Origin: Eledone cirrhosa
Taxonomy: Eukaryota
Direction: 5' to 3'
Length of the DNA: 64,000 bases
Assembly: GCA_964016885.1 (NCBI GenBank)
Contig: OZ024740.1
Coordinates: forward strand, 60,822,001 to 60,886,000
The notes beneath the pieces were generated by a model. That model had not been told where the DNA came from and did no database searches. It saw only the letters and a list, made by a program, of their open reading frames with translations. Shown piece by piece: positions 1 to 64,000 of this stretch. The translations under genes were made by a program, and so were the position numbers. Numbering within the stretch: the first letter of the stretch is position 1; every line of letters begins with the position of its first letter.

Positions 1-2020
1 ATGAAACATAGCAGGGATTTTATAGCTGTGCTGAGATACATAACACTAATGATAAATGCAGATAATCAATAACCATTGTGTCCCGAACAAGTATATTCTG
101 CTTGTGACCACTGTGACTATAAGCAGAACATATAGACATATAAAACAGACTGAGATTGGAAAAAGCTACGTACCCAAACTACCACATTGCACCACTTACA
201 ATAGATCAATGTATGTAACTAAGTAGATACATAATACCTGAAGCCATAAATCAGTGCCTCACACATAATCATTCAACCAACTATTTATGCATTATAGTTC
301 CGTTTAATCAAAGTTAACTTGAAACTAAACAACAACCTTTTTCTTTCCAATTCTTTTCTCAGGTGTTTATCGCATAAAGAAATGCACTATAATTGCGTTA
401 TATACCCAAGAAGAGCAACCTTTTTGACTACCAACTACAGACCAGTTGCCCTTTCTGCCAATATCTCAGTAGATAAACAGATTTAAGAGCCCCTACATGG
501 TCATATAACCTGCTAGAAATAACAGCCAAGTCTTTATCAAAACACACCTTACCATTACACAGCACCTGATATGCCCCCTGTTGGAACACCCCTGCACAGC
601 ATTGGACTTGGCAGAGTTTAATGAGAAAGGACAGCAATGTGTTCAGCTATGGCGGAACCACATCTAGCTAAGCCAAATGCATTCCTATTAACAGGATACC
701 ATCCTTCACTTCTCAATAACCTTCCAATTGTAGTTATCAACTACAAGCAGCAAATATATATTACCTATATGAACAATGAACTAAAAGCATTCTCAGATGG
801 GGAAAATGACAACCTGGTTTCATTAAACTACACCAAAATGTAGTCACTACACATATCAAGGAAATGGTATGGTATGGTCCCGTAACTCCTGATAGAGTCA
901 TAGGGGCACTGTATTGACATACAGCATTTCTTGGGCATTTTTTAAGCCTGGCAGAGCCGATCTCTGTCTAGGCCTGAGTGCAGCAGATTTCTTCCAAAGA
1001 GAGGAAGAATCAACCCCAGTACTAGACTGATACTTTTTTTATCAACCTTGAAAGGATGAAAGGCAAAGTTGACCTCGGCGGGATGTGAACTCAGAGAGCA
1101 GAGAGCCGGAACGAATATCATAAAGCATTCTATCCAATGTTCTAACGACTGCCAATTCGCTGCCTAAGGAGATACAATGCTACAACTACACCCTCCACCA
1201 TTGCCATGTGCTACACTCTGCTTTCAGTTATTGTATTTAAAGAAAGGAATATTGTGAGCAGTCCCCCACATTCATATTATAGCTCAGCTCAGCTGATTCT
1301 GAGAACAAAAATCAAGGGTGGAATCGATCTCAGTACTTGTATTGAATCTGGGAGGAGGAAAAGTGAAATTGACCTTGGTAGAGTTTTAACTCAGAAGACA
1401 AAGACCCTGAGAAATACAGCAAGACATTTGTCTAATGCTCTGATTCTGCCAATTGAATGCCCTAAAGACTCTATTCATGAACTGGTAGATAGTAACAGAT
1501 GTGATTGCTGTCAATGAGAAGTAGCCTTGAAAAAAGGGTGCACAGAAAGCAGTGATGGTGGCATAAAGGGGTAAAAGAGTAAAGATCCCCTTTAGTGACA
1601 AATGACTGTGGGATTATTACCTGGAAAGTTCCCTTCCAAGGAACAAACCTGAGCAAGGTGTTCTTGTTGAAGACCAGAAGTCACCCATGGATACCAGTCT
1701 CCCCAAACCACTATTATTGTCTAAGGGAAATGCAAAGGCCAATACAATTTAGCACCAGTGACGTCACAACTCATTTTTTCCAGCTGAGTGAACTGGAGTA
1801 ATGTGAAAAATATAGTGCCTTACTCAAGGAAACAACACACTACTTAGTCAGGGAATCAAACTCACAAACTCATGACTATAAGCCCATTGCTCTAATCACT
1901 AAGTTACATGTATTCACACAAAAAAATGATGGTAGAATATATCAGGGTAAAAAAAACCATTTGGGCCAGTGGGGTAGGAATAACAAATGAAGACATAGAG
2001 GTGAAACCCAAGTGTACATA

Positions 2021-3663
2021 TAAGGTTTGTCCCAAAAGTAAGGGTACTGATGTTTTAGTTTAATGTATATTAGATGTACATTAAATTAAGTTATCTTCTT
2101 CCAAATATGATCCTTGGGAAGTCACAAAGGGATTCCGGTTTTTTTTTTCATTGATTCTAGCAGTAACTGTGAGTGTCCTTAGCTCGTTGGTTACAATTTT
2201 TTGTATGTTTTCCTCAGTCGATTTCAATTTAGGGAAGGGGTAGAAATCACATGGAGCTAGATCTGGGCTGTAGGGAGGATATAGAAAAATGAAAATATTT
2301 TTCTTCACCTGCAATTCTCTAATTGAAAATGCTGTGTGAGCAGCAACATTATTGCGATGCAGTACCCAATCTCCTGAAATCTACTTTCAAACTCACTGAA
2401 CCCATTTTCGAAGTCGTTCCATGACATCTTTGTAGAAGGTGCAATTAACTGTCTGTTCTGGAGGTAAAAATTATTTGTAAACTATACCACAGCTATTAAA
2501 AAAATGATAATCATCGTTTACACCCTGGATCTACTCATGCATAGTTTCTGTGGACAAGGAGAATTTTTTGTGCACCACACCTCTCTTTGCTGTTTTGTCT
2601 CTGGATCATACTCAAACACCAATGATTCATCATCATCATCACCGTTTTACGTCCGTTCTTCTACGTTAGCATGGGTTAGACGGGGTGTCCTGTGTGGGCA
2701 GTGTCCGGTCGGCTGACCTTGTCTTGCTCATATGGGAACTGATTCTGGCTTGATTTCTACAACTGGATGCCCTTCCTAACACCAACTTCATTTACAGTGA
2801 GTGGTGGGTGCTTTTTTGCTGTGGCACCTCCACGACCACTTTGTAGGGGAACGATAGGGACCCCAGTCCTATAATCTCATTTCTACAGCTGAGTAAACTG
2901 GAGCAATGTGAAATAAAGTGTCTTGCTCAAGGAAACAACACACATCCAGTCCAAGAATTGAACTCACAACCTTTTGATTGCAAGCCCAATGCTCTAACCA
3001 CTAAGCCATGCGCCTTCAAATGATTCATCTGTTAATACTTTATCCAAGAAATGTGGCTCAATTTCGAGTCTTTCTACCCAATCCTAACAAATTTCCAGCT
3101 AGTTCACTTTTTGCTCTACAGACAAGTGTTTAGGCACTAGTTTTGCACAAACTTTTTGCATGTGCAAATTGTCTGTTAAAATTCTGTGAACTGCAATCTT
3201 CCTATCACTTAATTGGCAGTCTTTTGCCATCACTGCTTGCACCACTTCCATATTTTGTTCATTTGTTGATGAGATTGACCTTCCAGAATGAGGTTTGTCT
3301 TCAACATATTCTCAGTCCTCTTTGAAAGTTTTGTGCCACTTAAAAACCTTACTTCTTGATAGAGTGGCATCTTCATAAACTTGTGTTAAAGAATTAAATG
3401 CTTCCATGGCAGATTTGTTAAGTTTCATATAAAATTCGATTGTATACCATTGTTTGATATTTTCCTGCATCACAAACATTACAGGTTATAAACACTTCTG
3501 TACATAAACAGTAATAACTCATGACTGACTCAATCAATCATGTTGAAACAAGTATGTACCTGCAGCCAAGGCCATAACCAACACACTTTTATACATCAAC
3601 AAAGTGCTGCATACCATGTTGTACATAGGAAAATCAGTACTCTTACTTTTTGGACAAACCTTG
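2021..3663 (-). mobile_element. Full-length degenerate mariner transposon interrupted by a SINE
   Basis: 30-bp TIRs taaggtttgtcccaaaagtaagggtactga / tcagtactcttactttttggacaaaccttg with TA on both sides. PPYSPDLAPCDFYPFPKLK transposase motif at 2081-2314. Confidence 0.9.
2632..3018 (-). mobile_element. tRNA-derived SINE (second family, (ATG)n tail) inserted in the mariner
   Basis: TSD aatgattcatc at 2621-2631 and 3019-3029. A-box/B-box-like head. Related pieces near 1740-1915, 10860-11130, 18620-18900, 20260-20520 and 25800-26085. Confidence 0.75.
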
Positions 3664-3744
3664 TATATTATACTTCCTAGTTTCCATCACATACACCATT
3701 ATAACATTTGAGATATTTGTTCTGCACAGAGTTACAGACATTAC

Positions 3745-3825
3745 TTTATCACTTTCATCAGGAAAGCAGTGAATCAATGATTGACAGGTCAGAAATGCGT
3801 AACTAACACTGGCGTTGCTTGCCAA
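3745..3825 (-). CDS. Candidate internal exon (LASNASVSYAFLTCQSLIHCFPDESDK, phase 0 to 0)
   Basis: Acceptor tttcatattgcag and donor gtaatg. 81 nt, only one frame open. Confidence 0.35.
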
Positions 3826-4500
3826 CTGCAATATGAAATAAATAAATCAGTAAGAATGACAGGTGAGAAGTTGCCAGGGTCAATAATGTGAAAGGCCTCA
3901 TATACACAATCTCATTTTGCCACTCATGTGTCGATATGAGGTCTGATGTCTCTGTAAGAAATAACTACCTTAGCCATTTCAAATACATTGACAAAAATAT
4001 TTGGAATAAGAACTACTTCCTGTATGGTAATAGTGGTAATAATCACCCAGTTGCAAAAATCACCCAGTCCACTCTGTAAGGTGCCGGAGTCACAATAAAA
4101 TGCTCCCAGTACATGCTATAAAATATGTTGTGTTATCCTTTGGATTATTGCAAATTTTTCAAGACATCTGTACACTTGTAAAGATACTATAAACATTTGA
4201 ATTAACCTACTGTTTTTAGATATTTTCTCCTAAATCATTACAGAATATTAAGAATTAATAAACTAAGTCGATGTTAATTGCTAATTTCTGATTATCTATT
4301 TTTAATAAGTACTGCTTTTTTAATATGTAAATAACAAATGTTTATCTCAAATGCTTTCTCTAAAGTTGTGGTGATGCTGTTTAACAGAGAAGCTACCATA
4401 TTAATGTATTCTCTGGTATCTATATATAATTAGTGAATGGTAATGCCTCTGTAAAAGATATATGGGGTATAAGATGCTCTTTTTTAAACCCAAATTTTAT

Positions 4501-4908
4501 TGGCAGTATCGGTAGAGGGTCGGACGCCATGCTTTGCAGTACAGTTACGTCCCTTTACGGACTGAGTTCAAATCCCGCCGAGGTTAACTTTGCCTTTCAT
4601 CCTTACGGGGTCGATAAAATAAAGTACCAGTAATACACTGAGATAATTGCTGGCCTTGTGCCAAAAAATAGAAACAATTATAATTATTATTGGCAGTATC
4701 GGTAGAGTGTCGGACACCATGCGTTGCGGCATAGAGTTATGGCCCTTTACATTCTGAGTTCAAATCCCGCCAAGCTTAGCTTTGCCTTTCATCCTTACGA
4801 GGTTGATAAATAAAGTTCCAGTAATGCACTAGGGTCGATTTAATCGACTCTCCCTCCCCCAACATTGCTGGCCTTGTGCCTATATAAGAAACCATTATTA
4901 TTATTATT
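4501..4908 (+). mobile_element. Tandem pair of the dominant tRNA-derived SINE (about 30 copies or fragments in the window)
   Basis: A box tggcagtatcgg, B box gttcaaatcc, core ctttgcctttcatccttacggggtcgataaaataaagtacc (recalled as Meta-SINE-like, unverified), tail gaaacaattatta. Confidence 0.85.
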
Positions 4909-5171
4909 ATAGGGAAGCAGATTTTAATGTTGAATTTTGGGTTTAAAAAGTGTATCTTGTACACCAAAAAATAAAGTACACTGTTACATTTTATGGAATT
5001 AGTAAAATTCACTGTAATTGAGATAAAAACACCACCATATTATCTCATATATTCAACTTAAAAGCCTTATTAACACAAGCTAGAGGAATACTTGCACACT
5101 TGGAATTAAGACTTTGAGAATAACAGATTTCCTATATTTTATTACCAAATCAAGTCATACATCCAGTCGTA

Positions 5172-5339
5172 CCATATTTGCCGGCGTCAAAGACGCTACT
5201 TTTTTCCTAAAATAAGTCTCAAAAATCTACCATACGTCCCGGAGGTTGAAGGTTGTTTATTATTTTTTTTCAAATTTTTGGTTGTCAAAATTAGGGTGTG
5301 TCCTCGAGGATGAAGCCTCTTAGGCACCGGGAAATACGG
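5172..5339. mobile_element. Tc1/mariner (Tigger-like) MITE
   Basis: ta|ccatatttgccggcgtc ... ggcaccgggaaatacgg|ta. Confidence 0.65.
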
Positions 5340-5378
5340 TAATTTCCAAAATTAGATCAATCACCTACTTAAGTATCT

Positions 5379-5584
5379 TAACCCTTTAGCATTTAAACCG
5401 GCCAGAATTCTCTCACCTCTTTCTGTTCAAACTGGCCGTAACTGGCCACTCATACTGATGTTAAAGTATTGTTCTCAAAATAACTAATATCAAAATATCA
5501 TAGAGTCAATATTATGTGAGATAAAGCATTTACCATGAAAATACAATAGTATATATAGAGTAATGTAAATGCTAAAGGGTTAAA
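5379..5584. mobile_element. piggyBac-type MITE (further copies at ~5841-6033 and 50629-50886)
   Basis: TTAA|ccctttagcattt ... aaatgctaaaggg|TTAA. Confidence 0.8.
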
Positions 5585-6249
5585 TCATTACTGAAGACCT
5601 TTGCAAAAATATATCTATAGTTTTATTGATGTCATCACTAAATCCCATAAATTAAAATCAGCTAACATTAAGAGTAAACAGTTGTTGATTCAATTCCTGG
5701 ACCAGGCAGCATATTGTGTCCTTGAGTAAAAAACTTGATTTCTAATTGTTCTAATCCACTCAGCTAAAAAAAATAAATATCAGCATCATTTGGGCGTTAA
5801 CTCTACAAGAAACTGGTATTCCATCCAAGAGAAGTCTTATCCCTTTAGCATTTAAACTGGCCGGATACGGCCAGAACTCCCTCACCTCTTACTGTTCAAA
5901 CTGATGTTAAGGTATTGTTTTCAAAATGAATAATATCAAAATCTCAAAGATTCGATATTATGTGAGATAATTATGTGAGGTAAAACCTTTACCATGAAAA
6001 TATAATAGTAAATATAGAGTATTGTAAATGGGTTATGCTCTTAGTCGATTAACACCAATAACCAGCAAGTCCACATATTTATTTCCCTACATTCATACAT
6101 GCATGGTCCCATACCTCCTGATGGGGTTGTAAGGGTGCTGTATTGACATATGGTATTTTTAGGGCATTTTTAAACCTGGCGGAGCCCATCCCTTTCCAGG
6201 TCTGATTATAGCAGATTTCTTCCAGAGAATGATAGAGAATGAGAGAAAC

Positions 6250-6545
6250 AACCTGGTGCAGTCTGCAACAAACCCAGGTTCTGCTGCATGTCGGGATGAG
6301 GAGGACAAACTCTTCAAATACCGGTCGCTCTCCAACAGGTTTGCGGTTGTGCCCTTGGCAGTGGAGACTTCTGGTGTTCTTGGCCCTAGGGCTACCTCCC
6401 TACTCACCACCATAGGCACTGAGCTGGCCAGCCACAGGTGTGAGCCTCGCGAGCTGGAATGACTTTTCCAGCGCATCTCCCTTGCCGTCCTCCGGGGAAA
6501 CGCCTTCTCCATTCTGTCCGCCGGGGCAGTGGGGAGGCCACCAAT
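6250..6545 (+). mobile_element. CRE-like non-LTR retrotransposon 3' fragment (restriction-like endonuclease)
   Basis: KLFKY...FAVVPLAVETSGVLG...LFQRISLAVLRGNA. Confidence 0.8.
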
Positions 6546-6842
6546 ATGATTGACTGACTTGTCATTTTATCAGTCAGATGTTCTAAAGTCACTAATCCAT
6601 GTCTCTGTTAAATTTTAGAGACTTCACCACCACCATCATCACCATCAACAACATCAACACTATAACCACCATCGATATAGAGGAAGAATCAACACCAGTA
6701 CTAGACTGGTACTTTTTTCATCAACCTCAGATGGATGAAATGCAAAGTTGACCTCAGTGGGATTTGAACTCAGAAAGCAGAGAACCAAAATGAACACCAC
6801 AAAACATTCTATATGATGCTCTAATGACTCTGCTAATTCACT

Positions 6843-7137
6843 GCCACAAAGTCAGAAAACAGCACATTTTTTCACACTTAGAGTTGCTGAAGCATGGAAC
6901 AAACTGCCTGCATCAGTTGTTAGCTGCCGAGACACTGCATTCTTTAAAACCCTCATGCTTCCCGAAATTCGCCAAAACTACACATGATGTCCCCCCTCCG
7001 TACACATGCACACATGTGTATACTCATGAACTCTTCATTTTCCTGGCGTTTGTACATTACCCTATGTACTATATATACACTTTTGATGGGTTGTAGTGCA
7101 CCTGAGCACTGTACACAATATTTTCATTATTATTATT
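6843..7137 (+). mobile_element. CR1-type LINE 3' end
   Basis: FFTLRVAEAWNKLPASVV with a (TTA)n tail. Same family as 63648-64000. Confidence 0.8.
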
Positions 7138-8251
7138 TCATTTCCCTATATACGTGTATACACTGATTATAGATTTTTTTTAAATTAATCCTTTTATAAA
7201 AATCATACTTTATAATAATAATAATGAAATTATTGTTTACAGTTCTCAGGTGCACTACAACTCATCAAATGTGCATATATAGTATATAGAATAATTGTTT
7301 CTACTTTTGACCCAAGGCCAGCAATTATCCCAGTGCATTACTGGTACTTTATTTTATCGACCCCGTAAGGATGAAAGGCAAAGTTAACCTCGGCGTAATG
7401 ATGGAAGAATTTGGAGAGTATTACTAAAGTTATTTCATTAAGATGGTATTTGTAGCATAAAAAGTTCTTATATAAAATAATGTTGAAAGATTTTATCTTA
7501 AATAGAAATCATTTAAAAAGAGTGGTTTTATTTTATAGAACCAAGGCAATGTTGAGTGGTTTGGTATCAGGTGGTTTAACTTCATCTTAAAAGATGAAAA
7601 ATATTTTTAATACTGACATCTACACCACATCAGTAGCTTAGTGGATTACTAACCCTAATTCATAAATAAGTGTTGTGGATTTGAATCAAGACAATACTAT
7701 GTAGATATCCAGAAACACAATAACAACTTGGAACCCAACTATAACACTGTTAGAAAAAGAATCTGTAAGTGGTTACTTTACTTGCTAGAAATAACAGCCA
7801 TATTTCTCTCACTCTTAACGTCCTGTACTACATCAAACTGCATCAGCAAAACATTCTGGAAGAGTACAAAACAACACTATGACTGCATCACATTAAAAAT
7901 ATAAATTTTTACTTTAGTTTGCTGCAAAGTTTCACAACTATATGTCCACTAGTAAGGATACTATAAACATTTGAATTAACAATCCTGTTTTCATTCATTT
8001 TCTGCTAAATCATTACACAAAACTGATGGGATGATCATGATTGGAATTCCTTTGCTAATAGATATGCCTGTCTTGAAGCTAAACAATAACTGCTTGATAA
8101 GGGTTGAGCTGAAACTAAGCATTAATCAGAACAACAGATCGTTGAAATTGACAAACTATGGAAAACTGCTTTACAGCTTATGCTTAGCTATGTACTTTAC
8201 TGAATAAAAGAAAATAAAAAGATTTACATAGGCCATACTATCTATCCAGTA

Positions 8252-9060
8252 TATCATCATCATCATCGTTTAACAGCTGCTTTCCCATACTAGGGGTGGT
8301 GTAAAGGATGGCACTCACCAATGCCGGGAGGGGGCTAATGATGGAGATGATAGCTAAGGAGTGATGGTGGAGGGGGAATGGGTGGGGTGCATAATGATGG
8401 AGAGAGAAGTTACTTAAGGGCTTTAGAGGGAGCAGCAACTAAGGAATGATACTGGAGGGATAATGGATGGGGGTGAGGATAGCTGACAGCGAATGCTAGT
8501 GGGAAAATGGGGCACATTTATGCTGTTGATAGGGTCTTCACCAGCACAATATAGCACAAGACCTCGTGGTCCTTAATCATGTCTGTTGTGAGGTTTAGTT
8601 TTTTAAGAATGGTCATCACAACCCTGTTCCAAGTCTTACTGTGTCTGCCTCTTCCATAGGTCTCAGTCACTGGGGTTACTCTGCCTATTTTTTATGCAGC
8701 TGCTATCTTCCATATACATCACATGTCCATACCAACACAGTCTTCTCTCTTGCACACTACATCTGAGTCCTCGTATACAAGTTTTTTTTCTCAGCTTGAT
8801 TATGCTATGTCATTCATGCACATTAACATTACACCTCCTTCAAAGCATACTCACTTCATTTCTTTCTAGACTTCACAAATCTTCTGCAGTCATGCCCCTG
8901 TCTCACAGCCATGTAGCATTTAAGTTCACACACATGTATCATACAGTCTAACCTTCACTATGAGAGAGAATCCCTTTGTTGTCAGCACAGGTACTAGCTC
9001 CATAAACTTATTCCAGCCTGTTTTTAGTCTGTCTTCCATGCTTCCAAAGCATTGAACGAC
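8252..9060 (-). mobile_element. Decayed RTE-type LINE 3' fragment (similar pieces at ~20680-21190 and ~15475-15680)
   Basis: Remnant RLCWYGHVM-like and GRPxKTW-like coding with an (ATG)n tail. Confidence 0.6.
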
Positions 9061-10405
9061 ATAGTTGATTGGGTTACCTAGATAATAAAAGCTGCCAAGT
9101 TCTAGGCTTTGATTTCTGGATGAGATGATGCATTGTACTCATTTCATATTGATCCAGCACACTCAGCTGAAAATATGTATTATCAGTTACGAGGAGTTAA
9201 CCCAACAATGGACTAGAGCTTTGTCCAGTACTCTCAGTCACTTAACACTGATGAAAAAGGAAATTGGTGATAAGGACCGGCCTGGTGATCCTAGTACAGA
9301 TATTCACTTTTTTAACTTTTAGTGTAGTTTAGTATTATTTATTATATGTAACTAGCTGAAACCACCCCTTACTCTTTGATGTAAAACTGTTTTTTATGTA
9401 AAAACTTTTCATCAGAATTTTATTTAAAAGCTTTTGTCATATTCCAAACACTAGTTTAATAATGAAAATGTTAGTTACATTACGAAATCACTACAAATTC
9501 TTGAATACTTAAAAACATTATTTGAAAACCATAGGTAGTGCCTTTCATTAAAAATGTGGTAATTAAAGGGTTAATGAAGAAAAATGTATGAGGCCCTTGC
9601 AAATACTGATTAACTATTGATATGAGCTTTTTAAGTGCCAACAGTGTATTACATGATTTGAATACAGCAGTCCACTTGCTTTTACCATACTCCACTTTTA
9701 TTACAGTGATTTAATATTGAAGGATAATCTCCCTACTTTTTTACATGCATTTTCTTTTTAATAACTCTCTTTTCCTATTACCATACTTGAAATAGAATGC
9801 AAGAACTTGCCATATATTAAAATTAACCATTTATTAGCATGACAGAAACATTATCTATTTTTAAAAATATTCCATTAACTCGTTAATGAATGATAAGCTG
9901 TAAATATAGTCTTCAGGCAAGTTATGAAATCTCATAAATTGCCTAAAGAATGTTCAACAAGGAACCTTAAAACTGTAATATGAGATTAATCTTATTGTTT
10001 GTTACTTGTAATTTTATATTTATTCCATTTACTAGCAAATAAAAATTATCACAAAAATATATCTTTTTTTTTAAATATAATTTATTTTTACATAAAAGTG
10101 TAAAGCTACTTCTAGTACATATTTGATGTAACTTTACTCATATTTTCCATATACACAATTTTATAACCATATATTGTATTCAACCTGTTTGAATTTATTT
10201 GTTTATTTATTTTTGCATTCTGATAACAAACTGCCTTTAATGATTGAAATGGAAAACTTCTAAGAAGCTGCAAAAAACAAAAAAAATCCAAAGTTCTTTT
10301 AACATATTTTTAAAGTTTAGATTTATATACAAGCTTAGTTATTTGTCACACATTTTCTTCCTCTATGTTGATGGCTTACTACTTCTAACTACTAAACAAC
10401 CTTAC

Positions 10406-10448
10406 ATGATAACACACTCCATTCCATCTTCTCTTCGGTTTCATTCAC
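10406..10448 (-). CDS. Candidate internal exon (VNETEEKMEWSVLS, phase 0 to 1)
   Basis: Acceptor tttttacag and donor gtaagg. Only one frame is open. The link to exons 1-2 is unproven. Confidence 0.4.
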
Positions 10449-11230
10449 CTGTAAAAACTCATCTACATGCAGTTTGAACAACATTTGCAGATGTACATAT
10501 TTAAAGCATACATACCCTTCTTCACATTACGTAAATCACTACTACACAACACAAGATTAAAACCCCATACAAATGCTTAGACTTACAATATTTAATAATT
10601 ATTAAAAGTAACCAAATATTGCACCACAAAGATAATTTTCTTTTTGAGACCAAAAAATACTTTAATGCCAAGTAGCTGCAATTCCTATACATACATTGAA
10701 CAGTGCATTCTACATACTACATATGAACATTCTGAATTACATCCAATGATAAAAAGACAGCCAACTAATATGAAAACCATCTCTTCTCCTGGTACCACAA
10801 TGTTCTCTGCTCTTCTGAATTTACAGTCAAGAGGACTTTCAGTTGTGTCAAGGGCACAACACCATCTCTAGTGTTGGTGATAAATACACCCAGTACACTC
10901 TGTAAAGTGGTTGGTGATAGCAAGGGACACCCAGCTACAAAAGTCCTGCCAAACAAAGGATTCAGAGGATTCTTTTTGATGTGTTGAAGACATGACAACC
11001 TCCCTAATGCTGGTGCCATGATAAACTGCTGCACTCTGTTGAGTGCAAGAACATACAAGAGGTCAGTAGCTCTGAGTAAGAAATAACAAACAAATGGACG
11101 TTAAGTGATAATGATGATGATGAGGACGATATTTCACTTCGTATTCCTTAGATCATACCTAAGCCTTTTATTAACTCTTAACATCATATAATGATTTTGC
11201 AGAAAATATCTAAATTTGGGTTTGTTTATT

Positions 11231-11528
11231 CAATTACACCTCTATCATGAACAAATTAGTTCATGAACAATTTTTCAGAACATAAGACATCTCGGTTCAT
11301 GAATGGTGTCTCAAGTAATGAACACACAAGTCGGCGACAAGCTTGGAGTATCAGCAGGAAAGCATCACTTGCTGTGTAGTTAGTTACTATGGTGATATCT
11401 ATCTGTCTTTCACACACAGTATTTCTCTCTCAACATTTTGTCTGGGAAAAATAGTTTTGGTTTACAAACATTTCAGGTTACAAACAACCTTCAGGAATGA
11501 ATTAAGTTTGTGAACCGAGGTACTATTG
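11231..11528. mobile_element. Tigger-like MITE
   Basis: caattacacctc... / ...ccgaggtactattg|ta with repeated internal atgaacaa motifs. Confidence 0.55.
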
Positions 11529-12161
11529 TATTTGTAGGATTTGTACTGGAGGATGAATATTTGTAAATATTTGCAGCAAAGTAAATCTTTAATTTTTAAT
11601 GTAATGCTGTCATAGTCTTGTTTTTCACTTTTTTAAAAGAATGAAACAAAACAAAATTCAGAATTCAAGAAAACTCGTGATGTCCTAAATCAACAATAAT
11701 TGATCCATTGGAGAGTTTCAAGATGAGGTCAATTAATTCAGTTGCCATGAGGAATAAAGAATCTAGTTTTATGGGTCACTATCCATCATCTGAGAATCAG
11801 GAAGAAATAGAGAGTATTGTTTTGGTTGTAGGCCAGCAACCAAATTGAACATATCGCTTTCTCTTTCTTCTTCACCCATCCTAAACGGACGGTAGTCCGT
11901 TTAGTAATATTGTTGTGGTCGTATTTTCGTTGGCAATCGTTTGTTTACGACAGTACAGCGCGGCTCTACTTTATTTAACTGAGATAAAACTTATATGAGC
12001 ATGAACAGTAGATCATTACGCATCTTTTGTCTTAAAAATCTAGAAATTTGGTCCAGCGGGAAAAAGTTTATAATCAAAGTTTGCTGATAAATCTTGTGTT
12101 CAAGTGAGTGAGTAGTAAGCGTGACGCTAGGGGAGGTAATTACGAGTCTCTCTCTCTCTAC

Positions 12162-12285
12162 GGGGTCATCCAGAAATGACGAATTTTTTTCGGCGGAACT
12201 CTTGTGATTGTGATTACGTTAGTCAAATGTAGTCAAATCGCTGAATCCCCTCCTCCTAATTGACTACGTCATTTCTGAATGGCCC
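12162..12285. mobile_element. Short MITE nested in the Helentron-like element
   Basis: TIRs ggggtcatccagaaatgacg / cgtcatttctgaatggccc. Confidence 0.7.
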
Positions 12286-12900
12286 TACTTGCGTCAGTGT
12301 GAAACATTACTTCACTTTTCACTGCTAAAATGATTTTTAAATACTTCGTTAAAAATTTATGTTTATTATCAAAGCTATTTTTTGTACCAATCTATCAATA
12401 GTTTGCGAAAATATAGGTAAACATGTGAGTTAAATTTTTTTTAATCGCATCGATCGCTTTGTCGCACCGACTGTGACACTGTCTGACTGTCTGTCTGACT
12501 GTCACCTTTGTCGGACCGACACCTTTGTTCAAGCGGACAACTTTGTGTCACTGACACTTTTGTTCGTGCCGGCATCTCTGCGAAACACCGATGGCAACAA
12601 CCAGACCAAAATTTCACTTCATTCTTCATTTTTCTTCAAGACCGATTGCCGACCGATCGTATCGGTTGCTCTTCATATAGCAGGTATTCAACAGATAGTT
12701 TGCACTTCTAGTATTATTAACAGTCGTGCGATTTTTTGTACCAATAGGTGCGAATAGTGCGCTCTATTTTTGTACTGATAGGTGCGCATAGTGTGATAGG
12801 TGCGAATAGTGTACAATATTTTCTGAGATTTGCATCCACTAATTTCGCTTAATTAAAAATGATGTTTCACGGCTTTTTGATCGGCTTATTCATTTTTTCC

Positions 12901-13654
12901 ATGGCACAGAAATGGAGTATTTCCATTTCAAATCAAAACTTTTCACTAAAATCGGGCAATTGGACTGATCAAATTCACATTCATGCCAGTTTTTACAAAT
13001 CCATAATTAAAAATGTGGCGAAATCGAATGACCAGAAGGTATAAAAATATTAATTCAAATGTATTTACTTATCATACCAACAAAAATACTTAGATATTTT
13101 GTATACCTGGGGCCCGTCAGGGCCAGGTAATGTTAATCGCCAACATTGTTATCTGTTGTCTTTTTGTGAAAGTATTGGTGGTTCATGTCGGCTCTAATGA
13201 TCTGAATCCTCGTCGCACCGTTGGCACTACAAAGCTGTGCAAAGTAATACAATAATTTTTGCCCAAGTATTTTTTATTAATCATTTATTTGTAAATTAAG
13301 GACAAAGTGCCCATTCGAGGCACAAAACCGGAAAAACAGGGGAAGAGTTTCTTTGCAAGGCTTCAGAAAATAGCGGAAAAGCACCACTGTACACCCATTT
13401 TCTACAGTGGTGTCATTCCACGTCCACAAAGTGTAATTGAAAATAAAAATGACTTGGGCAAGAGAAATTCTCGTTTGGAAAAGTTTAATTACTGCATGAA
13501 AGAAATGATTCAAAAGTTGAACTTGCCCAATCTTCACAACATTTAAAATTGGTCAAAATTTGACAAATCTGACTTCAAACCAGATATGATTCATTTGAAC
13601 AATGTTGGAAATCTTAAATTGACACAAATTTTTGCCAATGTTTTTGCCACCTGA
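12901..13654 (+). pseudogene. SGNH/GDSL-type esterase gene with two tiny introns (13039-13093, 13244-13300) and one in-frame stop (13544-13546)
   Basis: Spliced translation gives ...SIIKNV...IFCIPGAR...VVHVGSND...SGVIPR...FNYCMKEM...DMIHLNNVG, i.e. SGNH blocks II, III and V with a degenerate block I. GT-AG boundaries restore the frame. AATAAA at 13692. Confidence 0.75.
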
Positions 13655-13834
13655 TCCTTGTTCTATGGCTGACTGACTAATTTTGTGACTTAATAAAATG
13701 TCATCATACTAGTAATGCAAAATGGTCATTTTTAAATTTAAATTTTATTAAATAGTTGTTGCTTGCATTGCCTTAAAATAGTAACAAGAATGTACACATA
13801 CTTTTTAAAAATACATCATTATCAGTCAAATCAG

Positions 13835-14194
13835 TCAAATGTCACTAAAAGCCAGGTGGTCGATAACAACTTCTATAAGATTAGTTACATGCTCACACAT
13901 TGGATCACCTCTCATCAATGGCATTGGGTGTCTGAGATAATCGTGGAGATAACTGATGAAGTCACAAATGAAGTGATGGTCTTCCAGTGTGAACAACTCC
14001 CTATATCCATTGATATATGTGATGGCTTCCGATTCATAGGTGCATTTTATGAGGAATTCCATGCATCCGATTTTCAGTGATTCAATGGGCATTTTATCAG
14101 AGATGATAAGGTATTTGACCACGTTTTGCTTTGTAAGTAAATTGGAGAGAATCACTGCAGTCAAAGTCATTTCTTTGCATGGGTTTTTGTCCAT
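13835..14194 (-). CDS. 119-aa ORF resembling a BTB-associated BACK domain (SPOP C-terminal-like)
   Basis: ILSNLLTKQNVVKYLIISDKMPIESLKIGCMEFLIK follows the LxxxNVxxxLxxADxxxxxxLKxxCxxFI pattern. ORF intact. Possible 43-nt GT-AG intron at 14196-14238. AATAAA on the minus strand at 13744-13749. Confidence 0.5.
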   Translation of the reverse strand: MDKNPCKEMTLTAVILSNLLTKQNVVKYLIISDKMPIESLKIGCMEFLIKCTYESEAITYINGYRELFTLEDHHFICDFISYLHDYLRHPMPLMRGDPMCEHVTNLIEVVIDHLAFSDI

Positions 14195-14469
14195 TCTAAA
14201 AAGTTAAAATGATAAAGTATTACTACTATATAACTTACATCTATTGTTGTAACACCATTGAAATGCACAAGTTTCACCAATTCACTATTATGCACTAATC
14301 ATCTCAAATGCATTCATGATTTACTAGCTTTGTCATTAAGCCAGTTGCCTCAACTAGATTGCAATTATACTCAAAAGAACTTTAAAATGTCAATCACTTG
14401 TCAGTAATTCACTATGATCATTTAATTATTAGATAGTTGTTGCTTGCATTGCCTTAAAAAATAGTAGAT

Positions 14470-15423
14470 CAGATAGAAAAATGCGTACAGCAAAAAAAAA
14501 GTAATATTGTTGGAATATAAACCTTTAAAGATACAGGACAAGAAACTAAAATAAAACTTTAAAGAATTGGACAAGAAATAAAATATTTTACAATAATATT
14601 AGTGGCAAAATTTTTTTATTCGTTTCCTGTGCTATGCCCCAGTATTTTCTTGCTTAGTGCATAATAATTGTCATGCTCTCATTGTGCGTTGACCCTGAGC
14701 GGTTGGTTCTGGTTGGGGTTGGTTGGCTGAGCAGTTCTGCTCCGTCAGAATGACCATTGCAAGAAGAATTGGCCGATGCAGCTGCAGCTCTCCTCCAAGA
14801 ATGCACTTCTGGTCCCGTAACACCAGACGAAGATGGAGAAGACGACCGGGACAAGATGTCGACTGACAGCCGATTACAGCACCTCCCTCAACCACCGGTC
14901 CTCCCTCCCTCTGTCCCGCCATCCCTCCAGTCCTCCTGCTCCCCCTTCCTGTACCAGAAAGCTGTGGCACGCATTCATCTGGACTGCCGGACTTGAACTC
15001 AAGGACAAGATGCAAGGAGAAGATGGACGGGTTGGTCAAGATCAAGGATGAGCGGGACGACAAGACCGTCTGCTGCTTCTCAAGATCTGTGCTCATGGGC
15101 CCATGGGTCCATTCACATTATGCATGACACATGAGGCGTGTCGCCGAATGATGAAACATGGGTATGGTTATGGCCCAATTGGTGTTCAAACCAGGATCAA
15201 ATGATCCCCCCGGTCTGACGACGACCTCTGAATGTGGAACCCAGAGCCTATGAATGTGGAACTCGATTTTTTACCAATAAAAATTTTGCCACTAATATTA
15301 TTGTAAAATTTTTTATTTCTTGTCCAATTCTTTAAAGTTTTATTTTAGTTTCTTGTCCTGTATTTTTAAAGGTTTATATTCCAACAACATTACTTTTTTT
15401 TGCTGTACGCATTTTTCTATCTG
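14470..15423. repeat. ~150-bp inverted repeats (14470-14620 / 15276-15423) enclosing a GC-rich degenerate ORF region
   Basis: Arms are near-identical reverse complements (cagatagaaaaatgcgtacagc... / ...gctgtacgcatttttctatctg). Confidence 0.9.
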
Positions 15424-16092
15424 GTATATGAAGGGCGAAGAGGGCCAAACATATTAGTGTCTTCATTCCTCACATCATCATCATCATCATTTTACGTCTG
15501 CTTTTCCCTGCTTCCAAGGGTGGAACGGGTCCTATTCAGCACAGCATCTCTCCCCTTGTTACGGTCCTTTGTCATCTCCACCGTGAGCTTCAGCAATCTG
15601 AGGTCTGCTCTCACCACCTCCGCCCATGTTTTTCGTGGTCTTCCTCTATTGCGTCTTCCTTCTACTGGCATTTCTCAGTTATTGAATTCTCCTAGTAGCT
15701 CTCCTATACTAAATATTTTCACTAATACTGTCTTCTTAGATGTAACTCCTGTGGAACTTCCACTGCACATATGCTTCATCACTAAACAGAAAACATATGA
15801 TCAACTGATGAGATGGTAACTTATTTCAATTAATATCTTATTTTGATTAATATCAACAAATCACTGTTTAAACCCTTTCGATACCAACCCATCTTAAACT
15901 ATTTTGAAATTTTCCTATTTAAGTTAGGACCTCTTGCCCTCAGCTTTGATCTGACATGTGCCCACTTTGAAGTGATATGTGCTCACTTAGAATTACAAAT
16001 GTGTGAAAAGAGAAATATCTTGCAGTATTAAGCCCCTACTGGTATTTTGGTACTCCACTTGGTATTTTGTATCTCACAAAACTTATTAAATA

Positions 16093-16335
16093 CAAGGTGG
16101 TATCAAAAGGTTTCCAGACTAGTTCTGTAGCGCGCCAACAGGTGGCAACACATAGTTGCGCATGAAGTGAGAGCAAGCGGTGACCTTCATTCACTAGTGT
16201 CCTGAGTGACATTGCTATGTTCACTTCATAAATTGTTAAATTTGTGTTTTTGTGATCACATGTATGCTGTAGCCTGTGATTTTGTCATGAACAAAAAGTT
16301 GGAACAAATAGCCAACATGAAATTTAACATCCATG
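16093..16335 (+). mobile_element. Mariner 5' end fragment
   Basis: ta|caaggtggtatcaaaaggtttccagact TIR-like start and MNKKLEQIANMKF transposase N-terminus. Confidence 0.6.
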
Positions 16336-16447
16336 AGGTCAGCTGGCTTTGCTTGGAGATCCAGCCAGATCAACTGGAGTCGGTTGCTCTAACAGGACTC
16401 GATGGAAGGTATGCTTGAGAACTCTCCCTCCACAATCCTCCCAGAAA

Positions 16448-16497
16448 CAACAACAACAACAGCAGCAGCAGCAGCAACAACAACAACAACAACAACA

Positions 16498-16528
<31 letters not shown>

Positions 16529-16546
16529 CAACAACAACAACAACAA
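16448..16546. repeat. Compound (CAA)n/(CAG)n microsatellite
   Basis: About 33 triplets seen directly. Confidence 0.95.
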
Positions 16547-19500
16547 ACATTCCTAAAATACAGTTTTAAACAATGTAAAATATTTTTACTTAATATTTTG
16601 CCACATGTTTTATTTGAAACATCTGTTGTGGTGTGACAGACTAGCACTTATCTACCCTTATACGTAAAAGCTATAACATATTTCCCTGATATAAAAAGGA
16701 AATATTTAGATATTATAAGATGATACAAAAAAGGAATATCACTAGTTATTTTAAAATATCCTGCACTTCGAAACCACATAATTGCTTTCTTTATGACTAA
16801 ACATCTGCATACATTTGCCACACTAACTCAACTATATTCCAACTAGAATATCAAAGACTGTTGGAAAAATCAATGATGTTTTTAAAATGTAAATTCTGAG
16901 TTGAAAATTCTCAAACATAATTTATTACAAGTTTATTTAAGATATGTTTTTCTCTTTTATCTTGATTATTTGTTTAACTTCTATGTATGACTAGTTATTA
17001 AAAATTTTACTGAAGAAGAAGAAAGTTAATTATTTTTTTATATATATATATAATGCCAAAAAAAAAAAAATTCTCAAAAATCTCTATTTTATATCTTTAT
17101 CAATATGTGCTACTTAAAAAACCTGATAAAATTACAGCTTGTTATTTTCGTGCAGGTGCTAGGAATGGGGATAAAATACTCTATAAACTCAAATTGATAT
17201 CAAATCATATCACTCCACTTGTTTACAACTCAATGATTTACAGGTTTCAGAATCTGTGACATTAATGTTTGGGTGTATTTTCTCTATTTTTTTCCTATTT
17301 TGCTGTACTACCACGAGAATGATCAATGAGTACATGTGTGCATGTGTGTATGTGTGTGTATGAATACCGGTGTGAAAATATGTGTGTGTGTTTGTGTATG
17401 AATGTGTGAGAGCATGTACATATGCCCGTGTGTGTGCATGTATATGTGTTTCTGCTTGAATATATATGTGTGTATTAGCACTATAGGAAGAAGGTTAACA
17501 TCAATCCTGCCCTTGGGTGTCTTTAGTGGATTCCACTTTGTTGCAAGCATTTGGATCTGAGAATAATGTGACATCATGATGTGCTACTGCCTACTGTTGC
17601 AATCCATGAATTTGGGTTCCCTACCTCCTTTCCACATCACTACTCATCACAGAAGCCCTGCAATCAGATAATGACTGTTGCCATTTCACCTCCTACTTAA
17701 TCCATAAAAAAATATATTAACAACAACAACAGCAGCATCAGCAACAACAACAATGACAGCAACAATAATATGATAAAAAATGTTTTTAAGTACATTGTCA
17801 ATCTGCTAATGGCCTGATGGTTCTAGGAGTGTCTTGGAGTCATTAGTTCTTACATAGGGAATATGTTTAATTCTTTAATTTGTTTTAGCTATTTTGGCTA
17901 AGGTCATGCTGGAGCAACACTTTGAAGAAAAATGTATTCAATAATAAAATGTATTCATCCTTTTTTTATATGAACCTGCCCAAAACCTGCTCTGGTTGTT
18001 TGAAACAAACCACCTATTTTAAAAGGTTTATATTTAAATTAGAATCTTTCAACATAATTCTATATAAGAACCATATGTTAAGTTGTTATATTAGTAATGA
18101 AATAATTGTTTCTACTTTGGGCATAAGGCCAGCAATTACCCAGTACATTACTCGTACTTTATTTTATCGACCCCGTAAGGATGAAAGGCAAAGTTAACCT
18201 CGGTGGGATTTGACCAAAAAGGGCCGTAACTCTTTGCTGCAAAGCTTGGCGTCCGACCCTCTACTGATACAACCAATCCACCAATGAATAGTTCTAGCAA
18301 TTTCCTTACAATTCTTCATTTATTAATTGAAATAGAGTGTATATAATAAGAAATATGGTTATGAAAGAGTTGTGTCTTTTCTCTAAAACAAATTCAGCAC
18401 TTAAAATCTAATAGAACATGTTCTTTTATTGGTTCCAGTAATTGGACAGCTGCTCTGCTGGGGCACTGTATATGTAGACTTTTTTCAGCTGATCATATCA
18501 ACCCCAGTCCATATTTCAGTCTCATACTTATTTTACTGATCAAGTCACATTTTTAACATAAAGGGAAGCAACCTGACAACAGTTCATACCAGTAAAAACA
18601 ACTACAGATAAATGCACATATCATCATCATCAGTTTATGTTTGCTTAGATAGGCCACAGAACCATGGCTTGCTTGAATGTTCCATTTTTGGCATACCTTC
18701 TATGGTTATATGCCTTTCCTAATATCAAACACTTTACAGAGTGTATTGGGTGCATTTTATTGTTGCATCAGCATTAGAGGTTGTTATGGCTTTCAGTTAA
18801 CTAAAAGCTTTTTACTATATGTTACCTCTGCTCAATTGTCAATTTACAGACTGCACTAGGTGCATTTTATCATGGTACCAACACTAGTGAAGCAGTTTTG
18901 ACCACTGCAAGGCTTCTCCTCTCAATGCAGTTCCTGTCCTATCAAGGCAAATGAGACAGAGAATGTAATTTGAAGGGGAGTGATGACCAAGAGCTGAAAG
19001 AAGAGAGCATGATTTAAGTGAGAAGGAAGGTAATAAAATGATAGCATGATGGTAAGAGGGATGACTGTGGTAGCTACATACTGGTTGTTGGTAGTGAATA
19101 AGAGGTTAAGTAGAAAAACAACATGAGCAATATGAAGGATTGTGTCATGATAGAAGAGAATGAGTGATGAGTAAGTGGTACAGGGAAGAAAGGAGACATC
19201 ACCAATGAAACTCATGCGGGAGAGAGTATGATGCTTAGAAGTAGAGGGTCGTGATATTGAATATGAATGTAAGTAATGGATATTATCAGATATGAGTGAA
19301 GATAAGTGGTAGTGGTAAATATATGCTGGTTGTTGATCGTAGGGTGTGATATGAGGAGACTTTCGCATCTATCTCTAGCAGGTCCAGCAACCAAATTAAC
19401 CTTTTTATTACCATTTGGTGGGATTTACTAAAATTAATAATTATTTCATTAAGATGGTATTTGTAACAAAGTAACAAAATGTTCATATATCAAATTATGT

Positions 19501-22274
19501 TTGATTATTTTAATCTAAATAAGAACCCTTTCAAATGGGTGGTTTATTTCATAGAACTAGGGGCAGTTTTGGGTGGGTTGGCATCAAATGACTTTTTCAT
19601 TGGCTTGAATATGTATCATATGTTTATATATGGCATAGGTGTTTTGTTGTATCTTTAAAAGGACAATTCTATATTATTTCTCTTTACCTAGTTGGTAGAC
19701 TTGATCTGAAGATCTATTTAACAACACCTTAATTACCCAGTCATTTCTCCTTTTCTGGCTTGGAGAGATGAATATTTCTCAGCGGCATGCAGAGCTCTGG
19801 TGATGCCCGGGGGCAAATCTTGATTGTATGCCCCAAAGACTCAAGTATAAGGCCTAATATACTGAGAAATATTATGAGAAAGGAAAACATTTTGAATATA
19901 TAAATACAGGTGAAACATGAAATAAATGCTTTATTCGATTTTAATATAAATCAATCAAATTTATTAAGTTCTTTTCCCCAAATGATGTCCCCCATCCAAA
20001 TGATGCCTGGGGCCAATGTAAATATATAATTTTAATCTCATTCTGACAAGTAAAGACAAGTATGGGTGGCAACTTTGAATATGCTTTGTTCTTATGAGAC
20101 CTTCTAAGTGAAGCAAATAAAACCTTCTCTGGGAATTAATTATGTCTGAAAAGATGGGATGGTCATAGCTAGAATGCCTTTAAACATAGGGCTATACTCA
20201 ATGAGGGCTCAGATGGGATAAACAACATCTTGAGAATATAACGCACAAGATAAACCATTATCATCACAGTTTAACGTCCATTTTTCCACGCTAGCATGGG
20301 TTAGACGAGTTGTCCTGTTGTAAGAAATGCTGGGTCATGTCTTGCTCATACAGAACTGATTTTGGCTTGGTTTCTACAACTGGATGCCCTTCCTAACGCC
20401 AAACTCATATACAATGTTCACTGGGTGCTTTTTATTGTGACACCTATACAACCACTTTGCAGTGTGGGATGGTTGTTTTTTGTTTTGTTGCCATCACGGC
20501 CTCTTTACAGTGTGGGCTGGGGACTTTGGTGGGAGAAGTGTGGGGGGATTGAGGAGGGGCAGAGTTTTAGGACATGTGAGGTAATAGAAGGGGGAGGGGC
20601 ACACTAGATGTATGCTTCATCCTGTGTTCATGGGAAGGTGAGCCTTCTGTATTACTGCATACCGCCAGAGATCTCAGTCTTTTGTCATCGCCTTTGAGAG
20701 GTTCAGTAGGGAAAGGTCAGCTTTTATTACATCATCCCAAGTCTTCCTGGGTCTTCCCATTCCATAGCTTCCATCAACTTTCACTGCTCTCTACCTTATT
20801 ATACAGCTGTCATCCTTCATACACATCACGTGTCCATACTAACACAATCTCCTCTCCTGCAACACTACATCTGATCCCTCTTATGCCTAGTTTCTCTCTC
20901 AGTTTGTTTATGCTTTGCCTTTCACATATATTACTGTAACACATCCATCGGAGCATGCTAGCTTCATTTCTTTCTAATCTTCACAAGTCTTCTGCACACA
21001 GTTCCCAGGTCTCACTACCATGCAATATTGTTCATATGCATGCATCATACAGTCTGTCTTTCATTTTGAGGGAAAAGTTTTTTGCAGCTAGTAGTGGTAT
21101 TAGCTCACCGAACATTTTCCATCCCGTTCTCACTCTGACTACTGTACTTTCGGAACACCCACCTCCGCTGCTAATTTAGTCACCCAGTATCATAATGGCA
21201 GAAGAAAATAAGCTATATCACCAAGTTAGTAAGTCTATAGAAGACAATAGTAAAAGGTTTTGTGGTAGTAAGTGATAAGAAAATAGATTGAGATGTATGG
21301 GGGGGGGGGGGAATATGTTTGAAAACAAAAGTTGAGAATAATCTTCAAACATTATTATTATTATCAAAGATGGATTTTAAAGCTGTAGTGATTTTAGAAA
21401 TTAAAATAAATGATATAAGAGATTCATTATATCTTTGATGAAGCAAATAAAAACAAAATAATATTAAATATACAAGAGAGGACTGAAGAAATTGTACAAG
21501 ACAAAGAGAACATAAAGTACCAATCTTATTGATTTAAGTAACAATGACATCTTTTTTTCAGTAATACAAATATTCATTGCTTTGGGGAAAATATCAATAA
21601 GCAATAAACCAATACTTTCTTAGTACTTCATTACCATAAATTTTATAGGATATTTATTTTCAATATATATTCTTGATAAATCAGCCATAAAATACATTGT
21701 TTTTTTTATATGACTCCATTTCTAAGTCAAGCTCTTTACAAAGAAGTCATTTTCGTATAAATCTTCCTTAAACAGCGAATTATATTTTCTAAAACGTATC
21801 ACTGAGGTGATGACTTGAGTTAGAAATTAAGTTTTTAGATATCTACTTTCAATGTTATCCAAGAATTGTTGCATTGCTAGAAATATGAGATGTTATGAAA
21901 GCAATTTCATAAAATATGATGAAAGAAGAAGAAGAAGAAGAAGAAGAAGAAGAAGAATGCGATGATAATGATGATGATAGGTGAAAGCTACAATATTGTT
22001 AAAGCAAGTCTCTAATTATATTTTGTTTCTTGCCATATGTTTTGCTGATAATAACAGTTATCTCTGTACTTCATCAGTACTCAATAATCTGAACCTATGT
22101 AATATTGGATGATATAACAAGATTAGTAAAATAGCTATTGGTGTCAATTCCATGTTAACGAGAGGTTGACTTCGAAAATATATAGTTACTGAATTGGATA
22201 GTGCAATATAACATTACTAGTGATCCTTCCTATTATATCAATAAACTTAAAAGACAACATATATATATAGATTT

Positions 22275-22470
22275 AGTTATGTAATAAACAACATAAGACA
22301 ATTATTCCATTTACCAAAGGTTTCACGAAGACAGTATAGATATATCTTACGTCCATATTAAATAAAATTTCATTCTGATGAGCGATTTCAGACGTCTGTG
22401 TCAAGCTTGTCTGTCTTCGTGAAACCTTTGGTAAATGGAATAATTGTCTTATGTTGTTTATTACATAACT
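22275..22470. repeat. Perfect 60-bp inverted repeat (22275-22334 / 22411-22470) overlapping the HHR; probable PLE pLTR fold-back
   Basis: Arms are exact reverse complements. (TA)n tracts lie at 22259-22269 and 22533-22550. Confidence 0.9.
22368..22440 (+). ncRNA. Type I hammerhead ribozyme with intact core
   Basis: Stem I tttcatt/aatggaa; CTGATGA 22375-22381; stem II gcga/tcgt with internal cagac/gtctg; GAAA 22421-22424; stem III acc-ttt-ggt; GUA cleavage triplet ending at 22433. Confidence 0.8.
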
Positions 22471-22550
22471 GAATAGCTCTGTAGCTTACATAGAGCACTC
22501 TCCTTTCCTTTACTCTTCCTACATAAATACTTTATATATATATATATATA

Positions 22551-22669
22551 GGGAAAGAGTCGGGACCCTGACAGCTGAGCTCTGGCTGTTTCGACAGCTA
22601 GATCTTAATAGTTTGGATCTAACTGTCAAAACGGCTGGAGCTCAGCCGTCGGGGTCCTGACTCTTTTCC
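22551..22669. repeat. 55-bp-arm hairpin made of two inverted copies of an HHR 3' half
   Basis: Arms 22551-22605 / 22615-22669 with 10 transitions and no indels. The minus-strand arm reads GAAA-cagc-cagagctca-gctg-TC. Confidence 0.8.
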
Positions 22670-23591
22670 TATTACCCACTCTACTACCCTAAGTATCAAG
22701 TAATCTGGTGCGTTATGGTCCACCTAGTTCCTTACCATACTTTCTTCGTTTATATATAAACCCCCTCTGCCAGTCACTTTCTCTGTTAGCCTCTTCCTCA
22801 CACTTTCACTCACTCACTCTCTGCTACTCCCTCTCCTACTTCCTCCCGTTTGATCTGTGTGAAATTCTTTCCTCACTCACATTTCGACCAAGTTGGATGG
22901 TCTTTATTCTCTCTCGTCTACGATTTCACAGAACTTATGTTCATCGATTTCAGGGACTTGACTCCTTCTTCCTCACTTTTCGTTGCATTACCATCTTTGT
23001 TTGTTTACTGTCTCGCTCGTTCCCCCCATCTACATGTCCCAACAACTTTCTTTAGTCGTTGCTAGCACCAACCAGAGGTATATGGTCTTTAAAGCGATGA
23101 AATACCAATGAAGGCTGGAAGATCACTGATGAAGGACTAAATTTATTCATATATATATATATATATATAATTACATATTTATACATTGAAAAACCTTTTA
23201 AATATACATATTTGAAGCTAATTGTTTTGTTTCTTTAAAAAATATTAATAACATTTATCTTCTTAATGTATTTTAACATTCTGATTTCTGTTTGTATTTT
23301 CTATTGAGTTTATGACCAAAACATAAAGGCTAGCCACATCATTCTATGTCTGCATGATCTAGCATCATTTTATATGAAGTTTAATATTCTATCATGTACT
23401 TTGGATACTGGCATGGCTGTGTGGTTAAAAAGTGTGCTTCACAACCCTTTGACCCTGGGTTCAATTCCACTATGCAGCACATAAAGTATCATCTCTCATA
23501 GCTTTAGATATCTAAACTTCCATCAACTCTATCACAAAGAAAGACATAGCTACATTGAACATCAGTAGACCCTCCATTAGTATGTCATTAA

Positions 23592-23968
23592 GGCGGTGGA
23601 TTAGCGGAATCGGTAGAGCGTTAGACAATATGCTTTGAGGCATATAGTTACAACCCTTTACGATTTAAGTTCAAATCCACCTGACGGGTTGATAAAATAA
23701 AGTACCAGTCATGCACTGGGGTCGATTTCATTGACTTTCCACTCAACCAAAACTGTTGGCCTTGTACCTTAATCAGAAACCATTGGCAGTATCAGTAGAG
23801 CGTCAGACACAATGCTCTACAGCATAGAGTTATGGCCCTTTACGTTCTGAGTTCAAATTCCGCTGGGGATTAACTTTGCCTTTCATCCTTATGGGGTCGA
23901 TAAAATAAAGTACCAGTAACGTACTGGGATAATTGCTGGTCTTGTGCCAAAAGTAGAAACAATTATTA
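23592..23968 (+). mobile_element. Tandem pair of the dominant SINE
   Basis: Same head, core and tail motifs. Confidence 0.8.
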
Positions 23969-26089
23969 CTATGACATCAGTCTCCAAATTCCTTTTCAAG
24001 ATCAACAAGAAACAATTGAGTGACATTTGTGCCAAGATAATAAAGGAAAACGGCAAAGACAAGCTCATTCAAAAATAAGCATCTACTTAACATAAGACTA
24101 TGTTTTTATGAAAGATCTCTATGTTGCTTGATCTAGCATTGGAAAGAAAAACAGCTTTAGACTTGTTTCAGCAAAGAATGTTAATTTTGATAGTAAGATA
24201 TTTAAAAAACGACTGTATTTATGAAGCAACTCAATAAATGTTTTGCTAACTTTTGTTTATTTGTTTTTCTCCCAATTATTATTATGTCTGTTTTTGTTTT
24301 TTTCAGCATTTTCTTCTTTTTCCAAGCTACGTCTCACAACTTTAAGTATCTAGCACCATTCTTATAGTTTGTGCTATTCTAAGTAAACAAGCTTTCTATA
24401 GAGTAAAAAGTAAACAAAATTACTTCGCTATCTAGCATCTTCAATCAACCATTGCTCCTAAGGCTCCTGTTACAATCGGGATAACAACTGTATTGTAATT
24501 CCAATATTATTGTTATTATTATTCACATCATTATCATTATTTCAGGTTTCTATAAAATATTTCCATTATTTCTCAAACCACCCAAACGATAATGTATTTA
24601 GGAATTTAAGATTACTGTTTGTGTGTCTAGAAAATATTCTGAATGATAGAAAATAACATTAGTACAATTCAGTAAAAAATTTCTGACAAGAGTCACAACA
24701 CACGTATTGTTACAACTCCCTTCTCAATGATTGAACTTATTTCTGTTATTCATATTACTTCAAATCAATATAATTACAAGTTTCTAGCAAATAAACCTTC
24801 CTTCCAGGGATAAGATATCTACTGCTAATCATTTATCTAACAATATATATAGGCAATATTATGATATAACATTTAATCACATCAAACCAAATTCTTAAGA
24901 GAATATTGAAAAGTGTTAATCAAATAAAATAATATATTTCATAAAGATATTAATTATACAAAATGTCTCGCATTCTTTCAGATTTTTAGATTTGATATTT
25001 AAATCTTCAGATATATATTTAAATGAAATTCTAATCATTGCATAAGTGTGCTTTATTTATAAATATATATATATATATAAAAAAAATATATATATATATA
25101 TGTATAAATATATGTGTGTGTGTGTGTATAACAAAGAAAGTGTGGTAAGATACCAGGTGGACCATAACGTACAAGAGTACTCGATACTTAGGGTAGTAGA
25201 GTGGTGTATATATATATGTGTGGGGGAGGGTGAGAGCGTGAGTACATTAATATATATACATTTATTTAGCTTGCATTAACCAGGGATTAAATTTTGTATT
25301 CAGTTCTCAGATGTATTGTATAAAAAAAACTTGACTGTGCTGGTACAGATATGTGATGAATGCGGAAGATGATATTTGGGTGCAGAGGGGTCGAGTGATC
25401 CAAGGTGAAGGGAGCTGATCAAGGGGAAAAGTTGTGAAAATATATTTCAAGAGGCTAAATGCAATGAAGGAGACAACAAAGGATTCAATATAAGTACAGA
25501 GACACTTCCATAGAAAATCCATCCAACAGAAGGTTTTCAAAACAAATAGCAGACCGTCTGATTTATTTTTTATTTTTGCATTCGTATAAAAAATATGAAT
25601 CATGCATATGAACAAAGAAACTTTGCAACTATAGCTATCCAGCTATGATAATCGCATCTGTTAACCACTAACTTGACTAAAACATAAATTGTACTAAATG
25701 TTATTCTAGTAGGCACCTCTTAAACACTATAACCCGCACCCCTACACCACCCTCCTACTTCTGCTCACACCACCCTTACTCTGTAAAGTTATGTTGGTAT
25801 CACAAACACATCCAGCCTAGACTATAAAGTGGTAGGGTAAGTATCACGACAAAAAGCACCCAGCCCACACTGTAAAGTGGTCATGTCAGTGTCACGGCAA
25901 AGAGCACCCAGTACAAACAGTAAATGTGGTTGCCGTTAGGAAGGGCATCCAGCCGTAGAAATCTAGCCAGAAACAGTCCTATATGAGCAAAGCACGGTCA
26001 CCCGAACCAACTTGCCTCTAATGGGACAAACCCATCTAACCCATGCTAGCGTGGAAAATAGACGTTAAATGATGATGATGATTGCTTCA

Positions 26090-28050
26090 TACGTGCAAAC
26101 ACCAAAATTAATTGGACTATTTGTTTTTAAAAAATCTTTTTTAGACCATATATTCAAGAATACTCTGTTTGTTAGGGTGTTACTTCGATCTTACCCACAG
26201 GAAACTCCAAAAGTCATCCACACCTAGGTACATTAACACTCAACCTTTGAAAACCCGTGACAAACAAATTGAGTTCTGCAACAAACTGAATAGAGCTCTT
26301 GACTGTTGAGATCATTGAGGACATTGAATCATTTTGAAAGGCTCTCAGGGATGCTCACCTGCTGTATCTTTAGAAGTTCTCGGACTACTTGTTTAGAAGC
26401 ACCAGGATTGGTTTGAATATAACGTCATAGTCCAGCTGTTAATCCAACAAATGCAAAGCTTCTATAAAGCGTGGATAAATAACGATTTATAGTATAGGCA
26501 CAAGGCCAGTAATTTTTTTGGAGGGGAGTCAATCAAATTGACCCCAATACATTACTGGTGTTTTATTTTATCGACCTCGTAAGGATGAAAGGCAAAGTTA
26601 ACCTCGGCGGGATTTGAACTCAGACCGTAAAGGGCCGTAACTCTGTGCTGCAAAGCATGGTGTCCAACGCTCTACAAATACTGCCAATCCACCGCCCAGA
26701 AGCGTGGATAAATAATTGTTTCTACTTTTGGCACAAGGCCAGCAATTATCCCAGTGCATTACTGGTACTTTATTTTATCGACCTCGTAAGGATAAAAAGA
26801 AAAGTTAACCTCGGCGAGATTTGAACTCATATCGTAAAGGCGCGTAATTCCATGCTGCAAAGCATGGCGCCCGACCCTCTAACGATACTGCCAATCTAAA
26901 GAACTCATCAATCAAACATCAGGCATACAAAAAGAGCAAAATTCAGATTCAATGAGCTTTCAGGAAAATGATAGAGACTTGGTGGTCTGCAAAGGCAATT
27001 GAACTCCAACAAAATGCAGATAGGAAGGACTCTAAGGCCTTTTATGATGGTCTGAGGAAGATGTATGGTCCTCAAGAGAGTGGTGTCTCGACGGTTCTTT
27101 CATCTTCATCTGATGGGTAGTCAAACATCCTAAAAAGATGGAAAGAGCACTTCGAAAGTATATTGAACTCTACCTGTCATTGATGATGATGCTATAGCGT
27201 CCATTTCCCATCCTGAAAAACCTGAAATGTCTATTAAACTAACACTGCAGTAAAGTACCTGGCAAGGATGCTATTCTGCCAGAGAGTTTTAAGTATCATG
27301 GACAAAAGCTGGTCAGGAAACTGCATGAGCTCTTCAAAACAATTTGGAGAGCCAGCTGTGTTCCTCAGGACTACAAAGATATGTCCACCAAACATCTCTA
27401 CAAGAACAGAGGGAATAGAAGTGTATATGATAACCATCGTGGGATATCACAGGCTGATACTCAATAGGATCATCAAATATATTGTCGATGTTATTTACCC
27501 CGAATCGCAGTTTGGCTTCTTTTCAGGCTGTGGCACCATCAACATGATCGTTTCTTTTTGTCAGGTTGTTGAGTTCTATGAGAAAAATCAGGTGCTGTAT
27601 ATAATGTTTGTAGATCTAACCTTTGACATTTTGACACTGTAAATCGGCAAGCACTCTGGAAAGTTCTAAAGAAGTTTGGTACACCTGACAAGATGCTTAA
27701 CACCAATGTCGCCTTCCATGAGGGAATGAAAGCTGCTGTTTTATCTGATGGGGAATTGTTGGATTCCTTTGACGCGACAAATGGCATAAAACGAAGCTGC
27801 CATGGCTCCAGTTCTTTTTGCACTATTCTTCTAGGTGTTATATTCAAATTTCAAACTAGGGGTAGACTTTTCAACCATTAATGGTTCAAAGCTAAGATGT
27901 ATCTACGAACCAGCATATTTTTCAGTCTCCTTTTTGCATATGATACTGCACTTATAGCAATATCTTTAGCCTAAGAACAGGTAAACCATTTTTCTTTTAC
28001 AAGTAAAACCTTTTGGCTTACCATCAGCATAAAGAAAGCGAGATGCAGAC
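26090..28050 (+). mobile_element. Degenerate RTE-clade LINE (reverse transcriptase region)
   Basis: KRWKEHFESILN, PESQFGF...GTINM, FVDLTFD and LLFAYDTAL. Many stops and frameshifts. Confidence 0.85.
26484..26895 (-). mobile_element. Tandem pair of the dominant SINE inserted in the RTE LINE
   Basis: Same motifs. Direct repeat aagcgtggataaataa flanks the first copy (26468 and 26700). Confidence 0.8.
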
Positions 28051-28355
28051 CCCCAACCTGTCTGGGAAGTCAGTACTAACTCCAGTACTAACTCGGTCTT
28101 TGAAGACCTATCGAATCCTTGATAGCAGGGAAGGCAGATGTTAAATGATGATGATTGAAAATGATAAATGAACAGCAAATAAATTATGGGCTCATTACTT
28201 TACTAAATATAGTAAACCGGGTTGCATTATAAACATTTGGCTATAAAGTAATCAAAATTTAGATTACAGTAATCTGAAAGTACCAAGTGAACTATACGTT
28301 TTATTGAATATCAAATCCATTATGTTTGTGTTCGTTTCTTGTATAAGCAACTTAC

Positions 28356-28385
28356 GCTGAGAAATCTATATCCATTACTACATAG
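28356..28385 (-). CDS. Second exon of the same gene (S-YVVMDIDFS-A, phase 2 to 2)
   Basis: Acceptor ctttgattctcaaacag and strong donor gtaagt. 142-nt intron to exon 1. Open in the phase supplied by exon 1. Confidence 0.6.
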
Positions 28386-28527
28386 CTGTTTGAGAATCAA
28401 AGTGTAAGGAGATTATATATATATCCATTACTACCACTATGACTATATCTTGTAAATTAAGATGAAGATCCAAAATGGAAATATGTGTAACTAGGTTGAA
28501 GTACAGAATAACAGTAAAAATATTTAC

Positions 28528-28583
28528 CTTTTACCGGAGAACGCAATTTGGTAATGTTTAGCTGTTTCAGGTTGTTTTGACAT
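28528..28583 (-). CDS. First coding exon of an unidentified minus-strand host gene (MSKQPETAKHYQIAFSGK, phase 2)
   Basis: agaATG start, 56 nt open, ends AAG|gtaaat donor. The phase fits the next exon without a stop. Lies in non-repetitive sequence. Confidence 0.6.
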
Positions 28584-28718
28584 TCTTTACAATTCAAACC
28601 AAAATATTTTGACAGACTAAGAATGAACGTTTAAATAAAATAAATACAGAAAGAAAACAGACGATTGAAAGAGATTTGTATTTTATAAAGTAAAAAATAT
28701 TGATAATACAATGTATAT

Positions 28719-29078
28719 ACTTACCCTTTGTCGCTGGGTAAGAGGCTGGTGTCTAATCTGGGACGTCACAGTCAGTGACTCTTTTGCTCCCTCCAACATC
28801 ATGGACGCAGCGGTAAATGTGGGGGAGGGGTCACTAATTCCGTTGCTGGACGGAATAAAGTTCGTAAATACCTGGATTTATCCAGCAATTATTTTTTCCA
28901 GCCTGTGACGTTAGAGACGTTTGGTAGAGTTGGACCGCTGACAGCTAAGTTCTTGTCATCACTGGCGGTTAACCTTACTGAGGTGTCAGGTGATGCTCGT
29001 GATGGTGCCTGGCTGTTTCAGCGCCTTAGCCTCGCAATCACCCGTGGCAATGCTGCGAGCTTGCATCAAAGTGTTTAG
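28719..29078 (+). mobile_element. CRE-like retrotransposon 3' fragment
   Basis: LIWDVTVSDSFAPS...KVRKY...FQPVTLETFG...LFQRLSLAITRGNAAS, frameshifted. Confidence 0.8.
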
Positions 29079-29514
29079 CTAAACCTTATGATGTGATGTG
29101 CGGTCGATTGTCGCACGTGACGGTAAATTGATGATCGTTTTTGTTTTTACCCCCCCCCCCCCCCCTTTTTTTTCTTCTCTTTTATGCGTTTATATTTGTG
29201 TTTATCAACGACAGTATATTTGTAAAGTTCTGAACGAATGTGAACAATTTATAATGCTATTTACACATTTAATTTAGCATTTAAAAGCATGAAAAATATA
29301 TATTGCCACGAAAATAGCCATAAAAAACCGCGGAAAATATTTACGATTTTAGTTAGTTAGTAATATTACGAAATTAGTTAGTTTCTGCGGAAAGTTCCGC
29401 GAATAACCGAGACTACACTGTATTGGTACTCATACTAGAAAAATAAAACTATTTAGAATATAAATAATACTGATCAATCAGTCTCTTGAAATGGGGAAAA
29501 TAACATTAAATAAT

Positions 29515-29701
29515 TGTTTCTACGTTAGGCACAAGGCCAGCAATTAGCCAGTGCATTACTGGTACTTTATTTTATCGACCCCGTAAGGATGAAAGGCAAA
29601 GTTAACCTCGGCGGGATTTGAACTCAGAATGGCAAGGGCCGTAACTCTATGCATCAAAGCATGGCATCCAACCCTCTACCGATACTGCCAATTCACCGCC
29701 C
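29515..29701 (-). mobile_element. Full-length dominant SINE with 12-bp TSD
   Basis: TSD acattaaataat at 29503-29514 and 29718-29729. Confidence 0.85.
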
Positions 29702-29947
29702 TTTAATTTGTAGGATTACATTAAATAATGTAATCCTACAAACTTTAAAATGTCAGGTGATAATGACTGGAATTATACGTCTGTTCTATCAAGGATGTTG
29801 TGTGATTAAATGACAACTTTTAAAAAATGAAATGGAGAAAACTAACAAGTTTTATATCACATAGCCAAATCTAAAATATGTTCAATATGTCAGCGTGCAT
29901 TCTGAAAAATGAACTATACATACATACATATGCATGCACATTTATTC

Positions 29948-29991
<44 letters not shown>

Positions 29992-30209
29992 GATAACAAA
30001 ATATCGTTATAGGTAATCCAATTAGAGGTTGTGAATACTTCTTCTTATGGATAGTTTTAGCGTACGGCGTTGCTTGACTCAACAAGAGGTTTACGTAGAT
30101 GACGAGTTTATGATTTCACTTGTATTCCTATGTAAGTTTATCTTGGAGTAATAAAATTGAAAAAAATGGAGAATAACATGGTCAAGGGTACAAAAAAGGG
30201 GTTTATTTG

Positions 30210-30330
30210 CAGTCTAACAATTGTTTCACTGATAGAGTATCCTAAAAATTGCTGTTTTATATCACATAGCTAAAAACAGTGCCACTCAATTTTAAATACG
30301 ATGTTAACTCTACTAGATCATCGGAAACTG
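30210..30330 (-). ncRNA. HHR variant in the PLE 3' region (CCGATGA core, ~90-nt stem II insert)
   Basis: Minus strand: cagttt-CCGATGA-tctagtagagt...actctatcagt-GAAA-c-aatt-g-TT-agactg. Stem I has 6 bp and the stem III loop AATT is palindromic. Confidence 0.65.
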
Positions 30331-32810
30331 TTAAAAAATATATATGTAACCGACAAATTTACAAATTCAAATTACATCATCAATAATAATATTAATAATA
30401 AAGATATAGAGAGAAAAGAAGGAAGAAAGGGAGATAGATACAGTAAAGAAAGAAAGGAAAGGAAGGAGAAAGAAGAAGAAGGAAAAGGAAAAATAAAAAG
30501 AGAAAGAAGAAGTAAAGGAGAAATTATTATAGATAGAAATATAAAGAGAGGAAGATATATAGAAGATGATGGTATATAGATGAGAGACAAACATAAGTAA
30601 GAATAACGTAGGATAGAGAAAAGAAGAGAAAAGAATAGAGGGACAAATAAATGAATAAACGTTAATGTATGAATAAATGTAAATAAAAATAGAAATATAA
30701 AAAAAATATGAAAAAATGGTGAAAATATGATAATGTTAAATATATAATAATGTGTGTATTGGTTATTTTAATAAATAAATAAATTAATTAGTTTTAAGTT
30801 ATATTATATGATAAAATAAAATGACAGAGATGAAATAAATTTAGGGAGAGAAATATTAAGATAAAGGGTGAAAAATAGAGATATATAAAATAAGAATGTA
30901 AATATAAGAGGTTTTGATGTTGTTCTTTGATAGATGATGACAATTATAATTATAATGATGATGATGTTGATAATATGATATAATAGATCCAAGTGGTATA
31001 ATCTGGGTTATGGAATAGATAAGGTGGAATTAAGCTGGTCTAAAGTTCTCAAATTTAGTCGCTGATTTATGTCGACAAAAAATGTTTTTTTTTCAATTTT
31101 ACTGTTAAGAAGAATTTTTTTTGTAATTTAAAATTTGGAAAAGTTCCATATTACAGAGACTACAGTGGGACATACCAATTTGATAGGCCTTTGTTATTGA
31201 TAGCTTTGTCCAGCTGATTTTATATTCCATGTTTGCATCTTTAAGTTGCCAGATTTTATTGGCGAGAGTCGTTGTCTTTGAGAGATTCCTGTTAGTCATA
31301 TAGTGTCTATGTACGTACCACATTTTCTTAAACTCCCCAGTTGTGGAACCAATGTAATGCCATGCTAAGCTACCTGAATCGAAGCTACCTGAATTGAAGT
31401 TACATTTATTATCCATCATAAACATAAAAATTGGCAACAAGCATGTAAATTAAAGGAACAGAATACTAATGCAAAGACCACTAATAACTATAGAAGATGC
31501 AGAAATAGAAATTACTTATGGTTCAATCCAATGTTTAACTCCTCTATAAAAACTAAGCTACTTTACACTTTCTTCAAATTAGTTGACAAACATTTCCCTA
31601 AAATTCATAAATATCATAAAATATTTAATAGAAAAACTATCAGACTATCATACTCCACTGCCAACAACATAGAATCGCACATACATAAATTAACTATAAA
31701 AGAATTTATAATACAAGTGGCTCGCAAATAAGTACCTTAACACCTAATACAAAACAGATGCCTAGAGACAAATATAGTATACCTATGTACTACAAATTCA
31801 TTAGCTTAGCATGGCATTACATTGGTTCCACAGCTGGGGGGTTTAAGAAAATGTGGTGCGTACATAGACACTCTATGACTAACAGGAATCTCTCAAAGAC
31901 AACGACTCTCGCCAATAAAATCTGGCAACTTAAATATGCAAACATGGAATATAAAATCAGCTGGACAAAGCTATCAAATTGGTATGTCCCACTGTAGTCT
32001 ATGTAATATGGAACTTTTCCAAATTTTAAATTACAAAAAAAATTCTTCTTAACAGTAAAATTGAAAAAAACATTTTTTGTCGACATAAATCGCGACTAAA
32101 TTTGAGAACTTTAGACCAGCTTAATTCCATCTTATCTATTCCATAACCCAGATTATACCACTTGGATCTATTATATCACATTATCAACATCATCATCATT
32201 ATAATTATAATTGTCATCATCTATCAAAGAACAACATCAAAACCTCTTATATTTACATTCTTATTTTATATATCTCTATTTTTCACCCTTTATCTTAATA
32301 TTTCTCTCCCTAAATTTATTTCATCTCTGTCATTTTATTTTATCATATAATATAACTTAAAACTAATTAATTTATTTATTAAAATAACCAATACACACAT
32401 AAATATATTTAACATTATCATATTTTCACCATTTTTTAATATTTTTTTTATATTTCTATTTTTATTTACATTTATTCATACATTAACGTTTATTCATCTA
32501 TTTGTCCCTCTATTCTTTTCTCTTCTTTTCTCTATCATACGTTATTCTTACTTGTTTGTCTCTCATCTATATACCATCATCTTCTATATATCTTCCTCTC
32601 TTTATATTTCTATCTATAATAATTTCTCCTTTACTTCTTTCTCTTTTTATTTTTCCTTTTCCTTCTTCTTTCTCCTTCCTTTCCTCTCTTTCTTTACTGT
32701 ATCTATCTCCCTTTCTTCCTCCTTTTCTCTCTATATCTTTATTATTAATATTATTATTGACGATGTAATTTGAATTTGTAAATTTGCCGGTTACATATAT
32801 ATTTTTTTAA

Positions 32811-32919
32811 CAGTTTCCGATGATCTAGTAGAGTTAACATCGTATTTAAAATTGAGTGGCACTGCTTTAGTGTTCAGCAATTTTTAGACAACTCTATCAG
32901 TGAAGCAATTGTTAGACTG
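32811..32919 (+). ncRNA. Second copy of the same HHR variant, with GAAA mutated to GAAG
   Basis: cagttt-CCGATGA...tGAAGcaattgtt-agactg. Confidence 0.5.
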
Positions 32920-32970
32920 CGAATAAATTCCCTTTTTTGTACTGTTGACCATGTTATTCTCCACTTTTTC

Positions 32971-33002
<32 letters not shown>

Positions 33003-33125
33003 GCATGCGCATACATTTATATATATATATATATATATATATGCATTCATATATATATATATATATATATGCATACGCATTCATTCATTCATATATATAT
33101 TATATGCATACGTATTCATTCATTC

Positions 33126-33177
<52 letters not shown>

Positions 33178-33210
33178 GTATTCATTCATTCATATATATA
33201 TATATGCATT

Positions 33211-33248
<38 letters not shown>

Positions 33249-33264
33249 TAGATAGATAGATAGA

Positions 33265-33805
33265 TAATCTGAGTTTTTCGAATATTAATAATAACATTCG
33301 ATTCGTTTGCAATTATGCAAACAAGCCTCATTTTTAAAGCCATTTCAGTAGAATGAACCCTTCATTCTTGCTCTTGTGTTGGCATCTAAACAGAACTGCA
33401 GACACTAATGTTTTTTTTTTATTATGAATGTGGCAATGCCGGCCATTTATCGCTCGTATACAGGAAACTGACTGGCCAGTCTGCTGATATGCAAATCTGG
33501 GTAATCAGTGGATCTACTAATATGTAGATCTGACTGATCAGCCAGTCATATGCAAATCAGGCCGATCAATCACTGTATATTTTTGAAAATAGCATATATT
33601 TTTACTAGCTCTGACAGTTGGTAGGTGAGCAGTGAGCTGTACTGATGAAGGGTGATACCCAGAAACTTTGCAGTTCTGTTTACATGCCAACACAAGAGCA
33701 AGAATGAAGGGTTCATTCTACTGACATGGTTTTAAAAATGAGGGTTGTTTGCATAATTGCAAACGATTCGAATGTTATTATTAATATTCGAAAAAACTCA
33801 GATTA
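33265..33805. repeat. ~136-bp inverted repeat (33265-33400 / 33669-33805); probable PLE pLTR fold-back
   Basis: Near-identical reverse-complement arms bounded by (GATA)n/(GA)n/(TA)n on the left and (TA)n at 33842 on the right. Confidence 0.9.
33634..33676 (+). ncRNA. Degenerate HHR (stem III mostly deleted)
   Basis: gagctgta-CTGATGA-a-gggt-gat-accc-a-GAAA-ctt-tgcagttc. Stem I has 8 bp and stem II 4 bp. Confidence 0.55.
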
Positions 33806-33838
33806 CATTTATTGTATTCAGCCATGTAGAGCGAAAAT

Positions 33839-33877
<39 letters not shown>

Positions 33878-35522
33878 TGTACATTCATTCATTCACACAC
33901 ACACACACACACATACATATATATATATAGAGAGAGAGATATATCATAAATTCAAAGGAATAAAAAATGTAATTATATGGTGATGAAGATAACATTGTCA
34001 ATTTATTGCGCCAGACACCATGCTTTTCAGCATAGTTATGGCCCTTTACGTTCTGAGTTCAAATCCGACCGAGGTTAACTTTGCCTTTCATCCTTACTTG
34101 GTTGATAAAATGAAGTACCAGTAGTAATGCACTAGGGGTAATTGCTGGCCTTGTGCCAAAAAGTAGAAACAATTATTTTAAATTCGAGCATGTTTCAATT
34201 TTTAAAGCACGTGGTGCGATAAGTCCATGAAACGAAAAAAAAAACGTTAATTGGTGCCCGAATCGTCAATTCATTTATAAATTTGAACGGAAGTTAACTG
34301 CTGTTTGTAATTATTTGTATATATACTTAAAACATATTTGTAATGTTATTTATACAACTGTGAATAAAATCTCTCTAGAATAAAATAAGAGTGTTTTATC
34401 TGCATCAGTTTAATAAATTACGTGCTACAGATAGAAAATTCATTATTTGATCATTAACGGCATAATTCACTTACAATGTTCTTTGGTCGTTTATTGACTA
34501 CATTGTGATAACTACTATTAAATATGGTCGGTGACTTGACTGAGTCGGAAGAACGTCAGATAGAATGTTTTGAAGTATTTGTTACAGATCTCAGCATTCT
34601 CTCGGTTTAAATCCCGCCGGTGTCAACTTTGCCTTTCATCTATTCGAGGTTGACGAAGAAAAAAAAGTAACAGACCAACACTTCATTTATATGTCTTTCT
34701 CACGTCCTCGCTCTCTCCCATTTTGTCTGTGTTCAGTCCTGGAGACGAGCTGGTTTCACGAGGTTTAATTTAAACAAAATACACTGTATCATCTATATCA
34801 CGATAGTGCCCATTATTTCATTTTGTAGAGCAACATTTTGTTAATGTTTGCCTCTTTTTTTGTTTCTTTAAACTCTCTACATACTCCATGCGGTGTATTA
34901 ACAGTTAGTATAATCACAGTTTAGTGCCCTCACCCCACCCACTTTTGGTTCCTTATAACTTTCTTAATAATGCTATTTTAAAAATAAAATTGTGCTGAAA
35001 TCTGTTTTCGAATGCGTAGATTACGATTATGTTGATGGAATAAAAAAATATTATTTTAAAATCCTTTTATCACTGCATATTTCCGTTCGTTAATGCTCTC
35101 ATGTATCAATACTTCTAACCTGTATTTGCAATAGGTTAAATCAAGCCTTCCAATTTCCAGTTGATAATGAATAATATCAATCAGGATAATGCTATAGATT
35201 TTACACTGGAACATAATGTGATTTCTACAACTATGAATTGCAAAAAAAAAAAAATAATAATAATTATAATAATAATTGTTTGTACTTTTGGCACAAGGCA
35301 AGGCCAGCAATTACTCAGCGCATTACTGGTACTTTATTTTATCAACCCCATTAGGATGAGAGAAAGTTAATCTCGACGGGATTTGAACTCAGACCGTAAA
35401 GGGACGTAACTATGCTGGAAAGCATGGTGTCCGACCCTCTAGCGATACTGCCAATTCATCTACATAATAATTGTTTCTACTTTTGGCACAAGGCCAGCAT
35501 TTATCCCAGTGCATTACTGACA

Positions 35523-38520
35523 TAATAATGATTTCATTTATTGGCTACAAGGGCCGACATATAGGGGACAATACAAAGACACGGACAATGGAGGTTTACA
35601 ATAAGATTGAGTAAGAATTAACAATGAAAAAAATATAAAAATAAAATATGTATAAAAATAAAATAAATTCCCCAATGAGGTGAACCACCCAGGGGCGACT
35701 TAGGTAACCCACCAATCCTGAAATACCCGACGCTTCGAGTGCACTGGGTAGGGAACCTCTCTCCTCCTCAAATTAACCAGCCTACAGGCGCATGATCAGA
35801 TTAGGCTCACTCACACGGGCCATTCTCGTCACATTCACCCACCTTTTAGCAAATGTACTGGGAGAGGGGGGTAACACTTCTCTCTCCACCATCGCCTTCC
35901 GTTCCAAGTGAAACTTGAAAAAGTTGATGAGGGATTGGCCGAAGAGAAAAGTGTGTCTTCAGTCCTTTCAACCTGGACCACCATACAACCTCTTTCGCTA
36001 CCGCCACCAGACAGAGGAAAATTGCCTGCCCTTCCTGGCCAAAAGAAGGTGGCGGGTTGATCTTCACTAGGGAGTCGGCCGATAGCCGGATCCTTTTACA
36101 CGCGACAAAAGCTGTTCGACATAACTCCATATGTCAGTAATGCACGGACACTGGACGAGTGCGTGCAGAACAGTTTCATTGCTCTGTGCGCATCTCGGGC
36201 AGGTCCGTCGGACAGCACTTCCGTGTCTCTAGCGTTTATCTCGAACCGGCATTGCACCCTCGAAGCACTGCCAAGCGAGGGATTTCTGTAAGTTATCGAA
36301 AGTTCTCCGGAACAGACTGGTCAGTTCTACTTCGTCGACACCCAGAGCATCTCCGAGAGCGTCGTCGCACTTGCCCACCACTAATTCTCAATAGAACTCG
36401 GCAGTAGAAGTTCCACTGGCCGCATTGCTCGCCTGGCAACATTCCAGATACCAATCACCCAGTCTCGGTCTCTGCTTGACACCCAGGACTGCAGCTCAGT
36501 CAAAGATTGCGCATCATTAGCCACGACATACCCAGCCCTCCATGTAGAGGGTGTTGGCAGCAGATTGACCTCCTCACTCCTCACCAACGGAACCTGTCCT
36601 CTCCACAAGAAGTTGAAGAGGAGCCGTTCCAATTTGGCGAGGCGCGGACGGGGGAAAGGCACGACAATCAGGCGGCAGTAGATGACGGAGGCGATGTACG
36701 CATTCGCCACCTCCTAGTGACAGCTTGCTCGCAGCCCATTTTGGGGTGAGACTGGCTATCCTGATCGTCACCTCATCCCAATTCTTATCCACCTGGAGGT
36801 CTGATCGAACCAAACCCCGAGCAACTTTACCTGTCCGTCCGTTCAGCGCTCGATGACGCTGTTCGACGGGATGGACTTGCATCTCCAGGTGCCGAGCTGC
36901 AAGCCCACTGACTTTTCCGGGTTAAGTTTCGCTCCCGTCAACCTTTCATATTTCTCCAATAAGGTGCCGACCACCTCGATTTCCGAGGTGTCCGACATCA
37001 TCATGGTGATGTCGGCCGCATAATCCGATACAGCCCTTCCGTGTCCCGGTTCGATCAGGATGTCCTGCAACAGCTCCAGCTTCCACAGTAGTGACTCGAG
37101 AGAAGGGAGGAGGAGAGCACCCTAGACGGACAAATTGGAAGATCTGAAACGGTTCCAAGAGGTGGCCATTAACTTTGACTACCGAGCAGATGCCGCTGTG
37201 CATTACAGCCATCCAACTTCTGAAGACGGGGCCGAAACCTGTTGTTTTGAGGACAGCCTTGAGCTACCGATGGTCGACCCTATCGAATGCTTTCGATTGA
37301 TCTAAATTGATCGGAACACCACCGAAGCCAGGTTTACACCCTACCCTCTCTATGATGTATCGCATGAAGTGGAGGTTGTCATGTATGGACCTGGTCGGAT
37401 TGCACAAGTTTACGCCTCCCCAACCAAATCCTCGATGACAAGCGCCAACCTCTTGGCTAACATTGACCAAAATCTTAAACTCTGTGTTGAATAGAGTTAT
37501 GGGCCTGAAGTTATCTAATGTGTTCCTCTTGTTCTCGTCTTTCCTTATTAGCGTCACTACGCCCCGGCTCACAGAACTGGGAATACTCCCGTTCTGCTGC
37601 CAGTTGCAGTAGAGCGCTTCGAGGAGATCCGAAAACAAGTCTAGCATAAAGCTCATAGGGCAATCATCCAAACCGGGTGACTTGCGCCTCGTGCAGACGA
37701 CTGGGACATCCTGAGTTTCGGCTGAAGTTATTGGCCTTTCGCAGCGCTCAGCGTCGGCCATTGAGAGACGCGGTATGCCGTTTAGGTAGGGACTGAAGTC
37801 CGCCACCGTCTCTGACCCGCCACTCCCTCCGAACAACTGAGCAAAGTGCTGGCGAAAGGCTTCACACATCCGCCTGGAATCGCTCAGCTCGTGTCCGTCT
37901 CGGCCGTCAAAGATCGAATTGTGGTTTTATTACCACGCTGCGCCTATGCCACGCGGGCCCATCAAACAACTTTGATTCCCTCATTTCTCAGAGCACGCAC
38001 CTTAACTCTGACAATGCAACCTTCGTGTTTTGATTTGAAGAAATGGTCTAAAACCATTTTCGCTTCTAACACGCCAGTTTCAAAGCCACTACAAATAGTC
38101 TCGTCTAGCTTAGCTACCAGCTCCTCCTTTTTAAATTTTTTTCTAACGCTACTTCTTTGCTAAACCCTATCGAAATTACTTTAATCTTTCTTCTGAGAGC
38201 CCCCTACTACCTGTTATTCACCCCACCCACCCCCGTCAACTTTTGCTTAACTAAATTGTTGACCCGGTCACTCTAAGCCTTACATGCCGGAAACGACATG
38301 TTCAGCTCCCAGTAACCAAGTCCAAACCTACGCGTCTTATCTAGGTCGACCATACAGATCACAAACTTGTGATCTGAATAGGCGACCGTTTTAAAATGTG
38401 GACAGCCTACGCTATTCCTAACTATTTTCCTAATGAAAATCCCGTCTAAATACGATCTAATGACTCTATGCGGTTCTACAGGTCCGCATTAGCACATTAG
38501 GGAAATTTAGTCGGTACCTG
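35523..38520 (-). mobile_element. 5'-truncated L1/Tx1-clade LINE ORF2
   Basis: SDHK endonuclease end, KSPGLD, FRPITLFNTEFKIL, DQSKAFDRVDH, YAADI, LNPEKS and FNFLWRG. The 3' tail has AATAAA near 35535. Confidence 0.9.
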
Positions 38521-38774
38521 TCAGACAGTTAGAACTGGCTGATCATGTAGTTGATCTCCGGTCGGTAATCACGGAAGCCCAGAAAAGGGTCTCGCCAGTC
38601 TACTATCACGGATGCCCGAGAAAAGAGCTACAATGTTGTCATTTCTTCTGATTAAGCCATTATAAAAATACTTTGAATACGTTATAAAAAAAATTTAGAG
38701 AATTTCGAAATTTCGAAGAAGCAAGTTTTTCTCAAACTTTATTCTTTGTTCAATCAACAGCTACGAAACAGGAA

Positions 38775-39560
38775 AAATGATTTCTAGTTATAGGCACAAG
38801 ACCAGTAATTTTGGGGGAGGGGAAAGTCGATTAAATCGATCCAGTACGTTACTGGTACTTTATTTTATCGACCCCCGTAAGGATGACAGGCAAAGTTAAC
38901 TTCGGCGGGATTTGAACTAAGACCATAAAGGGCCGTAACTCTTTCCTGCAAAAGCATGGCGTCAGACCCTCTACCGATACTGCCTACCTTTTATGGTCTG
39001 AGTTCAAATCCCGCCGAGGTTAACTTTGCCTTTCATCCTTACGTGATCGATGAAATAAAGTACCAGTAATACACTGAGATAATTGCTGGCTTTGTGCCAA
39101 AAGTAGAAATAATTATTATTAGCAGTCACTTCTGACGGCACGGGACCAGCTAGTGAACATAAATAATAAATATTTTTTTATTTTGGCGTAAAGCAAGCAA
39201 TTTAGAGGAAAGGAAAGGAAAGTCGATTAAATCGACGTCACTACTAAACTGGTACTTTATTTTATCAACCACTGAAGAATGAAAGGTAAAGTTGAACACA
39301 GCAGGATTTGAACTCAGATTGGGAAGAACCGGAACTAATAATTATTAATATTATCACAAGCCCTAGGGCGGTGGATTGGCAGTATCGGTAGAGAGTCGGA
39401 CACCATGATCTGAGTTCAAATCCCGCCGAGGTAAACTTTGCCTTTCATCCTTACGGGGTCGATAAAATACAGTACCAGTGCGTGACTGGTACTGTATTTA
39501 ATCGACTTTCCCCTCACCCCAAATTACTGGTTTTGTGCCTATACTAGAAATCCTTATTAT
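38775..39560. mobile_element. Cluster of four SINE copies in alternating orientation
   Basis: Minus copy ~38775-38985, plus ~38990-39120, minus ~39180-39330, plus ~39365-39560. Confidence 0.8.
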
Positions 39561-40323
39561 CATAAGCCCTTTATGTGTATTGCTGTATATTTAAATAGGT
39601 ATGCAGAGTTTATTTTAATACCTAATTAATATCAATATTTTTCTTTAAGCGTAACTAGCTACAACTCGCTCTAATTCATAAGAAAAAGAAAAAGAAATGA
39701 GTAGTAGACATGGATGAAAGCATTTGTAAATATACGATAACTCTTGTTCTTAACTCCATTGTGTCTGGAACAATATTTTGTAATATCAACTTGATTTTCT
39801 ATTCAATAAAAATCTTTTAAATATTGCAATAACTTTTTCCCAAAAATGTTTGTTTCAACTGATGATGATCTTCTGTCGGTTTTGATGATCAGAATTCGGT
39901 TGATCAAGTAACTGAGCATCCTTCTCGTGAATTAACGTGGTAAATGGTCGAGTATTCCACAAACATATGTACCTTTAAAGTAATTTTTAAGAAGAATTAG
40001 CTTGGCACAATATATGACAATATGTTAGAATTGCAAATAATAATCTATCCAGCCTACTATACAGTTTCCGTCGACCCAATTTAATTCAGAAGAGGTAACT
40101 AGCCAAAACCGAACTCGCAATTGATTCTCTACTTTTACTAATATACCCACTCTGCATATTACCATGTATCTTATACTTCTCTGGTTTGTGGTCTCCCCGC
40201 AGACTGTCAATATTTACATATGACTGACTGAACACATGTGCTTTTCTGAAAAAAAAAAAAACATTTCTATTCCTTCCTCTTCTCACTTTCTCTCCTTCTA
40301 TTTCATCTTTTATTTCTCATTCT

Positions 40324-40361
40324 ATCTTCTGATAAAAGACTAGCGCCAGAAACGTTAAGAT
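40324..40361 (+). ncRNA. Decayed minimal HHR
   Basis: atctt-CTGATAA-...-GAAACGTT-aagat. Core G8 mutated and stem II poor. Follows a pyrimidine-rich tract. Confidence 0.35.
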
Positions 40362-40949
40362 TAATATATTTCTTTATCGTACTGTATTGTTTCCGTTTAC
40401 TTTTCGCATACACATAGAACAGTCTGCTCGTTAAATTAACATGCAAATAGCTGAGCATACCACTGACGCGTGTACCCTTGGGTAGATTCAGTGCGATTAG
40501 AATAACGTGAAATAAAGTGTCAAGCGTAAGGACTTAATACGCCGCCGAGAATCGAACTCCTGGCGTTACAATCGTGAGCCGAAGACCACTAAGCCATGCG
40601 CTTTCGCACACAAATCACAATGCATGGTCCTGTAACTCCTGGGTGAGTCGTAGGAGTGCCGTATTGACATACGGCGTTTCTAGGGCATTCTAAAACTTGG
40701 CAGGCCCAATCCTCTTCATGTCTAAATGAAACTGATTTCCTCCAGAGAAGGATAAAGGATCAAATAATGGAAGTGAGGAAGAGACACAGAAGAAAGAATC
40801 GGCCCCTATGCTAGACTGGTAATGTTTTTATCGACCTGGAAAGGATGAAAGACAAAGTTGACTTCTGCGGGATTTGAACTCACAGAGCTGAAACGAATAC
40901 CGCAAAGCATTCTGTCCGACGATCTAGCGACTATGTATTCGCCAATGTT

Positions 40950-41110
40950 TAAAGGATGAGGATGTTGTGTGTGACTGTGGTATTGAGCTACAGACTACGC
41001 AGCACCACCTGATATGCCCCCTTCTGGAACATCCCTGCACAGCATTGGACTTAGCAGAGTTTAATGAGAAAGGACAGCAATGTGTTAAGCTGTGGCAGAA
41101 CTACATCTCA
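40950..41110 (+). mobile_element. LINE 3' end with CCHC knuckle (second copy at ~563-665)
   Basis: CDCGIELQTTQHHLICP. The same sequence occurs twice in the window. Confidence 0.65.
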
Positions 41111-42733
41111 CCAAGCTTTGTAGCTGAGACTATTGTGGAAACGATAAGATAGGAATTCGCCAATACATATCTACTAATATATAATTGTTTCTACTTTTAG
41201 CACAAGGCCAGCAATAACCCCAATGCATTACTGGTACTTTATTTTATCGACCTCGTATGGATGAAAGGCAAAGTTAACCCGGCATTATAATACGCTCGTG
41301 TATTTGTCCGTCACACACTAAAGATGACTGAGGAAGGAAGGAGTGGCAGCGTCTAATATTCGCGACACCTGTGTGTTTCTATATGTATAGCGAATTGGCT
41401 ACACACATTGGCTTTTATGATTATGTGTGTTTGTGTAAATTATATTTATATATAATATTTGTGTGAATGTATATGTTTATATTGAAAGATACATAGACGA
41501 TAGAATTACGAACACACACAAATTTACACATACATATATATAAAGACACAATTTAAAAAAATTATTATTACATACCCACACATCTATGTGATGACTGAGG
41601 AAGGAGGGGCTGAGAAACTACAGAAGTCCAGCGTTCTAAGATTCGTCACACTTGTGTGTGTATTTGTAGCGATTTGGCTACACACATTGGCCGTGTGTTT
41701 GTATGTTTGTATCAGTTGTGTGAGTGAGCATGAAGGTACCAACCAACCAACAAACAAACATCTCTTTTTTTTATACTATGTTTACATATTACAATTAGCT
41801 GTCATTTTTGACGGCACTGGACGAGCTATTCGTAATAATAAATATCTAAATAATAAATTCATTTTGTAAACTTTTATACTAAAGTGTAATTTCGGCCGAG
41901 AATATATTATACTTCAGAACAAAAAGCTACCTAAGAAATTTATTTTAAAGAAGCATTTTCTATTTGCGTGTTTCCAAACTTTTCCCGTTATATTAACCTA
42001 TATAACATCATTTCGTTCAGACCGTCAACGTGAAACTTTGTCTTGTTTTTGCTTAACGTAACTTCAGTTAATAAATGTATTTATTTACATGGAGGAGAGA
42101 TCTTTTCCCGCGTATGTATCTTCACCTCGCTATTCTTATTTTAAAGCCTTACTTGTTGATATATTTGTTTAAAATATTTCTCATGTCTGGCTTTATTTTC
42201 AAAGCCCCCTAATAGTTACCTTGAGTTCTCAGACAATAGAATCAATAATTTAAGAAAGATTTGGCGGCTGTTTCTAACAAGTTAAGTGACAACGTGGTCT
42301 TCGTTGGCGGGTTCATCCTTGAGTCACAATTTCCTTCAAAATTGTTTTGGTTGGAAGTAATAAAAATTTCTTGTTTGTTAAATCTAATAACTCCACACAA
42401 TTTAGTGAAATACAAAAGTGGCTTTATCTGAAAGCAGTTCTTTTGCCACCAAGAATCATTAATTAAATGTTTTAATCTGAAAACGACTGGAGTAAAACAA
42501 TTACTGTAAGATTAATTTTTCGGGCTATTAACTGTATCTTTAACCATGTGGCTAATGGTGAAACTATATTATTAACTCGTTACAGACCTTTAGAAATATG
42601 AATTATTGTATTAATTTAAATTTAGTCAAAATCTTCAATATTTCATTTCATACGAGTTACTTATATAGTATGGGTAGTTCGGTGAAATACTGGTTTAGGT
42701 ACCAAATCAATCTATGCATAGACAGAGTGTATA

Positions 42734-42914
42734 ATAGAAAAAAAACGAAAAAGTTTCGTTTGTCACATCAGCAGTCTGATGAGCAGATTTATACTGGAGT
42801 CGGATCCATAACTCCTAATTGGTCACCTTGAGCCAATCCTGTGCGAAACGCGCGTAACAGATCGATACGCGATAAATATTTTTTATATGTAAACGAAACT
42901 TCATTTTTTTCTAT
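42734..42914 (+). ncRNA. Type I HHR with branched stem II and long distal stem I
   Basis: CTGATGA 42776-42782; stem II gca/tgc with inner hairpins ggagt/actcc and ttgg/ccaa; GAAACGCGCGTA 42845-42856; distal pairing aagtttcgttt/aaacgaaactt and atagaaaaaaa/tttttttctat. Proximal stem I is imperfect. Confidence 0.7.
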
Positions 42915-43004
42915 TTCGCATGCACACGCCCACACAACAGAAATTTATGATGGAGAATCAAAAGCACTTTTATAAACATGTTTTATTCTTTTAAATTTAT
43001 TATA

Positions 43005-43957
43005 TACTAGCAGTGGTACCCGGCGTTGCACGGGATAAGGTATTTTGGAACGCGGGCCGCCAACAGACCTAATCGTGGAAAAACTGCATGCCTGTAAAGA
43101 AAATAAACCGAATACTCTGATGGCTGGATAATCTTTAACATTTTTCTCGATGAAGCAGGAAAAATGCAGGTTTTCACCTAATGTGGGCCCTAGTGGATCA
43201 AGAAAAGGAATTTGTTTTATGTGCATAATATGCCTTGAAATTTCGAGAAAATAGGCTAGACGTAACGCCTCCAAAAAACCCTAAGAAGCTGAAAAAATGA
43301 AGTTTTTCACCTAATGGCCATAAAAAAGTTGGATTTTCTTTGCTCACGGTATGAAGAAGAGACTGACTAATACATAGTTACAATTTCAAGGAAATCGGTC
43401 TGACGTAACGCCTCAAAAAACCCCTAAAAAGCTGGAAAAAACCGCAGTTTTTCACCTAATGCGGGCCCTAGGAGATCAAAAAGTTGAATTTTTTATGTGC
43501 ATAACACTCCCTGAAACATAAGTAATACACATGTAAAGTTTGAAAAAAAATCGGTTGGGTACTTCTCGAGTTTTAGGGATTCAAACTCACAGACCCACAC
43601 ACAGAGACAGACATCCTCAGGGAAGTAACGTAATGCAGACAGCCAGACATACAGACATATTATAAGAGCGCGACGTTATATGTATGTATCTATCTAAAAA
43701 GAGAAAGACTAAGAATTATAGAGAGAGATCGCTAAATCACCTAATGCGGTTCATAGGGCCATGAAAATTTAAAATTTCTTTTGCTCAGAACATTGCCTGA
43801 AACATAAGTATTACATGTGTAAAGTTTGAAAACAGTCGGTTAGGTGGTTCTCGAGTTTTAGGGATTCAAACTCACACACATACAGACATCCTCAGTTTTA
43901 AATATATAGACTAGCAGAAATCCACCCGGTGGGCGGTTTTCTGCTCGCAAATCTAGT
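43005..43957 (+). mobile_element. Helentron/Helitron-type non-autonomous element with an internal duplication
   Basis: tactagc...acccggcgttgcacggg start, acagac microsatellite, tttaaatatataga end followed by a GC hairpin and ctagt. Absent from the paralogous block near 53670. Confidence 0.65.
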
Positions 43958-44690
43958 GTATATACTGATATTGTTGAGATTTGGGTGAGAAATGTTTCGG
44001 CACCACATGTTCACCGTCTCTCGGTGTGTCTTTTATGCATGTATAAATATATATGTTTTCTATACGGTGAAATCTTTGAAATAAATATATGTTAAAACGA
44101 AAAAGGAGAAAAAGAGATTAGTGACGGAAATATAAACGTTATGATACATAAACGTTATGATATAACGATGGAAATACATCTTCAAATGGTCCTTGGCATG
44201 GTGTCAAGTCAGAATCGCCTCGAACTGGTTACTTCTGGCTTGTGCAAGGTGTCTCTATAGCAACCAGCGATTCCCTCGGCCTCAGTGACCAAAGTCAGTG
44301 GAGAGGGGAAGATAATGTTTCTATAGCGACAGTGTTTCTCTTGGTAGTACCAAAGTGGAGAAAGGAAGGGGAAGGTAATATTTCTGTAGCACCTACATTT
44401 GAGTTTTAGGGAAGGACAGACAGACAAACAGAGAAATGCCCATATATTTCTGTGTGTGTATATATATATTACACACACAGAAATGTATATATATTTCTGT
44501 GTGTGTATATATATATTTCTGTGTGTGTATGTATATATATATATTACACACACAGAAATGTATATATATTTCTTAGAACAAAATTATTATTAATGTTTTG
44601 CTGTTCATAACAATTGGAATTGAAAAATTACTTTTGAAATTATTAGTTATTTTACTAATGCTTAGATATGTAAAAATGAAGCAATGTTTC

Positions 44691-44885
44691 TAATAATTGT
44701 TTCTACTTTTGGCACAAGGCCAGCAATAACCCAGTACATTACTGGTACTTTATTTTATCGACCCCGTGAGGATGAAAGGCAAAGTTAACCTCGGCGATAT
44801 TTGAACTCAGACCGTAAAGGAACGTAACTCCATGCTATGAAGCATGGTGTCCGACTCTCTACAGATTCTGCCAATCCACCGCCCT
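44691..44885 (-). mobile_element. Full-length dominant SINE
   Basis: From gggcggtggattggcag to the gaaacaattatta tail. Confidence 0.85.
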
Positions 44886-45269
44886 AATGTCTGTACGTAA
44901 TGAGGGAGTGAGAGGGGAGAGAAAGAAAGGCAGAGGTGAAGTGACGAAGTGACTCTCTCCTCCTCCTCCATCTCCCCATTCGTCACAGCGATAGAGGGGA
45001 GGAATGTTAGTGTGTTACAAAGAGAAAGAGTGAGAGTGAGAGAAACAGACAGACTAAAAGAGAGGGATAGCTGGAGAGAGAGAGATAGCAACCACGCGCG
45101 GACGTGTTTCCACTGTCGGACAGAGAAATTGCTGGTTATATATTATAAGGAGATATATATATGTGTGAATTTATGAATTAGCTTCTATTTATAGCAGGTG
45201 AAAATACCACAGTTGAACAGTATTATTTATACTCGAAAGTCTTATTTTTTCTTGTATATCTACTAATAC

Positions 45270-45483
45270 AGTGTAGTCCCGATTATTCGCGGATTTTTTT
45301 TATGGCTTTTTTCACGCTTTTAAATGCTAATTTAATAACAATATACCGTATTTGGCCGGCCTATATTTTACGTTATGTTTTGACGTTTATAGACACTTTT
45401 ATAGACCACGTCCAATATTCGCGTTTTTTCATTCATAGCAGGTGCTCTAAGAACGTAAACCCGCGAATACCGAAGGACAATTG
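45270..45483. mobile_element. Tigger-like MITE (related copy at ~29210-29420)
   Basis: ta|cagtgtagtcccgattattcgcgg ... ccgcgaataccgaaggacaattg|ta. Confidence 0.65.
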
Positions 45484-46689
45484 TATATACATTACTACTC
45501 CAGCAAATAGGACAAAGTCTAGACTTCGTTGAATAGATTGTTTTGTTGTTGTTTTTTGTATTGTCAAGTGAACTAAGGGAATGCTTTATCTACGGCCTGT
45601 CTGGACAGAATAATGCAACTTATTCTAAATATTGCGGCTAGAATAATTGTGAGGAGAAAAAAATATGACCATATCGTTGAGCATATTAAGGCTTGTTGGC
45701 TTCTTGTAAAAGGTGGATTGCATTTAAGATCCTACTACTGTTTCAATACACTAGCCGATTGTTTCGTGAGAATGAATCAAAATGATGTTTGAGATGAAGT
45801 TGGAATGAACACCTTATATATAGTACCAAGTACAGGAATGAAGAAATGTGGTCGAACTTCTGTTGGCATTAAGATCAAATCCGAAAACCTTTCAGGAAAT
45901 ACCACGTTATTTTCGTTTTATAGACTTATCGCACCATGTGGTTTAAAAAATGAAACATGTCCGAAGATTTTTCATGTTCTTCCCAAATTTAAAATAATTG
46001 TTTCTACTTTTTTGCACAAGCCCAGCAATTACACTAGTGCATTACTGGTAGTTGGTTTTATTAACCAAGTAAGGATAAAGGTAAAGTTAACCTCGGTCAG
46101 ATTTGAACTCAGAATGTAAAGGGTCATAACTATGCTGCAAAGCATGGTTGGAGTCCGTCGCCATAAATTGACAATGTCTTCATCACTATATAATTACATT
46201 TCTTATTCTTTTGAATTTATGATATATTCTATTTTTCATATATGAATATGTATTTATAAATGAATGTGTATTATAGCTAATTTTTCATGAAGAATTCTGA
46301 CTTAATTTTTGATTTTACTATGTGATATAAAACTTATCTTTCTCCATTTCATTTTTTTAAAAAGTTGTTTAATCCCTCAACATCCTTGATAGAACAGACG
46401 TATAATTCCAGTCATTATCACCTGGCGTTTTAAAGTTTGTAGGATTACATTATTTAATGTTATTTTCCACATTGTGTGTGTTTTTAGCTGCTATTTCTAG
46501 CAGGTGAAGAGACCACAATTGATCAGTATTATTTATGCTCTAAATAGTTTTATTTTTCTTGTATGTGTACTAATATATAAATTACTACTCCGGCAAATAG
46601 GATAAAGTCTAGACTTCGTTGGATAGATTGTTTTGTTTAGTTATTTTTTTTTTTTTTGTATCGTCATGTAGGCTAAGGGCATGTGTTAC

Positions 46690-46850
46690 TCTATGGCCTG
46701 TCTGGACAGAAGACAGCAACTTATTCTTAATATTGTAGCTAGAATAGTTGTGAAGAGAAAAAAATATGACCATATTGTTGAGCATATTAAAACTTTATGT
46801 TGGCTTTTTGTAAAAGACTGGATTGCATTTAAGATCCTTCTACTGTTTCA
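46690..46850 (+). mobile_element. L2/CR1-type LINE 3' fragment, locally duplicated (also at ~45595-45745 and ~53820-53975)
   Basis: QLILNIVARIV...YDHIVEHIKTLCWL...IAFKILLL. Confidence 0.7.
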
Positions 46851-47044
46851 ATACACTAGCCGATTGTTTCGTGAAAAGTGTTTGTAATTACTTGGTTCTT
46901 TGGGGATTGCTCATCATTAGGGGTTGGTATGATTTGCTTAGGATAGCCTCAGTTTGGTGGTTGAGCTACATGAACGGGACTGTCAAAGTCAGCATGGGAT
47001 TGATTCAATCAATCAATCTAGACCGTATCCTGTCGTCCTCTGAT

Positions 47045-47300
47045 CAAGAGTTAAAAAGACTTGTCTCCCGGATGAATCACTTCGTATGGTCCATTATAGG
47101 GTGGCTGAGGGGGTCTTCGCCGTGCATCGCGAGAAATGAAAACGAACTTCACCTTGTGGAGGTCATTTGGTACCGAGGACCTAGGTGTACCGTGCGTTGA
47201 CATAGGAATAGAGCGTAATTGGCCCACGTTGTCTTTCGGTTGCTCAAGATACCTTTTGACATCCGTTTCTGACTTCGTGCTTAGAATGAATTCCCCCGAC
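47045..47300 (-). mobile_element. Gypsy LTR-retrotransposon integrase C-terminal fragment
   Basis: FVFISRDARRRPPQPPYNGPYEVI (GPY/F motif). Confidence 0.8.
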
Positions 47301-49099
47301 ACAATATATATAAATATATATATATATATATATCCAGAATCAGAAAATATATCCTCTGTGAGACCCTTCGGTAGTCTAACATCATAACCTGGCTCTTCGT
47401 TGATGAGTATTCGGATCAGATCTTCGGTCTGTAATCACGGAGGCTCAGAAAGGGGTTTCACCAGTCTATCACGGAGGCCCGAGAAAAGAGTTACGGTGCT
47501 GTTATTTCTTCTGATTAAGCCATTATAAAAAAATACTTTGAATATGTTATAAGAAATATAAAGAATTTCGAAACTTCGAAGAAGCAGGTTTTTCTCAAAC
47601 TTTACTCTTTGTTCAATCAGCAGCTGCGAAACAGGAAAAATAATTGTTTCTACTTTAGGCACAAGGCCAGCAAATTACCCAGTTCATTACTGGTACTTTA
47701 TTTGATCGACCCCGTAAGGATGAAAGGCAAAGTCAACCTCAGCGGGATTTGAACTCAGATCGTAAAGGGACGTAACTATGCTGGAAAGCATGGCGTCCGA
47801 CCCTCTACCGATACTGCCAAAAAATAATAAAGTTAACATAGAAAGTGAAACAAGACTGCAAGACATGCTAGACTGTTTTCTCAACTTCTGCGGCTTTATC
47901 GGCAGAACAAATATTCAGTGCTATCTACCAACTATTTTCACAGAAATGTTTCAGAAACCACTGGTGTTTGAATTCATTTAACAAAGAAACGATTAGAAAG
48001 CAGATGTCTCTGAAAAACAATCTTAATTATAGTACGAGGCAATGCTGTCAGCCTGTTCTCTTATGTCTACTAACTCTTTTCTCGGGTCATCGTGATTGTA
48101 GACTGGCGAGACTCTTTTCTGGGTCTCCGTGCTTACAGACCGGGGATCAGATCTGAATACTTATAACAGAGTTAACTTTGGATTTCATCCTAACCGGGTC
48201 GATAAAATAAAGTACCAGTAGTGCACTGGGATAATTGCTGGCCTTGTGTCAAAAGTAGAAAAAATTATTTGTACATATATTTATACAAATTATTAGCATG
48301 TAACCACCGTGATGGAAGACCTCGTGAACAATACATGGATATAGAATCTTGATACAATTCAACTTTTTGTTTAGCTGCAACATAGTTTGGTTTAGTATGA
48401 ATGAAAATAAAAATTATTGAAGATAAATATACATTGTGAATGCATTATAATGTGCTTAGCGCGGATATAAATAAATGTGCTCTGCTTCATATCAAAACTA
48501 GAGTCTGTCGATGTCAAGGACGATTAACATTCGGACGAGATAACCCTTTTCTCGATCGAGTGGGGAGGAAGTCACTCGTTTGGAACATTTTTTCTGATGA
48601 TAATATTATCGCTGTGGCGGTAACGCAAAGGGATGAAAGATGATTAAAGACCAGTCATTAATGGATATATTCCTTTTGACGCTGGACACCAGTATTCTCT
48701 GATGACCCTGTATTGCTGTGTTCCTTCATGAAATCTGGATGAGGGTATCACATTTGAGAAGGGATCCTTGTAAGGTGGAATGACTGATACAGGGAATACC
48801 GTTGGCTGTCCTTCGCGGCAAGGCTTTCCACATCTTGTCTATGAAATGCAGCTGAGATATACTGTCTAGCCGAGGGTGTAGAAACCCCAACCCTTTCTTT
48901 GTCTTACTTTTAATTGTTTTGTGAATTCTAAATAAAAAATGTGCCATCTTGTTCGCGGAGCGCAACTGAGTGCGAAGCGCATCCTCCTCCCTATTTCTTC
49001 CACCCCTTTTTTACTATTTTCCCACATTTGCCATTGTATTTTATGTATTCTTGATTATAAAGTAAATGTTCACCCCTCTCTCTCTCTCCCTTTCTTCCT

Positions 49100-49880
49100 T
49101 TCCTCCACCCTGGTGAGCAACATCCTCTTCTTTCCAACATGAACTAGTTCCAACAGAAAATTGGATGACGCTTTTCTACGATGTAGTGGGTTGGGCTTAT
49201 CTGTTCCTGACAAGGTGGAGGACAGACGGAGTCTGAAAGCTTGGGACAGCATACATTCGAAGCCCACCTTTTGACGCGCTCTTCGACCATTTAGATCAGT
49301 TCTCAAGGTGCCACTTACTGTCTGCCAGCGCCAAATACTCAGGCGACTGCGTTGATGCCCTACCCGTGGCATTTGTTGGTGGCCTACTCAGCTTGGACGA
49401 GATTTGTGTCTCCATTGCTCTCAGAGTGGGAGCCGACGTTAGTACGGGTCTGAGGTGTCGGTGTAGCAAATTCCTTGACGCCACAGGCCTTCACGGTCTA
49501 TCTTACCGCCTGAATGCCGGTTGCTTCGCGCGTCACAAGGAGCTAAACCTTATCTTCAAGAGAGCTTTGGCCCGGTCAAACACAGTTAATGACTCTTTTC
49601 CTTCTTCCTACATCCTGGATGCAGGGTAAGGGCAAGAGCTACGGCATCTACAGCTGAACGGAACAAAATCCTAAAATACCGTGTTCTGTCAGCTAACTAC
49701 ATTATCCAGCCTGTGGCGTTCTAGATGTTTGGGGGAGTCGGGCTACTGACAGCGAGGTTCTTATCTTTACTGGCGGCTCGCAAAACAGAGATAACTGGTG
49801 ATGCTCGTGAGAGCACTTGGTTGATCCAGCACCTCAGCTTCGCCATCACCTAAAGTAACGCCGCGAGCGCGCTGGCTTGC
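49100..49880 (+). mobile_element. CRE-like retrotransposon 3' fragment (zinc knuckle plus endonuclease); a shorter piece lies at ~48730-48842
   Basis: ALRVGA...CRC...DATGLHGLS...RHKELN; KILKY...; LIQHLSFAIT. Confidence 0.75.
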
Positions 49881-51226
49881 CTCAAAAGTTATTAGAGATG
49901 TTTCCCAGTGCTCCTCGCAATACTTATCTTTTGCTCTGTAAGCATTTCATTTGTCCACCCCTTTTGTTGTATGTGGTCCTAGATGTGTGTATTGCATGCT
50001 TATGTGTTTTCTTTCTCTTTCTTTTCCCCCTTTCCCTCCCCTTCTCTTTGTATATATTATATTTGTTTGCGTTTCCGAGGGCGGAGGATTGGCAGTATCG
50101 GTAGAGAGTCGGACGCCATGCTTTCCAGCATAGTTACGTCTCTTTACGGTCTGAGTTCAAATCCCGCCGAGGTTTACTTTGCTTTTCATCCTTACGGGGT
50201 CGATAAAATAAAGTACCAGTGGGTAATTGCTGGCCTTGTGCCTAAAGTAGAAACAATTATACTATTATATATTTATACAAATGTACATAAAAAAAATACA
50301 TAAATTAATTTTAAGACGATTTTTTAAAAAATTGCAACATCCGTACTACAGCGAATGGTGACTCGCAGGAATAGGCGAACGTTTCTATCATTATTCTGTT
50401 CTTAAACAAGTTTTTCTCTAGACACTAACCCAGGTTACATTAATTGTGCTCTTGTGCAACAGAAAATCTAACTAACCATCTATTTAAGTCCATAGAAAGA
50501 AATATAGCAAAATGTAATAGAGATTAAAGAGATATTTACATGGTAAAATACATTTAATACTACTTTTTGTTGCTTTGTCATTTTCTTTCATGTCAGTTTT
50601 TGTACATTATTTCCACACAGTGTTATCCTTAACCCTTTAGCATTTGCATTACTCTATATTTACAATTGTATTTTCGCGGTAAAGGCTTTATCTTACATAA
50701 TTATCTCATGTAATATTTAATGTTATTTATTTTGAGAACAATACCTTAACATCAGTATGAGTGACCAGCAATAGTTGGTTTAAACAGAAAGAAGTAAGAG
50801 AATTCTGGCCGGATATAGCCAGTTTGAACAGAAAGAGGTGAGATAATTTTGGCCGGATACAGCCGGTTTAAATGCTATAGGGTTAAAGTACATAAAATCG
50901 CCTTCTGGACAACATATTTTCGTAGTTTAGAAAAATAAAAAAGCGGTTATCGTATTTTTCGATTTATAAGACCAATACTGGTCTTACCTATAAGCTATAG
51001 CTTAGGGCTACACATCCTCGGAGGCCTCATTAAAAAAAATATTTATTTTTATTTCATCATTAGTTTTATTATACAGGGTGGTCCGGCGTTCTTCACCTAC
51101 TTCGCAGGCCTTGAATAATAGTTTATCGTTCCCGCTTATTAATTGTTTAGACCCCCCCCCCCCCACCCATAAGATACACTTTGACGTTAAAAATCTGCCT
51201 GCGTCATAACAGCCGAGAGTATAATC

Positions 51227-51905
51227 ATAATTGCTTCTACTTTTTGCACAAGGCCAACAATTACCTCGGTGCATTACTGGTACTTTATTTTATCGACCCC
51301 GCCAGGATGAAAGGCAAAGTTTACCTCGGCGGGATTTGAACTCAGACCGTAAAGGGACGTAACTATGCTGGAAAACATGGTATCCGACCCTCTACCGATA
51401 AATGCTTTAAAAAACAATTTTGGTGCAAAGTCAGCAATTTCGAGGAAAGGAAAGTCGATTAAATTGACCTCAGTACTGGTTTTATCGTCCCCCAGAAGGA
51501 TGAAAAATAAAGTTGACCATAGTAGGATTTGAACTCAGACTGTAAAGAGCCAGAACTGGCATTATCGGTAGAGCGTCGGACACTCTGCTTAGCGGCATAG
51601 TTACGGCCCTTTACGTTCCGAGTTCAAATCCCGCCGAGGTTAGCTTTGCCTTTTATTTTTACTGAGACGATAAAATAAAGTACCAGTCATGCATTAGGAT
51701 CAATTTAATCGACTTTCCCTTCACCCAAAATTGCTAGCATTGTGCGTAAATCAGAAACCATTATTATCACAAACCTTGCCATTCTGAGTTCAAATCCCGC
51801 CGAGGTTAACTTTACCTTTCATCCTTACGGGGTTGATAAAATAAAGTACCAGTAATACACTGAGTAATTGCTGGCCTTGTGCCTAACGTAGAAACAATTA
51901 TTATC
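51227..51905. mobile_element. Cluster of four SINE copies (two minus, then two plus)
   Basis: Same motifs. Head-to-head junction near 51556. Confidence 0.8.
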
Positions 51906-52881
51906 ACAAACCTTGTATTCGTATTGCTGTAAATAGGCATGCAGGGTTAAGTTTATTTTAATACCTAATTAATATCAATATTGATATTTTTATTTTTTAT
52001 ATAAGTGTAACTAACCACAACTCGCCCTCATTCGTAAGAAAAAGAACTGAATCATGGGTAGTAGACATGGATGAAAGCATTTGTAAATATACGATAATTC
52101 CTGTTCATAACTCTATTGTGTCTGGAACAATATTTTGTAATATTAAGTTGATTTTCTATTCAGTAAAAATTCTTTTAAATATTACAATAACTTTCAACCC
52201 TAAATTTTTGTTCCAACTGATAATGACGATCTTCCGTCGGTTGTGAAGACCAGCATTCTGTTGATCAAGTAACTGAATTAACGTGGTAAATGGAAGGGGT
52301 GATGACAAACTGAGGAAGAAAGGGGTGGCAGCGTCTAATAATCGCTACACCCGTGTGTGTCTATACGTATAGCGAATTGGTTAGATATATTGCCTTGTGT
52401 AAATTAAATTTATATATAATATTTGTGTGGGTGTATATGTGTTTATTTAGATACATAGACAATAGAATTACAAACACACATGAATCTACACACATATATA
52501 TATATATATAAACAGACGCAATTAGAAAAAAATAATTATTACATACACCCACATCTATGTGATGACTGACGAGGGAGGGGTTAGGGTTAAATAATTATTA
52601 CATATACATACATATATGTGATGACGAAGGAGGGGCTGAGAAGTCCAGCCTTCTAAGATTCGTCACAATCGTGTGTAGCGATTTGGCTACACACATTGGC
52701 TCTGTTTGTATCACTTGTGTTTTTGAGCACGAAGGAACCAATCAACCAACAAACAAACATCTGTTACTTTTTCCGTGACATCCGACTAAAATAACATCAT
52801 TTCCCCCGAGAGCGTCAACTTGAAGCCTTGTATTCTTTTTGCTTAACATAACTTCAGTTTTGAGAAAAACAAAAATCGAGA

Positions 52882-52921
52882 ATGGACAGCGACTTCGAAG
52901 ACAAAATTTATACGGAATATG
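52882..52921 (+). CDS. First coding exon of an unidentified plus-strand host gene (MDSDFEDKIYTEY, phase 1)
   Basis: gagaATGG Kozak-like start and consensus G|gtaagt donor. Locally CpG-containing upstream sequence. Confidence 0.55.
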
Positions 52922-53559
52922 GTAAGTTTCTTTGAGTTCCTCTTTTTTCTTCTTTTCTCGTATATTCCATGTCTAAATGTGTTTATTTACATGGAGGAGA
53001 GATCTTTTCCCGCGTATGTCTAATTATCTTCACCTCGCTATTCTTATTAAAAGCCTTACTTGTTGATATATTTGTTTAAAATATTTCTCACGTCTGGCTT
53101 TATTTTCAAAGCCCCCTAATAGTTACCTTGAGTTCTCGGACAATAGAATCAATAATTTAAGAAAGATTTGGCGGCGGTTTCTAACAAGTTAAGTGACAAC
53201 GTGGTCTTCGTTGGCGGGTTCATCCTTGAGTCACAATTTCCTTCAAAATTGTTTTGGTTGGAAGTAATAAAAATTTCTTGTTTGTTAAATCTAATAACTC
53301 CACAATTTAGTGAAATACAAAAGTGACTTTATCTGAAAGCAGTTCTTTTGCCAGCAAGAATAATTAATAAATTAAATGTTTTAATCTGAAAACGACTGGA
53401 GTAAAAAAAATTACTGTAATATCAATTTTTCGGGCTATTAACTGTATCGTTAACCATGTGGCTAATGGTGAAACTATATTATTAACTCGTTACAGACCTT
53501 TAGAAATATGAATTATTGTATTACTTTAAATTTAGTCAAAAATCTTCAATATTTCTTTC

Positions 53560-53605
<46 letters not shown>

Positions 53606-54520
53606 ACAAATTTATGATGGCGAATCAAAGGCACTCATCAACATTCTTTTTTATTCCTTTGAATATTTATATTTTATTTTTCATGATGTAATTTATGCCC
53701 GCCGACTTGGTGTAAATATTTTAGATTTTACCATGTTAAATAAGACGTTTTCTCCATTTAATTTTAATTGGAGAGATTGTTTTTGTTTTTCATCCTCACG
53801 TGGGCTCAGGACATGTTACTCTATGGCCTGTCCGTACAGAACACGGCAACTTATTCTAAATATTGCAGCTAGAATAATTGAGGGAAAAATATGACCATAT
53901 CGTTGAGCATATTAACTGAAATCAATTCAGCCTTTTACAAGGCTTGTAACAGGCTGGATTTGAGATCATAATATTGTTTCAATACACATTTCGTGAAAGA
54001 GTTAACATGCTATTTGAGATGAAGTTGGAATGAACACCTTTGTAGTTGAGCTTCTGTTGGCATTAAGATCAAATCCGAAAACATTTCAGGAAATACCAGC
54101 AGTTAACTGCCGTTCAAATTCATTAATCAATTGACGATTCTAGCGCCAATTAACGTCATTTTCGTTTTATGGACTTATCGCACCATGTGCTTTAAAAAAT
54201 GAAACATGCCCGAAGATTTGTTTTCATGTTCTTCCCAAATTTAAAATATTTCTACTTTTTGGCACAAGACCAGCAAATTACACCAGTGCATTACTTTTTT
54301 TTTTTGGTTTTATTAACCAAGGATGAAAGGTAAAGTTAACTTCGGTCTGATTTGAACTCAGAACGTAAAGAGTCATAACTATGCTGCAAAGCATGGTTGG
54401 AGTCCGTCGCCATAAATTGACAATGTTATCTTCACCATATAATTACATTGAATTTATGATATATTACTTGTTTCTTTATATATGTATATATATGAATATG
54501 TATTTATAAATGAATGTGTA

Positions 54521-54551
<31 letters not shown>

Positions 54552-54707
54552 GTATAGCTAATTTTTCATGATGCACGTTGACTTGGTGAAAATATTTTAG
54601 ATTTTACCATGTGATGTAAAACATGTTAGCTTTCTCCATTTAATCATACATCTTTGATAGAATGGACATATAATTCCAGTCATTATCACCTGGCATTTTT
54701 AAGTTTG

Positions 54708-55246
54708 TAGGATTACATTATTTCATGTTATTTCCCCCCATTAGGTGTGTGGAGGGGGGGGGGGGTTAACTTCTATTTCTAGCAGGTGACGAGACCACAA
54801 TTGATCACTATTATTTATACTCTAAATAGTTTTATTTTTCTCATGTGTATTAATATATAAATTACTACTCAGGCAAATAGGGTAAAGTCTAGACTTCGTT
54901 GGAGAGATGTTTTTGTATCCTCACGTGGACTAAAGGAATGATTTACTCTCTGGCCTATCTGTACAGAAGAAGGTAACTTATTCTAAATATTGCAATATTT
55001 GGAATAAGTTGTCTTGAGAGGCCATGGAGTAAAGCCACGTGAGGATAAAAACAAAACAAAAACAATCTCTCCAACGAAGTCTAGACTTTATCCTATTTGC
55101 CGGAGTAGTAATGTATATATTAGTACATATATAAGAAAAATAAAACTACTTAGAGCATAAATAATACTAATCAGTTGTGGTCTCTAGAAATAGAAGCTAA
55201 CCCCACACACACGATGTGGGTAAATAACATTAAATGATGTAATCCT
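54708..55246. repeat. Local fold-back inverted duplication (arms ~54708-54927 / ~55036-55246)
   Basis: gtctagacttcgttggagaga / tctctccaacgaagtctagac and the flanking ~200 bp are reverse complements. Confidence 0.85.
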
Positions 55247-56068
55247 ATATATATTTGCTTTAATAATTGAAGCACGATCGAAGATTTTCATGCTCTTCCC
55301 AAAACTAAAATAATATAAATTGACAATGTTATCTTCACCATATAATTATTTAACTTTTTAATACCCTCTGCATTAAATGTTAAATCTGGTTCCCATTTTG
55401 AACCTAGAATTTTTTAGTGGTCCACGAAATTATTATAGTGTAAAAAATTCCATTTTACAAAATATATCCAATAAAGATACAACTGTCTATCTATTGCTCA
55501 TTACAGTTAGATGTAATGCGCAAGGTTTTCACAAAACTGAAATGGTGTAATTTTCTTTCTACAGTCAGAAATAAAACGGTATTTTCAATGCATGACTAAT
55601 TTAACTGACTTAAGTCCATCTTAGCCGTATTTTTAATGAAATTCACTGAATTTCAGTTCATTTGTCATGATTTAAGATAGTAACTTTAACAGGGTTCGTC
55701 ATCGAATTGAGTCAGATCTTAGTAGACATCCTTTAAAATGGCTGGCTAATATTTCATAGAATTGGAGGTAGTTCTGAGTGGGTTGATATCAAGTTAATAC
55801 AGTTTATCCATTACCACTAATGAAAAAAGAAAAAAAAAATTTTACCGCGCATGGAAATCTTGTTTATCGTTTATCTTTGTATTTTTCATGCGTAATATAC
55901 TTTTTTTGAGAACATTTGAAGACTATCTTTAAATGCAAAACTAAAGTCTCAATGTACTAGGTATCTTTTATCGTGCGACCAACACTAAAAACGTCAACTC
56001 CTTTACGGAGTGTGCTGGGTCCATTTTAGAGAGGCTGCTTTATTCCAAGACATGTTCGAAATTAAGAA

Positions 56069-56620
56069 GGGTAAATTTATAGAAAGACACCCCCCCAACT
56101 GATTTCAGCGGGAAATATATATATATATATCCCCCCCCCCCCCGAGTGCTATCAATTAAACGTATCTCCTAATGCGATGCAAATGACTTTTTCCCCCAGG
56201 GAAGGAAGAGGGGAGGTCCTTGGACTTTTTACTTCACCTTGAGTTATTTTCCATTATTCTCTCTTCGTCTCTCTCTCTGAATATACTGCAAAAGACGGAG
56301 AAGAGGGGACCCGTCAGACCTGACACCCTTCCCGGAGTTTTTTTTACACCCCAACCCTAACCCCGGGAGCTTTGCAGCATGTTCGGTGGTAAGATTAGTT
56401 GGTAGTAAACGAAAGAACTCCCAAGGTGAGGGTGGGGTGGAAATTCCGAGGTAAAGAAAACTGGATTTTTTGGTGGGGGAGGTCCGACATCCTAATTTTT
56501 TTTTTCGGAAAAAAAGTCCTTTGCACCTTATTTGGAGGTAAATTTGATAGCACGAAAAAATAACGAAGAAAATAAATTATTTCCCACTGAAACCGATGGG
56601 AGGTGTCTTTCTATAATACC
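56069..56620. mobile_element. MITE with long TIRs
   Basis: tatagaaagacacccccc...tttcagcgggaaata / tatttcccactgaaa...gggaggtgtctttctata, plus an inner gtgctatcaa/ttgatagcac pair. Confidence 0.75.
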
Positions 56621-56900
56621 TAAAAAGGGGTAAGGTTAAGGAGCAACAAGGATGTGAGGACTGTGGAAGAGGCGAGACAATGAAGTGTGTAGAGGTTGTT
56701 GGTTGTTAAATAAACAACTGGAAGGGGAACATAAATGGGGGAGAGTGAGATCTCAACAGGACTGTGTTTGTGGTGGAATTTTGTTACTTTATTTTTTGAG
56801 CACTCAATCAACATCGGTCATATTTTTTCAAAAGTGTCTTTACCCAAAATAGTGTACACAGCTTAATTTTGGGAATTGTTGTTTCTGATAAATTAAAATA

Positions 56901-57058
56901 CAGGTAAAATTCCGTTATAACGAATACCATTATAACGATTTTTTTTTTGAATCCCCGGCCACACACTCGATATATTAGGTCGATCTCGTTATAAAGAATA
57001 TTTCGTTACAACGAATTTTTTTATATCTCGTGAATTTCGTTATAACGGATTTTCGCTA
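56901..57058. mobile_element. Tc1/mariner-type MITE
   Basis: ta|caggtaaaattccgttataacga ... tcgttataacggattttcgc. Confidence 0.65.
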
Positions 57059-57652
57059 TATGAAACGTAAAAGGAATAAAATAAATCCTGTAAAATGGTT
57101 GGTAGCAGCAAAGGTGTTCAGCTAAATCATGTAAAAAAAAATAAAATAAAAAGATATGTAGAATCTGCAAATTGCCGCCCTGGCAACGTCTTGGGAGTAG
57201 TGACTCTGATGAATAAAAATTAATACAGAGTAGAAATTGTCTTGCTACAGCTTTTCTAGTGCTTGTTACAATAAAATGAATCGAGCCTGGTGAGACTGAT
57301 CAAACCCTGAAGTGTCCCCAGTGGCTCAAAAAACCGGTACTTATCCGTTTCCTTGGCATTAAGCGACTGAGAGTACGAGACGGCAGTCTATCGTAGGTTC
57401 AATCGAAAGCAGAATGGAAAAAACATGGAAAATGATCATGATACTGTACACTTCAGTTAAATGCAGTAATATGAACACTACCGCAACATTTAGATAATAG
57501 TAAATCCGAAAGGAACTTTATGAATGTGATCTTTTAACTTCACAGTTGTCACATCATATTCTCAATTTTTTTTTTTTTTTTTTTTTTTTTGCAATTATGT
57601 GGAAAGGGCTGTATCTATGATTTTCACATGCTCTCCAGAGGTGGTGAGATTA

Positions 57653-58669
57653 CACCGTGTAACATATTATTTGTTCCTCGGTTCTAAGTGTCATTTCCTG
57701 GTTTGTTATATCCCATTATAAAAAAAAAATATTATTTAATCAGAAGTTTGGTCAGGAGTTTTATATTTCGAAATTTTAACATTTAAAAAAAAAAACACAT
57801 TTAAAAAAAATTTATCAGTTCATATAATTAAATCAACAGAGTATATATATTTATTTTATTACACAAGCTTATCAAAAGCAAAGTAAAAACAAATAACACT
57901 TATAAAGCAACTTATACACGTCAGAAATGACTGGATATCCTGAATTTCCGGTTGTAGTCCAGGTCGCATTTTCGCACTAGCCCCCAGATATAGTCCCCAG
58001 TATAGGGGCAGTGTCGGGAACTTGTTTCCATTGTGGAGGACAGCCTTCAAATTTGTGGTGGAGCTGTCTATAAATAGCCGCCACTCCTTGGGGGGCACGA
58101 ACGGCATCCCAATAACGTCATGGCAGAAGCAGAGGCCATCCCTAAGAGTGTAAAAGCCTGAGAAAGGTTGGTGTCGACTTCTCTGACTTGTCACCTACAC
58201 TTCCTCCTTGACCAAGTTCCACTGCTTCATCCTGAAGACGAATGCTTAAAACACAACTTACCCTTTATTCAGGGTGCAAAAAATCAATAAATCTCTTTAA
58301 TCCACTTTTTAACAATAAATCTCTTTAATCCACTTTTTAACAATTTTATACTTTATTGCACTTTTTAACAATTTTATACTTTATTGCACTTTTATAATTT
58401 TCTTAGGTATTATTACTCTTTATATTATTTTAATTTAACCTGAAACATATATAAAAAAAAATCATTTAACATAAGCAAATTAAACTTACATACAACGTAA
58501 AATCCAGCATACAAATAATTCTAGTGAATAGCTTAGAATTTTTACAAACCCAAACTTTTAAGTGTTTAATAGCACTTTTTAAAATTTATTTGGGACCTAA
58601 GCAACTCGAAAAAAAGTGATTACAACCCAGGAACAGAAAATTTTTTTTTTTTTTTTTTTTTACACGGTG
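57653..58669 (-). mobile_element. Internally deleted Chapaev3-like (CMC) DNA transposon
   Basis: TIRs caccgtgtaa...gttcct / aggaac...ttacacggtg with TTA duplicated on both sides. Transposase remnant KEWRLFIDSSTTNLKAVLHNGNKFP. Confidence 0.75.
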
Positions 58670-60322
58670 TTATTCAGTTAATGTTCATCTTGCATGTCGG
58701 TGGCGAGTAAGGATAAGATAGATAGGGACTGAAAAAAAAGTAGGAGGCAATATGGACAACTGAAGAGAAAAAGTCAACTGTAGATTGACTGGTAACAATA
58801 CTACCAATATACCAAAAACCTCCAAGGGCAGTATCCATACCATCTCGCTTTTTCCCCTCAGGAACAATGGATTGTATTGGGATCACATCCTCCTTTTTCA
58901 AGAATAAAGTATAATTTACAGAAATTTTGGTTGCTATTTTTAACAGGTCAAGTGTCCAAGCAGATTCCTTTGGTTCATTTTTACTTGCTAAAGAGTGGTA
59001 GATTGAGAATCGTTAGAAAAAAATGTTTTGATACATTTATTTACAGCCCCTTATATTCTGAATTCAAATCCTATCATGGTCAACTTTACCTTTCATTCTT
59101 CTGAGGTTGATAAAATAAAGTGCCAATACTGATTTAACTGACTTTCCCCTCCCCCTGAAACTGCTGGTGTTGTGCCTAAATTAAAAACCTATATTTTGAC
59201 TTGCCATGTGGTGGTACACACAATTGTCTAGAGATTTGCATACTATTTTGTATAAAGAGTTCTACATTCAAAAGGAGACTAGATGTAAATGAGATACGCT
59301 TGAGAACAATGTTATGCTCTTTAAATTGCAAATTTGGATTACATACAATTAAATTGTTTTGATATTATGTAGAACATACTCTTAATTCTTACTCAAAAGT
59401 TTGACTTTTCTTTGATTTTATGAGTATAGAATAGCTATTCGAGTAGTACTAAATAAAGTAAACATTGATTCAGCAGAGACATCACTAAGCTATTAGAAAC
59501 AGTTGACTCCAACTGGTTTCATAAATTACTGAAAGTTGTATTCTTGTCTGTTTCTGTTTCAACATAAACTATTAACTGTTATATATTTTCAATTCTAGTT
59601 TAATCAATTTAATTAACCTTGTATCACATAAGTTATCAATATTCAGAGAAAAATTGACCTTTTTTTTTTTTAAGCTTCGAAATATTAATTTTCCTTGCAC
59701 GCACTTTTGACCATGGATAATTCTGCAACAGCTGCCAAGTATTGGAACACCTTTGATCATATATCTGCTGGATCAACATGGTCTGAGAGAGAAACTTCAC
59801 ATAAGAGGGGTCAGATGCAGTGTACAGGAAAGGATATTATGGTGGTTTGGACATGCAGAGAGGATGACAGCTGTATAAAAAGATGCAGAGAAGACTTTAA
59901 AAAGCTTGGGATGAAGTGATAAAAGCTGACCTTGCTCAATTAAACCTCGGGAGGTGACACAGGATTGAATTTTCTGGCATCATGTACTGTAGAAGACTCG
60001 TTTTCCTATGTGCACAAAATGAAATGGAACAAACATGTAGAGTACACTAGTTTGCACCAATCTCTTCACTGCTCCCCATTCAGTTTTATTACTCTGTCCT
60101 CACCAGCTAAATGTACTACCCACCTTGTCCATGCTGAACTTGCTTACTTCCCTGTCTCCAAACCCTCAACTCTGAAACACCTTCTCTGCTCAACCCTCAC
60201 AAGCATGAAAACTGACACCCTACATCTAATCCCCAACAATGCTGTTGCCACAACAAAAAGCACTAAATCCACCGTGTATGCTGATCCAGTACCACAACAA
60301 AAGCATCAAGTTCTGCCTGTAA

Positions 60323-60552
60323 GGTGACATGAGAAAAATCGCTGTTATCATGTAAAGTGGTTGTGTTGGTGACATGAGAAAAATCGCCCAGTTATCATGT
60401 AAAGTGGTTGTGTTGGTGACATGAGAAAAATCGCCCAGTTTACCATGTAAGATGGTTGTGTTGGTGACATGAGAAAAAGCACCGTAAACCATGTAAGGTG
60501 TTATGCTGGTGCCTCAAGAAAAAAAGTGCCCAGCCCATCCTGTATGGTGGTT
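60323..60552 (+). repeat. Minisatellite with a ~45-48-bp unit, 4-5 copies
   Basis: ggtgacatgagaaaaatcgcccagttatcatgtaaagtggttgtgtt repeated. Resembles the internal repeat of the second SINE family (25830-25930). Confidence 0.85.
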
Positions 60553-63500
60553 GTGCATGTGACCGGATAAAGAGGTCAATAACTCTGATTAAGTATTGAC
60601 TTGGTCTGTGATGATCTGTCCCACACTTGCTCAAGGGGAAAATGAGATATTCGTTTAGATTCTATTATTTAGAATCTGCTGTAGCATCTCTTTACTCAGT
60701 TCAACCTATGTGTTTGCTAGTAGAATTAATCCATTATCCAGTTTGACATCTCCCGGTCCTTTAGTGCCTTTAGTCGTAGCCATTCTGTTGCAAGCATTTT
60801 GACCGGGTCCCTAGTTCCTTCCATCTTTCTCCCACCAGTCTTTTCCTCCTCTCCCAGTTAAAACAGTTATGGGTGCTATCCTTCATTCCCAAACTTTGTG
60901 TGTGCTTACACCAGTTTGAAAGTGGTGTTTGTCGTCCCTTATGTCATGTAACTTCAGCTCAACAAACAGATTAATAAAACAAGAAACTTAAAATAATGAG
61001 ATCAATATGATTGAATAAACCCCTTAGAGGTTACATCCAGCATGACTTCAATTCAATGATTGAAACTAGTAAAAATAATATGTACATGTTTGTTAAGCTA
61101 CTGTTGTTGCTTAGCCTCAGTCAACTTTGTTCAAGCATGTCTTTAGCTTAGAACAGTGGTTGCTAAACTTATGTTTAGAACCCTTATAAAATTTTCCCAA
61201 AATCACAGAACCTATACCTATACTTTATAGACAATCCCTATTTTAATGAGACATCGAAATAAAATAGTTTGAGAGCGAATTTATTCATATAAGGGGGGAA
61301 AATCCAGAAAATTTCATTGCAAAACACTGTACGTAAAACTCACTTTAGAGACATTGGTTTAGAGGAAAGTAATGAACTATTTGAAAGCACATACAACACC
61401 ATGCTGTGTTTCTGTTAGAATGTGATATTCAAAGTATATTCAATTAGTTGCCAATATCTTTTGTCTGGAGATATTGTATCAAATAGTTAAGCTTCTTATT
61501 GTAGAATATTAAGTTCTTTAGGATTTATTTGAATAGATTTACCTCCTTTTCTTCATTAAACATCTAGTCTGTTTGGGTTAAAGAAATGAACTAGTTTAGA
61601 ATGGTGTTAAAAGATGTGAAACTGTTAACACGTGAATGTTAGTTGGTGCAGTTTGATTTGAAAAACTCTGATCATGAATTGTACACCTTGCATTTTCATT
61701 TATTCTTTGATGTCGAGAGATTTTCTTTGATTTCTTTATCTATTTTAAATAATGCGTTTTGTGAACAATAGCATTGTTGATTATAGGTTTCTATAAATAT
61801 CACAAGGTATTTTTATTTGATGCACTGGTTTATTGATGTCTATTTTTTTTTTACTGACCACACACTTGCACAAATATACCTCCTGTCTTATTTATTAACC
61901 TCTCCTGTATTCACTTGCGTATCAGAATTGCATTCAATTTGATCTGTCCTTATTCAATATCTCCACTATCACTCTTTATCACTCAAGAACTCTCACTTAA
62001 TATCACTTGTTACTACCCCCCTCCTCCTCCAAACATTATTGCTATCTTATCACATTACTCGTGTATTTTTCAATTCAATCTCCTTATCAACCAGCATGTA
62101 GCTGTCACTGACTGACTCACTCAAATTACTGCCTCTCCTATATTCTCACTGTATTAGTCATACATTCTTTCTTCCTCCACCCTCTTAGTCATCACTCACA
62201 AAGGTTCTATTATTAATCAAAGCAAATAATCAGAAAAGAATCTTGCATCTAGTATGACTTACTAAATTCTGATAAATCAAAACTTATTGGTTTTACTAGT
62301 TTATCAACTTCCAAATTTGTGAAAATTAAAGCTGAATTAAAAATCTGAAAATAATTTGAAATTTAAAACTGAATTCACAGCCTTGGTATGTTTTAAGTAA
62401 AATATAAAAAAAAGTTACCATTTCATTTCAATTGAAGTAATGGACATCACAATTGCTTTTGTTTCAAATCTGTACTGTACTTTGATAAATAGGTTAGGTT
62501 ATTTTGATATTTAAAAATATACAAAGAGCATCATGATAAACACTTTAAAAGGAAACCCTTACTTCATATAGGACTGTGGTAGACTTAATCTGTTGCCAGT
62601 ATAACCACCACTTGGCTCTCGGGTACCAATCTGTTGCAAGCATTCAGGTCATATCTTCGGTTTGAGGGTATCTCTCTACCTCTCAACATCCCTGAAAACC
62701 ATCATGGGCATTGCTTAATCAGTAAAAAGAAAGGGAGAAAGAACAATAGAATGCTGAAGTGTATGGATGTCTTCACTGTGTTTAGTCCCACTGCAACAAG
62801 ATCAAAGGGTTAGGGAGTTAGCTTCACAATCATTTGGTTCCGAATTCAATTCCACTATATGCCATCTTGGGCAAATATCATTTACCATAGCCTTTGGTTG
62901 ACCCCATGTCTGGTGAGTGAAACTGGGTGGATGAAAGTCCCCTTTTGTTTGAAAGTCCATCAGGTGGATTGTACTTGTAATTCACAGGAAATCTCTTTCT
63001 AAAACACCCAGATAATTATATTAACGGTACATGTGCCTGGAATGCTCAGCCACTTAAAGGCTGTTCCATTGATCAAACAACTTGAATATCATCGAAACTA
63101 ACAGGTCTATTCCATCTAGTAGCTGTTTTGATTCAAGTCTGTTGGGTAACTTTACTCTTCAGCCTTCCAATCTACACTCAAAGTAATATGAAGTTGGGTG
63201 AATCAAATATATCCTTTCTTAAAAATAGTGCCTTTATCTAATCAAAATGAAATATGCTCAAGATTATTTGTCTATATTTAAATATATAGCAGTATCGGTG
63301 TTAAGATACTAATGTCATTAAACATTTGAATTATCGTTTCCTTCTGATCTCATTGTTGGTTTTAAAGTTATATATTAACATTTAGCCCACATGAAGTTGG
63401 TCTATAAAAAAAACCCTATTCATATTACTATTCAAACATTTCATTATAAGAGATATTCAAAATATCTTAAAATAGTTAATAATTCTTTCTGATATTGGTA

Positions 63501-63647
63501 CAATATATAATATAAAATTAGGAGGAAGGAGAAAATCCATTATAACGTACCTGGTATTTAACTGGATCTTTATTTTATCAACTGTCTCTGGAAGGGTGAG
63601 AGGCAAAGTTGACCTCAGCAGGATTGAACTCAAAATATATAATAATA

Positions 63648-64000
63648 ATGAATAATAATAATAATGAAAATATTGTGTACAATGTTCAGGTGCACTACAA
63701 CTCATCAAAAGTGTTTGTATAGTACATAGGGTAATGTACAAACGTCAGGAAAATGAACAGTGCATGAGTCATGATATACACGTGTGTATGTGTATGGAAG
63801 GGGGACATCAGGTGTAATTTTGGCGAATTTCGGGAAGCATGAGGGTTTTAAAGAATGCAGTGTCTCGGCAGCTAACTGACGCAGTCTGTTTGTTCCATGC
63901 TTCAGCAACTCTCAGCGTGAAAAAATGTTTATGAAAGTCATGGGAGCTGTGCTGTTTTCTGTTTTTGTAGGCATGTCCACGTGTGTTAGACACATGGAGA
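63648..64000 (-). mobile_element. CR1-type LINE 3' end
   Basis: NTRGHAYK...HFFTLRVAEAWNK with a (TTA)n tail. Confidence 0.85.

Follow-up and report, generated by a model that had tools for sequence, protein, structure and literature searches.

The window, a 64,000-nucleotide stretch of the Eledone cirrhosa genome (contig OZ024740.1, positions 60,822,001 to 60,886,000), features a genuine, mobile element that is bounded by a TC left end and a CTGG right end (Table 1). The element is a discrete CpG-rich island, as an initial annotation made from the letters alone had described it, with a CpG observed/expected ratio of 0.77 inside, compared with flanking values of 0.19 and 0.25, and the ratio is highest in the left 1 kb (1.31). 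The same annotation placed the ends at 11867 and 15464; the junctions of the copies move them to 11879 and 15424. The junctions read A|TC...CTGG|T, the A preceding TC in 65 of 66 copies and the T following CTRG in 66 of 66, and clean paralogous empty sites (e.g. L014, L025, L034, L050, and L052) reveal no target-site duplication. Both termini co-occur genome-wide at 870 candidates, as had been predicted; 39 of these were scored and most are near full length with 92–97% identity, and the exact left-end 27-mer has 315 genome matches versus 0 for the reversed control. A probable host intron had been proposed as the insertion site; host genes around the element were sought by Pfam search of the flanking ORFs of at least 78 aa, and 0 of 83 matched.

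Table 1. Features of the element in the window (window coordinates).
Feature	Position	Strand	Details
Non-autonomous element, whole	11879..15424	+	3,546 bp, TC...CTGG; flanked by host A (11878) and T (15425); from junctions and empty sites
Left-end hairpin	11881..11904	+	10-bp stem, GGTA loop; z -6.0, 0/200 shuffles equal
Left subterminal inverted repeat (subTIR), 13 bp	11903..11915	+	from sequence; partner 15382-15394
RepHel-UCH transposase ORF, first 48 codons (remnant)	12859..13002	+	same sequence starts the RepHel ORF in L071
Deletion junction	13002..13004	.	lacks ~8.98 kb that the full-length copy has (remaining RepHel-UCH, NADAR half); frame kept at the GDS serine
NADAR-SGNH gene, 3' half	13003..13654	+	exons ..13038, 13094-13243, 13301-13654; Lipase_GDSL_3 E 0.0045, below cutoff
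Predicted GT-AG introns	13039-13093, 13244-13300	+	from sequence
Convergent AATAAA signals	13692..13749	.	plus strand 13692-13697, minus strand 13744-13749
119-aa ORF, no homolog found	13835..14194	-	bracketed by 34-bp direct repeat 13745-13778 / 14426-14459
Pre-arm motif TGCCTT(A/G)AAAA and spacer	14426..14468	+	last base A, which would pair with target T; seen in all four families
Inner arm	14469..14615	-	inverted copy of last ~146 bp: subTIR, 34-bp repeats, CTGG end
Loop between arms, GC-rich (third ORF of the initial annotation)	14616..15278	.	no homology to sister-family loops
Outer arm / right terminus	15279..15424	+	34-bp tandem repeats, subTIR 15382-15394, CTGG end; without short 3' hairpin

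The two ends of the element are built differently. The left end features a hairpin, the stem of which shows a compensatory G-C swap in a sister subfamily, and a shuffle test for a short 3' hairpin at the right end gave a z of -0.5. The subTIRs are short and asymmetric, and are present in three related families (A', B, and C) as well as in the window family (A). The ends had been called DINE-1/Helentron-style, a description that does not fit a hairpin on the left (z -6.0), none on the right, and an A|T rather than a TT target.

The window copy lacks Rep and helicase, as initially annotated. Long copies (L071+L072 and the reverse of L105+L106) have the same two termini and carry a Rep/PIF1 transposase, and the window element is an internal-deletion derivative of a 12.6-kb Helitron that has lost ~9 kb. 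A single ~9-kb deletion in the parent yields the window copy. Its ORFs do not come from independent insertions, and the early reading that it derives by deletion from a large rolling-circle element holds. Profile searches of the parent transposase identified Helitron_like_N (E 8e-24), DUF6570 (E 1.9e-14), PIF1, and UCH domains, in the order DUF6570-Rep-PIF1-UCH, with the ORF terminating in UCH. Longer copies with Rep, helicase, and endonuclease had been anticipated; the Rep and the PIF1 helicase were found, and an AP endonuclease domain (Exo_endo_phos) was not found among 11 transposase ORFs scanned. The Rep motif 2 region contains F-W-R, with RGAP where the Helentron signature has RGSP. With no endonuclease domain found, an AT target, and a left-end hairpin, the Helentron/DINE-1 label is not supported. 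DUF6570 in a transposase is a marker of HLE2 (PMC11417382), and these domain markers suggest that the parent is likely an HLE2-type Helitron. Among 11 long copies examined (9 of family A and 2 of A'), family A has no fully open RepHel, and the best RepHel belongs to A' and has one stop. Family C features copies that are ~99% identical and a long open RepHel.

The plus-strand cargo gene is best understood from the long copies, where a predicted 335-aa gene with four introns, mostly of 54–57 nt, joins a putative NADAR half to an SGNH half. Three successive exons match the NADAR model (PF08719) at positions 4–67, 81–116, and 118–162 with E-values of 0.003, 0.049, and 0.0012, each under the 35-bit cutoff. 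The spliced model of the long copies contains the GDS, G, GxND, and DxxH blocks, all four in order, which we take to identify an SGNH hydrolase. In the window copy the NADAR half at the N terminus is gone, block I is altered by loss of the GD in GDS, and the gene is joined to the transposase start; a premature TAA (13544-13546) in the SGNH frame occurs only in this copy. The plus-strand SGNH gene claimed for the locus is thus upheld in its SGNH-type exons and GT-AG introns and not as an intact gene. A candidate 46-nt intron at 13127-13172 was rejected, since its splicing breaks the frame and read-through keeps GxND in frame. Searches with SGNH exon 3 turned up no homologs of greater length, and a PDB search gave no relevant match. 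The contigs of two sequencing runs, of unrecorded kind, contain no joints at the predicted introns, a result that has no bearing on expression.

The convergent poly(A) signals noted earlier are present, together with a further AATAAA at 15276, and the minus-strand ORF is indeed open over its 119 codons in the window copy. Its proposed BACK-like identity found no support: Pfam gave no BACK at E ≤ 1, and PDB sequence searches gave 0 matches at E ≤ 10. There were also 0 matches in 1.84 billion representative proteins, a comparison with the Atlas gave helical-repeat leads only (best score 0.81), and the single-sequence AlphaFold model (pLDDT 37.6) was not good enough to search for related folds. 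The accessory ORFs have pN/pS values of 0.80 and 0.66 among copies, versus 0.25–0.29 for the transposase, and thus appear to drift near-neutrally. What had been read as a third GC-rich ORF remnant is really the loop of an inverted repeat, whose sequence is not conserved. A truncated SGNH gene, near-neutral accessory ORFs, and an unconserved third ORF do not support an intact cassette of three genes; in the short copy the cargo ORFs ride along as passengers, and the copy in the window is itself a dead one.

The initial annotation missed a 147-bp inverted internal copy of the right end, the inner arm, which forms an arm-loop-arm structure with the terminus. Of 853 matches to the terminus across the genome, 405 are inner arms. 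In a sample of 40 left-end loci chosen regardless of interior, 31 have a right end, and in 27 of these 31 an inner arm could be detected; the sample's five multi-copy deletion classes all retain it (5/5). L024, L055, and L057 keep a right end but have each lost the inner arm through a separate deletion, so the inner arm may not be strictly required. Of the 99 copies that could be classified, one has the loop inverted. Rare variants common to both arms of one copy number 15, versus 7.5 in shuffles (p 0.002), and repeat-unit counts agree between the arms in 39 of 77 copies (p 0.04). Most arm variants are unshared, however (15 of 131 inner-arm variants are shared within a copy), and this weak concordance in variants and repeat counts led to rejection of the idea that the arms are rebuilt at every jump.

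The same arm-loop-arm layout is found in all four families of this genome. The three related families have transposases that are 50–87% alike and arms of 130–220 bp. The inner arm matches its own terminus at 97, 100, 82, and 100% in the four families, whereas arms match those of other families at 60–66%, or 87–88% for A and A', the closest pair. An A precedes the inner arm in all four, and the loops are unrelated between them. Outside this genome, the search covered 22 of 80 metagenome loci, which are fragments; right-end arms were seen in none of the 22.

The window element is most probably a non-autonomous HLE2-type copy that is moved in trans by RepHel-UCH, with the inner arm likely folding back to mark where copying stops; from the sequence comparisons we give this reading a probability of about 0.75. 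The family RepHel-UCH transposase would mobilize the short copy. By analogy with Helraiser (PMC4778049), RepHel would nick at A|TC, peel off the plus strand, cut at CTRG|T, circularize the product, and insert the circle into an AT target. Marking the start and bringing the two ends into contact would fall to the left hairpin and the subTIR pair. Since the right end has no short hairpin, we infer that the two arms pair into a stem of 130–220 bp reaching exactly to the terminus, the inner arm serving as a putative fold-back terminator in place of the usual 3' hairpin. With an A just before the inner arm in each of the four families, pairing would restore the CTRG|T cut site in double-stranded form. 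The arms would stay similar through repair or conversion inside the stem, which would at times also flip the loop.

Three other explanations were weighed. The inner arm could be a relic, left when the same Helitron inserted itself in reverse near the right end and kept similar by passive gene conversion, with no role in transposition. The inner arm does have the ending of a real terminus, at an A|T site, the one flipped loop shows that arms recombine, three copies do without the arm, and self-insertion has been proposed for Fusarium elements (PMC5148889). However, the arm holds the same position after the TGCCTT motif in four families with transposases down to ~50% identical, it persists while the loops turn over completely, and every amplified deletion class retains it where almost all else is lost, all of which makes a relic unlikely. 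Far less probable is an independent, MITE-like origin of the arm-loop-arm module (0.95 kb), which would have inserted at the right end or become fused to it. The module does have terminal inverted repeats, and its GC-rich interior differs from the remainder, but none of 103 interiors examined stands alone with host DNA on both sides, the arms hold the partner of the left subTIR, and each family's arms match its own left end; this reading is largely refuted.

The short element might instead spread through useful expressed cargo, namely the chimera of transposase start and SGNH and the minus-strand protein. The reading frame continues across the deletion, with a serine still in place at the GDS motif; of 43 junction copies, 29 have the spliced chimera open throughout, the minus-strand ORF is open in 47 of 67 copies, and the poly(A) signals are paired. 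The element copies are ~98% identical to each other, however, so that open frames are expected anyway; the pN/pS values of both ORFs, the premature stop in the window copy, and larger deletion classes that lack these ORFs and are as common or more common (13, 7, and 7 of 40 versus 7 of 40) also argue against useful cargo, which is improbable.

The fold-back reading bears on how HLE2 Helitrons define their ends, as the termination evidence in the papers covered comes from the HLE1 element Helraiser with its 3' hairpin (PMC4778049). The four families combine HLE1-like junctions and the lack of a 3' hairpin with a conserved, concertedly evolving fold-back of 130–220 bp. More tentatively, and at somewhat less than even odds, a whole-right-end complementary copy could have replaced the 3' hairpin in a UCH-bearing HLE2 clade, where it would rebuild the cut site and co-evolve with the terminus, and end-finding software would miss or mis-bound such elements. 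The near-identical copies of family C and their long open RepHel make the terminator hypothesis directly testable.

As in the Helitron superfamily generally, an HUH Rep and PIF1 partner shares the termini and target duplication is absent. The window family has the HLE1 ends (5' TC, 3' CTRR, and an AT target), and like Helitron1/Helraiser it has A|TC...CTRR|T junctions, no duplication, and a transposase on the TC-to-CTRR strand; it differs in having no 3' hairpin 10–12 nt from the end and in possessing subTIRs, a 5' hairpin, and DUF6570 (PMC4778049). Helentron/DINE-1/HINE elements share the 13-bp subTIRs, internal tandem repeats, deletion derivatives, and F-W-R before Rep motif 2, and differ in the endonuclease (not found here), the TT target, the left hairpin seen here, and the Ser of RG(S/L)P, in whose place the window family has Ala (PMC4067079). 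The architecture of DUF6570, Helitron_like_N, PIF1, and UCH is that of HLE2 subgroups c/d with UCH (PMC11417382), and many database relatives at 32–46% carry it. Typical HLE2 elements have a TT target and a 3' stem-loop, to which HLE2-reverse and proto-Helentron are the accepted exceptions (PMC11417382), and the layout of these exceptions is found in the window element and in families A', B, and C.

HLE2-reverse elements (FoHeli3/4/5 of Fusarium oxysporum) resemble the present families in a 5' hairpin, no 3' hairpin, DUF6570, a length of 9–11 kb, and an asymmetric inverted repeat of 13–16 bp with its 3' copy 20–40 bp from the end; they have TGCCT...CTCCTGT ends, no established target preference, and, in the passages covered, no long inverted right-end copy (PMC5148889, PMC11417382). 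Their host is fungal, unlike Eledone cirrhosa. Proto-Helentron from Phytophthora infestans shares an HLE2-type RepHel without endonuclease, a CTAG 3' end, A/T insertion without duplication, a 5' stem-loop, ~12-nt inverted repeats, and accessory ORFs, but it has a 5' TT, a left TIR ~3.6 kb from the stem-loop (adjacent here), and SET/TIR cargo rather than UCH and NADAR-SGNH, and no fold-back arm is described there (PMC4067079, PMC11417382). HELIANO reported no element similar to proto-Helentron in 404 sampled genomes (PMC11417382). With the present families, the HLE2 layout that combines an AT target with a 5' hairpin is no longer confined to oomycetes and fungi.

In the literature covered, which excluded Repbase, Dfam, and paywalled papers, no description was found of a long inverted right-end copy or of NADAR in a Helitron, and NADAR, PF08719, and GDSL gave 0 matches in the captured-domain table and supplement of PMC11417382. 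Texim genes of fish Helitrons are likewise intron-bearing SGNH hydrolases (PMC4021074), a likeness by description, and NADAR is transposon cargo in Ectocarpus Gypsy and oyster Tx1 elements (PMC12477816); the predicted fusion of both in one gene differs from these and is an addition to known Helitron cargo. The inverted right-end copy is more unusual than the SGNH cargo, for which texim provides a precedent.

The window, located on C1 of the 3.0-Gb genome, contains a young dispersed repeat. A repeat search of the genome with this stretch gave 870 candidates; most of the 39 scored are near full length at 92-97% identity, and the mean pairwise identity is 98.2% (15 copies aligned out of 20). The left-end 27-mer has 315 exact matches in the genome (control, 0). 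Among 66 distinct copies having both ends, the base before TC is A in 65 and the base after CTRG is T in all 66. Candidate paralogous empty sites, looked for among the fetched loci, were obtained for 27 of the 66, many of them uninformative (TA)n runs and two with small gaps; several clean sites (L014, L025, L034, L050 and L052) have no duplication. Because the A|TC and CTRG|T junctions recur and these empty sites lack a duplication, the ends are placed at 11879 and 15424 with target A|T. The initial annotation of a Helentron-like element at 11867..15464 was thus correct as to a mobile repeat with recurrent ends, but not as to its boundaries. At the left end, a 13-bp subterminal inverted repeat (subTIR) comes after a 10-bp hairpin (z -6.0), and the partner of this subTIR sits 30 bp from the right end; a hairpin was looked for at the right end of the window element and none was found (z -0.5). 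The element is a non-autonomous Helitron derivative with a probability of about 0.95.

Features of the window and of other loci (L-numbers) in the same genome; A, family of the window element; A', sister subfamily; C, related family
Locus	Coordinates	Feature
Window	13745-13778, 14426-14459	34-bp direct repeat flanking the minus ORF; includes conserved TGCCTT motif
Window	13835-14194 (-)	minus ORF, 119 aa
Window	14469-14615	inner arm, inverted duplicate of last ~146 bp of element; 98% over 123 nt
Window	15492-15674 (-), adjoining the element; 35800-38000, in GC-rich block	candidate, presumed LINE-like remnants; no Pfam match at E 0.001 among those scanned
L071	3-207	frame that the long copy has inserted into, presumably hAT-type transposase-like
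L109	1950-9185	A' transposase, ~2,410 codons, one stop only
L110	1071-1688	A' loop with open Cys/His-rich ORF, unrelated to window loop; presumably PHD finger-like; no Pfam match
L124	~1320-2350	minimal ~1-kb derivative; left subTIR joined straight to inner-arm subTIR
L150-L155, L158-L189		family C, very young (~99%) HLE2-UCH Helitron; long open Rep-helicase frames; abundant ~3.6-kb deletion derivative
L164-L169	G000:C4, ~352.06-352.26 Mb	six C copies, spacing about 28-55 kb
L172, L178-L179, L163		family C; duplicated left hairpin, insertion nested in another copy, or end-to-end copies

An SGNH match 10.5 kb away from a left end allowed long copies to be traced (L071+L072, and the L105+L106 pair read in reverse, which spans 12,628 bp with both ends). 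Their transposase features Helitron_like_N, DUF6570, PIF1 and UCH domains, and its database relatives (32-46% identity; those named mainly animal) mostly have the same domains. The window copy is this parent less ~8.98 kb, which bears out the earlier proposal of a deletion derivative of a large rolling-circle element; of the Rep, helicase and endonuclease anticipated in longer copies, the first two were found and the endonuclease was not (no family match in 11 ORFs scanned). Across the deletion junction, the reading frame runs on from transposase codon 48 into the serine of the GDS motif in SGNH. Most of 40 left ends, sampled irrespective of interior and with near-identical breakpoints pooled, belong to one of five deletion classes with more than one copy (13, 7, 7, 7 and 2 members), and the window copy's class holds 7 of the 40. 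Around residues 125-133 the L109 transposase has what we take to be a 2A-like E-L-N-P-G-P motif with Cys replacing the usual Asp; the motif also occurs in family A, and none was found in B or C.

In long copies, the SGNH exons make up the 3' half of a single putative NADAR-SGNH gene with four predicted GT-AG introns (three of 54-57 nt, one of 213-217 nt), and the predicted spliced frame of 335 aa is open in one of three copies modelled. Three successive exons match successive stretches of the NADAR profile, every match being below cutoff. Of 43 window-type copies, 29 keep the chimeric transposase-start/SGNH frame open, but in the window copy a TAA at 13544 breaks it; the SGNH esterase gene annotated initially holds as SGNH exons and not as a complete gene. 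The pN/pS among copies is 0.80 for SGNH exon 3, 0.66 for the minus ORF and 0.25-0.29 for transposase segments that take in a diverged subfamily. The minus ORF has no detectable relative in Pfam, PDB sequences or 1.84 billion proteins and structure prediction gave no usable fold; its description as BACK-like finds no support in these results. In subfamily A' the 34-bp repeat occurs once, and neither the NADAR-SGNH ORF nor the minus ORF is present. The available text of PMC4021074 describes an SGNH gene in fish Helitrons, and that of PMC12477816 describes NADAR in retroelements.

The terminus 18-mer has 853 exact matches genome-wide, 405 in inner-arm context, so nearly every right end is accompanied by an inner copy. 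Among the 31 right ends of the 40 loci sampled by left end, 27 come with a detectable inner arm; in three copies separate deletions have removed it, and the fourth probably has a mutated arm. None of 103 examined cases is an arm-loop-arm module standing alone, and of 99 copies that could be classified, one has its loop inverted. Rare variants common to both arms of one family A copy number 15 versus 7.5 by chance (p 0.002); most arm variants are confined to one arm and repeat counts are concordant in 39 of 77 copies, which argues that homogenisation is occasional and does not accompany each jump.

The A' transposase is 85-87% identical to that of A in nucleotides, and A' features a left hairpin with a compensatory base-pair swap, a CTAG end and arms identical across ~170 bp. 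Family B (transposase segments 36-67% identical) has arms of 133-148 bp, and A|TC with the hairpin in two of three copies. In family C, where the transposase is ~50% identical and the copies are ~99% alike, A|TC with an 18-bp hairpin is present in 10/10 and CTAG|T in 12/12, and the 40 scored copies have arms of 220 bp. When the last 100 bp are compared in one copy per family, identity between the inner arm and its own terminus is 97 (A), 100 (A'), 82 (B) and 100% (C), versus 60-66% for the termini of other families (87-88% between A and A'). The loops are unrelated in sequence, those of B and C having no ORF exceeding 62 codons, and TGCCTT(A/G)AAAA plus an A lies directly ahead of the inner arm in all four families. 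Judged from sequence, the four have one common layout, known here from a single genome. The most promising candidate for an active element is family C. The identical right flanks and the spacing of L164-L169 indicate a tandem segmental array and not separate insertions, and the arrangements at L172, L178-L179 and L163 are self-insertion footprints.

The arms may act as a terminator by folding back, for which the odds are about even: the outer arm of the displaced strand would pair back onto the inner arm, and the resulting long stem, flush with CTRG|T, would stall the helicase and offer the second cut. The main rival, following a model in the accessible part of PMC5148889, is that the inner arm is a functionless reverse self-insertion; such a relic is harder to reconcile with an arm that recurs across families and is retained. 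For Helraiser, the sections available of PMC4778049 report an essential left end and termination of transposition by a 3' hairpin; the window element is alike in junction chemistry and transposase orientation, whereas the 3' hairpin is missing. For Helitron2, pairing of asymmetric repeats has been proposed to set the endpoint (PMC3627910, partial text).

According to the portion of the HELIANO study available (PMC11417382), DUF6570 marks HLE2 and UCH occurs in HLE2 subgroups c and d, and these domain markers would place the window family in HLE2. Literature searches turned up no account of an element with a long inverted copy of its right end, though Repbase, Dfam, supplementary figures and papers behind a paywall may contain such elements; the parts available of PMC13085455 and PMC6431247 describe none. 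The junctions behave like those of Helitron1. In contrast to Helentrons, no endonuclease was found and the target is A|T, not TT, which argues against the DINE-1/Helentron assignment made initially. HELIANO, in the same portion, reports no proto-Helentron-like element among 404 genomes. As far as the available texts describe them (PMC5148889, PMC4067079, PMC11417382), the layout matches that of HLE2-reverse elements of Fusarium and proto-Helentrons of Phytophthora.

What the first reader, a model, noticed from the sequence alone, without database searches (positions are those of the whole stretch)
22259..33875. Recurring architecture: ribozyme-containing fold-back palindromes in (TA)n, with inversion points inside the hammerhead
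Seen: four palindromes with no obvious sequence similarity to each other (22275-22470, 22551-22669, 30151-32977, 33265-33805) abut (TA)n-type microsatellites, point their 3' ends outward and contain an HHR or HHR half. In the three small ones the inverted arm starts within the ribozyme: the stem II loop (22411), just 5' of the GAAA position (22615), or exactly at the 3' strand of stem I, where cleavage would occur (33669). Known: PLEs carry type I HHRs in pseudo-LTRs, form inverted 5'-truncated structures and can favour microsatellites. Inference: self-cleavage or the ribozyme fold sets where reverse transcription ends and switches template, producing several families of tiny non-coding HHR hairpin retroelements.
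Basis: partly seen in the sequence, partly recalled or inferred. Interest (0 to 1): 0.8.

Follow-up and report, generated by a model that had tools for sequence, protein, structure and literature searches.

The report
Head-to-head Penelope stubs ending inside ribozyme
The four palindromes are head-to-head pairs of truncated copies of Penelope-like jumping genes inserted in (TA)n repeats, a known by-product, and their breakpoints are not enriched at the ribozyme's predicted cut site; in one family most copies stop at one spot inside the ribozyme that is likely where the element's RNA begins.

Summary
All four palindromes are real and belong to four high-copy families of Penelope-like elements (PLEs) or their derivatives. 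Each is two 5'-truncated copies joined head to head in (TA)n. Exactly one arm carries the PLE 'tail' in 103 of 112 pairs, which is the known PLE insertion anatomy; this scan reached the same verdict once on another genome (e1-9995956). Junctions vary between copies and the tail-less arm is the longer one in 43 of 103 pairs, which argues against single-strand fold-back and against self-copying hairpin elements. One result is unusual. In family 2 (22548-22750), 151 of 167 arms stop in a 19-nt window about 40 nt upstream of the cut, inside an enlarged stem II, at an initiator-like motif, often with an extra G. This fits run-off at the RNA's capped start rather than cleavage. No RNA data could test it, and the G test is missing for the window's own subfamily.

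The parts
22271..22334 (-). P1 (family 1) inverted 5'-truncated arm, no tail, outer end in a short TA run; inner end equals position -22 from H17 (window 22411)
22342..22470 (+). P1 direct arm, 5'-truncated PLE 3' end
   Evidence: 91% to long copy L291
22367..22441 (+). Complete type I hammerhead: 8-bp stem I, canonical core from 22375, 39-nt stem II region, G12 at 22421, short stem III, H17 at 22433; activity untested
   Evidence: constrained fold within 0.9 kcal/mol of the minimum
22471..22532 (+). P1 tail (about 60 nt), followed by (TA)n 22533-22550 into which P2 is inserted
22548..22605 (-). P2 (family 2, subfamily a) inverted arm, no tail; inner end about -35 from H17
22610..22672 (+). 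P2 direct arm; starts at the A of the initiator-like motif (-40), the family's main stop position; holds the 3' half of the hammerhead (G12 mutated at 22628, H17 at 22650)
22673..22750 (+). P2 tail (about 78 nt); in full-length copies it continues into the ORF
29989..30150 (-). P3 (family 3) tail, about 160 nt, next to (TA)n 29948-29988
30151..31379 (-). P3 inverted arm; inner end lies in the endonuclease-coding part
31419..32978 (+). P3 direct arm, internally deleted: ORF remnant (31435-31722, 80-91% identical to many genomic copies), 3' UTR, ends in (TA)n 32976-33205 without tail
32810..32920 (+). Hammerhead-like motif of family 3: core from 32817 with U4-to-C change in most copies, 78-nt stem II region, G12 box mutated in this copy, H17 about 32913
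33265..33413 (-). P4 (family 4) inverted arm, no tail; runs through the cut site and stem III into the G12-A14 box
   Evidence: 98% to L053 over 149 nt
33413..33812 (+). P4 direct arm: most of a ~430-nt non-coding unit; hammerhead core from 33642, stem III and cleavage triplet lost in this copy
33813..33842 (+). P4 tail (about 30 nt), equal to the start of the unit; followed by (TA)n 33842-33874

Best explanation
Each palindrome is a pair of 5'-truncated copies of one Penelope-like element joined head to head in a (TA)n repeat, likely made in one insertion event from two separately primed cDNAs, and in family 2 these cDNAs likely run off the RNA's capped 5' end, which would lie inside the hammerhead. 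Shown: the anatomy, the one-tail rule, ORF-coding parents for families 2 and 3 (and a family 1 relative), the stop distributions, and the extra G. Inferred: the element's endonuclease nicks both strands of (TA)n; one strand primes at the near start site (no tail) and the other at the far site (tail), as PAc does in vitro; both cDNAs stop early and their ends are joined with little or no overlap, or with short insertions. Inferred for family 2: an internal promoter starts RNA at -40 from the cut site, in loop II, so this RNA's 5' end holds only half a ribozyme and cannot be cut there; priming at the 5' pLTR/ORF junction then yields 60- and 140-nt run-off products. Full-length copies, which pass this point, would come from another template (circular or read-through RNA, or a template jump). 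Self-cleavage does not set the breakpoints.
For: One tail in 103 of 112 head-to-head pairs, none in 8, both in 1 (f1 20/23, f2 59/64, f3 8/8, f4 16/17). Tail-less arm longer in 43, tailed arm longer in 41, equal in 19 of those 103. Full-length family 2 copies show pLTR-tail-ORF-pLTR, about 3.2 kb (L536, L537, L539). ORFs run RT, cysteine linker, C-terminal GIY-YIG-type region; Atlas neighbours carry RVT_1 and GIY-YIG (score 0.94-0.96). Family 2: of 197 arms, 167 reach -29 and 151 stop in -29..-47 (0.086 per nt against 0.010 before and 0.016 after; subfamilies a 46/48, b 87/99, c 18/20), although their loop II sequences differ upstream of the shared motif. Solo arms joined to an (AT)3 run at -40: G 61, T 25 (native), A 8, C 6 in the first 100 of 279 hits; at -29: G 1, A 6, T 93 in 100 of 117; background G 568: A 2812 in the same context; Fisher 61:8 against 1:6 p=9e-5. 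Arms primed inside the ORF stop at -32..-43 in 4 of 4 that reach -28. Cut site not enriched: f1 5 of 81 (p=0.18), f3 0 of 35, f4 3 of 31 (p=0.32). PMC11167929: PAc extends both strands, has two start sites that bound the tail, and inserts equally well with a dead ribozyme. PMC2377424: the Penelope promoter is internal to the pLTR.
Against: All 6 full-length-type copies whose 5' pLTR reaches -28 pass the stop zone (-68 to -286), so a linear RNA starting at -40 cannot be the template of those copies without an added step. The extra G is not unique to -40: at -35 it is 30 of 79 (T 23, C 20 native, A 6), which may be a second start or may be background; against the unconditional background after (AT)3 that G:T ratio is not raised (p=0.47) and the G:C excess at -40 is modest (p=0.004). 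In the other register G is only 6 of 100. Within my 197-arm sample G preceded -40 in 8 of 42 arms, about half of them explained by the partner arm. Some arms reach -41 to -49. The G test was not obtained for subfamily a, the window's own. Bin limits were chosen after seeing the data, both arms of a pair were counted, and the samples are the first hits on one chromosome. The two arms never came from different subfamilies (60 typed pairs equal, 4 untyped), which fits one RNA read twice but also copying of one arm from the other. Pfam support for the ORFs is weak (GIY-YIG E=0.012, RVT_1 E=0.045, below cut-offs).
Confidence: 0.68

Rival explanations
1. Same two-cDNA insertion, but the family 2 stop zone is a stall of reverse transcriptase at the folded (or protein-bound) upper part of hammerhead stem II on an uncut or circular RNA; a second pass round the template meets no fold, so full-length copies pass.
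For: The zone -34..-43 is the 3' strand of a predicted upper helix of stem II in all three parents. It explains why 6 of 6 full-length-type copies pass. Families 1 and 3 also lose arms faster at the ribozyme's 5' edge (36 of 51 at -55..-92; 6 of 28 at -91..-112).
Against: Arms pass the stronger stems I, III and lower II at only 0.010 per nt. The upper helix is weak and its 5' partner differs between subfamilies while the 3' motif is kept. A stall does not predict the position-specific extra G. Family 4 shows no excess anywhere in its ribozyme.
Confidence: 0.2
2. One reading: ribozyme self-cleavage fixes the RNA 5' end, the cDNA folds back there, and the hairpins spread as small elements of their own.
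For: A few arms end at the cut (f1 5 of 81 within 2 nt; f4 3 of 31 within 5 nt). One family 2 junction type (-40 joined to -34) recurs, and 13 of 64 pairs have the same 50-nt inner gap. PMC3846280 reads junction palindromes as self-priming.
Against: No significant excess at the cut; 28 of 57 family 4 arms and nearly all family 2 arms run through it. In 43 of 103 pairs the longer arm lacks the tail, so one strand cannot have templated both. The recurrent junction occurs with the tail on either arm and in two subfamilies. Inner gaps range from 18 to 717 nt in family 2.
Confidence: 0.05
3. The short family 2 arms descend from a few short non-autonomous master copies that were themselves truncated at -40, so the stop zone is inherited rather than made anew.
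For: Short copies outnumber long ones about ten to one, and some tail variants look commoner in short copies.
Against: The same boundary appears in subfamilies a, b and c, each with its own long parent, and in arms that carry ORF sequence behind the tail. A short master would still need an RNA start at that place.
Confidence: 0.07

Closest known systems
Insertion units of C-terminal-endonuclease Penelope-like elements (Neptune/Nematis type)
   Same: RT followed by a cysteine linker and GIY-YIG-type region; pseudo-LTR partial tandem; adjacent inverted 5'-truncated copy; tail at one end only; hammerhead in the pLTR; microsatellite targets (PMC8557442, passages; PMC3846280, passages).
   Different: Tails are longer here (about 60, 78 and 160 nt against 30-40); stem II is enlarged (39, 57 and 78 nt) so Rfam misses the ribozymes; family 2 is dominated by 60-140 nt stubs with a sharp 5' boundary.
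PAc (Poseidon of Anolis) in vitro mechanism, PMC11167929
   Same: Two internal start sites that bound the tail, extension of both target strands, uncut RNA as template, no reads ending at the cut site.
   Different: Different clade; that work did not map 5' ends of genomic copies against the ribozyme in the parts I read.
PLE hammerhead variants, PMC4209133
   Same: Type I motifs with weak stem III, a U3-A8 core variant (24 of 31 family 2b cores read here), and pairs of motifs 100-700 bp apart on opposite strands ascribed to truncated PLEs.
   Different: Stem II is far longer here, and the family 2 stem III is a 7-bp helix.
Non-LTR retrozymes (PMC7229834; bioRxiv 10.64898/2026.07.22.740005)
   Same: Family 4 is a ~430-nt non-coding unit with a type I hammerhead whose tail equals its start and which forms partial tandems.
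   Different: Mostly truncated, inverted and dispersed rather than in long arrays; circular RNA untested; families 1-3 are ends of longer elements.
Drosophila virilis Penelope internal promoter, PMC2377424
   Same: Promoter and start site lie inside the pLTR.
   Different: There the intron, which starts 46 nt after the start site, ends at the 5' end of helix I, so the start is upstream of the ribozyme; here it would lie inside loop II.

Membership tests
Endonuclease-positive Penelope-like element | Single ORF with RT and GIY-YIG endonuclease | tested here: met
   Families 2 and 3 and a family 1 relative: RT catalytic motif and C-terminal GIY-YIG-type region read directly; Atlas neighbours with RVT_1 and GIY-YIG; Pfam only below cut-off. 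No ORF found for family 4.
Endonuclease-positive Penelope-like element | Pseudo-LTRs from a partial tandem with a variably truncated upstream copy | tested here: met
   Family 2 full-length copies L536, L537, L539; family 4 partial tandems. Not examined for families 1 and 3.
Endonuclease-positive Penelope-like element | Adjacent inverted 5'-truncated copy and tail at one end | tested here: met
   103 of 112 pairs
Endonuclease-positive Penelope-like element | Hammerhead motif in the pLTR | tested here: met
   Core and three stems in all four families, with core variants in families 2 and 3; thin covariation, 2 double changes in lower stem II among 8 sequences
Neptune/Nematis clades | Cysteine (Zn-finger-like) linker between RT and a C-terminal endonuclease | tested here: met
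   Seen in L311, L316, L319, L323, L536; definition from PMC8557442
Neptune/Nematis clades | RT groups with the clade in a phylogeny | not tested
   No named reference proteins at hand
Naiad/Chlamys | Endonuclease N-terminal to RT | tested here: not met
   RT comes first in all long ORFs
Non-LTR retrozyme (family 4) | Tandem units of 170-400 nt, each with a type I hammerhead | tested here: inconclusive
   ~430-nt unit; partial tandems, one with two cores (L054); no long arrays among loci seen
Non-LTR retrozyme (family 4) | Expressed as self-cleaved linear and circular RNA | not testable with these tools
   No raw RNA reads were offered (run for family 2)
Self-propagating palindromic element (MITE-like unit) | Constant inner junction and length across copies | tested here: not met
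   Inner gaps 11-234 (f1), 18-717 (f2), 178-1428 (f3), 131-647 nt (f4)
Active hammerhead ribozyme | Self-cleavage at H17 | not testable with these tools
   Folding only; window copies of P2, P3 and P4 carry core damage

The most novel reading that the evidence does not exclude
In family 2 the promoter fires inside the hammerhead. The main RNA starts with half a ribozyme and its only whole ribozyme, at the 3' end, cuts off the 3' priming sites, so reverse transcription can start only near the 5' end and makes strong-stop-like cDNAs that insert two at a time as thousands of tiny palindromes; full-length copies come from ribozyme-made circles. The genome would then record two RNA templates of one PLE and show what the ribozyme is for.
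Probability: 0.3. Interest if true: 0.7.

Novelty: new variant of a known kind. Interest (0 to 1): 0.45.

Why it matters
How PLEs make their inverted and tandem structures, and what their hammerheads do, are stated as open in PMC8557442 and PMC11167929. These families give counts on that question: a near-strict one-tail rule that matches two start sites on two strands, no breakpoints at the cut site, and one family with a sharp RNA-end signature inside the ribozyme that a single 5'-end mapping experiment can test. They also show that PLE hammerheads with 40-80 nt stem II inserts escape Rfam. The recurring architecture itself is known.

Tried and rejected
Rfam at E<=1: only microRNA-like hits on repeats, no hammerhead. 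A pattern for a compact family 2 hammerhead gave 56 mixed joins because the parent's core is the U3-A8 variant with a 57-nt stem II. Naiad identity: rejected by domain order. Top-scoring DNA hits favour copies shaped like the query, so they were not used for breakpoint counts; pattern hits in genome order were. The first family 1 mapping was capped by short references and was redone; references still end at internal microsatellites near -180 to -200. Family 3 ends in low-complexity UTR are unreliable. Family 4: 8 of 65 arms dropped (7 interrupted by a SINE end, 1 self-reference) and 5 hit the reference limit at -293. RNA: no RNA holder listed; four contig sets laid nothing; no evidence either way. 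The extra-G test within my own 197-arm sample was uninformative. A downstream promoter element at +28..+32 matched only partly by eye (consensus recalled), not used. No genome-wide test of hammerhead enrichment among all (TA)n-flanked palindromes was possible.
Full report
Positions are given relative to H17, the base 5' of the predicted hammerhead cut (0); negative is upstream. Families 1-4 correspond to palindromes P1-P4.

Observation. Self-comparison finds all four inverted structures. They share nothing but one 14-nt match. The window lies in a 3.0-Gb genome. Each palindrome belongs to a repeat family: exact pattern counts are 853 for family 1, 1,887 for the tail-less end of subfamily 2a, 6,412 for subfamily 2b, 448 for family 3 and 3,754 for family 4; reversed-pattern controls gave 0. 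My descriptor passes one whole hammerhead in the window, in P1; Rfam finds none. P4's apparent breakpoint at the cut site comes from loss of stem III in the right arm; the left arm keeps that sequence and ends at 33413.

What they are. P3 carries an ORF remnant with 150 scored matches of 36,049 first-look candidates in the genome. Long copies encode RT, then a cysteine linker, then a GIY-YIG-type region. Family 2 has full-length copies of about 3.2 kb built as pLTR, tail, ORF, pLTR, and a family 1 relative flanks the same kind of ORF (L323). Pfam hits are below cut-off; the Atlas returns animal clusters with RVT_1 and GIY-YIG. This domain order is that of Neptune/Nematis PLEs, not Naiads (PMC8557442); no tree was built. 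Family 4 is a ~430-nt non-coding unit whose tail equals its start, so it is retrozyme-like. All four have a type I hammerhead or a variant: family 2 has the U3-A8 core and a 57-nt stem II region, family 3 a U4-to-C core and 78 nt. Covariation support is thin and activity is untested.

Anatomy. Among head-to-head pairs in loci taken in genome order, exactly one arm had the tail in 103 of 112, none in 8, both in 1. An inverted truncated copy and a tail at one end are the described PLE structure (PMC8557442; PMC3846280), and opposite-strand hammerhead pairs were noted in PMC4209133. The tail-less arm reached further upstream in 43 of 103 pairs, the tailed arm in 41, and 19 were equal. A single strand folding back would have to hold both the tail and the longer reach, so 43 pairs need two priming events. 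PAc extends both strands from two start sites that bound the tail and does not need an active ribozyme (PMC11167929). The arms of a pair were never of different subfamilies (60 typed, 4 untyped).

Breakpoints. Samples: family 1, 86 arms; family 2, 197; family 3, 38; family 4, 65, of which 8 were dropped (7 SINE-interrupted, 1 self-reference). They come from the first listed pattern hits on contig C1, plus arms met in the same loci; bins were set after looking. At the cut site: 5 of 81 (p=0.18), 0 of 35, 3 of 31 (p=0.32); family 2 could not be scored there because its anchor spans the cut, but its arms run past it. Family 4 is flat at 0.005-0.006 stops per nt. Family 1 loses 36 of 51 arms at -55..-92 (0.028 against 0.0075 and 0.006) and family 3 loses 6 of 28 at -91..-112 (0.011 against 0.0025), at or just before the ribozyme's 5' edge. 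Family 2 loses 151 of 167 at -29..-47 (0.086 against 0.010 and 0.016), in all three subfamilies. The upstream edge is the A of a five-base initiator-like motif (consensus recalled) that the three parents share while the loop upstream differs. The window's P2 right arm starts on that base, 22610.

RNA-end signature. Reverse transcriptases often add a base opposite the cap, seen as an extra G (recalled). For solo 2b/2c arms joined to an (AT)3 run at -40 the base between was G 61, T 25 (native), A 8, C 6 in the first 100 of 279 hits, four G rows being one array (tallied by eye). At -29 it was G 1, A 6, T 93 in 100 of 117; background in that context is G 568: A 2812. Against this reading: at -35, G was 30 of 79, the other register gave 6 of 100, the excess over the unconditional background is modest (p=0.004), and the palindromic sample was uninformative. 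Subfamily 2a remains untested. Of 18 arms whose tail continues into the element (from 66 loci of 91 hits, the later 36 chosen partly for junction type), 4 short ones reach -28 and all stop at -32..-43, whereas 6 full-length-type ones reach it and all pass.

Mechanism. Shown: anatomy, parents, distributions. Inferred: both strands of (TA)n are nicked and primed at the two start sites; the two cDNAs end early and are joined with small overlaps or insertions. In family 2 the likely limit is the RNA's capped start in loop II, in line with Penelope's internal pLTR promoter (PMC2377424), though there the start lies upstream of the ribozyme. A fold-dependent stall is the main rival; cleavage-set breakpoints are not supported.

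Literature seen. PMC8557442 passages; bioRxiv 10.64898/2026.07.22.740005 part 1 of 5 and passages; PMC11167929 parts 1-2 of 4; PMC2377424 passages; PMC4209133 parts 1-2 of 4; PMC7229834 passages; PMC3846280 passages; PMC13282606 passages. Searches listed no paper that maps PLE 5' ends against the ribozyme or puts a start site inside it. No supplements were read; the family files of PMC8557442 and PMC4209133, Repbase and subscription papers may bear on this. An earlier scan note on another genome (e1-9995956) also judged such a palindrome an ordinary PLE by-product.

Verdict. Interest 0.45.

Noticed in passing
window 25128-25204 (-), 2901-3018 (-), 40500-40605 (-): An isolated family 2 tail between microsatellites, and two isolated family 3 tail pieces.
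   Followed up: no
window 7056-7295, 14470-15423, 38773-39558, 51224-51904, 54708-55247: Five more inverted-repeat structures; none holds a motif passing my hammerhead descriptor and none is flanked by long (TA)n on both sides. They look like MITE-like elements or inverted SINE pairs.
   Followed up: no
L184, L187, L198, L203, L462, L474 (family 4, +109); L481, L490 (family 3): The 3' end of one SINE-like repeat joins family 4 at the same position in 6 of 65 arms, and family 3 at similar AT-rich triplet runs: a shared target site or a recurrent chimera.
   Followed up: no
window 22533-22550; L025, L083, L147, L027, L097: These families insert into the (TA)n next to each other again and again, so clusters like this window's are expected.
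   Followed up: partly
window 22548-22605 against 22616-22672: The 9 differences between P2's arms over 57 nt are all transitions (read); CpG decay is the simple reading, RNA editing of the hairpin was not tested.
   Followed up: no
L280-L309 upstream of the family 1 match: Long family 1 copies carry an internal mixed (TA)/(TG) microsatellite in the 3' UTR about 200 nt upstream of the cut, which mimics an element boundary.
   Followed up: partly
G000:C3:187250085-187250332: Four family 2b stubs in a 74-nt tandem array.
   Followed up: no
L334, L348, L390, L401, L402, L406, L407, L411, L391: One junction type (an arm to -40 joined to an arm to -34) recurs in subfamilies 2b and 2c, with the tail mostly on the shorter arm; its joining chemistry is unexplained.
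   Followed up: partly
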